From assembly GCA_017650925.1 (NCBI GenBank), contig JAGCDY010000074.1, positions 1-44,838 on the forward strand: a DNA stretch of 44,838 nt, read 5' to 3'. The notes below the pieces were generated by a model. It saw nothing but the letters and a program-made list of their open reading frames with translations, was not told the DNA's origin and ran no database searches. This document shows positions 1 to 44,838 of the stretch, piece by piece. This stretch comes from a bacterium (GTDB lineage: Bacteria > Auribacterota > UBA3054). How positions within the stretch are numbered: the first letter of the stretch is position 1; each line of letters begins with the position of its first letter. Position numbers and translations under genes: made by a program.

Positions 1-76
1 CATGTATAAAAGTTTCGAGGCCAGGGGCGACGACTTCGCCGACTGCGCCCGTAAGTTCTCTTCAACCGAAAATTAA
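1..76 (+). CDS. murD: UDP-N-acetylmuramoyl-L-alanine--D-glutamate ligase, 3' end only (partial)
   Basis: Frame 2 reads MYKSFEARGDDFADCARKFSSTEN*, matching the MurD C-terminal 'DMFxxFEERGxxF' motif. It lies directly upstream of LysM-ftsW-murG. Too short for the ORF track. Confidence 0.8.
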   Translation, partial: MYKSFEARGDDFADCARKFSSTEN

Positions 77-100
77 CCAACCTTGAAAGAGAGGAACCAT

Positions 101-1123
101 ATGAACAAATCATTCTTAATCTTCCTGTTCACGGTAAGCCTGGTGGGCATCTTCTTCTTCGGCTGCGCCAAAGAGACGCCCCGCACAGACGTCACCCTTG
201 AACTGACTTCCCCGGATACCATCGAAGCGCTGGTGGAAAAAGACCTCAACACCATCGGCACCTCCTACCAGGACATCGACAATTTCCCCGAATCGACGCC
301 CGCCCAGGTGACCTACGTCGATTCTGTGGAAATGCAGAAACCCCTGAGAGTTTCGAACGACGATTCGCTCTACAAGGGCGAGGAGAGCATCGACGATTCC
401 GTAATAACTACCAGCAACGTCTCGCTCTGGGGCCCCGACACCGACAAGACGCTCGAGCCCCTGGGCCCGAGGGAGACCGTCTCCGTGGTTCCTCCCCCGA
501 CCGACGTGACGCCCATTGGCGAAACGAGTTCCTCGACCCAGATCACCCCGGTGGGCTCGGAGACTTCCTCCCAGGCCACGACGTCCTCCTTCTTGCAGCC
601 CAAGCCCGCGACTGAGACTTCGGTCGTCACCGCGCCTAACGCTGGTTACATCTATCAGGGCAACCAGGGATCCTCTTCCGGATACGTCGGCACGAGTGCC
701 GTCACTTCCGGCAACACCTACACCGTCCAGGCCGGCGACAACCTGATAAAGATAGCCCGCAAGTTCGGCGTCAAGGTCAACGACCTCTGCGAAGTCAACG
801 GCATTTCCCGCACCCAGATCCTGAAAGTCGGCCAGGTCCTCCAGATCCCCGGCGCCCAGGGCGGAACCGTTTCCAGCCAGCCTGCCCAGTCGAAGGAAGT
901 GAGCGCTTCCATCTCCTCGGTCGTGCAGCCCGCGAGCGCGAGCAGCGCCTCCAGTCAGACGGCCGCTCCCTCCGGAACGCAGAGCTACACCGTCCAGGCC
1001 GGCGACAGCTATTGGAAGCTCGCCAGACGCTTCAATTCCTCCGTCGAGGAACTGATGAGCCTGAACGGCACCAGCAGCGACAAGCTAAAGATCGGCCAGA
1101 CCATCATCGTCCCCAACCGTTGA
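101..1123 (+). CDS. LysM peptidoglycan-binding lipoprotein (two LysM domains, Ser/Thr/Pro-rich linker)
   Basis: ATG at 101 follows a GAGGA RBS, so I prefer it to the TTG at 83. Signal peptide with lipobox-like FFFGC. Two LysM repeats: YTVQAGDNLIKIARKFGV... and YTVQAGDSYWKLARRFNS... Confidence 0.88.
   Translation: MNKSFLIFLFTVSLVGIFFFGCAKETPRTDVTLELTSPDTIEALVEKDLNTIGTSYQDIDNFPESTPAQVTYVDSVEMQKPLRVSNDDSLYKGEESIDDSVITTSNVSLWGPDTDKTLEPLGPRETVSVVPPPTDVTPIGETSSSTQITPVGSETSSQATTSSFLQPKPATETSVVTAPNAGYIYQGNQGSSSGYVGTSAVTSGNTYTVQAGDNLIKIARKFGVKVNDLCEVNGISRTQILKVGQVLQIPGAQGGTVSSQPAQSKEVSASISSVVQPASASSASSQTAAPSGTQSYTVQAGDSYWKLARRFNSSVEELMSLNGTSSDKLKIGQTIIVPNR
718..1007 (+). repeat. 23-bp exact direct repeat (718-740 and 985-1007) at the start of both LysM domains
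   Basis: CTACACCGTCCAGGCCGGCGACA occurs twice and encodes YTVQAGD in each LysM. Confidence 0.85.
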
Positions 1124-1135
1124 TATAAGGAAAAC

Positions 1136-2281
1136 TTGAAAGCCATTGACAAGATACTGCCCTGGGTGTTTTTCTGCCTCGTTCTCGCGCTCTGCAGTTT
1201 CGGAGCGCTGATGGTGTATTCGTCCAGCGTTTACGTTGCCGAAAGGATCTATTCCGGCAACCAGTATTACTACTTCAAAAGAGAAGTGATGTGGCTTATC
1301 ATGGGATTCGGGGCCATGGCGCTGATGTACAAGATCCCTCTGGATCTTTTGGAGCGCCTGGCCCCCATAATCTACCTAACTTCCCTGCTGTTTTTGATCA
1401 TGGTGTTCTCGCCCTTGGGCGTGACTGTGAACGGCGCCAGGCGCTGGCTGAACTTCGGTTTCCTGAGGTTCCAGCCTTCCGAGGCGCTGAAGTACTCCAT
1501 GATCCTCGTGCTGGCCTGGTGGTATGAGCGCGTGAAAAGGGACGCCGGCTCTTTTGTCAAGGGCGCCCTCATCCCGGCTCTCATCATGGGGCTCGGCCTC
1601 GCCCTGGCCCTGGCCGGTAGAGACCTCGGCACGCCTCTTCTGATCGCCGTTGTCGGAGGAGCGGTCTGTTTCGCGGCCGGCATGCGTATCCAGTACATCG
1701 CCGCGGGCGCCGTCTGCGTGGCTGGCCTCGGCTACTATTACATCACGCACGAACAGTACCGCATAAAAAGGATACTGGCTTTCCTCGATCCGATGGACGA
1801 TCCTCTGGGCACCGGATACCAGAACCTCCAGGCCCTGATGGCCATCTGTTCCGGAAAGATCTCCGGGCTCGGCATCGGCAATTCCCTTATGAAGATGGAA
1901 TATCTGCCGGAAGCCCACACCGACTTCATCTACGCCGTCATAGGCGAGGAACTCGGCTTCTGCGGAACCGTGGCCGTGATCGCGGCCTTTTTCCTCCTGC
2001 TTCTCGTTATGTGGCGCCTTGTTTCCAAAATAGACGATACCTTCTGCCGCCTCACCGCTTTCGGCATAACGCTGGTGATAGGCGGACAGGCCATCGCCAA
2101 CATGGGCGTCGTCACCGCCATGTTCCCCAACAAGGGCATGGGTCTACCATTCATCAGCTACGGCGGCTCTTCGCTTCTTTTCCTTCTGGGGGCCTGCGGC
2201 CTCTTCCTGAACATGGTGAAGAACAAACCCAAAGCGCAAGTCGCCAGGCGCAGCGTCGTTTCCCGCACATCAGCCAAATGA
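1136..2281 (+). CDS. ftsW: SEDS peptidoglycan glycosyltransferase FtsW
   Basis: Motifs MVYSSS, NGARRW, FQPSE, YLPEAHTDFI, GEELG and LPFISYGGSS. TTG start after AAGGA. Located before murG. Confidence 0.95.
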   Translation: MKAIDKILPWVFFCLVLALCSFGALMVYSSSVYVAERIYSGNQYYYFKREVMWLIMGFGAMALMYKIPLDLLERLAPIIYLTSLLFLIMVFSPLGVTVNGARRWLNFGFLRFQPSEALKYSMILVLAWWYERVKRDAGSFVKGALIPALIMGLGLALALAGRDLGTPLLIAVVGGAVCFAAGMRIQYIAAGAVCVAGLGYYYITHEQYRIKRILAFLDPMDDPLGTGYQNLQALMAICSGKISGLGIGNSLMKMEYLPEAHTDFIYAVIGEELGFCGTVAVIAAFFLLLLVMWRLVSKIDDTFCRLTAFGITLVIGGQAIANMGVVTAMFPNKGMGLPFISYGGSSLLFLLGACGLFLNMVKNKPKAQVARRSVVSRTSAK

Positions 2282-3393
2282 AAGAACTGAAAAAGATATT
2301 GGTTAGCGGCGGCGGGACCGGCGGGCACATCATGCCGGCCATAGCGCTCTGCGAGGAAGTGAGGGAGCGTTTTCCCGAGGCCGAGATACATTTCGCCGGC
2401 CGCGGAGACTCCATGGAGGAACGCCTGGCCAAAAAGCACGGCCTTACGTTCCACCGAGTCCCCTCCTCCCCCAAAGGGCGCGGCTTAAGGATAATCAGAA
2501 ATTTCTTCGTGAACATCGCGGGCTTTTTCAAAAGCCTCGCGCTGATCATGAAATTGAAACCCCAAGCGGTGGCGGCCTTCGGCGGCTACACCAGCGCCCC
2601 GCTTCTGACCGCCGCCAAGCTTCTCGGCAAAAACGCCGTCATCCACGAATCGAACGCCATTCCCGGCCGCGTCACAAGGCTTCTGGCAAAGTTTGGCGTC
2701 AGGGTCGCCTGCGGGCTGGATTCCGATCATCCCGTAATGCTGAAGCTAAAAAAAGGGATCAAAAAGGAAACAAGTTTCGCGATAACCGGAAATCCTCTTA
2801 GGAAAGCTTTCTCCGAACCGGCCAACGATCTTTCAAAAGAACTTCCCGGATATGACGAAAGCAAGCCCCTGCTTTTGGTCTTCGGCGGCTCCCAGGGCGC
2901 GCACAACATAAACATGCTCCTGGCCCGCTCTCTCTCGAAACTAAAAGACTCCTGCCCCTCTTTGCAGGTAGCCCATCTCTGCGGGGAAAACGACATCGGG
3001 ACCCTGAAGCCGGCTTATGAAAACGTCAAGCTGACCTACTGGCTCTTCCCCTTCTTCGACGATATCGCTTCCCTTATGAAAAAGTCCGACCTTTGCGTGG
3101 CCAGGTCCGGCGCCCTTTCCGTCACCGAGATCTGCGCCTCAAAGCTTCCGGCCGTGCTGATCCCTCTGCCGTTCGCGGCCGACAATCACCAGCTGGCGAA
3201 CGCGAGAGTCCTGGAAAAGGCCGGAGCGGCCATTATAAGGGAGGAAAAGGACCTGACGGCCTCCAACCTCTCCGAGACCATATTTACGCTTTTAAATGAC
3301 GAAAACAGGCGTTCGTCCATGGCGGAAGCCGGCGAGAAAGTTTTCATAAAGGACGCTCCCTTTGAACTCTTGAAATTCATCATGGCGGTATGA
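2278..3393 (+). CDS. murG: Lipid II GlcNAc transferase MurG
   Basis: Motifs GGGTGGH, GGY, HESNAIPG, TGNPLR, FGGSQGA, RSGA and HQLANA. ATG at 2278 overlaps the ftsW stop (ATGA). Confidence 0.95.
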   Translation: MKELKKILVSGGGTGGHIMPAIALCEEVRERFPEAEIHFAGRGDSMEERLAKKHGLTFHRVPSSPKGRGLRIIRNFFVNIAGFFKSLALIMKLKPQAVAAFGGYTSAPLLTAAKLLGKNAVIHESNAIPGRVTRLLAKFGVRVACGLDSDHPVMLKLKKGIKKETSFAITGNPLRKAFSEPANDLSKELPGYDESKPLLLVFGGSQGAHNINMLLARSLSKLKDSCPSLQVAHLCGENDIGTLKPAYENVKLTYWLFPFFDDIASLMKKSDLCVARSGALSVTEICASKLPAVLIPLPFAADNHQLANARVLEKAGAAIIREEKDLTASNLSETIFTLLNDENRRSSMAEAGEKVFIKDAPFELLKFIMAV

Positions 3394-4781
3394 GAGACGG
3401 CGACAGATTAAGCTTTTATTTCTGCGGCATCGCAGGCTGCGGCATGGATCCCCTGGCTCGCTTCATGGCTAGGGACGGATACTCCGTCCGCGGCAGCGAT
3501 ATCAAGGAGTCGCCGGAATTGGAGAAACTGCGTTCCGAAGGCATCGAGTGCTTCGCCTGTCAGGACGGGACCAAACTCAAAGAGGGCGATGTCTTCGTCT
3601 ACAGCAGCGCCATCCACGACGACAATCCCGACATGATGAGGGCCAAGGAACTTAACCTCACGATGCTTCACCGCTCCGAACTTCTGTCCCAGGTCGCCGC
3701 GCGCCACAAAGCCGTTACGGTAGCGGGAATGCACGGAAAGACGACGGTCTCTTCTTTGATCGCCTTCCTTATGGCGGAAGGCGGGCTCGATCCCAGCGCC
3801 GTGATAGGCGGCTTCGTTCCGGCCTTCAACGGAAACTTCAGGAAAGGGGCGAGCGATTATCTCGTCCTGGAAGCCGACGAGAGCGACGGCACCTTCGTAA
3901 GATACGCCTCCACTGTCGCGGTGCTCCTCAACATCGACGCCGACCACCTCGACCATTACAAGGACATAAACGAAATAGAGAAAGCCTTCGCGGTCTACGT
4001 GAACAACATCGTTCCCGGAGGAACGCTCGTCTACAATTGCGAGGACGAGATCTGCTGCCGCCTCGCGAAGAACGCCAGGCCGGACATAAGGAAAGTAAAA
4101 TGCGCCATAGGCGCCCTTGCTTTGGACAAAGCCGATTACATCGGCATCGACATCGCGCTCTCCGACCTTTCCTCGACCTTTACGTTCCTCAAAAACGGCG
4201 AAGCGAAAAAATCGTTCCCCGTGATCTGCCCGCTCCCCGGCAGCCACAACGTTTTCAACGCCGTCATCTCCCTGGCCTGCGCCGAAGTTTGCGGCGCCGA
4301 TCCGGAGGAAGCGAGCCATAGCCTTCCCAAATTCAAAAACGCCCGCAGGCGCTTCGAGCTGCTGGGAAAGTGGCACGGCGCCGAGATCATTGACGATTAC
4401 GCCCATCATCCGAAAGAAATTGAAGCGCTGCTAAGATCCGCCTCAAGACTTGAGGGCGAGCTTACGGTCGTTTTCCAGCCGCACCGTTTCTCCAGGACGG
4501 AGAAACTCCTGCCGGAATTTGCCGAAGTTCTCTCGAAAGCTCCCAACCTCATACTGACGGACGTTTACAGCGCGGGCGAAAGCAAGAACAAAATCGGCGG
4601 ACACGAACTCTATGAAGCCGTGCTCGCCGTGGGAGGACAGGCGGAATGGGCCGACGCTCCCAGTGACATTCCGGCCATTCTGCTAAAGAGAAGCGCGAAC
4701 TGGAAATTCCCCCATACCCTACTTTTCACGGGCGCGGGAGCGCTTTCCGGCCTCGCTCACGAAATGCTTAAAAACCAATAG
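3390..4781 (+). CDS. murC: UDP-N-acetylmuramate--L-alanine ligase
   Basis: Motifs GIAGCGM, GSD, AGMHGKTT, EADESDGTF, DHLDHY, RRFE, DDYAHHP and FQPHRFSRT. Confidence 0.95.
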   Translation: MRDGDRLSFYFCGIAGCGMDPLARFMARDGYSVRGSDIKESPELEKLRSEGIECFACQDGTKLKEGDVFVYSSAIHDDNPDMMRAKELNLTMLHRSELLSQVAARHKAVTVAGMHGKTTVSSLIAFLMAEGGLDPSAVIGGFVPAFNGNFRKGASDYLVLEADESDGTFVRYASTVAVLLNIDADHLDHYKDINEIEKAFAVYVNNIVPGGTLVYNCEDEICCRLAKNARPDIRKVKCAIGALALDKADYIGIDIALSDLSSTFTFLKNGEAKKSFPVICPLPGSHNVFNAVISLACAEVCGADPEEASHSLPKFKNARRRFELLGKWHGAEIIDDYAHHPKEIEALLRSASRLEGELTVVFQPHRFSRTEKLLPEFAEVLSKAPNLILTDVYSAGESKNKIGGHELYEAVLAVGGQAEWADAPSDIPAILLKRSANWKFPHTLLFTGAGALSGLAHEMLKNQ

Positions 4782-4788
4782 AGGGATT

Positions 4789-5592
4789 ATGTATACAACG
4801 AAAAACCAAAGGGTCGCCAGCCGCCCGGAAGTGACAAGAGCAAGGCTGAAAGGCATCGCCGGCAAGATCATCAAGACGCTCGTAATAATAGGAGCCGTCC
4901 TGGGCACGCTGTACGGGATCTGCAAGGCGGGGGAAAAGTTCCTCATGTCTGACGATTTCATGATCAAAAGCGTCGTCGTGAAGGGCAACTATTCCGTGAG
5001 CAAAGAGGCCATCGTGAGGGCCGGCGGTCTTTACGCCAACATGAACATCTACTTTTTGGAGACTGAAAGGATCAAGCAGGGCATCCTCCGCCATCCCGAC
5101 ATCGAGAAAGCCGAGATCGAACGCGAGATACCGACCAACCTCATAATCCGCGTCAAGGAAAGGGAGACGGTGGTGCTTCTGAAAACGCCCAAGGGCAGGA
5201 CTCTTCCCATGGACCGCCACGGGCACATCCTAAGCGACAACAAGCTTGAGAACACCGCCGGCCTCCCGATCGTCATGACCGACAATGAGATCGGCCTGCC
5301 CGGCCACAAATGCCAGGACAAAAAAGTCCTGTCCGCCATAAGCTACCTCATGGTCATACGCCACGCTCCCGAAAGAAATTTCCTGAAGATAAAAACGGTC
5401 GACACGAGGCAGAAAGACGCGCTCGTTTTCAAGACCGCTTCCATCGAAGAGATACTGTTTAGCGAAGAGTATTCCAGCGACGAGGTCGCCAAGATTTTTG
5501 AAGTGGTCAAGAATCTGCGCGAGACCGGCCGCGTAGCAGCTAAAATCGACGCCCGCTACGAAGACGTGGCGGTCGTTTGCAAATACCTATAG
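4789..5592 (+). CDS. ftsQ: Cell division protein FtsQ/DivIB (POTRA domain)
   Basis: Basic N-terminus, one TM segment, POTRA-like 'F.IKSVVVKGN...HPDIEKAEIEREIPTNLIIRVKER' and C-terminal IDARY. Located before ftsA. Confidence 0.85.
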   Translation: MYTTKNQRVASRPEVTRARLKGIAGKIIKTLVIIGAVLGTLYGICKAGEKFLMSDDFMIKSVVVKGNYSVSKEAIVRAGGLYANMNIYFLETERIKQGILRHPDIEKAEIEREIPTNLIIRVKERETVVLLKTPKGRTLPMDRHGHILSDNKLENTAGLPIVMTDNEIGLPGHKCQDKKVLSAISYLMVIRHAPERNFLKIKTVDTRQKDALVFKTASIEEILFSEEYSSDEVAKIFEVVKNLRETGRVAAKIDARYEDVAVVCKYL

Positions 5593-5597
5593 CGATT

Positions 5598-6830
5598 ATG
5601 GCAAAAGACAAGATCTATTCGGCCATAGACCTCGGGTCCCAGACTATCAGGGCGGCCATAGGCCGTCTTAATGAGGACGGGTCCCTGGAGGTCATAGGCT
5701 ACGGAACCGCCTCTTCCGAAGGCATCATAAAAGGGCGCGTGGAAGACGCGAACGCCGCCCAGGAAGCGATCAAGAAAGCCGTGCTGGCCGCGGAAAACGA
5801 CGTGAAGACCAGACTCCCCTACCAGATGCAGGAAGTCATCACGAGCGTGACGGGATCGATAATCTCGGGCGAGCAGGACGGCACCACCGTATCCAACAAC
5901 ATGAGGGACGGCAAGATCACGGAAAAGCTGCTCTTCGAGATCGACGGCCTTTTTGAGGAACGCTTCACCCACAAGGACCGCAAGCCGATCCACATCTACG
6001 TGACGGAATACAACGTTGACAACGTCAGGGAAACGAGCCAGGCCAGCGTCCTGGAAATGCAGGGCGAGAAGATCGGCGCCAAGGGCTTCGGCATCCTGGG
6101 CGATTCCGCCATACTTGACAAAATTGCCGGAACGCTGAACAACGCCGGGCACACGGTCGAGATCTTCTGCTTCGACGTGGTGGCGGACGGCTATTCCGTT
6201 CTGACCCCCGAACAGAGGCAGATCGGTTCGCTTGTGATCAACGCCGGCGCCGGCAGCACCGATTTCGCGTTCTGGAAAAACGGCATCGTCCAGTTCATCG
6301 GAAGCTTCCCGGTGGGCGGCGACCACGTGACGAACGACCTGGCGCTGGGCCTCAACATGCCCTTCAAGGCGGCCGAGGATCTGAAGTGCCAGTACGACAA
6401 GAACGAAACGGAAGTCAGAGTAGGCGGCAAGCTCTACAAGACCCGCTCGGTCGACACCATCGTGCAGGCCAGGACGGAGGAGACCGTCCGCTACATAGCC
6501 GACAAGATCAAGCAGAACGGCATGCTGAGCCAGATCCAGGGCGGCATTTTCCTGACCGGCAACGCGGCCAAATCGAGCTTCATAACCTATATGCGCAGGG
6601 AGTTCTCATCGCTGGAAGTCCGCAACGCCTATCCGATCATTCCGGCGGAACCTGACAACTCTGATCCTAGTGACACCGGCCGGTTGTATTCCCCCTACTA
6701 CGGAAACAAATTCCAGACCGACGCGGGCTCCTCGACCATTCTCGGCATGCTTGTCTACGCCGCCAAGGAAGACATACATTCCTCTAAAAAAAGCTCCTCC
6801 GGGATCTTCAAATTCTTCAATCTGCTATGA
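5598..6830 (+). CDS. ftsA: Cell division protein FtsA (divergent)
   Basis: Motifs AIDLGSQTI, SEGIIKG, PVGGDHVTNDLA, AEDLK and IVQARTEE, plus an amphipathic C-terminus GIFKFFNLL. Lies between ftsQ and ftsZ. ATG at 5598 preferred. Confidence 0.9.
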   Translation: MAKDKIYSAIDLGSQTIRAAIGRLNEDGSLEVIGYGTASSEGIIKGRVEDANAAQEAIKKAVLAAENDVKTRLPYQMQEVITSVTGSIISGEQDGTTVSNNMRDGKITEKLLFEIDGLFEERFTHKDRKPIHIYVTEYNVDNVRETSQASVLEMQGEKIGAKGFGILGDSAILDKIAGTLNNAGHTVEIFCFDVVADGYSVLTPEQRQIGSLVINAGAGSTDFAFWKNGIVQFIGSFPVGGDHVTNDLALGLNMPFKAAEDLKCQYDKNETEVRVGGKLYKTRSVDTIVQARTEETVRYIADKIKQNGMLSQIQGGIFLTGNAAKSSFITYMRREFSSLEVRNAYPIIPAEPDNSDPSDTGRLYSPYYGNKFQTDAGSSTILGMLVYAAKEDIHSSKKSSSGIFKFFNLL

Positions 6831-7951
6831 AAGACAACCAACTTCTGATAAAAGTCATAGGCGTCGGCGGCTGCGGCTGCAACACCGTTTCCAACATTGA
6901 GAAACAGTATTCCGAGATCCTCGGCCCCAACTTCGAATTCTACGGAGTCGACACCGACTTCATAAGCCTGGCGAACCAGGGCGTCTCCAACAAGGTGCAG
7001 ATCGGCACGCTCGGCATCGGGACGGCCAAGGATCCCATGAAGGGAGCGGAAGCCGCCCAGAAGAGCATTCAGCAAATAAAAGAGATGATCCAGGGCGTGG
7101 ACATTGCCATACTGTGCGCCGGATTAAGCGGCGGCACGGGTTCGGGCGCCACGGGCGTCATCGCCCAGGCGGCCGCCGGAAATCCGGGTTGCGTAGTGAT
7201 GGCTTCGGTCACTCTCCCCTTCTACTACGACGACCAGAAAAAGCAGGAGGCAGCGAAAGCCGCCCTCAGGAACATCAAGGAAGTCGTGCCGGTAGTATTG
7301 CCCGTGCAGAACGGCGTCGGCATAGAGGACGAGAACGTCCCCTTCCTGGAAGTTTTGAGAGCCACAGACAGGAACGTCATCTCGCTCCTTGAGATGATCA
7401 AGGTGATAACCGGCTCCACCAGCACAGAGAGCTTGGATTTCAGCGAATTTTTAAGCGTGGCCTCCACGCCCGGCAACGCCATGATCGGCATCGGCGAGGC
7501 GGACGGCGAACAGGCCGTCTCCGTCGCCATAAGCCTGGCCCGCGCTCCCAAAAACATGTCGTACGGCGACTACTCCCTGAAAGACGCCTCCAAGCTCGCG
7601 CTTATGATAATGGGCAACGGCGGGATCTCCTACAAGCAGATAAAGGACGCGAGGACCACGCTGCAAAACGAGATCGGCTACCAGACGGAAGTGTTCAACG
7701 GCCTTTACGTCGACAATTCACTCGAGAAAGTGAAAGTCATAATGTTCGCCACCGGCATGAACGATCCGAAGGAAATCTCCGCGCCGAGCTTTCAGACGGA
7801 AATGACTGTCGCCGGTCCCGGCGACCAGGTGGAAATGGGCTTCCTTTCGGCGGACGAAGGCTACTTCAAGGGAACGGCCCCCGCTTACTTTGAGAACATC
7901 AACTACGACAGGCCGACTTTCCTTAGAAAAAATCTCAGGATCGAGCAGTAA
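6827..7951 (+). CDS. ftsZ: Cell division protein FtsZ (divergent)
   Basis: IKVIGVGGCGCN, tubulin signature AGLSGGTGSGA, LDF, AMIGIGEA and C-terminal core DRPTFLRK. ATGA overlap with ftsA. Confidence 0.92.
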   Translation: MKDNQLLIKVIGVGGCGCNTVSNIEKQYSEILGPNFEFYGVDTDFISLANQGVSNKVQIGTLGIGTAKDPMKGAEAAQKSIQQIKEMIQGVDIAILCAGLSGGTGSGATGVIAQAAAGNPGCVVMASVTLPFYYDDQKKQEAAKAALRNIKEVVPVVLPVQNGVGIEDENVPFLEVLRATDRNVISLLEMIKVITGSTSTESLDFSEFLSVASTPGNAMIGIGEADGEQAVSVAISLARAPKNMSYGDYSLKDASKLALMIMGNGGISYKQIKDARTTLQNEIGYQTEVFNGLYVDNSLEKVKVIMFATGMNDPKEISAPSFQTEMTVAGPGDQVEMGFLSADEGYFKGTAPAYFENINYDRPTFLRKNLRIEQ

Positions 7952-7953
7952 GA

Positions 7954-8514
7954 CTACTCGATGAAGACAGCCGCCGCGACCACGGTCTTCCAGAGGCCGT
8001 TCTTGTCGCCCCTGGCGGACTGGGTGCAGTTGGTGGTGCGGACAAAGCGGCCGCTCATGCGGTACATCTCTTTCCTTTCGTCCCAGTCGGCGTCGGGATC
8101 CATGTCGACGCCCAAAGTGGTGGCCAGCATCGTGGCCGCCAGATCCTCGGCGTATTCGCCGGCCGTCTCGTCCGTTTCGCCGTAGGTGTGGTGTTCCGAA
8201 AGGTAGCCGTAGTGGTTGCCGTCGGCGGGCTGGGCCAAGCCTACGGAGGCGACGATCTGTCGCCCGGGCTCGTTGGTGTCGATCCTGGCCATGACGGTGA
8301 AAGTGATCTCTCCGGGATTAAGAAGGGCAATGCCTTTGTGTCTGGGAATGATCTTGCAGCGGGGCGGCAGAATGCTTGAAACCGTAACTAGATTGCAAGC
8401 CTGTATGCCGGCCATGCGCAGCGCGTCTTCAAAACTGCTGAGGCGGTCCTTGTGGACGCCAACGCCCTTGGTAAAGAAAACCTGGCTGGGAATCATCTTA
8501 TCTCGGAGCTCCAA
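7954..8514 (-). CDS. pdaD: Pyruvoyl-dependent arginine decarboxylase
   Basis: Motifs [29 protein letters not shown] (Ser-Ser autocleavage site), YGYLSEHH and [14 protein letters not shown]. The start may instead be the ATG at 8496. Confidence 0.9.
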
Positions 8515-8546
8515 ATAATTAAAAGTTAAAAGTTTGACTGGGGGAT

Positions 8547-8575
8547 ATTGTAATATAACCCCCAGTATATGTCAA
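8547..8575 (-). promoter_or_regulatory. Sigma70-type promoter for pdaD (TTGACA-N17-TACAAT)
   Basis: The minus strand reads TTGACA tatactgggggttatat TACAAT. An inverted repeat ACTGGGGG...CCCCCAGT (8537-8566) overlaps it. Confidence 0.7.
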
Positions 8576-8579
8576 AAGG

Positions 8580-9389
8580 CTAGATGTAGGCCGCGAGAAG
8601 CTTTATGAGCGAATCGCCGCCTTTCGCGCACGCTTCGGCCACGCTCTCGTGGGTGATCTTCGGCCCGCCCTTTTTCGCCGCGGGGTTCGAGACCAGCGTA
8701 ATGCCGCTGACAATAGCTCCCATGTGGTGGGCCGCCTCCGCCTCCAAGACCGTCGACATTCCGACTACGTCGGCTCCCAGGATCCTGAGCATGTTCACTT
8801 CCGCCGGCGTTTCGAAAGAGGGTCCGTGCATGCCGGCGTAAACGCCGCGGTGAAGCTTGACGCCGACGGATTTGGCGCAGGCCATGATGTCGGTGTTGCA
8901 GTCCTCGTTGTAAAGCGTCGTCATGTCCGGGAAACGCGTGCCCATCCTTTCGTCGTTGAAGCCGGTCAGTGAGGAGACGCCCTGGTTGTTTATCTGGTCC
9001 TCTATCAGCATAAGGTCTCCGGGCGCCAGATGAGGGGCTATGCCGCCGGCGGCGTTCGTCAATATGACGTGCGAGGCGCCCCAGATTATTATGGAGCGCA
9101 GAAGCCTGACCACGTCAGCGGGCGCGTTGCCTTCGTAAAGATGCACTCTCCCCCGCATAACGGCGATCACTTTTCCGTTCAGCCGCCCTACAAGAAGCGA
9201 GCCGACGTGCGACTGAACGGTCGAAACTGGAACGTAGGGTATGTCGGAATAAGGGATCTCGTTTATCGGCTCCACGGCTTGGCTGAATTTGTCGAGCCCG
9301 GAGCCTAGGACGACGGACTTCTCGGGCTCGACGTCGCATTTGTCGTTCAGGAACGAGCAGATCTGTCTGATTTTTTCGTACTCCAGCAT
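8580..9389 (-). CDS. punA: Purine nucleoside phosphorylase (trimeric PNP/XapA family)
   Basis: Motifs VVLGSGL, GRVHLYEG, LTNAAGG, GPSFETPAE, GADVVGMSTVLE and HESV. Confidence 0.93.
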   Translation of the reverse strand: MLEYEKIRQICSFLNDKCDVEPEKSVVLGSGLDKFSQAVEPINEIPYSDIPYVPVSTVQSHVGSLLVGRLNGKVIAVMRGRVHLYEGNAPADVVRLLRSIIIWGASHVILTNAAGGIAPHLAPGDLMLIEDQINNQGVSSLTGFNDERMGTRFPDMTTLYNEDCNTDIMACAKSVGVKLHRGVYAGMHGPSFETPAEVNMLRILGADVVGMSTVLEAEAAHHMGAIVSGITLVSNPAAKKGGPKITHESVAEACAKGGDSLIKLLAAYI

Positions 9390-9398
9390 AGGTCTCCT

Positions 9399-10706
9399 TT
9401 AGGAAATTTTCAATTGACGAACGCAGGAAGGCCGCGTTTCCGGCTCCTCGCCCACTAAGAAAAGTTCCGGCAGCTCCGATACGTCAAAAGGCTTGGAGGA
9501 ATAGACCTCCATGATAGTCTCGCCTTTTTCGACCTTGTCGCCCAATTTCTTGTTGAAGCGCAGCCCGGGCTTGTGGTCTATTTTGTCAGTCAAAACACGG
9601 CGCCCGGCGCCCAGGCGGATGAGAAGCTGCCCCAGGCCGAAGGTGTCTATCTTCCTTATGAATCCGCTCTCCTTGGCCTTGTATTCCGTAAGGTTGTCGG
9701 CCGGAGAAAGGATCATGTCCAGATTTTCCACGGCCCATTTTTCCGCGCCCTGGGAAGAGATGATCTTGAGGAAGCGCTCGTAGGCTTCCCCGCTTTTTAT
9801 AAGCTTCTCCAATTCGGGGCGGAAATCCCTCTTCTTATCTTCGGGGAACGCTAGCCTGCACATGGATTCCGCCAGGCTAAGGGTGACCAGGCGGAAGCGC
9901 TCCTCCGTCCTTTCCCCTCTCAGCATCCTTACGGCTTCCATGACTTCCACGCCGTTGCCGGCCCATTCGCCCAAAGGCTCGTTCATATCCGTCAGCAAGA
10001 CTTCCGTGCGCACGCCGAAAGAGGTGGAAGTTCTGAACAGCGACATGGCCAGTTCCTCGGCGTCGCTTACGGTCCGCATGAAGGCGCCGCTGCCGTATTT
10101 CACGTCCAAAACAAGCCCGTCCAGCGTTTCGCAGAGCTTTTTCCCCAGGATCGAGGCGGTGATGAGGCCCACGGAATCAACGGTGCCCGTCACGTCCCTC
10201 AGGGCGTAGAGCCTTTTGTCAAGTTTCGCCACGTCGTCGGTCTGAGTCATGAAGATCGCGCCGTTCTCCCTAAGGAATCCCCTGGCCTCCTCCCAGGTGA
10301 ACTGCTGGAACAGTCCCGGGATGGATTCCAGCTTGTCGACCGTCCCGCCTGTGTGGCCCAATCCCCTGCCGGCCAAAGTCGGCACCAGCGCTCCCATGCA
10401 GGCGAGGAGCGGGAGGAGAACGATGGTCGGCTTGTCCCCCACGCCGCCCGTGGAATGCTTGTCGACGACAGGCTTGCCGTAGTAACTTTCCTTCGGGCGC
10501 CGCCTGCCGCTCTCCACGATGCACTCCGTCATGCAAAGGACTTCCGAGGGATCCAGACCCTTTATGCAGGCGGCCATTAGCCAGGCGGACATCTGGTAAT
10601 CAGCCACCTCGCCCGACATGTAACCGGCGAAAAAGCGCCGCAGGTCGTCAGCTTTTATGATCTCGCCGCGCTTTTTGGCCTCTATCACTTCAATGGGAGT
10701 TTTCAT
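9399..10706 (-). CDS. pdp: Pyrimidine-nucleoside/thymidine phosphorylase
   Basis: Motifs DYQMSAWLMA, VDKHSTGGVGDK, GRGLGHTGGTVDKLESIPG, LYALRDVTGTV, LDVKYGSGAFM and LGAGR. Confidence 0.95.
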   Translation of the reverse strand: MKTPIEVIEAKKRGEIIKADDLRRFFAGYMSGEVADYQMSAWLMAACIKGLDPSEVLCMTECIVESGRRRPKESYYGKPVVDKHSTGGVGDKPTIVLLPLLACMGALVPTLAGRGLGHTGGTVDKLESIPGLFQQFTWEEARGFLRENGAIFMTQTDDVAKLDKRLYALRDVTGTVDSVGLITASILGKKLCETLDGLVLDVKYGSGAFMRTVSDAEELAMSLFRTSTSFGVRTEVLLTDMNEPLGEWAGNGVEVMEAVRMLRGERTEERFRLVTLSLAESMCRLAFPEDKKRDFRPELEKLIKSGEAYERFLKIISSQGAEKWAVENLDMILSPADNLTEYKAKESGFIRKIDTFGLGQLLIRLGAGRRVLTDKIDHKPGLRFNKKLGDKVEKGETIMEVYSSKPFDVSELPELFLVGEEPETRPSCVRQLKIS

Positions 10707-11869
10707 GACAGCACGCTCCTTCCGAAGGCAAGGTGAGGAAGATCCAATATCTCGGCGACCGTGGCTCCTAGGTCGGCGTACGTCTCCCTAGTCCCGAGAT
10801 CCCTGGGCTCCTCTTCCGGCGAATAGAAAAGCAGAGGCACCCTTTCCCTCGTGTGGTCCGTGCCCTTGTAAGTGGGATCCAGCCCGTGGTCCGCCGAGAT
10901 AAAGAGATAGTCGTTTCTTCCGAGGCTCAAAAGCAGCGGACCCAAAAGCTCGTCGAATTCCTCCAGGCACTTCGCGTATCCCGAGGGGTCGCGCCTGTGG
11001 CCGTAGAGCATGTCGAAGTCCACGAGGTTCGCGAAGATCAAGCCGTTCTTCTGCTCCTTCAGGGCTTCCATAACTTTCGCCATGCCGTCTCTGTTGGAAA
11101 CGGTGTGGACGGCTTTCGTCACGCCGACTTTGGCGTAGATGTCCTCGATCTTGCCGATGGCGTAGAAAGGCAGCCCCTTGTCCCTGAGGTGCGTGAGAAG
11201 GTTCGGCTCCGGCGGGCTCATCGAATAATCCCTTCTTCTCGGGGTGCGCGTGAAATCGTCCGCCTTCGTTCCGACAAAGGGCCTGGCTATGACCCTACCG
11301 ATGTTCAGCTCATCCGCCATGGCCCTTGTCGCGCGGCAGACTTCGTAAAGCCTTTCAAGGCCGAAGCGCTCTTCGTGCGCGGCGATCTGGAAGACGGAGT
11401 CGGCCGAAGTGTAAACTATGGGGAAGCCTGTCTTCAAATGCTCTTCGCCAAGCTCCTTTATGACGACCGTCCCGCTGATCGGCCTGTTGCAAAGGTAGCC
11501 CGGAACGCCCGCCGCCTTCATCCATCTTCTCAAAAAGTCCTCCGGAAAGCCGTCCGGGAAAGTGGCGAAGGGCTGCTCCATGCGGCAGCCGATCATCTCC
11601 CAATGCCCGGTGGTGGTGTCCTTGCCGCAGTTTATTTCCGTCATGCGGCCATAGCTGGCGATGGGATGATCGCTCGGCGGGCAGCCCAATATTTCCCTCG
11701 GCTCTATGCTGCCCAGGCCCATTTTCTGAAGGTTGGGAATCTTCAGGCCGCCGACTTTTTCCGCGGTGTGGGCGAGCGTCGAGGCCCCCGGATCGCCGTA
11801 ATTGGCGGCGTCCGGAGCGTGCCCTATCCCGACGGAGTCGAGGATTATTATGATAACGCGCTTATCCAT
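10703..11869 (-). CDS. deoB: Phosphopentomutase
   Basis: Motifs LDSVGIG, GKDTTTGHWE, YTSADSVFQIAAHE, GRVIARPF, NLVDFDMLYGHRRD, ADHGLDP and DHTRE. Confidence 0.96.
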   Translation of the reverse strand: MDKRVIIIILDSVGIGHAPDAANYGDPGASTLAHTAEKVGGLKIPNLQKMGLGSIEPREILGCPPSDHPIASYGRMTEINCGKDTTTGHWEMIGCRMEQPFATFPDGFPEDFLRRWMKAAGVPGYLCNRPISGTVVIKELGEEHLKTGFPIVYTSADSVFQIAAHEERFGLERLYEVCRATRAMADELNIGRVIARPFVGTKADDFTRTPRRRDYSMSPPEPNLLTHLRDKGLPFYAIGKIEDIYAKVGVTKAVHTVSNRDGMAKVMEALKEQKNGLIFANLVDFDMLYGHRRDPSGYAKCLEEFDELLGPLLLSLGRNDYLFISADHGLDPTYKGTDHTRERVPLLFYSPEEEPRDLGTRETYADLGATVAEILDLPHLAFGRSVLS

Positions 11870-13590
11870 CAGTTGTCTATGCTCCAGTAAGATTCGAACT
11901 GCCCGGGCAGATATCTCTCAAGGGACGAGCCGCCCACGAATTCCCTCAGTATGCTGTTTTCCGGAATAAGCGACGAGCCCATCGGCTCGAAGAAGCTGAG
12001 CAGCTGCAGAAGGCCTTTCGCCTTTGGGTACGCCGGGCTGTCGTGTTTTATCTGCAGAAGAAGAGGCTCGGCGATGGGCTTCAGAACGCACAGCTCGTAG
12101 AGGAACATGGAGTTGAAGATGGCGTCCGCGTGCTCCTGGTACGGGAAGATGTTCTTATATTCGCCGCGCCTGATGCTCGCCCACCTCATGATCGTCTGCT
12201 CGGCCGAATGCCCCCTGGTCCTCGCGTCGCGGACGATCCTCCTTATCATGCGGGAGTCGCTGGTGGAGATGTGATGGTGGCGGTCGAGGTTCAGGGGCGT
12301 CAGGGGCGAAATGTAAATATGGAAAACGTTTTCTTTGGGGATCCCCTGCGTCAGGAGCGGATTGAGGCCGTGGATGCCCTCGGCAATCAGTATCTGGCTC
12401 TCCTTCAAGTGCAGTTTCGGACCCACGCCCCTTGTCCCGGTTATGAAATCGTACTTGGGCAGCACGACTTCCCTGCCCTTTATAAGCTCGTTGATGTCGC
12501 TGTCGAGGAGCTCAATGTCCATGGCGTGGATGCTCTCGAAGTCATACTCGCCGTTTTCATCCCTGGGAGTTTTGTCGCGCTCCACGAAATAGCGGTCCAT
12601 CTCCAAGGTAACCGGCTTGATGCCGCAGGTCTGCAGCGCGATGGCCAAGCGTTTCGAGAAGGTGGTCTTGCCGGAAGAGGACGGGCCGGCTATAAGGACC
12701 AGTTTCACCGTTTCCTTTTTCGCGATCTCCCTTGCGATGGAGGTTATCTGGGAAGCCTGGGCCGACTCCGAGACCAGTATCCCCTCGTGCGTTTCGCCTT
12801 TCTTTATGATGGCGTTCAGCTGCGGGACCGTGCCGACGTCGAGCTGGTTCGCGAGCTTGACGGCTTTTTTGAAAGCGTTGTCAACCAGCGTGATCTTCTC
12901 GGCCAGGGCTTCGGCCCTTTGGATGTCCGTCCGGCTCGGCACCAAAACGAATCCCATGGCGGACGGCCGGAGCGCCAGCCTCCTCAGGTATCCCATGGAG
13001 ATGACTAGCGGGCCGTGGAAATAGTCGAAGTATTTCCCCACCCTGACGAAGTAGGCTTTCTCGTCCTTGGCAAGCTTTTTCAAAAAATAGATCTTGTCTT
13101 CCTCGTTTTCCTCGGTCAATATCCTCTCGCCCTCCTCGACGGTCTTCTGTTCGAAGACTACGGGGACGTCGGCTTCGACCATCTCCCGCATTTTGTCCTC
13201 GACCTTTTTGAGTTCTTCCTTCGAGACGGGCAGGGAGGAGCGGCAGAAAAGCCCGCCCATGGGCTGGCGGTAATCGGTGAAGATCTTGTGGTCCGGCAGG
13301 ACTTCCTTGAACGCCGTGACAAGCAGAAGCACCAGGCTGCGGTTGTAGAGAAGCCTGCCGATCTCATGCTTCCTCGTGAGAGGCTCGAGGCAAACGTCCT
13401 TTGGAGGAGCGTAGTTCAGGGTATGCAGCTCGTTGTCGCACAGCGCCGCGAGGTAAAGGTAGGGATCTTCCGGGTAAGCGGCGGCGATTATATCCTTGAG
13501 TTTCGTTCCCAAAGGGGCGCAGAATATCCTTCCGTCGGGAAGCGTGACGTAAATATTCGTCCTGGGAGACGTTTCTTTTATTTCCGGCAT
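11869..13590 (-). CDS. Nucleoside (uridine) kinase with N-terminal TGS/ThrRS-like domain
   Basis: The N-terminus resembles ThrRS N1/N2 (VTLPDG...Y.RSL.LLL..A). The C-terminal kinase has P-loop AGPSSSGKTT, EGIHGLNP, RRIVRD.R.RG and IFPYQE.AD. First gene of the salvage operon, with a GAGGAG RBS. Confidence 0.88.
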   Translation of the reverse strand: MPEIKETSPRTNIYVTLPDGRIFCAPLGTKLKDIIAAAYPEDPYLYLAALCDNELHTLNYAPPKDVCLEPLTRKHEIGRLLYNRSLVLLLVTAFKEVLPDHKIFTDYRQPMGGLFCRSSLPVSKEELKKVEDKMREMVEADVPVVFEQKTVEEGERILTEENEEDKIYFLKKLAKDEKAYFVRVGKYFDYFHGPLVISMGYLRRLALRPSAMGFVLVPSRTDIQRAEALAEKITLVDNAFKKAVKLANQLDVGTVPQLNAIIKKGETHEGILVSESAQASQITSIAREIAKKETVKLVLIAGPSSSGKTTFSKRLAIALQTCGIKPVTLEMDRYFVERDKTPRDENGEYDFESIHAMDIELLDSDINELIKGREVVLPKYDFITGTRGVGPKLHLKESQILIAEGIHGLNPLLTQGIPKENVFHIYISPLTPLNLDRHHHISTSDSRMIRRIVRDARTRGHSAEQTIMRWASIRRGEYKNIFPYQEHADAIFNSMFLYELCVLKPIAEPLLLQIKHDSPAYPKAKGLLQLLSFFEPMGSSLIPENSILREFVGGSSLERYLPGQFESYWSIDN

Positions 13591-13740
13591 GGTTTCTCCT
13601 CTTCAAGTTTAATGAATCAGACGATTAAATTTTAGCATTTTTTGAAACGCGCGCGCCCTTTTGGCGCCTATACCAAAACGCGCGCCGTTTTTAGTATAAT
13701 TTATAAGTTAATTTAACATTTCAACCTCGTATCCAAAATT

Positions 13741-15147
13741 ATGTCTTCTTCTCTGCCACGCACGAAAATCAAGGAACTGTTCCGTTCCTTTTCCGAATCC
13801 AAAGAAGTCCTTGTCAAGGGCTGGGTGAGGACCCGCCGCGACAGCAAGGGCGGTTTCTCATTCCTTGAAATAAACGACGGCTCCTGCTTCGACAACATCC
13901 AGGCCGTCGTTCCCAATACGCTTCCCAACTACGAAAGCGAAGTTTTGAAGCTGACGACCGGCGCCAGCGTCGCCGTAAGAGGCAAAGCCGTGGCGGCCGA
14001 GGGACGCAAGCAGAGCGTCGAGATCCAGGCGGAGGAAGTTCTGGTCTACGGCTTCGCCGACCCCAACGAATACCCGCTCTTCAAGCAGAGGATGTCGGTA
14101 GAGTACCTCCGCGACATAGCGCACCTCCGCCCCCGCACCAACATAATCGGCGCCATGGAGAGGGTGAGGAACTGCGCCGCCATGGCCATCCACGAATTCT
14201 TCCAGAGCAGGGGCTTCGTCTGGGTGCACACTCCGCTCATCACGACCGCCGACTGCGAAGGCGCCGGGCAGATGTTCAAGGTCACCACTCTCGATCTCAA
14301 CGCGCTTCCCAGAACCGAGGACGGCGCCGTCGACTACAAGGAGGACTTCTTCGGCAAACCTTCCTTTCTGACCGTCTCGGGGCAATTGGACGCCGAGAAC
14401 TACGCCTGCGCCCTGGGCGACGTCTACACTTTCGGCCCGACCTTCAGGGCCGAGAATTCCAACACGCCGCGCCACCTCGCCGAGTTCTGGATGGTGGAGC
14501 CGGAAATGGCTTTCGCGGATCTCAACGACAACATGGAGATCGCGGAGGCTTTCGTAAAGCACATCGTCAGGACCGTGCTGGAAAAATGCCCTGACGAGAT
14601 CGCCTTCTTCGACCAGCGCGTCCAGCCCGGCCTGAAGGCCCAGCTCGAGGAGATTCTCGGCCAGGAGTTCGAGCGCTGCTCTTATACCAGGGCGCTTGAG
14701 ATACTCGCGAAAGCCGACCGTAAATGGGAGTTCCCCATCAATTGGGGCGACGACCTGCAGACCGAGCACGAACGCTACCTTACCGAGGAATATTTCAAGA
14801 AGCCCGTCTTCGTCATCGACTGGCCGGCCTCGCTGAAACCCTTCTATATGAAAGTCAACGCCGACGGCAAGACCGTCCGCGCCATGGACTGCTTAGTCCC
14901 CCGCTTCGGCGAAATTATAGGCGGCAGCCAGCGCGAGGAAGACCTTGAGGTCATGGACCGCCGCATCGACGAACTGGGCATGAAGAAAGAGGAATACTGG
15001 TGGTACCGCGATCTCAGGCGCTTCGGCACCGTGCCGCATTCCGGCTTCGGCTTGGGCTTCGAGAGGATCATTCTTTTCGTGACAGGCATCGCCAACATCA
15101 GGGACGTCATCCCCTTCCCGAGGACTCCCAAGAACGCCAATTTCTAA
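13741..15147 (+). CDS. asnS: Asparagine--tRNA ligase
   Basis: Motifs [73 protein letters not shown] and [12 protein letters not shown]. Confidence 0.98.
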
Positions 15148-15148
15148 A

Positions 15149-15757
15149 ATGAGCGAAGAAAAAAACATAGTTTGGCACAAGCAGAGCGTAGGAAGGACTG
15201 AAAGGGAAACCAAGAACGGTCATTCCGGCTGCGTCTTGTGGTACACCGGGCTTTCCGGCAGCGGAAAATCCACCTTGGCCAACGAAGTCGAAAAAGAGCT
15301 CTTCAGATCCGGCGCGCAAAGCTATCTTCTGGACGGCGACAATGTCCGCCACGGCCTCAACGGCGACCTGGGCTTCAGTGAGGAAGACCGCCGGGAGAAC
15401 ATCAGAAGGATCGGCGAAGTGGCCAAGCTTTTCGCCGATTCCGGGACCATAGTCGGCGTCGCCTTCATCTCCCCCTACCGGGAGGACAGGGAAAGGGCAA
15501 GAAAGATCGTCGAGTCTTCCGGGCTGAAATTTTTGGAGATATACGTGAAGTGCCCGCTCGCGGTCTGCGAGCAGAGGGACCCCAAGGGGCTCTACAAAAA
15601 AGCCCGCGCCGGCGAGATCAAAAACTTCACAGGACTCGACGCTCCCTATGAGGAACCTCAAAATTGTGAGCTCGTCCTGGACAGTTCCCTTCGCTCGCCC
15701 AAGGAACTTTCCCTCGAAGTAATAGGATTTTTAAAACGAATACACATTTTGTTGTAA
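15149..15757 (+). CDS. cysC: Adenylyl-sulfate (APS) kinase
   Basis: Motifs [53 protein letters not shown] and FTGLDAPYE. Confidence 0.96.
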
Positions 15758-15807
15758 AATAAGAGTGAGGGCCCCCGTTACGAACCCCCGGGCCCAAATT
15801 ATAAGAA

Positions 15808-16749
15808 ATGTTCAAATATATTCCCGTTTTAGTTTTGGCTCTGCTTCTTGTCTCATCACTCAACGGCTGCAAGAAGGAAAAGAAGGCGGCACCTGAAACT
15901 GCCAGCGAAGTTAAAGAAACGAAAGACATGGGCGCCAGACCCCAGCGCGCCAAAAAGATCAAAGATACGCTCTCCGGGCTGGAAGAGGCTGACCGCGCCG
16001 CCGCCCTGAAACTTCTGAGAGACGAACACCGCGAACAGAAAAACAAGAAGGATGAAAAGGAAGAGGAAGTCGAGATGACTCCCGGCTTCTTCCCCGTGTC
16101 CGACGGCGCCAGACAACTCATAGACGAGGCCAATCTCCTTTTGCGCCAGGGCGCCGATTCCGACAGCAAGATCGAAGCGCTCGAAAACCTCATAGGAATA
16201 GACCATCCTGACATACTCCCGACCATTGAGCTGGCTCTCGACGACGAAGACCCCGTTGTCAGGGAAGTTGCTCTGGACGCCATCATGAACATCAACAGCG
16301 AGGAAGTCGTCCCCGTAGTCGTGAAAGCCCTCGACGACCCCGAGCCGGATCTCAGGCTCATATCCCTGGACGCCCTGATGGACGTGCAGGGAGAATCCAT
16401 CAACGAAGCGCTCCAGAAAGCCATGAAGGACGAAAATGAGGAAGTCAGGGAAGGCGTGATGGATCTTCTCTTCATCTCCGAAAACCCCGCGGCGCTCCCG
16501 ACCATCAAGACGGCCATTTCCGACTCCAGCCCGACCATCAGGGAAGGCGCGCTGATGTGCATCGAGGACATCAGGGACAAGGGCGCCGTCGACATTCTCA
16601 TCTACGACGGACTTCTCAGCAACTACGAGGACGTCAGGGAAGCGAGCAAAGAAGCCCTTGAGTTCATCACGGACGAGGAGTTCGAGACTTACGACGACGC
16701 CAAGGCCTGGTGGACGAAGAACCGCTCCTCATTCGAGTTCGACTTCTGA
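15808..16749 (+). CDS. HEAT-repeat lipoprotein
   Basis: Signal peptide with lipobox LNGC followed by Lys-rich residues. Tandem repeats ALDDEDPVVREVAL, ALDDPEPDLRLISL, AMKDENEEVREGVM and AISDSSPTIREGAL. Confidence 0.85.
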   Translation: MFKYIPVLVLALLLVSSLNGCKKEKKAAPETASEVKETKDMGARPQRAKKIKDTLSGLEEADRAAALKLLRDEHREQKNKKDEKEEEVEMTPGFFPVSDGARQLIDEANLLLRQGADSDSKIEALENLIGIDHPDILPTIELALDDEDPVVREVALDAIMNINSEEVVPVVVKALDDPEPDLRLISLDALMDVQGESINEALQKAMKDENEEVREGVMDLLFISENPAALPTIKTAISDSSPTIREGALMCIEDIRDKGAVDILIYDGLLSNYEDVREASKEALEFITDEEFETYDDAKAWWTKNRSSFEFDF

Positions 16750-16752
16750 TAA

Positions 16753-18240
16753 ATGAAGATCTCCATAAGCTATCCTCCCCTTCCCAGCGAAAAGGGCGTT
16801 CCCCTTCTCGGACAGAACAGGCAGTTCCAGTACTTCAACAAGCCGACCTACATTTACCCGATGGTCCCGGCTTACGCGGCCAGCCTTTTGAAAGAAGCCG
16901 GCCACGAAGTCTTCTGGCGGGACGGAATAGCGGAGAAAAAAACTTACGAGGAATGGGAACGTGAGCTTATCAAAGCCTCGCCCGACGTCGTGGTCTTCGA
17001 ATCCAAATGCCCCGTCATAGCGAAGCACTGGAAGCTGATCGATTCCCTGAAAGACAAGCTTCCCGAAGCGCTCTTCGTCCTGGTCGGCGACCACGTCACG
17101 GCGGAGCCAATGGAATCTTTTTCCAATTCAAAGGTCGACGTCGTAATATCCGGCGGCGACTACGATTTTCTGCTGCTTGACCTCGCGAATCATCTGGAAA
17201 AAGGAACGCCCCTTCCTCCCGGCTTCTACGTAAGCGAGAAGACAAAAAGGATAAAGGTTGAAAACGCGGAAAACATAGGAGGCGTTTTCTTCACCGGGAA
17301 GCCCATTTTGAACCACGATCTCAATACCCTCCCCTTCATCGACCGCGACCTGACCAAATGGAAGCTCTACGCCTACGAGAACGGCAACTTCAAATTCACC
17401 CCCGGCACTTACGTCTACTCCGGGCGCGACTGCTGGTGGGGAAAGTGCACCTTCTGCGTCTGGGACAACACGCTTAACCCCTGCGGAAGCTACCGCAGCT
17501 TCACCCCGGAAAGGCTTTTCGCGGAAGTAAAATACCTAATAGACACCTATCACGTAAAGGAGATCTTCGACGACGCGGGCAGCATGTTCGCCGGGGACAG
17601 GATGAAAAAATTCTGCCGTCTCCTCATAGAGAGCGGCTACAACAAAAAGGCGGTCTTTGGCTGCAACATGCGCTTCGACGGCATGGACAAGGAAGGCTAC
17701 GAACTGATGAAGCAAGCGAATTTCCGCTTCGTCCTCTTCGGTTTGGAGAGCGGAAACCAAACGACGCTCGACCGCATAAAGAAAGGCATAACCTTGGAGC
17801 AGATAGAAAAAGGCGCCAAGGAATGCAAGGAGGCCGGATTGATGCCTCACGTGACGGTGATGCTCGGATATCCCTGGGAAACCAAGGAAGACGCCGAAAG
17901 GACCGTCGCCTTCGCGAAAAAGCTTTTCAAGCTGGGATACATCGACACCCTGCAGGCCACCGTCTGCATCCCCTATCCCGGCACTCCCCTGCACAGGGAA
18001 TGCAAAGAAAAGGGCTGGCTCATTACGGAGAACTACGAGGACTACGACATGAGGCGTCCCGTCATGAAGTCCCCGCTTGATGAAAAAGAGATCATGCGCC
18101 TCACAAGAGAGATCTACCGCTCCTTCATGAGCCCCGCCTTCATATGGCGCAAAATTATCGGCATTCGCTCGTTTTCCGACATAAAATTCCTCTTTACGGC
18201 CGGCCTTAGGGTTCTGGGACATCTTACTGATTTCAGCTAA
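16753..18240 (+). CDS. B12-binding-domain radical SAM protein
   Basis: N-terminal B12-binding-like region (YAASLLKEAGHEV...VLVGDHVT), cluster motif CWWGKCTFC, FGLESGNQ, MLGYPWET and PYPGTPL. Confidence 0.88.
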   Translation: MKISISYPPLPSEKGVPLLGQNRQFQYFNKPTYIYPMVPAYAASLLKEAGHEVFWRDGIAEKKTYEEWERELIKASPDVVVFESKCPVIAKHWKLIDSLKDKLPEALFVLVGDHVTAEPMESFSNSKVDVVISGGDYDFLLLDLANHLEKGTPLPPGFYVSEKTKRIKVENAENIGGVFFTGKPILNHDLNTLPFIDRDLTKWKLYAYENGNFKFTPGTYVYSGRDCWWGKCTFCVWDNTLNPCGSYRSFTPERLFAEVKYLIDTYHVKEIFDDAGSMFAGDRMKKFCRLLIESGYNKKAVFGCNMRFDGMDKEGYELMKQANFRFVLFGLESGNQTTLDRIKKGITLEQIEKGAKECKEAGLMPHVTVMLGYPWETKEDAERTVAFAKKLFKLGYIDTLQATVCIPYPGTPLHRECKEKGWLITENYEDYDMRRPVMKSPLDEKEIMRLTREIYRSFMSPAFIWRKIIGIRSFSDIKFLFTAGLRVLGHLTDFS

Positions 18241-18354
18241 GATAAATGCCAATCGCCCGATCCCTAAATTTTTGGATTATGTGATGGGCTTGATTTTCGA
18301 TGGCTACTTATAGTATAATTGGACGCTGGTTTTAACAATTTGGGAAAAATCCTA

Positions 18355-21024
18355 ATGAAATCAGTACTCAAAACAATTCTCTTTCTGGGCCTTAGCGCCC
18401 TCTCTGTTCGCTCCGAACTCCCCTCCAATCTCGTCTCAGCCAACTGGATCGAATCCAAAGGCGGCTACATCAACACCGGCATCAATCAGTACGGCTCTTC
18501 CCTTTCCGAACTTGACTGCGTTTTAGAGTTCACCACCCTCAATTATCCCAAGCGGCGCCTTATGGGTTTCAACGGCGCCGGCCCGAAGAACTACGTGGGC
18601 ATCAGCCCCGACAACAAGTTCGACCTCTGGAATGTTTCCCAAACGGAAGCCGAGGCGAACGTCAAATACCATTTGCATCTCACACAGGACCGCGTGGTCG
18701 CCGTGCTCGATATATATAGTTATAACGAAAATCCCGAGAACGAAGTTCTTCTGGAGAAGATGGTCTGCAACGCCAACGGCATCAACAATAGCGAATGCCA
18801 GCTCTTCATCATCGCCTCCAATCCGAACTACCACTGCTACGACGTCAGGCTCTACAACTTCAAGATCCTTCTTGACGGCGAGCTGAAAAGGGATTTCTCC
18901 CCTGTCATGGACATAGAATCCCACAAGGCCGGAATGTATGACAGCGTGAGCGGCGAGACCTTTTACGCCAGCAACGAAGGCAAACTGATCTGTGACGCCA
19001 TGGACTTTTCTTACGGCGAAGGCGAAAGCAAGGTCTGCCCTGACGGCGACACCCTCTACCTCCCCTCCTACGCCGACTACTCCAACCTCGACGCTCTCCG
19101 CTTCCCCGCCGGCACCGTTCTTTCCGGCACCACCGGCGAAAGCCTGACCGTGGGCACGGACGCCCTTGACATGCGCGTGCTTTTCGGCGACGACATGGAA
19201 GCCGGCGAAAGGTATCCTGTGACTGTCAGCTTCCCCTCCGGCGCCGCGACGAGTTTCTTCCTCGCCAAGAGCGCCAACATCCCCGCCCTCTTCGTCAACC
19301 TCGACGCCACAAGCGTTGAGATGATCAACAAGAGCAAAGCCAACCAGGCTTCCGGCGCGGCGCTGAAGATCGCCCCCGACGGCACCGCATCCCCGCTTCT
19401 CGAGGTCAAGAAGTTCGCGGGCCGCGGCAACACGAGCTGGACTTATTCCGGCGACAAAAAACCCTATAAGATCAATCTGGCCGAGAAATACAATTTAATC
19501 GCTTCCAAAAGCCCCAACAAAAAATTCGCCCTGCTCTCCCTTAACCTCCAGGACAGGAAAGACCGCAGCTGTCTCAAGGAATTCGTCGCCCATGAGCTGG
19601 CCGAGTCTATGGACATGAGCTTTGTCCCTGGCATGGAATTCGTCGACCTCTACGTCAACGGTTCCTACCGCGGCATCTATGTCATCAAGGAACGCATAAC
19701 CATCGGGTCCGACAGGATCAACATCCATGAACCGAAATTCCTCTATGAGGACGAAACTTCCACCACGAGAGTGGTGCAGCAAAGCGGCATCAAGGGCGTT
19801 GACGGAGCTTCCGGCGACGAGGGCGACGAGGAGCCATTCAAAGTCTCCAGCTGGAACGTTCCGGCAGCCACCGAGACCATCTTAAGCGAGAACGACGATG
19901 AAGACCCCGCTTTGAAAGCCGGCATCCAGGCTTACCAGTACGCCACCGGCTCACAGCTCCAGGGCGGCAAGGACGGCGGCGTGATCATCGAAATGAACGT
20001 CTGCTATTCCGCCTACTTATATGACGAGCCCAGCTTTTTCATCACCAGGAGAGGCCAGATATTCAACCTGAAGACCTCCGAGTGCGGCACCAAGGGGCAG
20101 GTCCAGAGGATCGCGATCTTCGTGCAGGAAATGGAGGACGCCCTCTTCAGCGAGACCGGCTTCAACGCCAAGGGCAAACACTATTCGAAATACATCGACG
20201 TCGCGAGCATGGCCAAGCATGTGGCTCTGGACGGCTTCATGGCCAACTCCGACTTCTGCATCATCAGCACTTACTTCTACATCGACGCCGATCCCACTAC
20301 CGGCGAATATATCGGAAAGCTTAAAGCTGAGCCGGTCTGGGACTACGATTTCGCCCAGGTCAATTCCAACCATGTCTACGTCAACAGCCAAAGCAGGATG
20401 TGCTACGTTCCCCACTTCTTCGGCAAGGCGGACTTCGTCAAGGCTCTCTATGAGATCCAGAAAGACGAGAACGGCTTCACTAAGAGAATCGCCGAACTGA
20501 ACGGCGGCGAACTGGACGATCTGGCCGCTAAGCTTATGCCCACCTACAAACTGAATTTCCTCAGATGGGGCAGCGACTCCGTATTCGACAGCGAAGTCCT
20601 CAGGAACAGCATGAGGACCAGAGAGGCCAGCTGGAACAGCCTCTGGAAACCGGATACACAGCTCCTGGGCGCCTGGGTGGACGAAGCCCCCGCTCCCCAG
20701 TATTCCTTCTTCTCCTTCAACGCTTCCGAATCCGCTGACATTTCCGTCTTCAATTACGGCACCGCCGGCGAATACCAGTGGTACAAGCTTGATGAGGAAG
20801 ACAACTCCCTGAAAGCCATCGAGGGCGAGACGGAAGCGACCATAGATCCCACCTATTACGGCAAAGGCGAATACGTCTGCGCCATCAGCGGCGTCAACCT
20901 GGAGCCCCAGGCCGGCGGTCAGAACGTGACGCTCTACACCGCTCCCTTTGTTTTCGGCGCTCCGGAGCCCGGAATGATCGGAATGCTCCTTGCCGCGGCG
21001 GCTTTTTTGCTTCGCAGAAAGTGA
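18355..21024 (+). CDS. Secreted CotH-family kinase with PEP-CTERM sorting signal (paralog 1)
   Basis: Signal peptide from ATG 18355. CotH motifs GRGNTSW..KKPYKI, VDLYVNGSYRGIY..KE, NSD..STYFY and PVWDYD. Ig-like YQWYK...G.Y.C. Tail APEPGMIGMLLAAAAFLLRRK. Confidence 0.85.
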   Translation: MKSVLKTILFLGLSALSVRSELPSNLVSANWIESKGGYINTGINQYGSSLSELDCVLEFTTLNYPKRRLMGFNGAGPKNYVGISPDNKFDLWNVSQTEAEANVKYHLHLTQDRVVAVLDIYSYNENPENEVLLEKMVCNANGINNSECQLFIIASNPNYHCYDVRLYNFKILLDGELKRDFSPVMDIESHKAGMYDSVSGETFYASNEGKLICDAMDFSYGEGESKVCPDGDTLYLPSYADYSNLDALRFPAGTVLSGTTGESLTVGTDALDMRVLFGDDMEAGERYPVTVSFPSGAATSFFLAKSANIPALFVNLDATSVEMINKSKANQASGAALKIAPDGTASPLLEVKKFAGRGNTSWTYSGDKKPYKINLAEKYNLIASKSPNKKFALLSLNLQDRKDRSCLKEFVAHELAESMDMSFVPGMEFVDLYVNGSYRGIYVIKERITIGSDRINIHEPKFLYEDETSTTRVVQQSGIKGVDGASGDEGDEEPFKVSSWNVPAATETILSENDDEDPALKAGIQAYQYATGSQLQGGKDGGVIIEMNVCYSAYLYDEPSFFITRRGQIFNLKTSECGTKGQVQRIAIFVQEMEDALFSETGFNAKGKHYSKYIDVASMAKHVALDGFMANSDFCIISTYFYIDADPTTGEYIGKLKAEPVWDYDFAQVNSNHVYVNSQSRMCYVPHFFGKADFVKALYEIQKDENGFTKRIAELNGGELDDLAAKLMPTYKLNFLRWGSDSVFDSEVLRNSMRTREASWNSLWKPDTQLLGAWVDEAPAPQYSFFSFNASESADISVFNYGTAGEYQWYKLDEEDNSLKAIEGETEATIDPTYYGKGEYVCAISGVNLEPQAGGQNVTLYTAPFVFGAPEPGMIGMLLAAAAFLLRRK

Positions 21025-21032
21025 TCGCTCTG

Positions 21033-21070
21033 CAAAAATGCCCCCGGCTCAAACCGGGGGCTTTTTGTTT
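21033..21070 (+). terminator. Rho-independent terminator after CotH paralog 1
   Basis: GCCCCCGG-ctcaaa-CCGGGGGC stem followed by TTTTTGTTT and preceded by AAAAA. Confidence 0.85.
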
Positions 21071-21076
21071 GACAAT

Positions 21077-21105
21077 TTGCTTTTTCCCCTTAAAAGAAAT
21101 AAAAT
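21077..21105 (+). promoter_or_regulatory. Putative sigma70 promoter for CotH paralog 2
   Basis: TTGCTT-N17-TAAAAT about 30 nt upstream of ATG 21137. Confidence 0.45.
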
Positions 21106-21136
21106 TTTAGACAAGAGATATCGCCGTAAAAGCCGC

Positions 21137-23779
21137 ATGGAAACCCAAAAGATCATAATATCCGTCCTTTTCCTCGCCTGCTGCGCCCTTGGCGCCAGAT
21201 GCGAGCTACCCAATGGCCTTGCTCCCGCAAACTGGATCGAGACCAGGGGCGGATACATCCCCACGGGCATAACCCAATCCGGCGCGACGACGGTCGAGCT
21301 TGACTGTCTTCTGGAAGTCACCTCTCTCTACTATTCGAAAAGACGCCTGATGGGTTTTGACGGCGCCGGTCCCAAGAACTATTTCGGCGTGACCACCAAC
21401 AATCATTTCGAGATCTGGAACCCCACCGTCCTTACAGCCGAATTAGGCGTCAAATACCGCCTGCACATGACCCAGAACAAGACCACCACCCTGCTGGAAG
21501 TCTTCTCCGAGGCAGGCGCGCTCCTAGATTCCGTTACCGGCAACGCCAAGGGCATCAACAGCAGCGAATGCCAGATCTTCACCATCAACTCAAGCTCCGC
21601 CTACACCTGCTACGGAATTAGAGTCTACGATTTCAAGATCATAATAGACGGAGACGTCAAAAGGGACCTCGTCCCGGTCTTCGACTATACGGCGGGAAAG
21701 CCAGGCATGTACGACAGCGTCAGCCAAACAACGCTCTACGCCTACGGCAGCGGCAAGCTTGACTGCGACGCCCTTGATTTTCACTACGGTTCCGGTGACA
21801 CCAAGATATTGCTTGAAGAGGGAGCCATGTATTTCCCCTCCCACATCGGCTTCGAAGACCTCGGCGAATTTTCCTTCCCGGAGGGCACCGTTTTGAGAGG
21901 GACCGAAGAGGGAGCCAGCCTGACCGTGGGCGAAGACACTCTGGATATGCGGACCATTTTCGGCGCTGACATGCGTCCCGGGGAAAGGTATCCCCTTAGC
22001 GTGGAATTCACCTTCGGCCTGGTGACGAATTTCTATATCGCAAAAAGCGCAAACATTCCTTCGCTTTTCGTGAACCTTATAGACGCCGATCTGGCTTTCA
22101 TACACAGGAACAAGAAAAACGAAGCCGCCGCCGTCGCCCTGAAGATCGAGCCTGACGGAACTTCCTCCGAGCTTCTCCCTGTCAAAAAGTTCGCCGGCCG
22201 CGGCAACGCCACCTGGACTTATTCCGGCGACAAGAAGCCCTACAAGATCAACCTGGAATCGAAATACGCCCTCATATCCTCCGCCCCCAAAAGCAAAAAA
22301 TTCGCCCTGCTCTCCCTGAACCTTCAAAACAACAAGGACCGCAGCGGGCTCAAGGAATACGCGGCCCACGAGCTGGGAGACGCCATGGGCATGGGCTTCA
22401 ATCCTGACTCTGAATTTGTTGACCTTTACGTCAACGGTTCGTACCGCGGCTTCTACATGATAAAAGAACGCGTGACCATCGATCCCGACAGGATCAACAT
22501 CAACGAGCCGAAATACAGTTTTGAGGACGAGGAGTCCACCACAAGAGTCGTTCAGCGAAACGGCATCAAGGGCGTCAAAGGCGCCGCGGGCGATCCCGAC
22601 GACGGCGAGCCCGTCTCAGCCTCCAGCTGGAACGTCCCCTCCCCCACGGAGACGATCACGAGCGAGAACGACGATGATGATCCCGCGCTCAAGGCCGGGA
22701 TCCAGGCTTACCAATACGCCACAGGTTCCCGCCTGAAAGCCGGGAAGGAAGGCGGCGCGGTCATCGAGATGAACGCCTGCTACGGCCAATACATGCAGGA
22801 TGAGCACGTCTTCTTCATCACCAGGCGCGGCCAGATCTTCACCCTGAAGATCCCCGAAGTCGCAACGAAGGAACAGGTCCGGAGGATCGCAATCTTCGTC
22901 CAGGAATTTGAAGACGCCCTCTTCGGGGAAAAAGGTTTCAACTCGCTTGGCAAACATTATTCCGAATATCTGGACGTAGAGAGCATGGCCAAGCACGTGA
23001 TGGTGGACGGCTTCATGTACAACTCGGATTTCTGCATCCTCTCCACCTTCTTCTACATCGACGCCGATTCCGTAAGCGGTGAATTAAGGGGCAAACTCAT
23101 AGCCGAGCCCATCTGGGATTACGATTTCGCCCAGATCAATTCCAGCCATATCTACGCCTCCAATTCCAATCCCATGAACTATCTGCCGCAATTCTTTTCC
23201 AAGGCTGATTTCATAAAGGCCCTGTACGAATTGCAAACGGATCCTTATGGTTTCCAATCAAGAGTCGCGCGGCTGAATTCCAACGACCTTTCCGCTCTGG
23301 GCGACAAGCTCCAGGCCGCGCATCAATTGAATTATTTCCGCTGGGGCAGCGATTCCCAATCAGACGTGGCGACCATCAAAAGCAGGATGAGCTCGAGAGC
23401 GGGAAACTGGAACAATATTTTCAACCCGAACCAAAAGCTTTTGGGCGCCTGGGTGGAACAGGCCCAAACAAGGTCCCGCGCTATAAGCGGCCCGCTGACC
23501 GTGGAGACCTACGGCACGCCGATATCGTACCAATGGTACAAGCAGGACGCTGAGAGTGGCGAATTGACTGAGCTTGAGGGCGAGACAGGCTCAACTCTTG
23601 ATCAGGAACAGTACGGCAAGGGACAGTACGTCTGCGGCGTCTACGGAAAAAATCTGGAGCCTCAGGCGGGCGGAACGTACGTGACGCTTTACACCGCGCC
23701 TTTCGCCTACGGACTTCCGGAGCCAGGCTTACTCGCTGCGCTTCTTGCCGCCGCGGCCTTTCTACTCCGCAGGAAGTGA
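21137..23779 (+). CDS. Secreted CotH-family kinase with PEP-CTERM sorting signal (paralog 2)
   Basis: Signal peptide METQKIIISVLFLACCALGA from ATG 21137. Colinear with paralog 1 (GRGNATW..KKPYKI, VDLYVNGSYRGFY, NSD, PIWDYD). Tail LPEPGLLAALLAAAAFLLRRK. Confidence 0.85.
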   Translation: METQKIIISVLFLACCALGARCELPNGLAPANWIETRGGYIPTGITQSGATTVELDCLLEVTSLYYSKRRLMGFDGAGPKNYFGVTTNNHFEIWNPTVLTAELGVKYRLHMTQNKTTTLLEVFSEAGALLDSVTGNAKGINSSECQIFTINSSSAYTCYGIRVYDFKIIIDGDVKRDLVPVFDYTAGKPGMYDSVSQTTLYAYGSGKLDCDALDFHYGSGDTKILLEEGAMYFPSHIGFEDLGEFSFPEGTVLRGTEEGASLTVGEDTLDMRTIFGADMRPGERYPLSVEFTFGLVTNFYIAKSANIPSLFVNLIDADLAFIHRNKKNEAAAVALKIEPDGTSSELLPVKKFAGRGNATWTYSGDKKPYKINLESKYALISSAPKSKKFALLSLNLQNNKDRSGLKEYAAHELGDAMGMGFNPDSEFVDLYVNGSYRGFYMIKERVTIDPDRININEPKYSFEDEESTTRVVQRNGIKGVKGAAGDPDDGEPVSASSWNVPSPTETITSENDDDDPALKAGIQAYQYATGSRLKAGKEGGAVIEMNACYGQYMQDEHVFFITRRGQIFTLKIPEVATKEQVRRIAIFVQEFEDALFGEKGFNSLGKHYSEYLDVESMAKHVMVDGFMYNSDFCILSTFFYIDADSVSGELRGKLIAEPIWDYDFAQINSSHIYASNSNPMNYLPQFFSKADFIKALYELQTDPYGFQSRVARLNSNDLSALGDKLQAAHQLNYFRWGSDSQSDVATIKSRMSSRAGNWNNIFNPNQKLLGAWVEQAQTRSRAISGPLTVETYGTPISYQWYKQDAESGELTELEGETGSTLDQEQYGKGQYVCGVYGKNLEPQAGGTYVTLYTAPFAYGLPEPGLLAALLAAAAFLLRRK

Positions 23780-23788
23780 AGCTTACGC

Positions 23789-23877
23789 TTTGTCGAGGAC
23801 GAAAAAAGTCATGCTCCCGTAAGCAAACTTAGCGAAGCCTGTTTGCCAAGGGAACATGACTTTTCGTCCGAGACAAA
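23789..23877. repeat. Long imperfect inverted repeat between convergent genes (bidirectional terminator or REP/MITE-like element)
   Basis: Left arm TTTGTCgaGGACGAAAAaaGTCATGcTCCCgtaaGCAAAC pairs with right arm GTTTGCcaaGGGAaCATGACTTTTCGTCCgaGACAAA around a 12-nt loop. Confidence 0.8.
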
Positions 23878-23883
23878 CCAGAA

Positions 23884-25929
23884 TTACTTCCAGTCTACGA
23901 TAGTGTAGGAGTAAGGCTCCAGCTCGCATTCGATAGCGGCGGATCCTATCGTGAGGTTCTCGGCGACCGAAACGGGATGGATGTTCAAAACGAACGCCTT
24001 GCCGTTTGCTTTCGGTATCACTCTCAAAAGATCCTGGCCTTCCACCGTGGGCTTCTTGCCCAAACGGGCGATCAGCTTCTTTATCAGAACGGCCTGGCTC
24101 TTGAAATGATTGGCCAGCATCACGGGGAAGATCTGGGCCGTGCCGGTCCCCTTCCTGACGGAGACGATAGCCGGGCGTCCGGCTTCCGTGCGTCCCAAGG
24201 TCTCGCCCTTCTTGTCGATGTCGATATTTTGGATCGTCTTGCCAAGATAGTATTCCTGGCCTTCATAAAGGACCTTCTCCTGGTCCACGCTCTTTTTGGG
24301 GAAGGTTCCGCCGAGAACTCCCAATTCGTCCGCCAGAACATGGCAGTAATGGTCCGTTTCGTCCTTGGTCGGCAGCGAGCCAATAAGCAGCAGGTTGCCG
24401 CCGGCTTCCACGTAGGCGGCCAGTTTCTCCTGGACTTCCCTTGACATCCAGCGGTCGTTCACGACGACCAGGACGGGATGTTTCAGAAGTTCTTCCAGAG
24501 TCTCGTTTTCGAAATCGACGAGTTTAGGCAAAAAGCCCTGCGACCTTAGGGCGTAGAAAACTTCCGTGGTGGCCGGGCCGACAGGCTTGATGCTGACCAC
24601 TGGCTCCCTCTTCACGCCCAGGGCGATGTCATAGACGGCAGCGGAGCGGAAATCATCCGCGTGCTTTTCTATTTCGGAAAAGGAGCGCTTGATCGCATCG
24701 AAGGAAGGCCTTCTCGTTCCGTTCTGATCAACCGGAGCCTGCCAGTTGTGGTCGGTCCCGTAGAAGCCCAGCCCCTGCCTGTTGCTGCCGGAGCCCCAGA
24801 GATACATGTTGAGACCCTTGTAGCCGCCCGCGGCCGCCCAAACGTTCCAGATGAAAAGCTCGGGGGCGTAGACTCTGGGAAAGTCGAACCAATATCCGCT
24901 CTCCTGCTCTATCACCCAGGGGGTGCTGTTCAAGATGCTTTTGAGATACTCGGGGCCGTACTCGCAGAAATATGTGCCGCTGGTAAGATTCAGATTACCG
25001 CTCATGGAGTAGTAGCAGTCCACTCCGATATTGAGCCAGGGGTTCAGCTCCTTGTTTTTGATATGCAATGAAAGCGCGCGCGGACAATAAGCGTTGTGCG
25101 TCATGGGCGTCGTTATGCCGCAACCTTCCAGAATGTCCCTCAGCTTCTGGAAATACTTCGGATAATAGCAGCCGTAGTAGTATTCCCTGCGCTCGATCTC
25201 GTAGAGGGTCTTGTTCGCCTGCTCGAGCATATAGGGAGGGATCCTCGAGAAATCGCCGAAGCTGCAGCCGTAGACATTGTTGATCTTTTCAAGCGTTCCG
25301 TATTTTTCCCTGAGGTAGGTCGGCCAAATGCCGTCCTTTTTCTCGAGGCCCAGGTTGACGGGATTTTCGTCGCTGAAGTCGTCGCCGGGCACTTCGTTGC
25401 AAAGCTGCGTCATGACGACGAAGCCATTGGGCGCCTGGTAAGGCTTGATGACTTCCGATACGGCCGCGTACCATTTCTCGACGGCGGCGAGAAAATCCGC
25501 GTTCATGTGCGCGACGGCGTTGACGGCCGAGCTGGGAATGTATTCCCCGTCCTCATAGCGCATGACCACGCTCTGGGGATTCTTCTTGGTGAACCATTTC
25601 GGGATCCCGAGGTCTGTGGCCTCGGCGTAAATATAGGGGCCCGGTCGCCAGTAGCAGAGAAGCCCGCTCTTTTTCACCAGTTCCAGGAAAGCCACGAGAT
25701 CGTTGCAGGGATGATAAAGCCCGGTGAAGTCGAAACGGCCTTCCTCCGGTTCGTGCACGAGCCAGGGGGTGTAGAAGGAGACGGCGTTGCAGCCGGCTTC
25801 CTTCACGCTATTCAGAACTTTTTCCCAGTTTTCCCTCGGTGTCCTGAAATAATGGACTTCCGCGGAGGTAAGGAAGATCTCCTTTCCGTCGAGGAAAAAC
25901 GAGCCTTTTTCAATCTTTAATTCCGCCAT
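23884..25929 (-). CDS. Beta-galactosidase-like glycoside hydrolase (GH35/GH42-like)
   Basis: Motifs SAEVHYFR, W..HEPEEGRFDFTG, RPGPYIYAE, QLCNE (acid/base) and VIEQESG (probable nucleophile). C-terminal trimerisation-like region 'KLAAYVEAGGNLL'. No signal peptide. Confidence 0.85.
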   Translation of the reverse strand: MAELKIEKGSFFLDGKEIFLTSAEVHYFRTPRENWEKVLNSVKEAGCNAVSFYTPWLVHEPEEGRFDFTGLYHPCNDLVAFLELVKKSGLLCYWRPGPYIYAEATDLGIPKWFTKKNPQSVVMRYEDGEYIPSSAVNAVAHMNADFLAAVEKWYAAVSEVIKPYQAPNGFVVMTQLCNEVPGDDFSDENPVNLGLEKKDGIWPTYLREKYGTLEKINNVYGCSFGDFSRIPPYMLEQANKTLYEIERREYYYGCYYPKYFQKLRDILEGCGITTPMTHNAYCPRALSLHIKNKELNPWLNIGVDCYYSMSGNLNLTSGTYFCEYGPEYLKSILNSTPWVIEQESGYWFDFPRVYAPELFIWNVWAAAGGYKGLNMYLWGSGSNRQGLGFYGTDHNWQAPVDQNGTRRPSFDAIKRSFSEIEKHADDFRSAAVYDIALGVKREPVVSIKPVGPATTEVFYALRSQGFLPKLVDFENETLEELLKHPVLVVVNDRWMSREVQEKLAAYVEAGGNLLLIGSLPTKDETDHYCHVLADELGVLGGTFPKKSVDQEKVLYEGQEYYLGKTIQNIDIDKKGETLGRTEAGRPAIVSVRKGTGTAQIFPVMLANHFKSQAVLIKKLIARLGKKPTVEGQDLLRVIPKANGKAFVLNIHPVSVAENLTIGSAAIECELEPYSYTIVDWK

Positions 25930-25938
25930 AAACTTGCT

Positions 25939-28539
25939 TTATTTTGATTTATTGGTCAGGTATCTTATTATCTTATCAAAAAGGTACGTCCCGAAGACAT
26001 TGTTCGGGAATCCCGAGGCTTCCCTGCCTCTTCCTCCGGAAAGTTTGAGCGTCGTAGCGATGAGCGTTCCCTTCCCGTAGGAATATTCCGCCAGGTACTC
26101 CGCAGCTTTCCAGTTTCTAGCGTCGCAGCGCCTCAATACGGGGTGTTTCATGGAGAAGCCCGTATCTGATACCTCTTTTGCGCATATGGCCCTTTCCGGG
26201 GCGACTGAGAAGTATCTGAGGTCCTCCGTGAAGCCGGAGCGCTTAAGCCCGGAAAAAATGGGATGCGGATAACTCACGGGGAAACTCTCGCGCCAGAAAG
26301 AGACCTCCTCCGTCGGGAAAGCGGGATCGCTCCCCTGCATAAGGAAAACCTTCCCTCCCTCGCGGAGGAATTTCCTGACAAACTCGTCAAGCTGGTCCGT
26401 TACGATGATCTTCGCCCCTTCCTTCACGCCTTTCATTCCCCTGAAAACGCTGGTGTGGTCTCTGAGCAGAAAGTTTTCGCTTCCTGTTTTCGGTTTGGGA
26501 TAAACGAAGATCGGCCAGAAATTGCTGTAATTCCCAAGACTGGCCGTCAGTTTCAGGTTGGCAGGGGCGGACACTTCCGGAAGGATCGCGTTGAAATAAC
26601 AGACTTCCTTTATTTCGCCTCTTTCTACTTTCGGCAGCAGGCGCTCCTCCCACAGGATCAGCTTTTCGTTATCGTCGCGCAGTTCCAGCCGCAGGGTCTC
26701 CCCTTGAAGATCGGACCCGGAGTAATTGGAGAGAAGGATGTGCAGATCGTAGGGAGCGCCGCTCCAGAAGCTGTAGCGGTCTTTCGGGCAGACGCGGTCG
26801 CCGCAGATCCAGGTCCTTCTCAGATCCCAAGCGGGCAAAAGCACCACGTCGCTGTTGAAACGGATGAATTCCTCGGGCGGGAATTTCATGTTGCCCAAGT
26901 CGTCGAAGAGTCCGCTGGTCGCGATCGGAACATCCCTTATCGCGGTTATGTCGTAGCCCGAGATCTCCCTGTAGCTCCGCGTCTCTTCCACGGTCACTTT
27001 GCGGTGTGTCAGGGCATGGTCTGCCGAGGCCGCCCTTAATTTTTCAAAGTCTTTCCTTAAATCTTTAAACACCTTCTCGAAGGTGTCGAGATAGAAATCA
27101 GGTTTCAGTTTTTTTATGGGATTGCTTTTAACGTTCCCGCTTTCCCACCAGAGGGAAGACGCCTTTTTCCCCTCCCTGACTTTTTTCAGGTTCCTTAAGG
27201 TATCGCTGTCGCAGTATTCGCCGAAGAGCCAGGGTTTCCCGGCGCGGTACGACGGCGTGAAATGATCGATTAGGTCCTCCATGTTCTGGAGTTCCCCGTA
27301 GAAATGATAGTCGAAGAAATCGCCGTAGGATACTTTCAATCCGCCGTAGCATTCGCCGGAACCGGAATTGTCTTTTACGGGAACGCCGAGCTTCTTTTTC
27401 AGTTTGAGATACGTCTCCTTCAGGATGTCCGCTTTGACAACGGAATTCATCTCGCAGCCCAAAGTCAGAAGGGCGACGCAGGGGTGTCCCAAGAGTTCCC
27501 CGCCAATGGCGTCGTACTCTCTTCTGATCCTGCTCTCCAATTCGGGACTCGCTTCGGGAAGCCACAAAGGAAACTCTATCCAGCAGAGCATCCCCTCTTC
27601 GTCGCAGATGTCGAGGTATTTTTTGCGCGGGATGTAGAGGCAGTGCTTTACGGCGTTGAAGCCCATTTTTTTGAGAGCCCTCACTTCGGCGCGGATGGCG
27701 TCCTCAACAGGATTCGGCGCGATAATTTCGTCGTAGAAGCCCCAGTGAAGGATCCCCCGCCAATAGATAGGATCCCCGTTGAGGAGCAGCGCATTGTCCT
27801 TGCAGCAGATCTCCCGGCGCGCCCAAAAGGTCTTGCCTTCCAAGCGGTCTTTGGCGCCTTTTATTTTGAAACTTATCTCATAGCGTTTGGGGTTTTCGGG
27901 AGACCATTTCTCCATCCGGCCGGAATTCAGCGGGACCACTATCTCTCTAGTGCCTTTTTTCAGCTCCCACTTCCCTCTTATTTCCCTGAGTCCTTTTATC
28001 TTCCCTTCCAGGTAATAGACGCCTTCTTTTTTTATTTCCAGTTCGAGTTTCAGCGAACAGTTGTCGGCGTAACAGCGGTTAAGAAGCGCTTCGTCATAGC
28101 CCTCCAAGGTTATATCGTCCCAGATCCCGCCGAATGTGCAGCAGACGTCCGGCACGAAACCGGAGAGCACTTTTCTCAGAGGATACGGGTCGCCGTCGTA
28201 ATAGCCTGGCTTGGCGATTTTGAAAACAAGCTCGTTCTCGCCGTCAACTAGGAAGCGCGTGACGTCGAAAGAAAATTCATTCCACAAACCTTCATGGGCG
28301 CCGACCTTCCTTCCGTTGAGTGTGATCTCGCAAAAGTAGCTGACGGCCTTGCAGCGCAGAAGGTAAAATTTGAAACGCTTCTTAAGGGAAAAAGTTTTTT
28401 TCAGCGTGAAGAAGCCGCCGAAGTCTTTTCTTTCCGTAAATCTCTCGACCGCGCCGGGAACCCTCACCGCGAATTTTTCGCCGTCCATATTGGCCTGCCA
28501 GACGCCTCCGAGATCGATGATGTTCGAAATGATCTTCAT
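25939..28539 (-). CDS. Glycoside hydrolase family 2-like protein
   Basis: Motifs IDLGGVW, LNGRKVGAHEG, FDVT..L..GENEL, GGIWDDI, WSPENPKRY, LLNGDPIYWRG, KKMGFNAV, CDEEGML, HP.V...LGCE and GEY. No signal peptide. Confidence 0.85.
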   Translation of the reverse strand: MKIISNIIDLGGVWQANMDGEKFAVRVPGAVERFTERKDFGGFFTLKKTFSLKKRFKFYLLRCKAVSYFCEITLNGRKVGAHEGLWNEFSFDVTRFLVDGENELVFKIAKPGYYDGDPYPLRKVLSGFVPDVCCTFGGIWDDITLEGYDEALLNRCYADNCSLKLELEIKKEGVYYLEGKIKGLREIRGKWELKKGTREIVVPLNSGRMEKWSPENPKRYEISFKIKGAKDRLEGKTFWARREICCKDNALLLNGDPIYWRGILHWGFYDEIIAPNPVEDAIRAEVRALKKMGFNAVKHCLYIPRKKYLDICDEEGMLCWIEFPLWLPEASPELESRIRREYDAIGGELLGHPCVALLTLGCEMNSVVKADILKETYLKLKKKLGVPVKDNSGSGECYGGLKVSYGDFFDYHFYGELQNMEDLIDHFTPSYRAGKPWLFGEYCDSDTLRNLKKVREGKKASSLWWESGNVKSNPIKKLKPDFYLDTFEKVFKDLRKDFEKLRAASADHALTHRKVTVEETRSYREISGYDITAIRDVPIATSGLFDDLGNMKFPPEEFIRFNSDVVLLPAWDLRRTWICGDRVCPKDRYSFWSGAPYDLHILLSNYSGSDLQGETLRLELRDDNEKLILWEERLLPKVERGEIKEVCYFNAILPEVSAPANLKLTASLGNYSNFWPIFVYPKPKTGSENFLLRDHTSVFRGMKGVKEGAKIIVTDQLDEFVRKFLREGGKVFLMQGSDPAFPTEEVSFWRESFPVSYPHPIFSGLKRSGFTEDLRYFSVAPERAICAKEVSDTGFSMKHPVLRRCDARNWKAAEYLAEYSYGKGTLIATTLKLSGGRGREASGFPNNVFGTYLFDKIIRYLTNKSK

Positions 28540-28886
28540 TCCCGCTCCGGATCCCTCATCACTTCCGCGGCTTCGCAGAGATACTCTTCTATGAGATCCT
28601 CGTCGAAGCCTTTTCGCGCAAGAAAAGCCGCAAGCGATGAAAGCGTCGACGGTTTCAGCTCTTTCCCTTTTTTCAGGAGGTATTCCCTAGCCGCCGTCCT
28701 CAGCGCCTCGCGGTCGTTGCCGGCTATCTTGATAAGCCCAAGTTCGACCAGGCGCGCGGCCGCGGCGCGGCTCTCATCAGGAGAGTAGCCGCGGCGCGTC
28801 AGTCTTTCGGTCATTTCCTTTTCGGAATAGTCGCGCACTGCCAGGAGCTCAGCTCCCAGCCGCACGGCGTCCTTATTTGGACTCAT
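28536..28886 (-). CDS. recX: Regulatory protein RecX (short form)
   Basis: [21 protein letters not shown] and FLARKGF motifs. Overlaps the recA stop. Confidence 0.85.
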
Positions 28887-29938
28887 TTTTCCTTTTTGCT
28901 TTCCTTGGTCTCTTCTTTCTCGGGCAGGTCGCCTTTGAGGAGACCGTACTTCTCCCTGATCATGCCTTCCACTTTCTTGGCAAAATCGGGATCGTTCTTA
29001 AGGTATTCCTTGCAGGCGTCGCGGCCCTGGGCCAGGCGCTGGTCGCCGAAGGAGAACCAGGCGCCGCGCTTCTGGATGATGTCCATAGCGGTGGCGACGT
29101 CGACGAGCGTTCCCTCGTAGGAGATGCCTTCGTCGTACATGATGTCGAACTCGGCTTCCTGGAAGGGCGCGGCCACTTTGTTCTTCACGACTTTAACTTT
29201 GGCGCGGATGCCGTTGGAGTTTCCTTCGTTGTCTTTCAAGGTACTCATCCTGCGGATGTCGAGTCGGCAGGAGGAGTAGAACTTCAGCGCGCGGCCGCCG
29301 GTCGTCGTTTCGGGGTTGCCGAACATCACGCCGATCTTCTCCCTGATCTGGTTGATGAAGATGCAGGCGCAGCGGGAGCGGCCGATTATGGAAGTGAGTT
29401 TCCTCAGAGCCTGCGACATCAGTCTCGCCTGCAGTCCGACGAAGGAGTCACCGATCTCGCCCTGGATCTCAGCCTTGGGGACAAGAGCGGCCACGGAGTC
29501 GATGACGACGACGTCCACGGCGTTCGAGCGAACGAGAGTCTCGGCGATGGAAAGCGCGTCCTCTCCGCAGTCAGGCTGGGAAATGAGGAGGCTGTCCAGG
29601 TCGACGCCTATACGCCTGGCGTAACCGGGATCGACCGCGTGCTCGGCGTCGATGTAAGCAGCCACGCCGCCCATCTTCTGGGCGTTGGCCACCACGCTCA
29701 AAGCCAGAGTTGTCTTGCCGCTTGATTCGGGGCCGTAGACTTCCGTGATCCTGCTCCTCGGAATGCCGCCCACGCCAAGAGCCAGATCCAGCGTCAGGGC
29801 GCCCGTCGGAATGACGGGAATGTTAGCCACATGGTTTTCCCCGAGGCGCATGATCGACCCCTGGCCGAACTGCTTCTCGATCTGTCCGATGGCAGCTTCC
29901 AAGGCCTTCAGTTTTTCATTTTTTTCAGCTGTTGCCAT
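28883..29938 (-). CDS. recA: Recombinase RecA
   Basis: Motifs [49 protein letters not shown] and [18 protein letters not shown]. Confidence 0.99.
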
Positions 29939-29958
29939 AATTTATCTCCTGGTGTTTT

Positions 29959-30450
29959 TTAAATAATTTCTTCCCAGATCATGGAAAGCGCCTCCATGAT
30001 CGTCAAATGCCTGATGTCTTCCCTGCTGCCCTTGAAGTGGAAGCATTTCGTCTTCGTCTCGTAAGACAGCGCAATTCCGATCCAGACGGTCCCGACGGGA
30101 TTGTCAGAACCGTCGCCGTCCGGGCCGGCGATGCCGGTTATAGAGACAGCAAGATCCGTGTCGAAAATTCTCCTTGCCCCTTCGGCCATGGCGGCCGCGC
30201 ATTCCTTGCTTACGGCGCCTTTCTCGGAAAGGATCTCCTCGCTCACTCCCAGAAGGCCCGTTTTGATCTCGTTCTGGTAAGCTACCGCCGAACCCTTGAA
30301 CCAGGAGGAGCTGCCGGGAACGGAGACGAAGCAGGCGGAAAGGCCTCCGCCGGTGCAGGACTCAGCGGTGCTGATAGTCACGCCCCTGAACTTCATGGCT
30401 TCCCCGATCTTGGCAGCCTGTTCTGTTTCCCTCGGCCCGTAGATCATCAT
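29959..30450 (-). CDS. pncC: Nicotinamide-nucleotide amidohydrolase (CinA C-terminal domain/PncC)
   Basis: Motifs TAESCTGG, VPGSS, GAVS, AMAEGAR, SITGIAGPDG and PVGTVWI. Classic position upstream of recA. Confidence 0.9.
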   Translation of the reverse strand: MMIYGPRETEQAAKIGEAMKFRGVTISTAESCTGGGLSACFVSVPGSSSWFKGSAVAYQNEIKTGLLGVSEEILSEKGAVSKECAAAMAEGARRIFDTDLAVSITGIAGPDGDGSDNPVGTVWIGIALSYETKTKCFHFKGSREDIRHLTIMEALSMIWEEII

Positions 30451-32987
30451 TCCGCCGCCTCACTTAGAACATTGGTGACGGCCGGCTGCCAGGAATCGAG
30501 CGCAACTGCCACGCCAAGCTCCCGGTCGTCCGCGAAACCATAGTGCCTCGGCATCCATTGCCTGGAGGCTATCAGTTCCACCAGGTTGGTCTTTCTCAAA
30601 GGAATGTCATCCGGTATGTCATACTCAAAAGAGCGCCACAGTTTGTCGGCCAAAACCACAGTGTCAAGATAATGGCCGTTTACGTAGATCGCCGCTGACA
30701 GAGGATAATAGCGCAGGAAAGGATTGCCCGCCCTCAGTTTCAGCCTGAAGTCGCGGCGGTTACCCAAATACTCGAAATGGGCCTGTGCCTTCGTCCAGGA
30801 GAAGACTACGCCCCTGGGATCGGTCTCCTTGTTGTAAAAACCGCCTTCCGGGTCTTTTTCTTTGTGCCAGCGGATATTGCTCATGGCTACGCCCAGAGTC
30901 CTCTCGTCCCCCGGTACGCCGTAGTCGCAGGGGCTCCAGGTCTTCTCGCACGCGAGGCGGAAAGTCACGCACTGGTCGGCCACCGAGTCGAAAGGCAGGG
31001 CATATCCGACAGGCACCGTCACCTTGCAGGCTTCTCCGGGAGCTGAAAGCATAACGTTCGTCAAGGCTTCGCCGTTGACAAAGACGGTGACCTTCTGCGG
31101 ATCCTCCGTAAGTTTCGGGAAATTGCTGATCAGTTCGAAGGAAGCGTAGTTGTTCATTTTCTTGACGCACAAGACGCCGTTCTTGCCGCACCATCTCCAG
31201 GGCCTGGATTGGGCGTGCCAGTTTTCCCAGGCGAAGAATCCCTCCTCGCCGACGGCGCCGATGGAAGCCCTTCTCCGCTCGCTGTTGAGGTCTTTAGAGT
31301 TCAGTTCGCGATAATACAGGAAAGAGGCGCCGGACAAGAGCAGGACGCCTATGAAAGCCATCATCCTGGCCTCGTTGTGAAGCCTTATGAAGGAGCGTGA
31401 CCGGGAACCGAGATAAGCAAGAGAAAAGCCCAGGAGAATATGCCAGGAGACGTTCACTTCCATCACTTCCTGGTGCACGCCGAGGAAAAGGAGCGTCGCG
31501 AAAACGGGAAGCGGCAGGAAAACAGTCCAGAGCTTGGCAAGCTCCTCTTCCTCGCCCCGCAGCTTCAGCCAGGCCGCGGCGAAAGAAAGGAATACGCCGC
31601 CCATGAAAAGCAAAAGGCCGATCATTCCGAAAAGGCCGCTCTCCGCCTTGACTTGCAGATAAAAGTTACAGGCGTTGTCCGGGGCCCTCAGATTCTCCTC
31701 CTCGTACTTGGCGAAATTGGGAAGCTCCACGACGAAGCTGCCGATGCCCACGCCGGACGGCCAGGTCCTCTCCGCGGTCAGCTGGGCGTACCTCGGGTAT
31801 AGCTGGCGCCTGCCGTCGTTGAAGATCCTCAGTATGCTGCCGGAATTCCTTATGCTGCGGATGTCCTTTTTCAGCCTTCTCTGCAAGGCCGGGCTTTTCG
31901 TCGTCCCCGTCAGGATCGTGTCGGCCTTCTTAACAAGGAACATGCTGTACATCCCCGCGCCGCTCGCCAAAACTATGAGAGCGAGCGCGACGATCGCGAC
32001 CCTGACGAGCGGCCGCGCCCTGAGGACGGTCTTGGTGTTGATGAAAAAGCCGACCGCGAAAAGGAAAATTGCGACCACGATCGCGAGGAAACCGCTGCGG
32101 GAACCGGAAAAATTGATGCCGAAAACGCAGAGAACGAGCCAGACCAGAAGGAGCGCGGGCCAAACGTAGCCTTTCTCCTTTTTCCAGGAGGCAAGAAAAG
32201 CCAGACCGAAAGAAAAAGCCAATCCCAAAACCACTCCGAGAGCGTTGGGATCCTGGCAGGTCCCGTTCACTCTTCCCATCCTTACCCAATAGAAGGAGCG
32301 GTTGGCGCAGAACTCGATGGAAAAATAGCGTTGGAAAAAAGCCGCCGCGAGGGCTATGGTGCAGCCAGCGGCGAAAAACAGCCACATCCTGAAATAGAAC
32401 TTCAATATGTTCCTTCCCGCCCTCTCCTCAAGGTTCGCCAGACGGTGGGCGAAGGGGATCAGCATCAATCCGGCGATCAACTGGGTGGCGTTGAAGGTGA
32501 TGTATATCAGCGCCTTTTCCCTGGTCCATTCCTTGTCGTTGACTATCTGCGAGAAAAAAGCCTTGTTGCCGAGGACCCAGTCCGGGGCGTAGCGGGTGAC
32601 GCTGGCAAATATGCCGATAAGAGCGACGAAAAGCCAGAGCGTCCATCCTATGTGGCCGGGAAAAGGCTCGTAAGCCTCCTTCGAAAAGAGCTCGTGCCAG
32701 CAAAGTCCCGAAAGGACGGCCAGAAGGACGAAGACGTGCATCGGATGCGTGCTGCCTCCGGTGGCGAGCAAAGGAATGGCGACCAAAAAGGGCGCCGTGA
32801 AAAGCAGAAGGGAAAAAGCCCACTTAGGCCGCCACAGGGCAAAAACGAAGCCCAAGAACGCAAGGGAGACGAGAGGCGGCCAGACGAAGACGTTGCCGGG
32901 GGCGAACCGGCTGTAAAGAGCCGCGTCCCACCCCAAGAAGAGCGAGCCCAGAAGGAACAGCGAAACTTTACACACCAAGTTAACCAT
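30447..32987 (-). CDS. O-antigen ligase (Wzy_C/WaaL)-family membrane protein with two C-terminal extracytoplasmic repeats
   Basis: Many TM segments. Motifs RVNGTCQDPNALG, FSGSRSG, P.GVGIGSF and NACNFYLQVKAESGLFG. Duplicated soluble C-terminal domain. Confidence 0.8.
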   Translation of the reverse strand: MVNLVCKVSLFLLGSLFLGWDAALYSRFAPGNVFVWPPLVSLAFLGFVFALWRPKWAFSLLLFTAPFLVAIPLLATGGSTHPMHVFVLLAVLSGLCWHELFSKEAYEPFPGHIGWTLWLFVALIGIFASVTRYAPDWVLGNKAFFSQIVNDKEWTREKALIYITFNATQLIAGLMLIPFAHRLANLEERAGRNILKFYFRMWLFFAAGCTIALAAAFFQRYFSIEFCANRSFYWVRMGRVNGTCQDPNALGVVLGLAFSFGLAFLASWKKEKGYVWPALLLVWLVLCVFGINFSGSRSGFLAIVVAIFLFAVGFFINTKTVLRARPLVRVAIVALALIVLASGAGMYSMFLVKKADTILTGTTKSPALQRRLKKDIRSIRNSGSILRIFNDGRRQLYPRYAQLTAERTWPSGVGIGSFVVELPNFAKYEEENLRAPDNACNFYLQVKAESGLFGMIGLLLFMGGVFLSFAAAWLKLRGEEEELAKLWTVFLPLPVFATLLFLGVHQEVMEVNVSWHILLGFSLAYLGSRSRSFIRLHNEARMMAFIGVLLLSGASFLYYRELNSKDLNSERRRASIGAVGEEGFFAWENWHAQSRPWRWCGKNGVLCVKKMNNYASFELISNFPKLTEDPQKVTVFVNGEALTNVMLSAPGEACKVTVPVGYALPFDSVADQCVTFRLACEKTWSPCDYGVPGDERTLGVAMSNIRWHKEKDPEGGFYNKETDPRGVVFSWTKAQAHFEYLGNRRDFRLKLRAGNPFLRYYPLSAAIYVNGHYLDTVVLADKLWRSFEYDIPDDIPLRKTNLVELIASRQWMPRHYGFADDRELGVAVALDSWQPAVTNVLSEAAE

Positions 32988-33007
32988 AATATTAGGATTA
33001 TACCATA

Positions 33008-33535
33008 TTAAGGACCTTCTATCCTCGCTTTAAGTTTGGCGAGGGTCTTCTTCAGGCGCCGCATGATCGTAGAGGCGTGCACTCCCCTTTTGGCGGCCAT
33101 TTCATCGAGCGTCAAGTCCTTGAAGTAATACTCCTCAAGGATCCTTTTCTCGTCGCCGCGAAGCTCCGACCTGGCCTTGGCCATCAGTTCGTAGGTCTCC
33201 TCTTTCTCGGCAAGCAGGGAAGCCGACGGTTCCGCCGCGTGCTCCTCGTAAATGAGGGTCGTGCTCCGCCTTTTGGCTTTGTGCATATAGGTGCTGACTA
33301 TGTTGGAAAACCGCCTCATGATGAGCTCCTCCAGTGGCTTCTCTCCCCTGTAGCCCGCCAGGTCGCTTTTCCAAAGCACGAAGATCAGATCGGAAAAGAA
33401 CTCCTCGAAATGATTGTGACAGCGGTAACGCTTAGCCAGAATGTAGCAGGGATTGCGGTAATCCCTGATGAATTTCCGCCAGGCTTCCTCGTCCCCGGAG
33501 CGCAGCCTTCTGGCAGAATCGAGATCTTCGTTCAT
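33008..33535 (-). CDS. ECF-type RNA polymerase sigma factor (divergent)
   Basis: N-terminal GDEEAW..F..Y region 2. Region 4 reads L..DEKRILEEYYFKDLTLDEMAAKRGVHASTIMRRL. Start is ATG 33535 or TTG 33544. Confidence 0.8.
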   Translation of the reverse strand: MNEDLDSARRLRSGDEEAWRKFIRDYRNPCYILAKRYRCHNHFEEFFSDLIFVLWKSDLAGYRGEKPLEELIMRRFSNIVSTYMHKAKRRSTTLIYEEHAAEPSASLLAEKEETYELMAKARSELRGDEKRILEEYYFKDLTLDEMAAKRGVHASTIMRRLKKTLAKLKARIEGP

Positions 33536-33574
33536 GGCTTCCAAAATTCAGTGATTGCGCCATAAACAGGTCTC

Positions 33575-33603
33575 ATTTTATTTTCTTTGGGGACAGGATT
33601 CAA
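33575..33603 (-). promoter_or_regulatory. Putative sigma70 promoter for the ECF sigma...recA run
   Basis: The minus strand reads TTGAAT-N17-TAAAAT. Confidence 0.55.
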
Positions 33604-33666
33604 GCTTTTTTTAAAATTCGCCTCGTTTTGATGGCGCCTGTCTCCCAAAAAAAGCCGGGGCTCTTT

Positions 33667-33675
33667 TGCTATAAT
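33667..33675 (+). promoter_or_regulatory. Extended -10 promoter element for the GT2-cstA operon
   Basis: TGcTATAAT about 48 nt upstream of ATG 33723. Confidence 0.55.
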
Positions 33676-33722
33676 AGAAAGTTAAAGATTATCAAACAAT
33701 TAAAAACCAAACCGCGTTTTTT

Positions 33723-34658
33723 ATGGATATCTCTTTTGTTATTCCCGTCTTCAACGAAGAGGGCGACATAAGGCAGCTGCATTCCGAGATAACGGAGGTC
33801 ATGGGCGGACTGGGCCTCGATTACGAGATCTTCTTCATCAACGACGGCAGCAGGGACTCAAGCTGGGAGATCATTAAAGATCTGGCGCAATCGGACGGCC
33901 GCGTCCACGGGGTGGCCTTCAGGCGCAATTTCGGCAAATCCGAAGCTCTCTCTGCCGGCTTCAAAAGAGTATCCGGCAAATACGTCTTCACGATGGACGC
34001 CGACCTCCAGGACGACCCGCACGAGATCCCGGCTTTCCTGGAAATGATGAAACAGGGCTACGACCTTGTGTCGGGCTGGAAACAGACGCGCCATGATCCT
34101 CTGGAGAAGCGCTTGCCGTCCAAACTCTTCAACGCGACCGTCTCCCACATGACGGGCGTCAAACTCCACGACTTCAATTGCGGCTTCAAGTGCTACACCA
34201 AGGCCTGCACCGAGGAAATAGACTGCTACGGCGAACGCCACCGCTTCATGCCCGCCCTGGCTCACGAAAGGGGCTTCAAGGTGGGCGAACTGGTCGTCAA
34301 CCACCGCGCCAGGATCCACGGGAAATCGAAGTTCGGCTTTGAGCGCTACGTGAGAGGCTTCATGGATCTTCTGACGGTCACGTTCCTGGCCGCCTATTCA
34401 AGACGCCCGGCGCATTTGATCGGCGGCATCGGCGTGCTTTCTATAATACTGGGAGGTTTTTGTCTCATCCTGTCCCTTTTGCTCTACCTCTTCGGCGGCT
34501 TTAATCAGGTCATAGCGTCCGCCCCGATCTTCATCACCGCCCTGGCCTTTTTTGTTTTCGGCGGTATTTCTATCTTCTTGGGTCTGATCTCCGAACTGAT
34601 CGTCGACCGTTCGCGCACACCGCAGAAGACTATCCATTCCGTAAGGGAGGAATTCTAA
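33723..34658 (+). CDS. GT2 polyprenyl-phosphate glycosyltransferase (ArnC/GtrB/DPM1-like)
   Basis: Motifs VIPVFNEE, NDGSRD, RNFGKSEAL, MDADLQDDP, HDFNCGFK, HRFMP, HRAR.HGKSK and two C-terminal TM helices. Confidence 0.92.
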   Translation: MDISFVIPVFNEEGDIRQLHSEITEVMGGLGLDYEIFFINDGSRDSSWEIIKDLAQSDGRVHGVAFRRNFGKSEALSAGFKRVSGKYVFTMDADLQDDPHEIPAFLEMMKQGYDLVSGWKQTRHDPLEKRLPSKLFNATVSHMTGVKLHDFNCGFKCYTKACTEEIDCYGERHRFMPALAHERGFKVGELVVNHRARIHGKSKFGFERYVRGFMDLLTVTFLAAYSRRPAHLIGGIGVLSIILGGFCLILSLLLYLFGGFNQVIASAPIFITALAFFVFGGISIFLGLISELIVDRSRTPQKTIHSVREEF

Positions 34659-34666
34659 TTTAAGCC

Positions 34667-36094
34667 ATGACGACTTTTCTCATCGGTCTGGGAATACTTA
34701 TTTTCGGCGGCGCCCTCTACGGCCGCTTCATGGAAAGATTTTTCGGCGTTGAAGACAGGCCGACTCCCGCGATAGTAAAAAACGACGGCAAGGAATACGT
34801 TCCGATGCCGACCTGGAAATGCGCGCTCGTCCATCTTCTCAACATCGCCGGCACAGGACCGGTGCTGGGGCCCATCCTGGGCATTATTTTCGGCCCAATA
34901 GTCTTCATAACCATTCCCCTAGGCTGCGTATTCGCCGGGGCCGTGCACGACTATATGATCGGCATGATCTCGATCAGGGAGGACGGTGCGCAGATGCAGG
35001 ATCTCGTGAACAAGTACCTCGGGAGGCACATAGCGCTGCTCTTCGACGTCTTCATCTGCCTTATGGCGCTGCTGGTGGTCGTCACTTTCACCTACTCCCC
35101 CGGCGATATCGTGGTCACAAGTTTCCTGAACAAGGAAGCGGATGTTGGCACTTACCAGACATGGGTAGCTTATGCCGTGATCTTCATATATTATCTTTTG
35201 GCCACCTACATGCCGATAGACAAGCTGATCGGCAGAGTCTATCCCGTCATTGGCAGCCTTTTCATCCTTTCGGCCGTTATCATCTTCGCCCTGATCTTCC
35301 TGAAGAAACTGCCGCTGGAAGAACTCAGCTGGGCCAACTGGCGCGGAAAAGAAGCCAACATGATCCCCCTCTTTTTCGTGACCGTGGCCTGCGGCATAGC
35401 CTCGGGCTTCCATTCCACACAGGCGACCTTGATCGCCCGTTCCGTAAAGCATGAAAGATGCGGCCGCAAGGTCTTCTTCAATATGATGCTGGTCGAGGGC
35501 TTCATCGCCATGATCTGGGCGGCCGTCGCCATGGGCGTCGCGGCAAAATTTGAGCTCAGCAACCCCAAAGACGCCAACTTGACGCTGGTGGAGATCATAA
35601 GATTTCTCCTGGGCAGCAAATTTGGCATCATCGTCATGGCCGGATTCATAGTTCTGCCCATAACCACGGGCGGCACGACCATGCGCGTCCTGCGCATCAT
35701 AATGAGCGAGCTGCTGAAAATAAAAAAAGAAAATCTTCTCGGCAAGATCCTGCTGGGCGCATTCATAGTGATCGCTTCGCTCTCCCTGCTCCTTTTCGTG
35801 AAGTTCCAGCCGGACGGCTTCCAAATGATCTGGCGGTATTTCGCCTGGAGCAACCAGATCATCGTGGTCTTTACCCTGGCGGTCGTGACGGCCTATATGG
35901 TTCGGCAAAAGAAACTCATCGTTTTCACGGTCCTGCCGGGCGCTTTTTATCTGTTCGTGGTGTCAAGTTTCATTTTGCACGCCGAATTCGGATTCAATCT
36001 CAGCTGGGACAAATCCTATCTTATCTCCGGCCTGCTCTCGCTGGCTTTCATAGGCTATTTCAGTTGGAAAAAATATTTAACAAGGAAGGCATGA
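34667..36094 (+). CDS. cstA: Carbon starvation protein A family transporter (paralog 1)
   Basis: Motifs TPA...DG..YVPM, LLNIAGTGP, GCVFAGAVHDY, TVACGIASGFHSTQ, EGFIAMIWA and WRYFAWSNQ. Confidence 0.9.
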   Translation: MTTFLIGLGILIFGGALYGRFMERFFGVEDRPTPAIVKNDGKEYVPMPTWKCALVHLLNIAGTGPVLGPILGIIFGPIVFITIPLGCVFAGAVHDYMIGMISIREDGAQMQDLVNKYLGRHIALLFDVFICLMALLVVVTFTYSPGDIVVTSFLNKEADVGTYQTWVAYAVIFIYYLLATYMPIDKLIGRVYPVIGSLFILSAVIIFALIFLKKLPLEELSWANWRGKEANMIPLFFVTVACGIASGFHSTQATLIARSVKHERCGRKVFFNMMLVEGFIAMIWAAVAMGVAAKFELSNPKDANLTLVEIIRFLLGSKFGIIVMAGFIVLPITTGGTTMRVLRIIMSELLKIKKENLLGKILLGAFIVIASLSLLLFVKFQPDGFQMIWRYFAWSNQIIVVFTLAVVTAYMVRQKKLIVFTVLPGAFYLFVVSSFILHAEFGFNLSWDKSYLISGLLSLAFIGYFSWKKYLTRKA

Positions 36095-36095
36095 C

Positions 36096-37598
36096 ATGTG
36101 GACGTTTCTTACCGGTCTGGTGATCTTGGGCGTAGGCGGCTGTCTTTACGGCAGCTTCGTTGAACGTTTCTTCGGCGTCAGCGATAAACCGACGCCGGCC
36201 GTTACGAAAGCTGACGGCGTGGACTACGTTCCCATGTCAAGCTGGCGCAACGGGCTTATCCACCTTCTTAACATAGCCGGGACCGGCCCCATACTGGGAC
36301 CCATCCAGGGCATTCTCTTCGGGCCGATGGCCTTCATCACCATCCCCCTGGGCTGCATCCTGGCAGGCGCGGTCCAGGACTACATGATCGGCATGATCTC
36401 CACAAGGAATGACGGCGAGCAGATCGAGAGTCTGGTGAAACGCTTCCTCGGCAAACACGTGGCTTTCTACTTCGGCATCTTCGTCCTCCTGGCGGTATTG
36501 CTGTTCGGCGTGACCTGCGTCTACACTCCGGGCGACATCTTCGTAAAAGGCGTGCTCAAGAAGAGCGCTGAAATCAACAGTTGGTATCTTTGGGTGGTTT
36601 ACGGTGTGATCTTCGGCTACTATCTCATCGCCACCCTGCTCCCCATCGACAAGATCATCGGCAGAGTTTACCCCTTCATCGGGGGCTTCTTCATCTTCAC
36701 GGCCATTTTGCTCTTTGTTTACATTTTCGCGGAAAAACTTCCCCTGAAAGAGCTTGACCCCTCCAGCTTGTGGAGTTGGAAACAAGACCCGGTAAATAAA
36801 TTCTTCCCCATCTTCTTCGTGACAGTCGCCTGCGGCATCGCGAGCGGTTTCCACGCCACCCAGGCCACCATCATCTCCCGCACCTTGACGCATGAAAGGG
36901 AAGGCCGCAAAATATTCTACAACATGATGCTCGTGGAAGGTTTTATCGCCATGATCTGGGCGGCCGTCACCATGGGCGTGATCGAGCTCTACGACATAAA
37001 TACCACCGAAAACGCCACGAACATGCTGGCCGAGATCATCGACGACGTTCTCAAGGTCTTCAATATCGACAACTCTTCCCCCCACGATGACCTCGTCTAC
37101 GTTGTCGGCAAACTCTTCTCCAACGGCATCGACATAGTGGTCATCCTAGGCGTCATCGTCCTGCCCATTACCAGCGGCGACACGGCGCTCCGAAGCTGCC
37201 GCCTGATGGCCGGCGAAATGCTTGGCGTCGACCAGAGCAAACCAGAAAACCGCCTAAAATTGGGCGCCGCCATCTTCGCTCTGACCGCCGTTCTCCTTTT
37301 CGTCGCCAAATTAAGCAACAGCGGCTTCCAGCTTCTCTGGCGCTACTTCGCCTGGGCCAACCAGACGATCGTGGTCTTCTCTTTGGCTGTGGCCACCGCC
37401 TGGTGCATCAAGGAGGGCAAGTCCATCTGGGTCACGGTGCTGCCGGGCGCCTTTTACCTGACCGTCACTTCCTCCTTCATACTGAGCGCCCCGATCGGTT
37501 TCAACCTGCACTGGCTGGTAGCTGACATCATCGCCGCGGTCCTCGCTTTGGCCTACATCATCTACTTCGTCAATCTGAAGAAAAAAACTTCCCTTTAA
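36096..37598 (+). CDS. cstA: Carbon starvation protein A family transporter (paralog 2)
   Basis: Motifs DGVDYVPM, LLNIAGTGPILGPIQG, ACGIASGFHATQ, PITSGDTALRS and WRYFAWANQT. Confidence 0.92.
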   Translation: MWTFLTGLVILGVGGCLYGSFVERFFGVSDKPTPAVTKADGVDYVPMSSWRNGLIHLLNIAGTGPILGPIQGILFGPMAFITIPLGCILAGAVQDYMIGMISTRNDGEQIESLVKRFLGKHVAFYFGIFVLLAVLLFGVTCVYTPGDIFVKGVLKKSAEINSWYLWVVYGVIFGYYLIATLLPIDKIIGRVYPFIGGFFIFTAILLFVYIFAEKLPLKELDPSSLWSWKQDPVNKFFPIFFVTVACGIASGFHATQATIISRTLTHEREGRKIFYNMMLVEGFIAMIWAAVTMGVIELYDINTTENATNMLAEIIDDVLKVFNIDNSSPHDDLVYVVGKLFSNGIDIVVILGVIVLPITSGDTALRSCRLMAGEMLGVDQSKPENRLKLGAAIFALTAVLLFVAKLSNSGFQLLWRYFAWANQTIVVFSLAVATAWCIKEGKSIWVTVLPGAFYLTVTSSFILSAPIGFNLHWLVADIIAAVLALAYIIYFVNLKKKTSL

Positions 37599-39961
37599 TG
37601 AAAGCGAAGGAAAAAGTTCTATGTTTCCTTGAGAAGCGCGGCGCGGCTATCGTCTTCACAGCCGCATTGGCGCTCTTTCTCTTTTTGCGGTTCAAACTCT
37701 TCTTCAAGTACGGACTCTCGCAGGATGAGGTGCTGATCATCTCGCAAGTGAGGACCTGGGATCCCGTGAAGATCTGGCACTACTACGGCTTCAGGGGGCA
37801 GGGCTTTTTCCTGCAGCATTACATCTTCTACGTTCTTTCCCTGTGCGGCGTTTTCGCGAGCGTGAGCTACTTGAGGTTCATCTGCCTCGCCGAATCATTC
37901 CTGGGCTTCTTTTTGCTTTTCAAATTCACGAAGAAATATTTCGGAGCGCTCGTCTGTTTCGGGGCGCTCCTTGTCTACGCTCTCAGCCCCTACCAGATAA
38001 TCTACACGCTCTACATCCGCTTCTACGCCCTCGTGATGACCCTCGTCATCGCGGAGTGCTATTTCTACTTCGAGGCGCTGGAAAAAGAGGATTGGAAGAA
38101 ACTCTGGCTGCCGGCGCTCTTCGCCGCTCTCGCTTACTGCACGCACCAGTTCAGCGTCTTCATTCAGCCGGTCTTTCTTGTGCACTTCCTTATCTTCTGT
38201 CTTGCCCGCCGCCCGAACAAGGCCAACGCGAAATGGTTTGTTTGGGGCGCGCTTACGCTTGCTTTCATCGCGGGCCTCGCTCTCTGCGCTCCCGCCTTGG
38301 CAAAGAAGACCGGGCTTGTTTTCGGCGCCCGGGACGCCTGGCTGCCGGTGAAACTCGGCCTGGCCTCCCAGAGGCTGCAGTTCTTTTTCTGGAACGACGC
38401 CCTCCCCTTGCGCGTCTGCTCCCTGGTCTTCCTCTGGCTCAGCCTTGGTCTGGCCATAACCGCCAGGATCGCGAAGAGGGAAAAAATTCTCCCGGTAATA
38501 TTCCTTGTCCTCGGGATCGTCATCCCCTACTTTTTCCTGAGCCACTTTCATTTCGCGCATTTCTTCGACAAGCGCTATCTGGCTTTCTGGTTCCCGATCT
38601 GGACGGTCGCCTGGGTCGTCTGGCTGGAATTCCCGGCCTACGTCTTGGGCAACCTTAGAGTCTTAGAGGGCAAAACGGTGCTGCGCAACGTAAGCGCCGG
38701 AGTTTTCTTTTTGGTCTTTCTGATATCCTTCTTCCGCTTCAGCTCCCTCTTTAAGATGCGCTGGATCGAAAGCGGGAACCGCGAGGCCGTGACCTTCCTG
38801 GAAGAGCGGGCCGCAGGGAAGGATCTTCCTCTGATCCTCATCAGCGAACCGGACGCCGGCTCACGCAACAACATTCTGCCGCAATATTATTTCGACGTGT
38901 TGGACCACAAGGGAGAGGCCTGCCTCGATCTCCTGACGGTCATGCGCAAAGGCGCGGCCTACGAAAAAATGGACGAGTCCGCCGTGGTCTGGTCGCAGAC
39001 CGCCAAGAGGCTCAAAAAGCCCGAAGCTTTCGAGCGCTCCCAGATCGGCAGCCACGAGCTGATCTACGGGGGAACGTTCACCAACTGGCACGACGTCGCG
39101 GCGGCCACCGCGAAGGTCATTCCCGAATCAGCAAAACTTATGCCGTCCGGTCCACTGTATTATGAAGGCGTTCTGGACGTCGGATCGAAAGAAGCTGACA
39201 CTCATCTGCTCTCAGGCTTCTCGCACGACGAATTCGTCAGTCCCGAGGAGAACTGGACCTGGTGCGTCGGCACGAACATCACGGCCCGCTTCATGTTCAT
39301 GGGCTGCTCGAACTACTGCGTCGCGGCGCGCGTCAGGGCCATCGAAAAGATGCGGGCCGACTTTTTCCTGGACGGCCAGCCGGTTGGAAGCGCGACTATC
39401 GGCACGGCTTTCACGAACGTACTTTTCAGGGCAAACGTCATTCCCAAACCGCGGCCCAATGGCGCTCCCCTTCTGCTGAACGTAGTGACGAGCGGAACGA
39501 AGGTCCCGGGACAGGTCGCGAAAGGCGTCTATGACAACCGTCCGCTTTCCCTCTGTTTCGACAAGCTGACGGTCTGCCCCGCACCGGACGAAGAAGATCC
39601 GGCTGCCGCCATCGGCCTTGCCGACCATAGGCCGAAAGCGCGGAAGGCGAAGGCCGGAGAGCCTTTCGAGATCACGGTGCTCTGCGCCAATCTCGGAAAA
39701 ACGACCTGGGAATGCCAGGGAAATAACCCCTTCAGGCTTTCCCTGAGCTGGCAGAATTTCGACCACAAGGAGATCCAGGACGACAGGATCTGGCTTACCA
39801 GGGACGTTCCTCCCGGCGACACCATAAGGGTGAAGTGTTCGGTCAAAGCGCCTGAAAGATCTTGCAACGTGCTTCTCCTGGACATGGTCCACGAGAACGT
39901 CAGATTCTTCCGCCAGTGTTTACCTTTGGCAGTACAAATAGAAATCGATCCAAGGAGATAG
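37598..39961 (+). CDS. GT-C fold (GT39/ArnT/PMT-like) membrane glycosyltransferase with extracytoplasmic C-terminal domains
   Basis: First TM followed by LSQDE (the DE motif), then ALSPYQIIY..YIRFYAL, A...THQF and KRYL. About 11-13 hydrophobic segments. Soluble C-terminal third. Confidence 0.78.
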   Translation: MKAKEKVLCFLEKRGAAIVFTAALALFLFLRFKLFFKYGLSQDEVLIISQVRTWDPVKIWHYYGFRGQGFFLQHYIFYVLSLCGVFASVSYLRFICLAESFLGFFLLFKFTKKYFGALVCFGALLVYALSPYQIIYTLYIRFYALVMTLVIAECYFYFEALEKEDWKKLWLPALFAALAYCTHQFSVFIQPVFLVHFLIFCLARRPNKANAKWFVWGALTLAFIAGLALCAPALAKKTGLVFGARDAWLPVKLGLASQRLQFFFWNDALPLRVCSLVFLWLSLGLAITARIAKREKILPVIFLVLGIVIPYFFLSHFHFAHFFDKRYLAFWFPIWTVAWVVWLEFPAYVLGNLRVLEGKTVLRNVSAGVFFLVFLISFFRFSSLFKMRWIESGNREAVTFLEERAAGKDLPLILISEPDAGSRNNILPQYYFDVLDHKGEACLDLLTVMRKGAAYEKMDESAVVWSQTAKRLKKPEAFERSQIGSHELIYGGTFTNWHDVAAATAKVIPESAKLMPSGPLYYEGVLDVGSKEADTHLLSGFSHDEFVSPEENWTWCVGTNITARFMFMGCSNYCVAARVRAIEKMRADFFLDGQPVGSATIGTAFTNVLFRANVIPKPRPNGAPLLLNVVTSGTKVPGQVAKGVYDNRPLSLCFDKLTVCPAPDEEDPAAAIGLADHRPKARKAKAGEPFEITVLCANLGKTTWECQGNNPFRLSLSWQNFDHKEIQDDRIWLTRDVPPGDTIRVKCSVKAPERSCNVLLLDMVHENVRFFRQCLPLAVQIEIDPRR

Positions 39962-39963
39962 AT

Positions 39964-41106
39964 ATGCAATTAAAGATCCCCTTCAACAAACCGTATATGA
40001 CGGGGCGCGAGCTCGCCCTGATAGCGGACGCCCACGCGTCCAGACATCTCTCCGGCGACGGAAAATATACCAAGCTCTGCAACAAGTGGCTGGAGGAATT
40101 GTCCGGCGCCAAAGCGGCGCTTCTGACGCACTCCTGCACGGCGGCGCTTGAGATGTCCGCGCTGCTCTGCGATATCAAGCCCGGCGACGAAGTGATCGTC
40201 CCCTCCTTCACTTTCGTCACGACCGTCAGCTCTTTTGTCATGCGCGGCGCCGTGCCGGTCTTCATCGACATCAGGCCCGACACGCTCAACATGGACGAGA
40301 CGAAGATCGAAGCCGCCATTACGGAAAAGACCAGAGCCATCGTTCCCGTCCACTACGCGGGCGTCGGCGCCGAGATGGATACCATTGTCGCCATCGCGAA
40401 AAAACACAACCTGATGGTCGTGGAGGACAACGCCCAGGGCGTCATGAGTTCCTTTAAGGGAAAACCCCTGGGCTCCTTCGGAAATTTGGCCGCGGTCTCC
40501 TTCCACGAGACAAAGAACATTATTTCCGGCGAAGGCGGCGCCCTCTACGTCAACGACGAAGAGCTCATCAGCAAAGCTGAAATAATCAGGGAGAAAGGCA
40601 CAAACCGCGCGCGCTTCTTCAGAGGCCAGGTCGACAAGTACACCTGGGAAGATCTGGGTTCCTCTTATTTGCCGAGCGAGATCTTGGCGGCTTTCCTCTG
40701 GGGGCAGATCAAGGAAGCTTATGAAATAACCGACAGACGTTTGAAGATCTGGCAGACTTATCACGAAGCGTTCGCCGGACTCGAGAAAGAAGGTCTCGTT
40801 AGAAGGCCCATCGTTCCCGAATACTGCAAGCACAACGCTCACATGTATTATCTGCTCTTCAATTCGCTGGAAGAAAGGACCGATTTCATAGCGAAGATGA
40901 GAGAAGCCGGCATCGGCTGCGTTTTCCATTATCTGCCGCTGCACGACTCACCCGCCGGCAGAAAATTCGGCCGCTTCAACGAAGAGCTTCCCGTGACGAA
41001 AAAAGTTTCCGACACACTCGTCAGACTCCCCTTGTGGGTCGGTCTTGAAAAAGACGGGCAGTTGGAAGAGGTCATAGAGAAGGCCATCGGGATAATCAGG
41101 CAGTAA
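39964..41106 (+). CDS. rffA: dTDP-4-amino-4,6-dideoxygalactose transaminase
   Basis: Motifs IPFNKPY, SGDG.YT, LTHSCTAALEM, PVHYAGV, SFHETKN (PLP Lys), REKGTNR..FFRGQVDKYTW and VFHYLPLH. ATG 39964 after AAGGAG. Confidence 0.93.
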   Translation: MQLKIPFNKPYMTGRELALIADAHASRHLSGDGKYTKLCNKWLEELSGAKAALLTHSCTAALEMSALLCDIKPGDEVIVPSFTFVTTVSSFVMRGAVPVFIDIRPDTLNMDETKIEAAITEKTRAIVPVHYAGVGAEMDTIVAIAKKHNLMVVEDNAQGVMSSFKGKPLGSFGNLAAVSFHETKNIISGEGGALYVNDEELISKAEIIREKGTNRARFFRGQVDKYTWEDLGSSYLPSEILAAFLWGQIKEAYEITDRRLKIWQTYHEAFAGLEKEGLVRRPIVPEYCKHNAHMYYLLFNSLEERTDFIAKMREAGIGCVFHYLPLHDSPAGRKFGRFNEELPVTKKVSDTLVRLPLWVGLEKDGQLEEVIEKAIGIIRQ

Positions 41107-41128
41107 AGTATTCATTGCTTAATTTTTC

Positions 41129-41162
41129 AAAACGGGCGATTTTTGTTAAATCGCTCGTTTTT
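41129..41162 (+). terminator. Probable intrinsic terminator after rffA
   Basis: AAAACGGGCGATTT-ttgtt-AAATCGCTCGTTTT hairpin ending in a T-run. Confidence 0.7.
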
Positions 41163-41193
41163 AATTATTTATATTCAAATATTATTTCCTCTC

Positions 41194-41222
41194 TTGTTTC
41201 CAAATTAAAGTTTTCGTATAAT
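41194..41222 (+). promoter_or_regulatory. Putative sigma70 promoter for the AraC gene
   Basis: TTGTTT-N17-TATAAT, then a GAGAGGAG RBS before ATG 41255. Confidence 0.55.
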
Positions 41223-41254
41223 TAGTTCGGTAACAAAATCGAGAGGAGTTTTGT

Positions 41255-42295
41255 ATGGGTAGGAGAAAAAAGGAAGCCGTTCCTGAGGAAGTAAAAAAAC
41301 CGAAAAAGAGAGGGAGAGCGAAAAAGGAGATCCCTGAAAGCGCTCCCAAGAGAAAGTACCAGCGCCAGAAAAAAGGATTCAACGAGATTCCCAGTCCGGA
41401 GATCATTCCCATAAACCAGGCGGTCTCGAATCTGACTTCCGATCCGGAAATGTATTTTCTGCCGATGGCCCAGGATGAGATCTACCTCATCAATCCTTAC
41501 GCCTGCGGCGTGTCGTCCTGGCTCCCGAAAGCCAAGCTGTCGCGCAGGAACTGTCCTTTCTTCTCCGTCGAGCTGGTGCTCGAGGGCAAGGGAGAGCTAA
41601 CGGTGAACGGCAACACCTATGATCTCGAGCCAAAGGATGTTTTCCTGCTCCACTTCGACGAGGATCATGTTTATCAGAACACCGGTTCCGGCCGCTGGAA
41701 AAAAGTCTGGATATCTTTCAGGCACAGCCTGCTCACTCCCGGCTTGAATCAGCTCGGGCTTGACATGATCTCGAAAATATCCCTGAAGGATCAGGATTTC
41801 GAGCAGATCAGGCGTCTTTTCTTCGACGTGCTGGACGAGATCAGGGACCGCAACAAAGACTTCAGGATCAACGCTTCCGCCACCTGCTACAAGATCTTCC
41901 ATCTGCTCGCCCGCTACGCCAAGGTCATAAGCTCCCAAAGAGCGAACGTGGTGCCGGCGCAGGTCCAGGCCGTGGTCTCCTACGTTGAGAAACACCTCAG
42001 GGAGCCCATATCGATGGACGATCTGGCCAACGTGGCCGGGTGCTGCCGCGTGCATCTGACGAGGCTGTTTAAAAAGCACATGGGCATACACACCAGGGAC
42101 TGGCTCATCCAGCTGAGGATGCGGCACGCCTGCATGATGCTGAAAACGACGAACCTTCCCGTGCATCTCATAGCGGAGGAAGTCGGTTTCGACGATCCCT
42201 ATCACTTCAGCACAGCCTTCAGGCGCACCGTCGGCCAACCTCCCACCAAATATAGGAAAATGGCCAAGAGCGACGCGCTGGACGACGAGCTCTAA
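41255..42295 (+). CDS. AraC-family transcriptional regulator with basic N-terminal extension
   Basis: Cupin-like ELVLEGKG.L.VNG..Y.L...DVFLL region. C-terminal LTRLFKKHMG...IAEEVGFDDPYHFSTAFRRTVGQPP..YR. Confidence 0.93.
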   Translation: MGRRKKEAVPEEVKKPKKRGRAKKEIPESAPKRKYQRQKKGFNEIPSPEIIPINQAVSNLTSDPEMYFLPMAQDEIYLINPYACGVSSWLPKAKLSRRNCPFFSVELVLEGKGELTVNGNTYDLEPKDVFLLHFDEDHVYQNTGSGRWKKVWISFRHSLLTPGLNQLGLDMISKISLKDQDFEQIRRLFFDVLDEIRDRNKDFRINASATCYKIFHLLARYAKVISSQRANVVPAQVQAVVSYVEKHLREPISMDDLANVAGCCRVHLTRLFKKHMGIHTRDWLIQLRMRHACMMLKTTNLPVHLIAEEVGFDDPYHFSTAFRRTVGQPPTKYRKMAKSDALDDEL

Positions 42296-42296
42296 C

Positions 42297-42325
42297 TTGA
42301 CTTTAGAGGGCAATAAGAGTAGAAT
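42297..42325 (+). promoter_or_regulatory. Sigma70 promoter for tRNA-Asn
   Basis: TTGACT-N17-TAGAAT, ending 21 nt upstream of the tRNA. Confidence 0.75.
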
Positions 42326-42346
42326 CTATCCCATAAAAATTTGAGC

Positions 42347-42421
42347 GCCGCAGTAGCTCAATGGCAGAGTACCTGGCTGTTAACCAGGGTGTTGTTGGTT
42401 CGAGTCCATCCTGCGGCGCCA
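42347..42421 (+). tRNA. tRNA-Asn (GTT)
   Basis: Acceptor stem GCCGCAG/CTGCGGC, discriminator G, encoded CCA. D arm GCTC-AATGGCA-GAGT. Anticodon arm CCTGG-CTGTTAA-CCAGG. T loop TTCGAGT. Confidence 0.96.
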
Positions 42422-42426
42422 TTAAT

Positions 42427-42463
42427 AAAGACCTTCGCTTCGGCGGGGGTTTTTCTTTTTTTT
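42427..42463 (+). terminator. Rho-independent terminator after tRNA-Asn
   Basis: GACCTTCGC-TTCG-GCGGGGGTT stem with a cUUCGg tetraloop, followed by a long T-tract. Confidence 0.88.
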
Positions 42464-42499
42464 GCTAGAATAGTAATAAATAAAGTTAAGGATGCCGCT

Positions 42500-44838
42500 A
42501 TGAAAAAGACTTTCGCGTTTCTGGCTCTTTTATGCTGCGCCGCCGCATTCGGCGAAACTTCCAAATTCACCTTCGAGACAGACGGATTGGACGGCTGGAC
42601 CGCCTCCGAAAACGTCAAGATCACGGAGGATCTGGCCGTTTCCTCCACCAACGATATCTTGGTCTCCGCCTGGCACGCCTACGGAGACAATGCGCTTTTA
42701 TTGGAGGGCTCCTCTTCTCTCTCCCGGTACGTTTCCATCTCGGAAAGCGGCGAGCAGAGGATCGCCTTCGACTTTTACGCCACCTGGCCGGACGAAGAGG
42801 CGGACAAGGCTCTTACCGTAAAGCTCGGCGGTATCCCCTTTCTGAAACTGGAAGAAAGCGGCACCAACACGATCTCCGCCCTCGTCTTCGGACATTATTT
42901 CGGCGACGAGGCCGAATGGCAGCCCGTTCCCGGCGTGCGGACGCTCTTCCACCGCAAATGGCAGCATATCGAGATCCTCTTCGATAGAGATCACCTCCTG
43001 AAACTGAAAGCCCCCAATATGGACGCTGAGCTCGTCGGATTCGCCTTCGCGGAGCAGATCCCGGCCGGGGAGACGACTTTTTCCGTGGAGAGCGATTATG
43101 AAAAGATCTATCTCGACAATCTTAGATTCATAGAAGAGCCCTCCGCCCACGAAACGCTCCTGGACGACCGCGCCGGCGCCAGTTTGGGACTAGGCCAGTC
43201 TTACGAGACTTCCTTCCCCGCGAAAACTTCCTTCGGCGGGCTGGAGCTTAGCTGCGCCCTGACGATCCCGGAGAGCTGCATGGGCTTCATCACTCTCAAC
43301 GGTTTTCCCATCCCTTTGAGCGAGCTTCCGCTCTCCGCTGGAGAGAACGTCATTTCCATGGGATTCCTTAAAAACAGCCGTTTGGTCAAGGCCCAGGTCA
43401 ACGGAGTGGACGTCGACACGTCAGCGCTCAGCCTTGATCTGCCCGACACCGTGAACATAAAGGTCACGAATCTTACCATGGGCGGCTCCCTCGTGGTCAA
43501 TGGCGTCTTCGCCCAGAACAGCCTGCCCGTGGTCTACGGCGAAACGGCCTCCATAGATCTTCTGATGGTGGCCTACACCGGCGGCGGCAACAACACGCCT
43601 CCCGAGAACTACACCAACATGTATTACCCGAAGGTGCAGGATTTCTATTTCCGCAATTCCAACGCCCAGCTCCTTTTGAGATACGATCCCGTCTACCGCC
43701 GCATCATCCCGCCCGCGGAAACTTTCTTCCGGAATTACGAAAATGAATTCGGCGAAGAGGAATTGGGCGGCAGGATCATGGCCAGGGATCTGAGGAAAAC
43801 GCTAGGCATCTGGAACCAGGAATACGATCTTTTCGTCTTCACCTGCGGCAACGGCTGGAACAGCTGGGGCGGCAACTGGGGCGGCGGCTCCTACGGCTAC
43901 ACCGGCATGGGCATGATCATGTGCTCGCAGGTCGGCAACTACGGCGGCAGCGGCACGGGTTTCGTGACGGTCCACGAAGTCATGCACTCCGTCGACCAGA
44001 TGTACTCCTACAGCGGCTACCAGGAATACTCAAGCTCGCACCCGGACGGCTGCAGCTACGGCTGGGCCGGAGGCGGCGACACCTGGTCCTGGTGCGGCAC
44101 CGCCATGCGCCCCTTCACGAATTACTTTAAGCTGCGCACTCCCTGGAAAAGCACCTATGTCTTCCGCGACAGCGACCTGGACGGCCTGGCCGACAACGAT
44201 CCCGTCCTTCCCATAGACGAGGTGAGGATGAGTTCCGATCCCACCAAAACGGACACGGACAGGGACGGGCTGGACGACCTTAAGGAATACCTGGTGGGGC
44301 TCTATTATCCCAGCGACGCAAACGACCAGGATACCGACAAAGACGGGCTGAGGGACGGCGACGATCCATATCCCATCATTCCTTACAACAAGAGCATTCC
44401 GAGGCTCCTCGCGGAACCGACCATCGACGGCGTAATAGAAGAGGGCGAATGGACCTACTGGGGTTCCGGCACGGGAGACAGCGAGGATCCGGAATTCCAA
44501 GTCACCGCTTACGCCGGCTGGCGCGACGACGCCTTGTACCTCGCCTTCAAGACCAACAAGAAGTGCTCCTTCACCATGGAAGTGGACGGCTCGGCCTGGT
44601 CCGGGCCCTGGCACGGCGGCGACTATTTCAAGTTCAAGAACCACAACCAGTATTACAACAGGATCTACGCCGCCTCCAACGACGAGAACAGCGTTCAGGA
44701 CTGGAAGAACGGAAACGTTCCCAACGGTTCCCGCTGCATCAAGAAGGACAACGAGCTTGGCGGCTTCACGATAGAAGTCAAGATCCCCTGCAACCTGAAG
44801 TCCATAAGGGGCTACACCTGCTGGCCCGGCGAGGAGCC
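42500..44838 (+). CDS. Large secreted multidomain protein (HExxH zincin-like, Ca-binding DxDxDG repeats, CBM9/DOMON-like domain), 3' truncated by the window
   Basis: Translated by hand from ATG 42500: signal MKKTFAFLALLCCAAAFG, VHEVMHSVD (HExxH at 43973-43987), DSDLDGLAD/DTDRDGLDD/DTDKDGLRD and PTIDGVIEEGEW...AGWRDDALYLAF. I saw no in-frame stop, which explains its absence from the ORF track. Confidence 0.8.
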   Translation, partial: MKKTFAFLALLCCAAAFGETSKFTFETDGLDGWTASENVKITEDLAVSSTNDILVSAWHAYGDNALLLEGSSSLSRYVSISESGEQRIAFDFYATWPDEEADKALTVKLGGIPFLKLEESGTNTISALVFGHYFGDEAEWQPVPGVRTLFHRKWQHIEILFDRDHLLKLKAPNMDAELVGFAFAEQIPAGETTFSVESDYEKIYLDNLRFIEEPSAHETLLDDRAGASLGLGQSYETSFPAKTSFGGLELSCALTIPESCMGFITLNGFPIPLSELPLSAGENVISMGFLKNSRLVKAQVNGVDVDTSALSLDLPDTVNIKVTNLTMGGSLVVNGVFAQNSLPVVYGETASIDLLMVAYTGGGNNTPPENYTNMYYPKVQDFYFRNSNAQLLLRYDPVYRRIIPPAETFFRNYENEFGEEELGGRIMARDLRKTLGIWNQEYDLFVFTCGNGWNSWGGNWGGGSYGYTGMGMIMCSQVGNYGGSGTGFVTVHEVMHSVDQMYSYSGYQEYSSSHPDGCSYGWAGGGDTWSWCGTAMRPFTNYFKLRTPWKSTYVFRDSDLDGLADNDPVLPIDEVRMSSDPTKTDTDRDGLDDLKEYLVGLYYPSDANDQDTDKDGLRDGDDPYPIIPYNKSIPRLLAEPTIDGVIEEGEWTYWGSGTGDSEDPEFQVTAYAGWRDDALYLAFKTNKKCSFTMEVDGSAWSGPWHGGDYFKFKNHNQYYNRIYAASNDENSVQDWKNGNVPNGSRCIKKDNELGGFTIEVKIPCNLKSIRGYTCWPGEE

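Follow-up and report, generated by a model that had tools for sequence, protein, structure and literature searches.

Two adjacent genes of an uncultured rumen bacterium appear to encode a tandem duplicate pair of CotH-family proteins, which have a predicted atypical kinase fold, are predicted to be exported and carry PEP-CTERM-type tails. We believe they are best explained as surface phosphotransferases sorted by an exosortase, and we give this whole explanation, the predicted exported pair included, about an even chance of being right. The window analysed is a stretch of 44,838 nucleotides, and all features below lie on its plus strand unless noted. Gene A (18355-21024) begins with ATG and encodes 889 amino acids; gene B (21137-23779) also begins with ATG and encodes a paralog of 880 amino acids with a like architecture.

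The gene pair and its surroundings

A sequence-only reading of this DNA had described two colinear paralogs of about 880 to 890 residues, and pairwise alignment bears this out: the proteins are colinear and 59% identical (523/889) across their full length. The duplication that gave rise to them is recent. A quick tree of their clade left its five subgroups unresolved, so the order of duplications was not recovered. The full-length family is present in 9 of 9 genomes of the same genus and in 0 of the 32 other relatives searched (E<=1e-20). Judged by these searches, the family occurs only in a single genus of uncultured bacteria from the ruminant gut.

The locus is surrounded by housekeeping genes. 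Upstream of the pair are APS kinase, HEAT and B12-radical-SAM genes; downstream are GH35/42 and GH2-like genes, convergent to the pair on the opposite strand. We rejected a functional tie to any of these neighbours. No such link can be argued because synteny is kept only in genomes of the same genus and the glycosidase genes are convergent. That a functionally linked neighbour is not demonstrable, with synteny among close kin only, was counted against our explanation. Within the syntenic block the CotH gene is the most diverged, at 56-64% identity versus 73-99% for its neighbours.

CotH membership and the predicted active site

Both proteins match the Pfam CotH profile PF08757 well above its cut-off of 23.8 bits (A 63.8, B 59.8), which agrees with the family assignment made from the letters. 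An insertion divides this match into two parts. Profile A3, built from 36 CotH sequences with A at the head, also reaches B. cereus spore coat protein H, 5jd9_A, with an E-value of 1.4e-12 over chain residues 50-356. Two other profiles did not reach 5JD9: A1 had no PDB match and A2 had a weak Ig-like match only. Direct phmmer searches of the PDB gave no match for A, for the kinase region of A or for the CotH domain from contig C79 of the same genome.

The kinase motifs that had been called intact are all present in both proteins. In A numbering they are GRGNxxW (356-362), KKPYKI (368-373), YRGxY..KE (438-446), NSD (631-633) and WDYD (662-665). When A is placed on 5jd9 through the CotH profile, K368/K369 correspond to EKK, E446 to QLES, N631-x-D633 to NFD and W662-D663-Y-D665 to WDYD; by the pairwise offset, the B counterparts of D633 and D663 are D631 and D661. 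Freitas et al. 2020 (PMC7821199) report that mutants of D228 and D251 in B. subtilis CotH are catalytically inactive. The two aspartates in 5jd9 are 23 residues apart, as are D228 and D251, and it is from this equal spacing, not from the B. subtilis sequence, that we draw the match to the B. subtilis numbering. By this alignment the predicted catalytic Asp (the D228 equivalent, in NxD) and the predicted metal-binding Asp (the D251 equivalent, in WD) are in place in A and B. The kinase fold and the catalytic geometry are themselves predictions from sequence-profile alignment only.

To describe conservation we used 186 pooled CotH sequences from beyond the clade as an outside set. Forty-three positions of A are at least 80% conserved in this set, and B keeps 42 of the 43. 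Twelve of the 14 other clade members keep at least 41/43, with D633 and D663 unchanged. The N-terminal lobe (A 346-457; 19390-19725), which covers Pfam CotH profile positions 4-98 and contains GRGN (356-359), K368/K369 and E446, is the best-conserved region of the protein in the clade, with a mean column identity of 0.84. The C-terminal lobe (A 572-770; 20068-20664) covers profile positions 131-265 and contains N631-S-D633 and W662-D663-Y-D665. An acidic stretch of 66 residues within the CotH domain (A 467-532; 19753-19950) is an insertion relative to the family profile; it is found in 25/186 outside relatives and is strongly conserved inside the clade.

These observations bear on the idea that A and B are surface adhesins or structural proteins. 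On that view the CotH fold would work as a module for binding to, or scaffolding on, plant cell wall, host or microbial surfaces, and kinase activity would be irrelevant. Two clade members, P0013 and P0014, have Asn at the catalytic-Asp position (D633N), so catalysis may be dispensable in part of the family. An obvious extracellular supply of ATP is absent, and divergence of the kind that the CotH gene shows within its syntenic block is usual for surface proteins that are exposed. Of the flanking domains, one resembles lectins (as a lead) and one Ig-like domains (weakly), and CBM6, CBM35 or CBM26 modules occur in relatives. The sources we cite for cellulosomal CotH proteins describe their function as undefined and raise the possibility that they bind the plant cell wall (PMC12774918, PMC8665504). 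However, A, B and those 12 of 14 clade members retain the catalytic-site positions at only about 50-60% overall identity, and conservation is highest in the kinase N-lobe. This points to selection on the active site and not on a binding face, and we consider the adhesin idea somewhat unlikely.

Flanking domains and nearest relatives

Protein A begins with a putative Sec signal peptide (residues 1-19, MKSVLKTILFLGLSALSVR; 18355-18411), recognized by eye from its basic N-terminus and the hydrophobic run after it; the same features are visible by eye in B and in clade members. The next domain (A 20-232; 18412-19050) is confined to the genus-level clade. None of the 186 outside relatives align to it, it has no Pfam match at E<=10, its best PHROGs match has an E-value of only 0.094, and a search for a standalone homolog of 117-373 amino acids found none. 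The sequence-only reading had called it beta-rich, which no strong test bore out. By ESM-Atlas features its closest counterparts are unnamed phage clusters (0.94), with Laminin_G_3 clusters (0.91) next. We treat this as a lead only; the domain is possibly ConA/LamG-like. The link to phage that these features prompted was not borne out. A profile scan of viral contigs found no relative, and a phage collection gave just two weak partial tblastn matches, both in short unannotated records. We dropped the phage link because the viral searches were nearly empty and the locus sits among housekeeping genes.

The pre-kinase domain (A 233-345; 19051-19389) has no Pfam match and is common to part of the outside relatives: 71/186 align over at least 60 residues, and the outside matches begin at about residue 230. 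Past the kinase lobes lies a putative Ig-like domain (A 771-866; 20665-20952), also lacking a Pfam match. Profile A2 matches it weakly to 9ncf_S, 'Immunoglobulin-like domain protein' (E 0.0024), and 40/186 outside relatives align to it. No Pfam family besides CotH appears in A or B even at E<=1, and a Dockerin module is absent.

Among the top-ranked matches, the closest outside relatives of A are 33-40% identical over residues 230-870. We scanned a hand-chosen sample of 23 outside relatives with Pfam and found CotH in 23/23, SLH in 8, Dockerin_1 in 5 and a CBM in 4. None of the outside relatives has a PEP tail (0/149 and 0/38). It looks as if the family derives from the CotH proteins that Gram-positive gut anaerobes anchor by SLH and dockerin modules, and as if this lineage's generic PEP-CTERM anchor has taken the place of theirs. 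Metagenome scans with the distant members P0013 and P0014 for genomic context found nothing.

The carbohydrate-binding modules raise another possibility, which is that A and B are active phosphotransferases with a glycan or other non-protein substrate, either the cell's own exopolysaccharide or plant polysaccharide. Kinase-fold relatives of the Fam20B type phosphorylate sugars, CotH is joined with carbohydrate-binding modules in relatives, and the N-terminal domain is ConA/LamG lectin-like by language-model features, again as a lead only. PEP-CTERM systems have also been connected with the making of exopolysaccharide (Haft 2006, cited in PMC6491731). Against a glycan substrate, the CotH enzymes characterised are, by the account in PMC7821199, only Ser/Thr protein kinases; in addition nothing in the window ties genes A and B to a polysaccharide locus, and the neighbouring GH35/42 and GH2-like genes run convergently on the opposite strand. 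We regard a glycan or other non-protein substrate as improbable.

Sorting tails and the exosortase

Each protein ends in a stretch with the layout of a PEP-CTERM tail. In A it runs from 20959 to 21021 and consists of PEP, a hydrophobic helix, RRK and the stop; in B it runs from 23717 to 23776. The C-terminal ends read APEPGMIGMLLAAAAFLLRRK in A and LPEPGLLAALLAAAAFLLRRK in B, with the stop codon directly after each. The PEP-CTERM claim of the sequence-only reading held for this layout and for a six-frame genome search with TIGR02595, in which A (20.9 bits) and B (17.9 bits) exceed the cut-off of 16, but it did not hold in a whole-protein scan with the same model, where A (15.2) and B (12.2) fall below.

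The expected exosortase and further tailed proteins are both in the genome. A search for frames with PEP, a hydrophobic run and a basic end at the stop gave 67, versus 2 in a reversed-tail control and 0 in an internal control. All five of the genome's CotH genes have the tail (5/5), and 13 of 14 clade proteins retain it, the remaining one being a truncated partial sequence. The PEP tail is the genome's generic sorting signal and is not special to CotH proteins. The exosortase is a single gene on contig C53, with a PF09721 match of 119.6 bits at C53:26539-27357 and a score of 57.9 with the exo_archaeo signature TIGR04178 (cut-off 23). Its product is 687 aa long and includes a fused EpsI-like domain; none of the named Xrt subtypes scores above its cut-off.

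One could argue from the sub-cut-off whole-protein scores that the tail is a plain membrane anchor, or that the proteins act in the periplasm and are not displayed at all. The surface destination of exosortase substrates in this lineage is likewise a prediction by analogy. But the tails of A and B belong to a genome-wide set of 67 with the exact order of PEP, helix and basic C-terminus, the genome has an exosortase, and the six-frame scores clear the threshold. In our opinion a failure to reach the surface is improbable.

Transcription of the pair

The earlier reading placed a terminator and a separate promoter between the genes, and only the terminator was recovered. A GC-rich hairpin with a T-run (21040-21071), like an intrinsic terminator on both strands, lies in the intergenic region. 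Its hairpin portion (21040-21061) has an 8-bp all-GC stem followed by TTTTTGTTTG, and it folds at -24.9 kcal/mol (z -4.5; 0/200 shuffles fold as well). A sigma-70 scan between A and B found no site. TTGACA can be seen by eye at 21069-21074; it has no acceptable -10 hexamer 16-18 nt downstream. Upstream of A is a sigma-70-like match, TTGATT-18-TATAAT (18290-18319), that agrees at 10/12 positions. This is weak evidence for a promoter since the scan of the region gave 3 such sites versus 2.6 expected from shuffles. Between gene B and the convergent GH35/42 gene are nested inverted repeats (23789-23877, no strand assigned) whose arms measure 17 nt at 88% complementarity and 15 nt at 93%; these are likely a bidirectional terminator.

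Contigs from RNA libraries fall on both genes in 4 runs from 3 studies at 95% identity or more; DNA can occur in such libraries, and we take these contigs as a hint of expression. Transcript structure cannot be read from them, and so they do not carry the claim that the two genes are independently expressed. No RNA contig spans the A-B intergenic region, but gaps between contigs prove nothing and are silent on separate transcripts.

A proposed mechanism

By its sequence, each protein would start out with a Sec signal peptide at its N-terminus and a PEP-CTERM tail at its C-terminus. After export the tail would retain the protein in the inner membrane, and by analogy with exosortase and archaeosortase systems the single exosortase would cut at the PEP motif and hand the protein to the cell surface or exopolymer layer. 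There the CotH domain may transfer phosphate to a target on the surface or outside the cell. This activity is a proposal; the Lys, Glu, catalytic-Asp and metal-Asp positions are intact and strongly conserved. Targeting might come from the N-terminal domain that is specific to the clade, and perhaps from the Ig-like domain near the C-terminus; carbohydrate-binding modules adjoin CotH in the nearest relatives, which suggests a similar role for the flanking domains of A and B.

Several observations were counted against this explanation. We know of no ATP source outside the cytoplasm. The D633N members, the whole-protein TIGR02595 scores below the cut-off, the lack of an Xrt subtype and the lack of a candidate substrate gene were weighed in the same way, as was the fact that published extracellular CotH proteins are without a defined function and have had a binding role proposed for them.

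A bolder version makes A and B true ecto-kinases, displayed by the exosortase on a diderm surface and using extracellular ATP or another donor in the rumen. Their genus-specific lectin-like N-terminal domains would direct them to a surface or plant-fibre target, and the recent duplication would have led to two specificities. We find this version doubtful. It is purely by inference that one may say, as the sequence-only reading did, that envelope proteins or glycans are phosphorylated outside the cytoplasm.

Comparison with known systems

Bacillus CotH has about 360 amino acids and no signal peptide; it works inside the mother cell, a compartment with available ATP. The CotH of B. subtilis and of B. 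cereus (PDB 5JD9/5JDA) shares with A and B the Pfam family, the Lys pair, the Glu, the NxD Asp and WDYD. Unlike it, A and B are 880-889 amino acids long and predicted to be exported. They add to it the N-terminal, pre-kinase and Ig-like domains, the 66-aa kinase insertion and the PEP-CTERM tail. Their genome also differs in encoding no CotB/CotG-like substrate: none rich in Ser, Lys and Arg was found in it, and a scan for Ser-rich basic proteins gave only spurious short frames.

The genome's three other CotH genes (two on contig C79 and one on C14) and the LTD-CotH proteins of Planctomycetota have the CotH domain in common with A and B. The C79 and C14 genes resemble A and B in their PEP-CTERM tails, and the C79 pair is also in tandem. 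They nonetheless form a different subfamily, with lamin-tail domains, CHB_HEX_C/Fn3_assoc and an unbroken CotH match. A C79 query found PEP tails in 19 of 120 homologs, all 19 within the best 44 matches (47-90% identical). These tailed homologs outrank nearly all of the matches labelled Planctomycetota, and Planctomycetota homologs have no PEP tails.

The sorting system is like the PEP-CTERM/exosortase sorting of Haft et al. 2006 in its tripartite tail at the extreme C-terminus, its many paralogous substrates and its one exosortase gene. It differs in that the exosortase is fused to an EpsI-like domain, 687 amino acids in all, and falls below the cut-offs of the named Xrt subtypes.

Published sources already report CotH proteins outside the cell, attached to the surface, in the cellulosomes of bacteria and fungi; they leave the function of these proteins undefined (PMC12484212, PMC6083626, PMC12774918, PMC8665504) and in part propose a role in plant cell wall binding (PMC12774918, PMC8665504). 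The novelty suggested by the sequence-only reading does not extend to this concept. It does extend to the combination, since a literature search found neither CotH together with PEP-CTERM or exosortase nor a CotH-type exosortase cargo. What is new here is the PEP-CTERM anchor and the lineage-specific N-terminal domain. We do not see a new kind of system in A and B; they are candidates for biochemical tests whose function we infer. If the ecto-kinase version were true, this compact two-gene system would be a tractable entry to the role of extracellular CotH, cellulosomal CotH included.

Kinase activity of CotH is proven only within the mother cell of Bacillus, yet many bacteria and anaerobic fungi export proteins with CotH domains to the cell surface or to cellulosomes. 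The conserved active site, the recent paralog and the tail shared by every CotH gene of this lineage strengthen the view that extracellular CotH is selected for catalysis. The cellulosomal or wall-anchored CotH proteins (CseP/Cthe_0044 and Cthe_0239 of C. thermocellum, Ccel_1101 of R. cellulolyticum, and those of anaerobic fungi) are like A and B in being secreted and surface-attached, as is predicted for A and B, in a fibre-degrading habitat of the gut or rumen type. The N-terminal domain of A and B has no counterpart in CotH proteins outside the genus, and in place of a dockerin or SLH module they have a PEP-CTERM tail, paired with an exosortase, as anchor. The locus adds a case of predicted extracellular CotH in a different envelope setting.

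Two CotH paralogs with a full set of catalytic-site residues

Genes A and B lie in tandem on the forward strand at 18355-21024 and 21137-23779. Each is an ORF read from the first ATG past an upstream stop, giving products of 889 and 880 amino acids. The sequence-only reading described two colinear paralogs of about 880-890 residues, and a pairwise alignment bears this out with 59% identity over the full length (523 of 889 positions, 13 gaps). The kinase motifs it listed (GRGNxxW, KKPYKI, YRGxY..KE, NSD and WDYD) are all found in both proteins, and the C-terminal tails it pointed out, APEPGMIGMLLAAAAFLLRRK and LPEPGLLAALLAAAAFLLRRK, do reach the stop codons. The suggested check with the CotH HMM places both in the family: PF08757 scores 63.8 bits for A and 59.8 bits for B, against a cut-off of 23.8, and matches in two stretches, profile positions 4-98 and 131-265. 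The observation stands, and the proteins are well placed in their families.

Searching the PDB directly by sequence gave no match, and two other profiles built here missed the CotH structure in a PDB profile search. Profile A3, built from 36 CotH sequences headed by the kinase region of A, matched residues 50-356 of chain 5jd9_A, the spore coat protein H of Bacillus cereus (E 1.4e-12). A and B were aligned to this same profile. In A numbering, which we use throughout, K368/K369 falls on EKK of 5jd9, E446 on QLES, N631-S-D633 on NFD, and W662-D663-Y-D665 on WDYD. The two Asp residues in 5jd9 are 23 apart, equal to the spacing of D228 and D251 in B. subtilis CotH, where substitutions at these residues inactivate the kinase (PMC7821199). 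Our link to the B. subtilis numbering is a presumed one because it is based on residue spacing. The A3 profile also marks residues 467-532 of A as an insertion of 66 residues.

We defined 43 family-conserved positions, at which the residue in A is common to at least 80% of 186 CotH matches pooled from two homology searches, all outside the clade (the full-length A/B family of one uncultured ruminant-gut genus). B retains 42 of these, the sole change being G334A, and 12 of the 14 other clade proteins retain at least 41 with D633 and D663 unaltered. D633N occurs in the clade proteins P0013 and P0014. Mean column identity within the clade is highest in the kinase N-lobe (0.84), with 0.73 in the N-terminal domain and 0.62 in the putative Ig-like region. 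A and B are exported-type CotH-family paralogs with complete family-conserved and catalytic positions and PEP-CTERM-type tails. Because proteins that have diverged by 50-60% stay conserved chiefly around the active site, we favour a catalytic role, to which we give about an even chance. A purely adhesive or structural role is less likely, though it is the rival we take most seriously.

Homologs and where they occur

Few proteins are related to A over its full length. One homology search gave 14 clusters at 49-98% identity before falling to E 1e-31. When 1.84 billion representatives were searched exhaustively, a single representative matched at full length; the many remaining matches start near A residue 230 and reach 33-40% identity at best. 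None of the 186 outside sequences aligns to A residues 20-232. The insertion is aligned by 25 of them, the pre-kinase domain by 71 and the C-terminal Ig-like region by 40. At E<=1e-20 the family is present in all nine same-genus genomes, the window's own included, and in none of 32 other genomes from the same order or phylum. The related loci are labelled as ruminant gut MAGs, one as candidate phylum UBP3, and NCBI names one ortholog, P0015, a "CotH kinase family protein".

We scanned 23 outside relatives, the top-ranked ones plus some selected by tail, with Pfam. All 23 have CotH, eight have SLH, five Dockerin_1 and four CBM6/CBM35/CBM26. Since the nearest relatives thus combine CotH with modules that bind carbohydrate or anchor to the wall or the cellulosome, and given the rumen habitat, plant fibre or the cell's own envelope is a plausible predicted target. 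A glycan or other non-protein substrate is improbable in our judgement.

PEP tails and the exosortase

The tail model TIGR02595 (cut-off 16) gave 15.2 bits for A and 12.2 for B when whole proteins were scanned, but 20.9 and 17.9 in a six-frame search of the genome. Because these scores differ, we surveyed tails across the whole assembly (1.98 Mb, 135 contigs, 89.7% complete). Of the stop-bounded frames 100 aa or longer, 6603 in all, 67 close with a PEP motif, a hydrophobic run and a basic end; the controls gave 2 hits among reversed tails and 0 among internal segments. The search for further PEP-CTERM proteins proposed by the earlier reading therefore returns 67 frames, A and B among them and typical of the set. 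Exosortase cargo is an unusually large share of this small genome. PEP-tailed proteins here are often very large, up to 1860 aa, and several form tandem families; contigs C20, C99, C77, C12, C81, C105 and C13 carry examples.

The exosortase that the same reading said to look for is also present, as one gene (C53:26539-27357, PF09721 119.6 bits) within a 687-aa ORF on the minus strand (C53:25387-27447; 6388-8448 of extracted locus L020). It has an EpsH-type domain, a long linker and a fused EpsI/DUF3485-like C-terminal domain, and it clears the exosortase/archaeosortase signature. No named Xrt subtype model reaches its cut-off, the best being XrtD with 134 bits against 400.

The genome has five CotH genes, and all five products carry PEP-type tails. 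Besides A and B there is a tandem pair on the minus strand of contig C79 (12503-19023, locus L018) with LTD, CHB_HEX_C/Fn3_assoc, CotH and the tail, and a protein of 1859 aa on contig C14 with three LTD domains, CotH and LamG_3. Homologs of the C79 type have the tail in 19 of 120 cases. All 19 are within the 44 best matches, are 47-90% identical to the query, and rank above nearly all LTD-CotH proteins labelled Planctomycetota; homologs labelled Planctomycetota/Phycisphaerae lack the tail and have other C-terminal ends. For A and B, 13 of 14 clade proteins have the tail, the fourteenth being a truncated sequence, and it is found in none of 149 outside representatives from the exhaustive search and none of 38 distant matches from the other. 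The PEP tail is presumably the organism's general surface-sorting signal, put on CotH proteins of two subfamilies. We infer that A and B would be exported by Sec, processed by the exosortase and displayed at the surface, where phosphotransfer would take place. A location other than the surface is the least probable of the alternatives we weighed.

Neighbourhood, duplication and expression

The genes sit in a block that is syntenic in same-genus genomes: AsnRS, APS kinase, HEAT, B12-radical-SAM, CotH, GH35/42, GH2-like and RecA, the last three on the strand opposite to CotH. Two CotH copies are present at the block only in the window's own genome and in G001 and G003 (loci L009 and L010). The CotH protein of single-copy genomes resembles B (62-64% identity) more than A (56%), and no other gene of the block has diverged as far: identities are 56-64% for CotH and 73-99% for its neighbours. 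A quick tree groups the clade against six outgroup sequences (SH-aLRT 100) and leaves its internal order open; the stem of A is long, 0.5 versus 0.15 for B. The tandem duplication is recent. The A ortholog of G001 is broken near residues 754-770 into two frames (L009:8259-8402, G001:C102:8141-10898), which reflects a frameshift or else a fault in the assembly.

Directly upstream of A, at 15149-18240, are the APS kinase, HEAT-repeat and B12-binding radical SAM genes, syntenic in the genus. The APS kinase is far more diverged between genomes than the adjoining AsnRS (73-82% versus 95-98% identity), which suggests a mosaic region. Elsewhere in the window, adjoining ORFs of 475 and 500 aa at 34667-37598 both match CstA, one chiefly over the N-terminal portion of its profile and the other over the C-terminal portion; a carbon-starvation transporter may have been split or duplicated here. 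An 846-aa protein on the minus strand at 30447-32987, adjoining cinA and recA, has a Wzy_C/O-antigen-ligase domain as its sole Pfam match. At 42341-44836 an ORF longer than 832 aa continues past the window end and gives no Pfam hit at E<=1e-5.

A terminator and a separate promoter had been proposed between A and B. The terminator holds up: a hairpin with an 8-bp stem, all of it GC, precedes a T-run (-24.9 kcal/mol, z -4.5). The promoter finds no support: a sigma-70 scan, with a consensus that may not be that of the host phylum, gave a promoter-like site upstream of A but not of B. Nested inverted repeats at 23789-23877 (arms of 17 and 15 nt), between B and the convergent GH35/42 gene, are probably a bidirectional terminator. 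Contigs from four RNA-library runs in three studies match stretches of A and of B with at least 95% identity; they may derive from DNA and do not show transcript ends, and give a weak hint that A and B are transcribed but none as to operon structure.

Comparison with known CotH proteins

For CotH of the Bacillus spore coat, Ser/Thr kinase activity has been proven by experiment (PMC7821199). Secreted CotH-domain proteins are documented for bacterial and fungal cellulosomes (PMC6083626, PMC12774918, PMC8665504, PMC12484212). C. thermocellum CseP/Cthe_0044 and Cthe_0239 are tabulated among them (PMC6083626), and R. cellulolyticum Ccel_1101 is described in PMC12774918, which, where it discusses cellulosomal CotH proteins, gives them no defined function and terms kinase activity unexpected in an extracellular cellulosomal protein. 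Binding to the plant cell wall has been speculated (PMC8665504), and a 2023 study expressing fungal cellulosomal CotH kinases is cited in a review (PMC12484212). Among the papers searched, none linked CotH to PEP-CTERM or an exosortase; the two text matches were surnames in reference lists. It is important to realize that an "ecto-kinase" role for A and B restates an existing open question and does not open a new one. What is particular to A and B is the type of anchor, the genus-specific N-terminal domain, the conserved 66-residue insertion and the recent tandem duplication.
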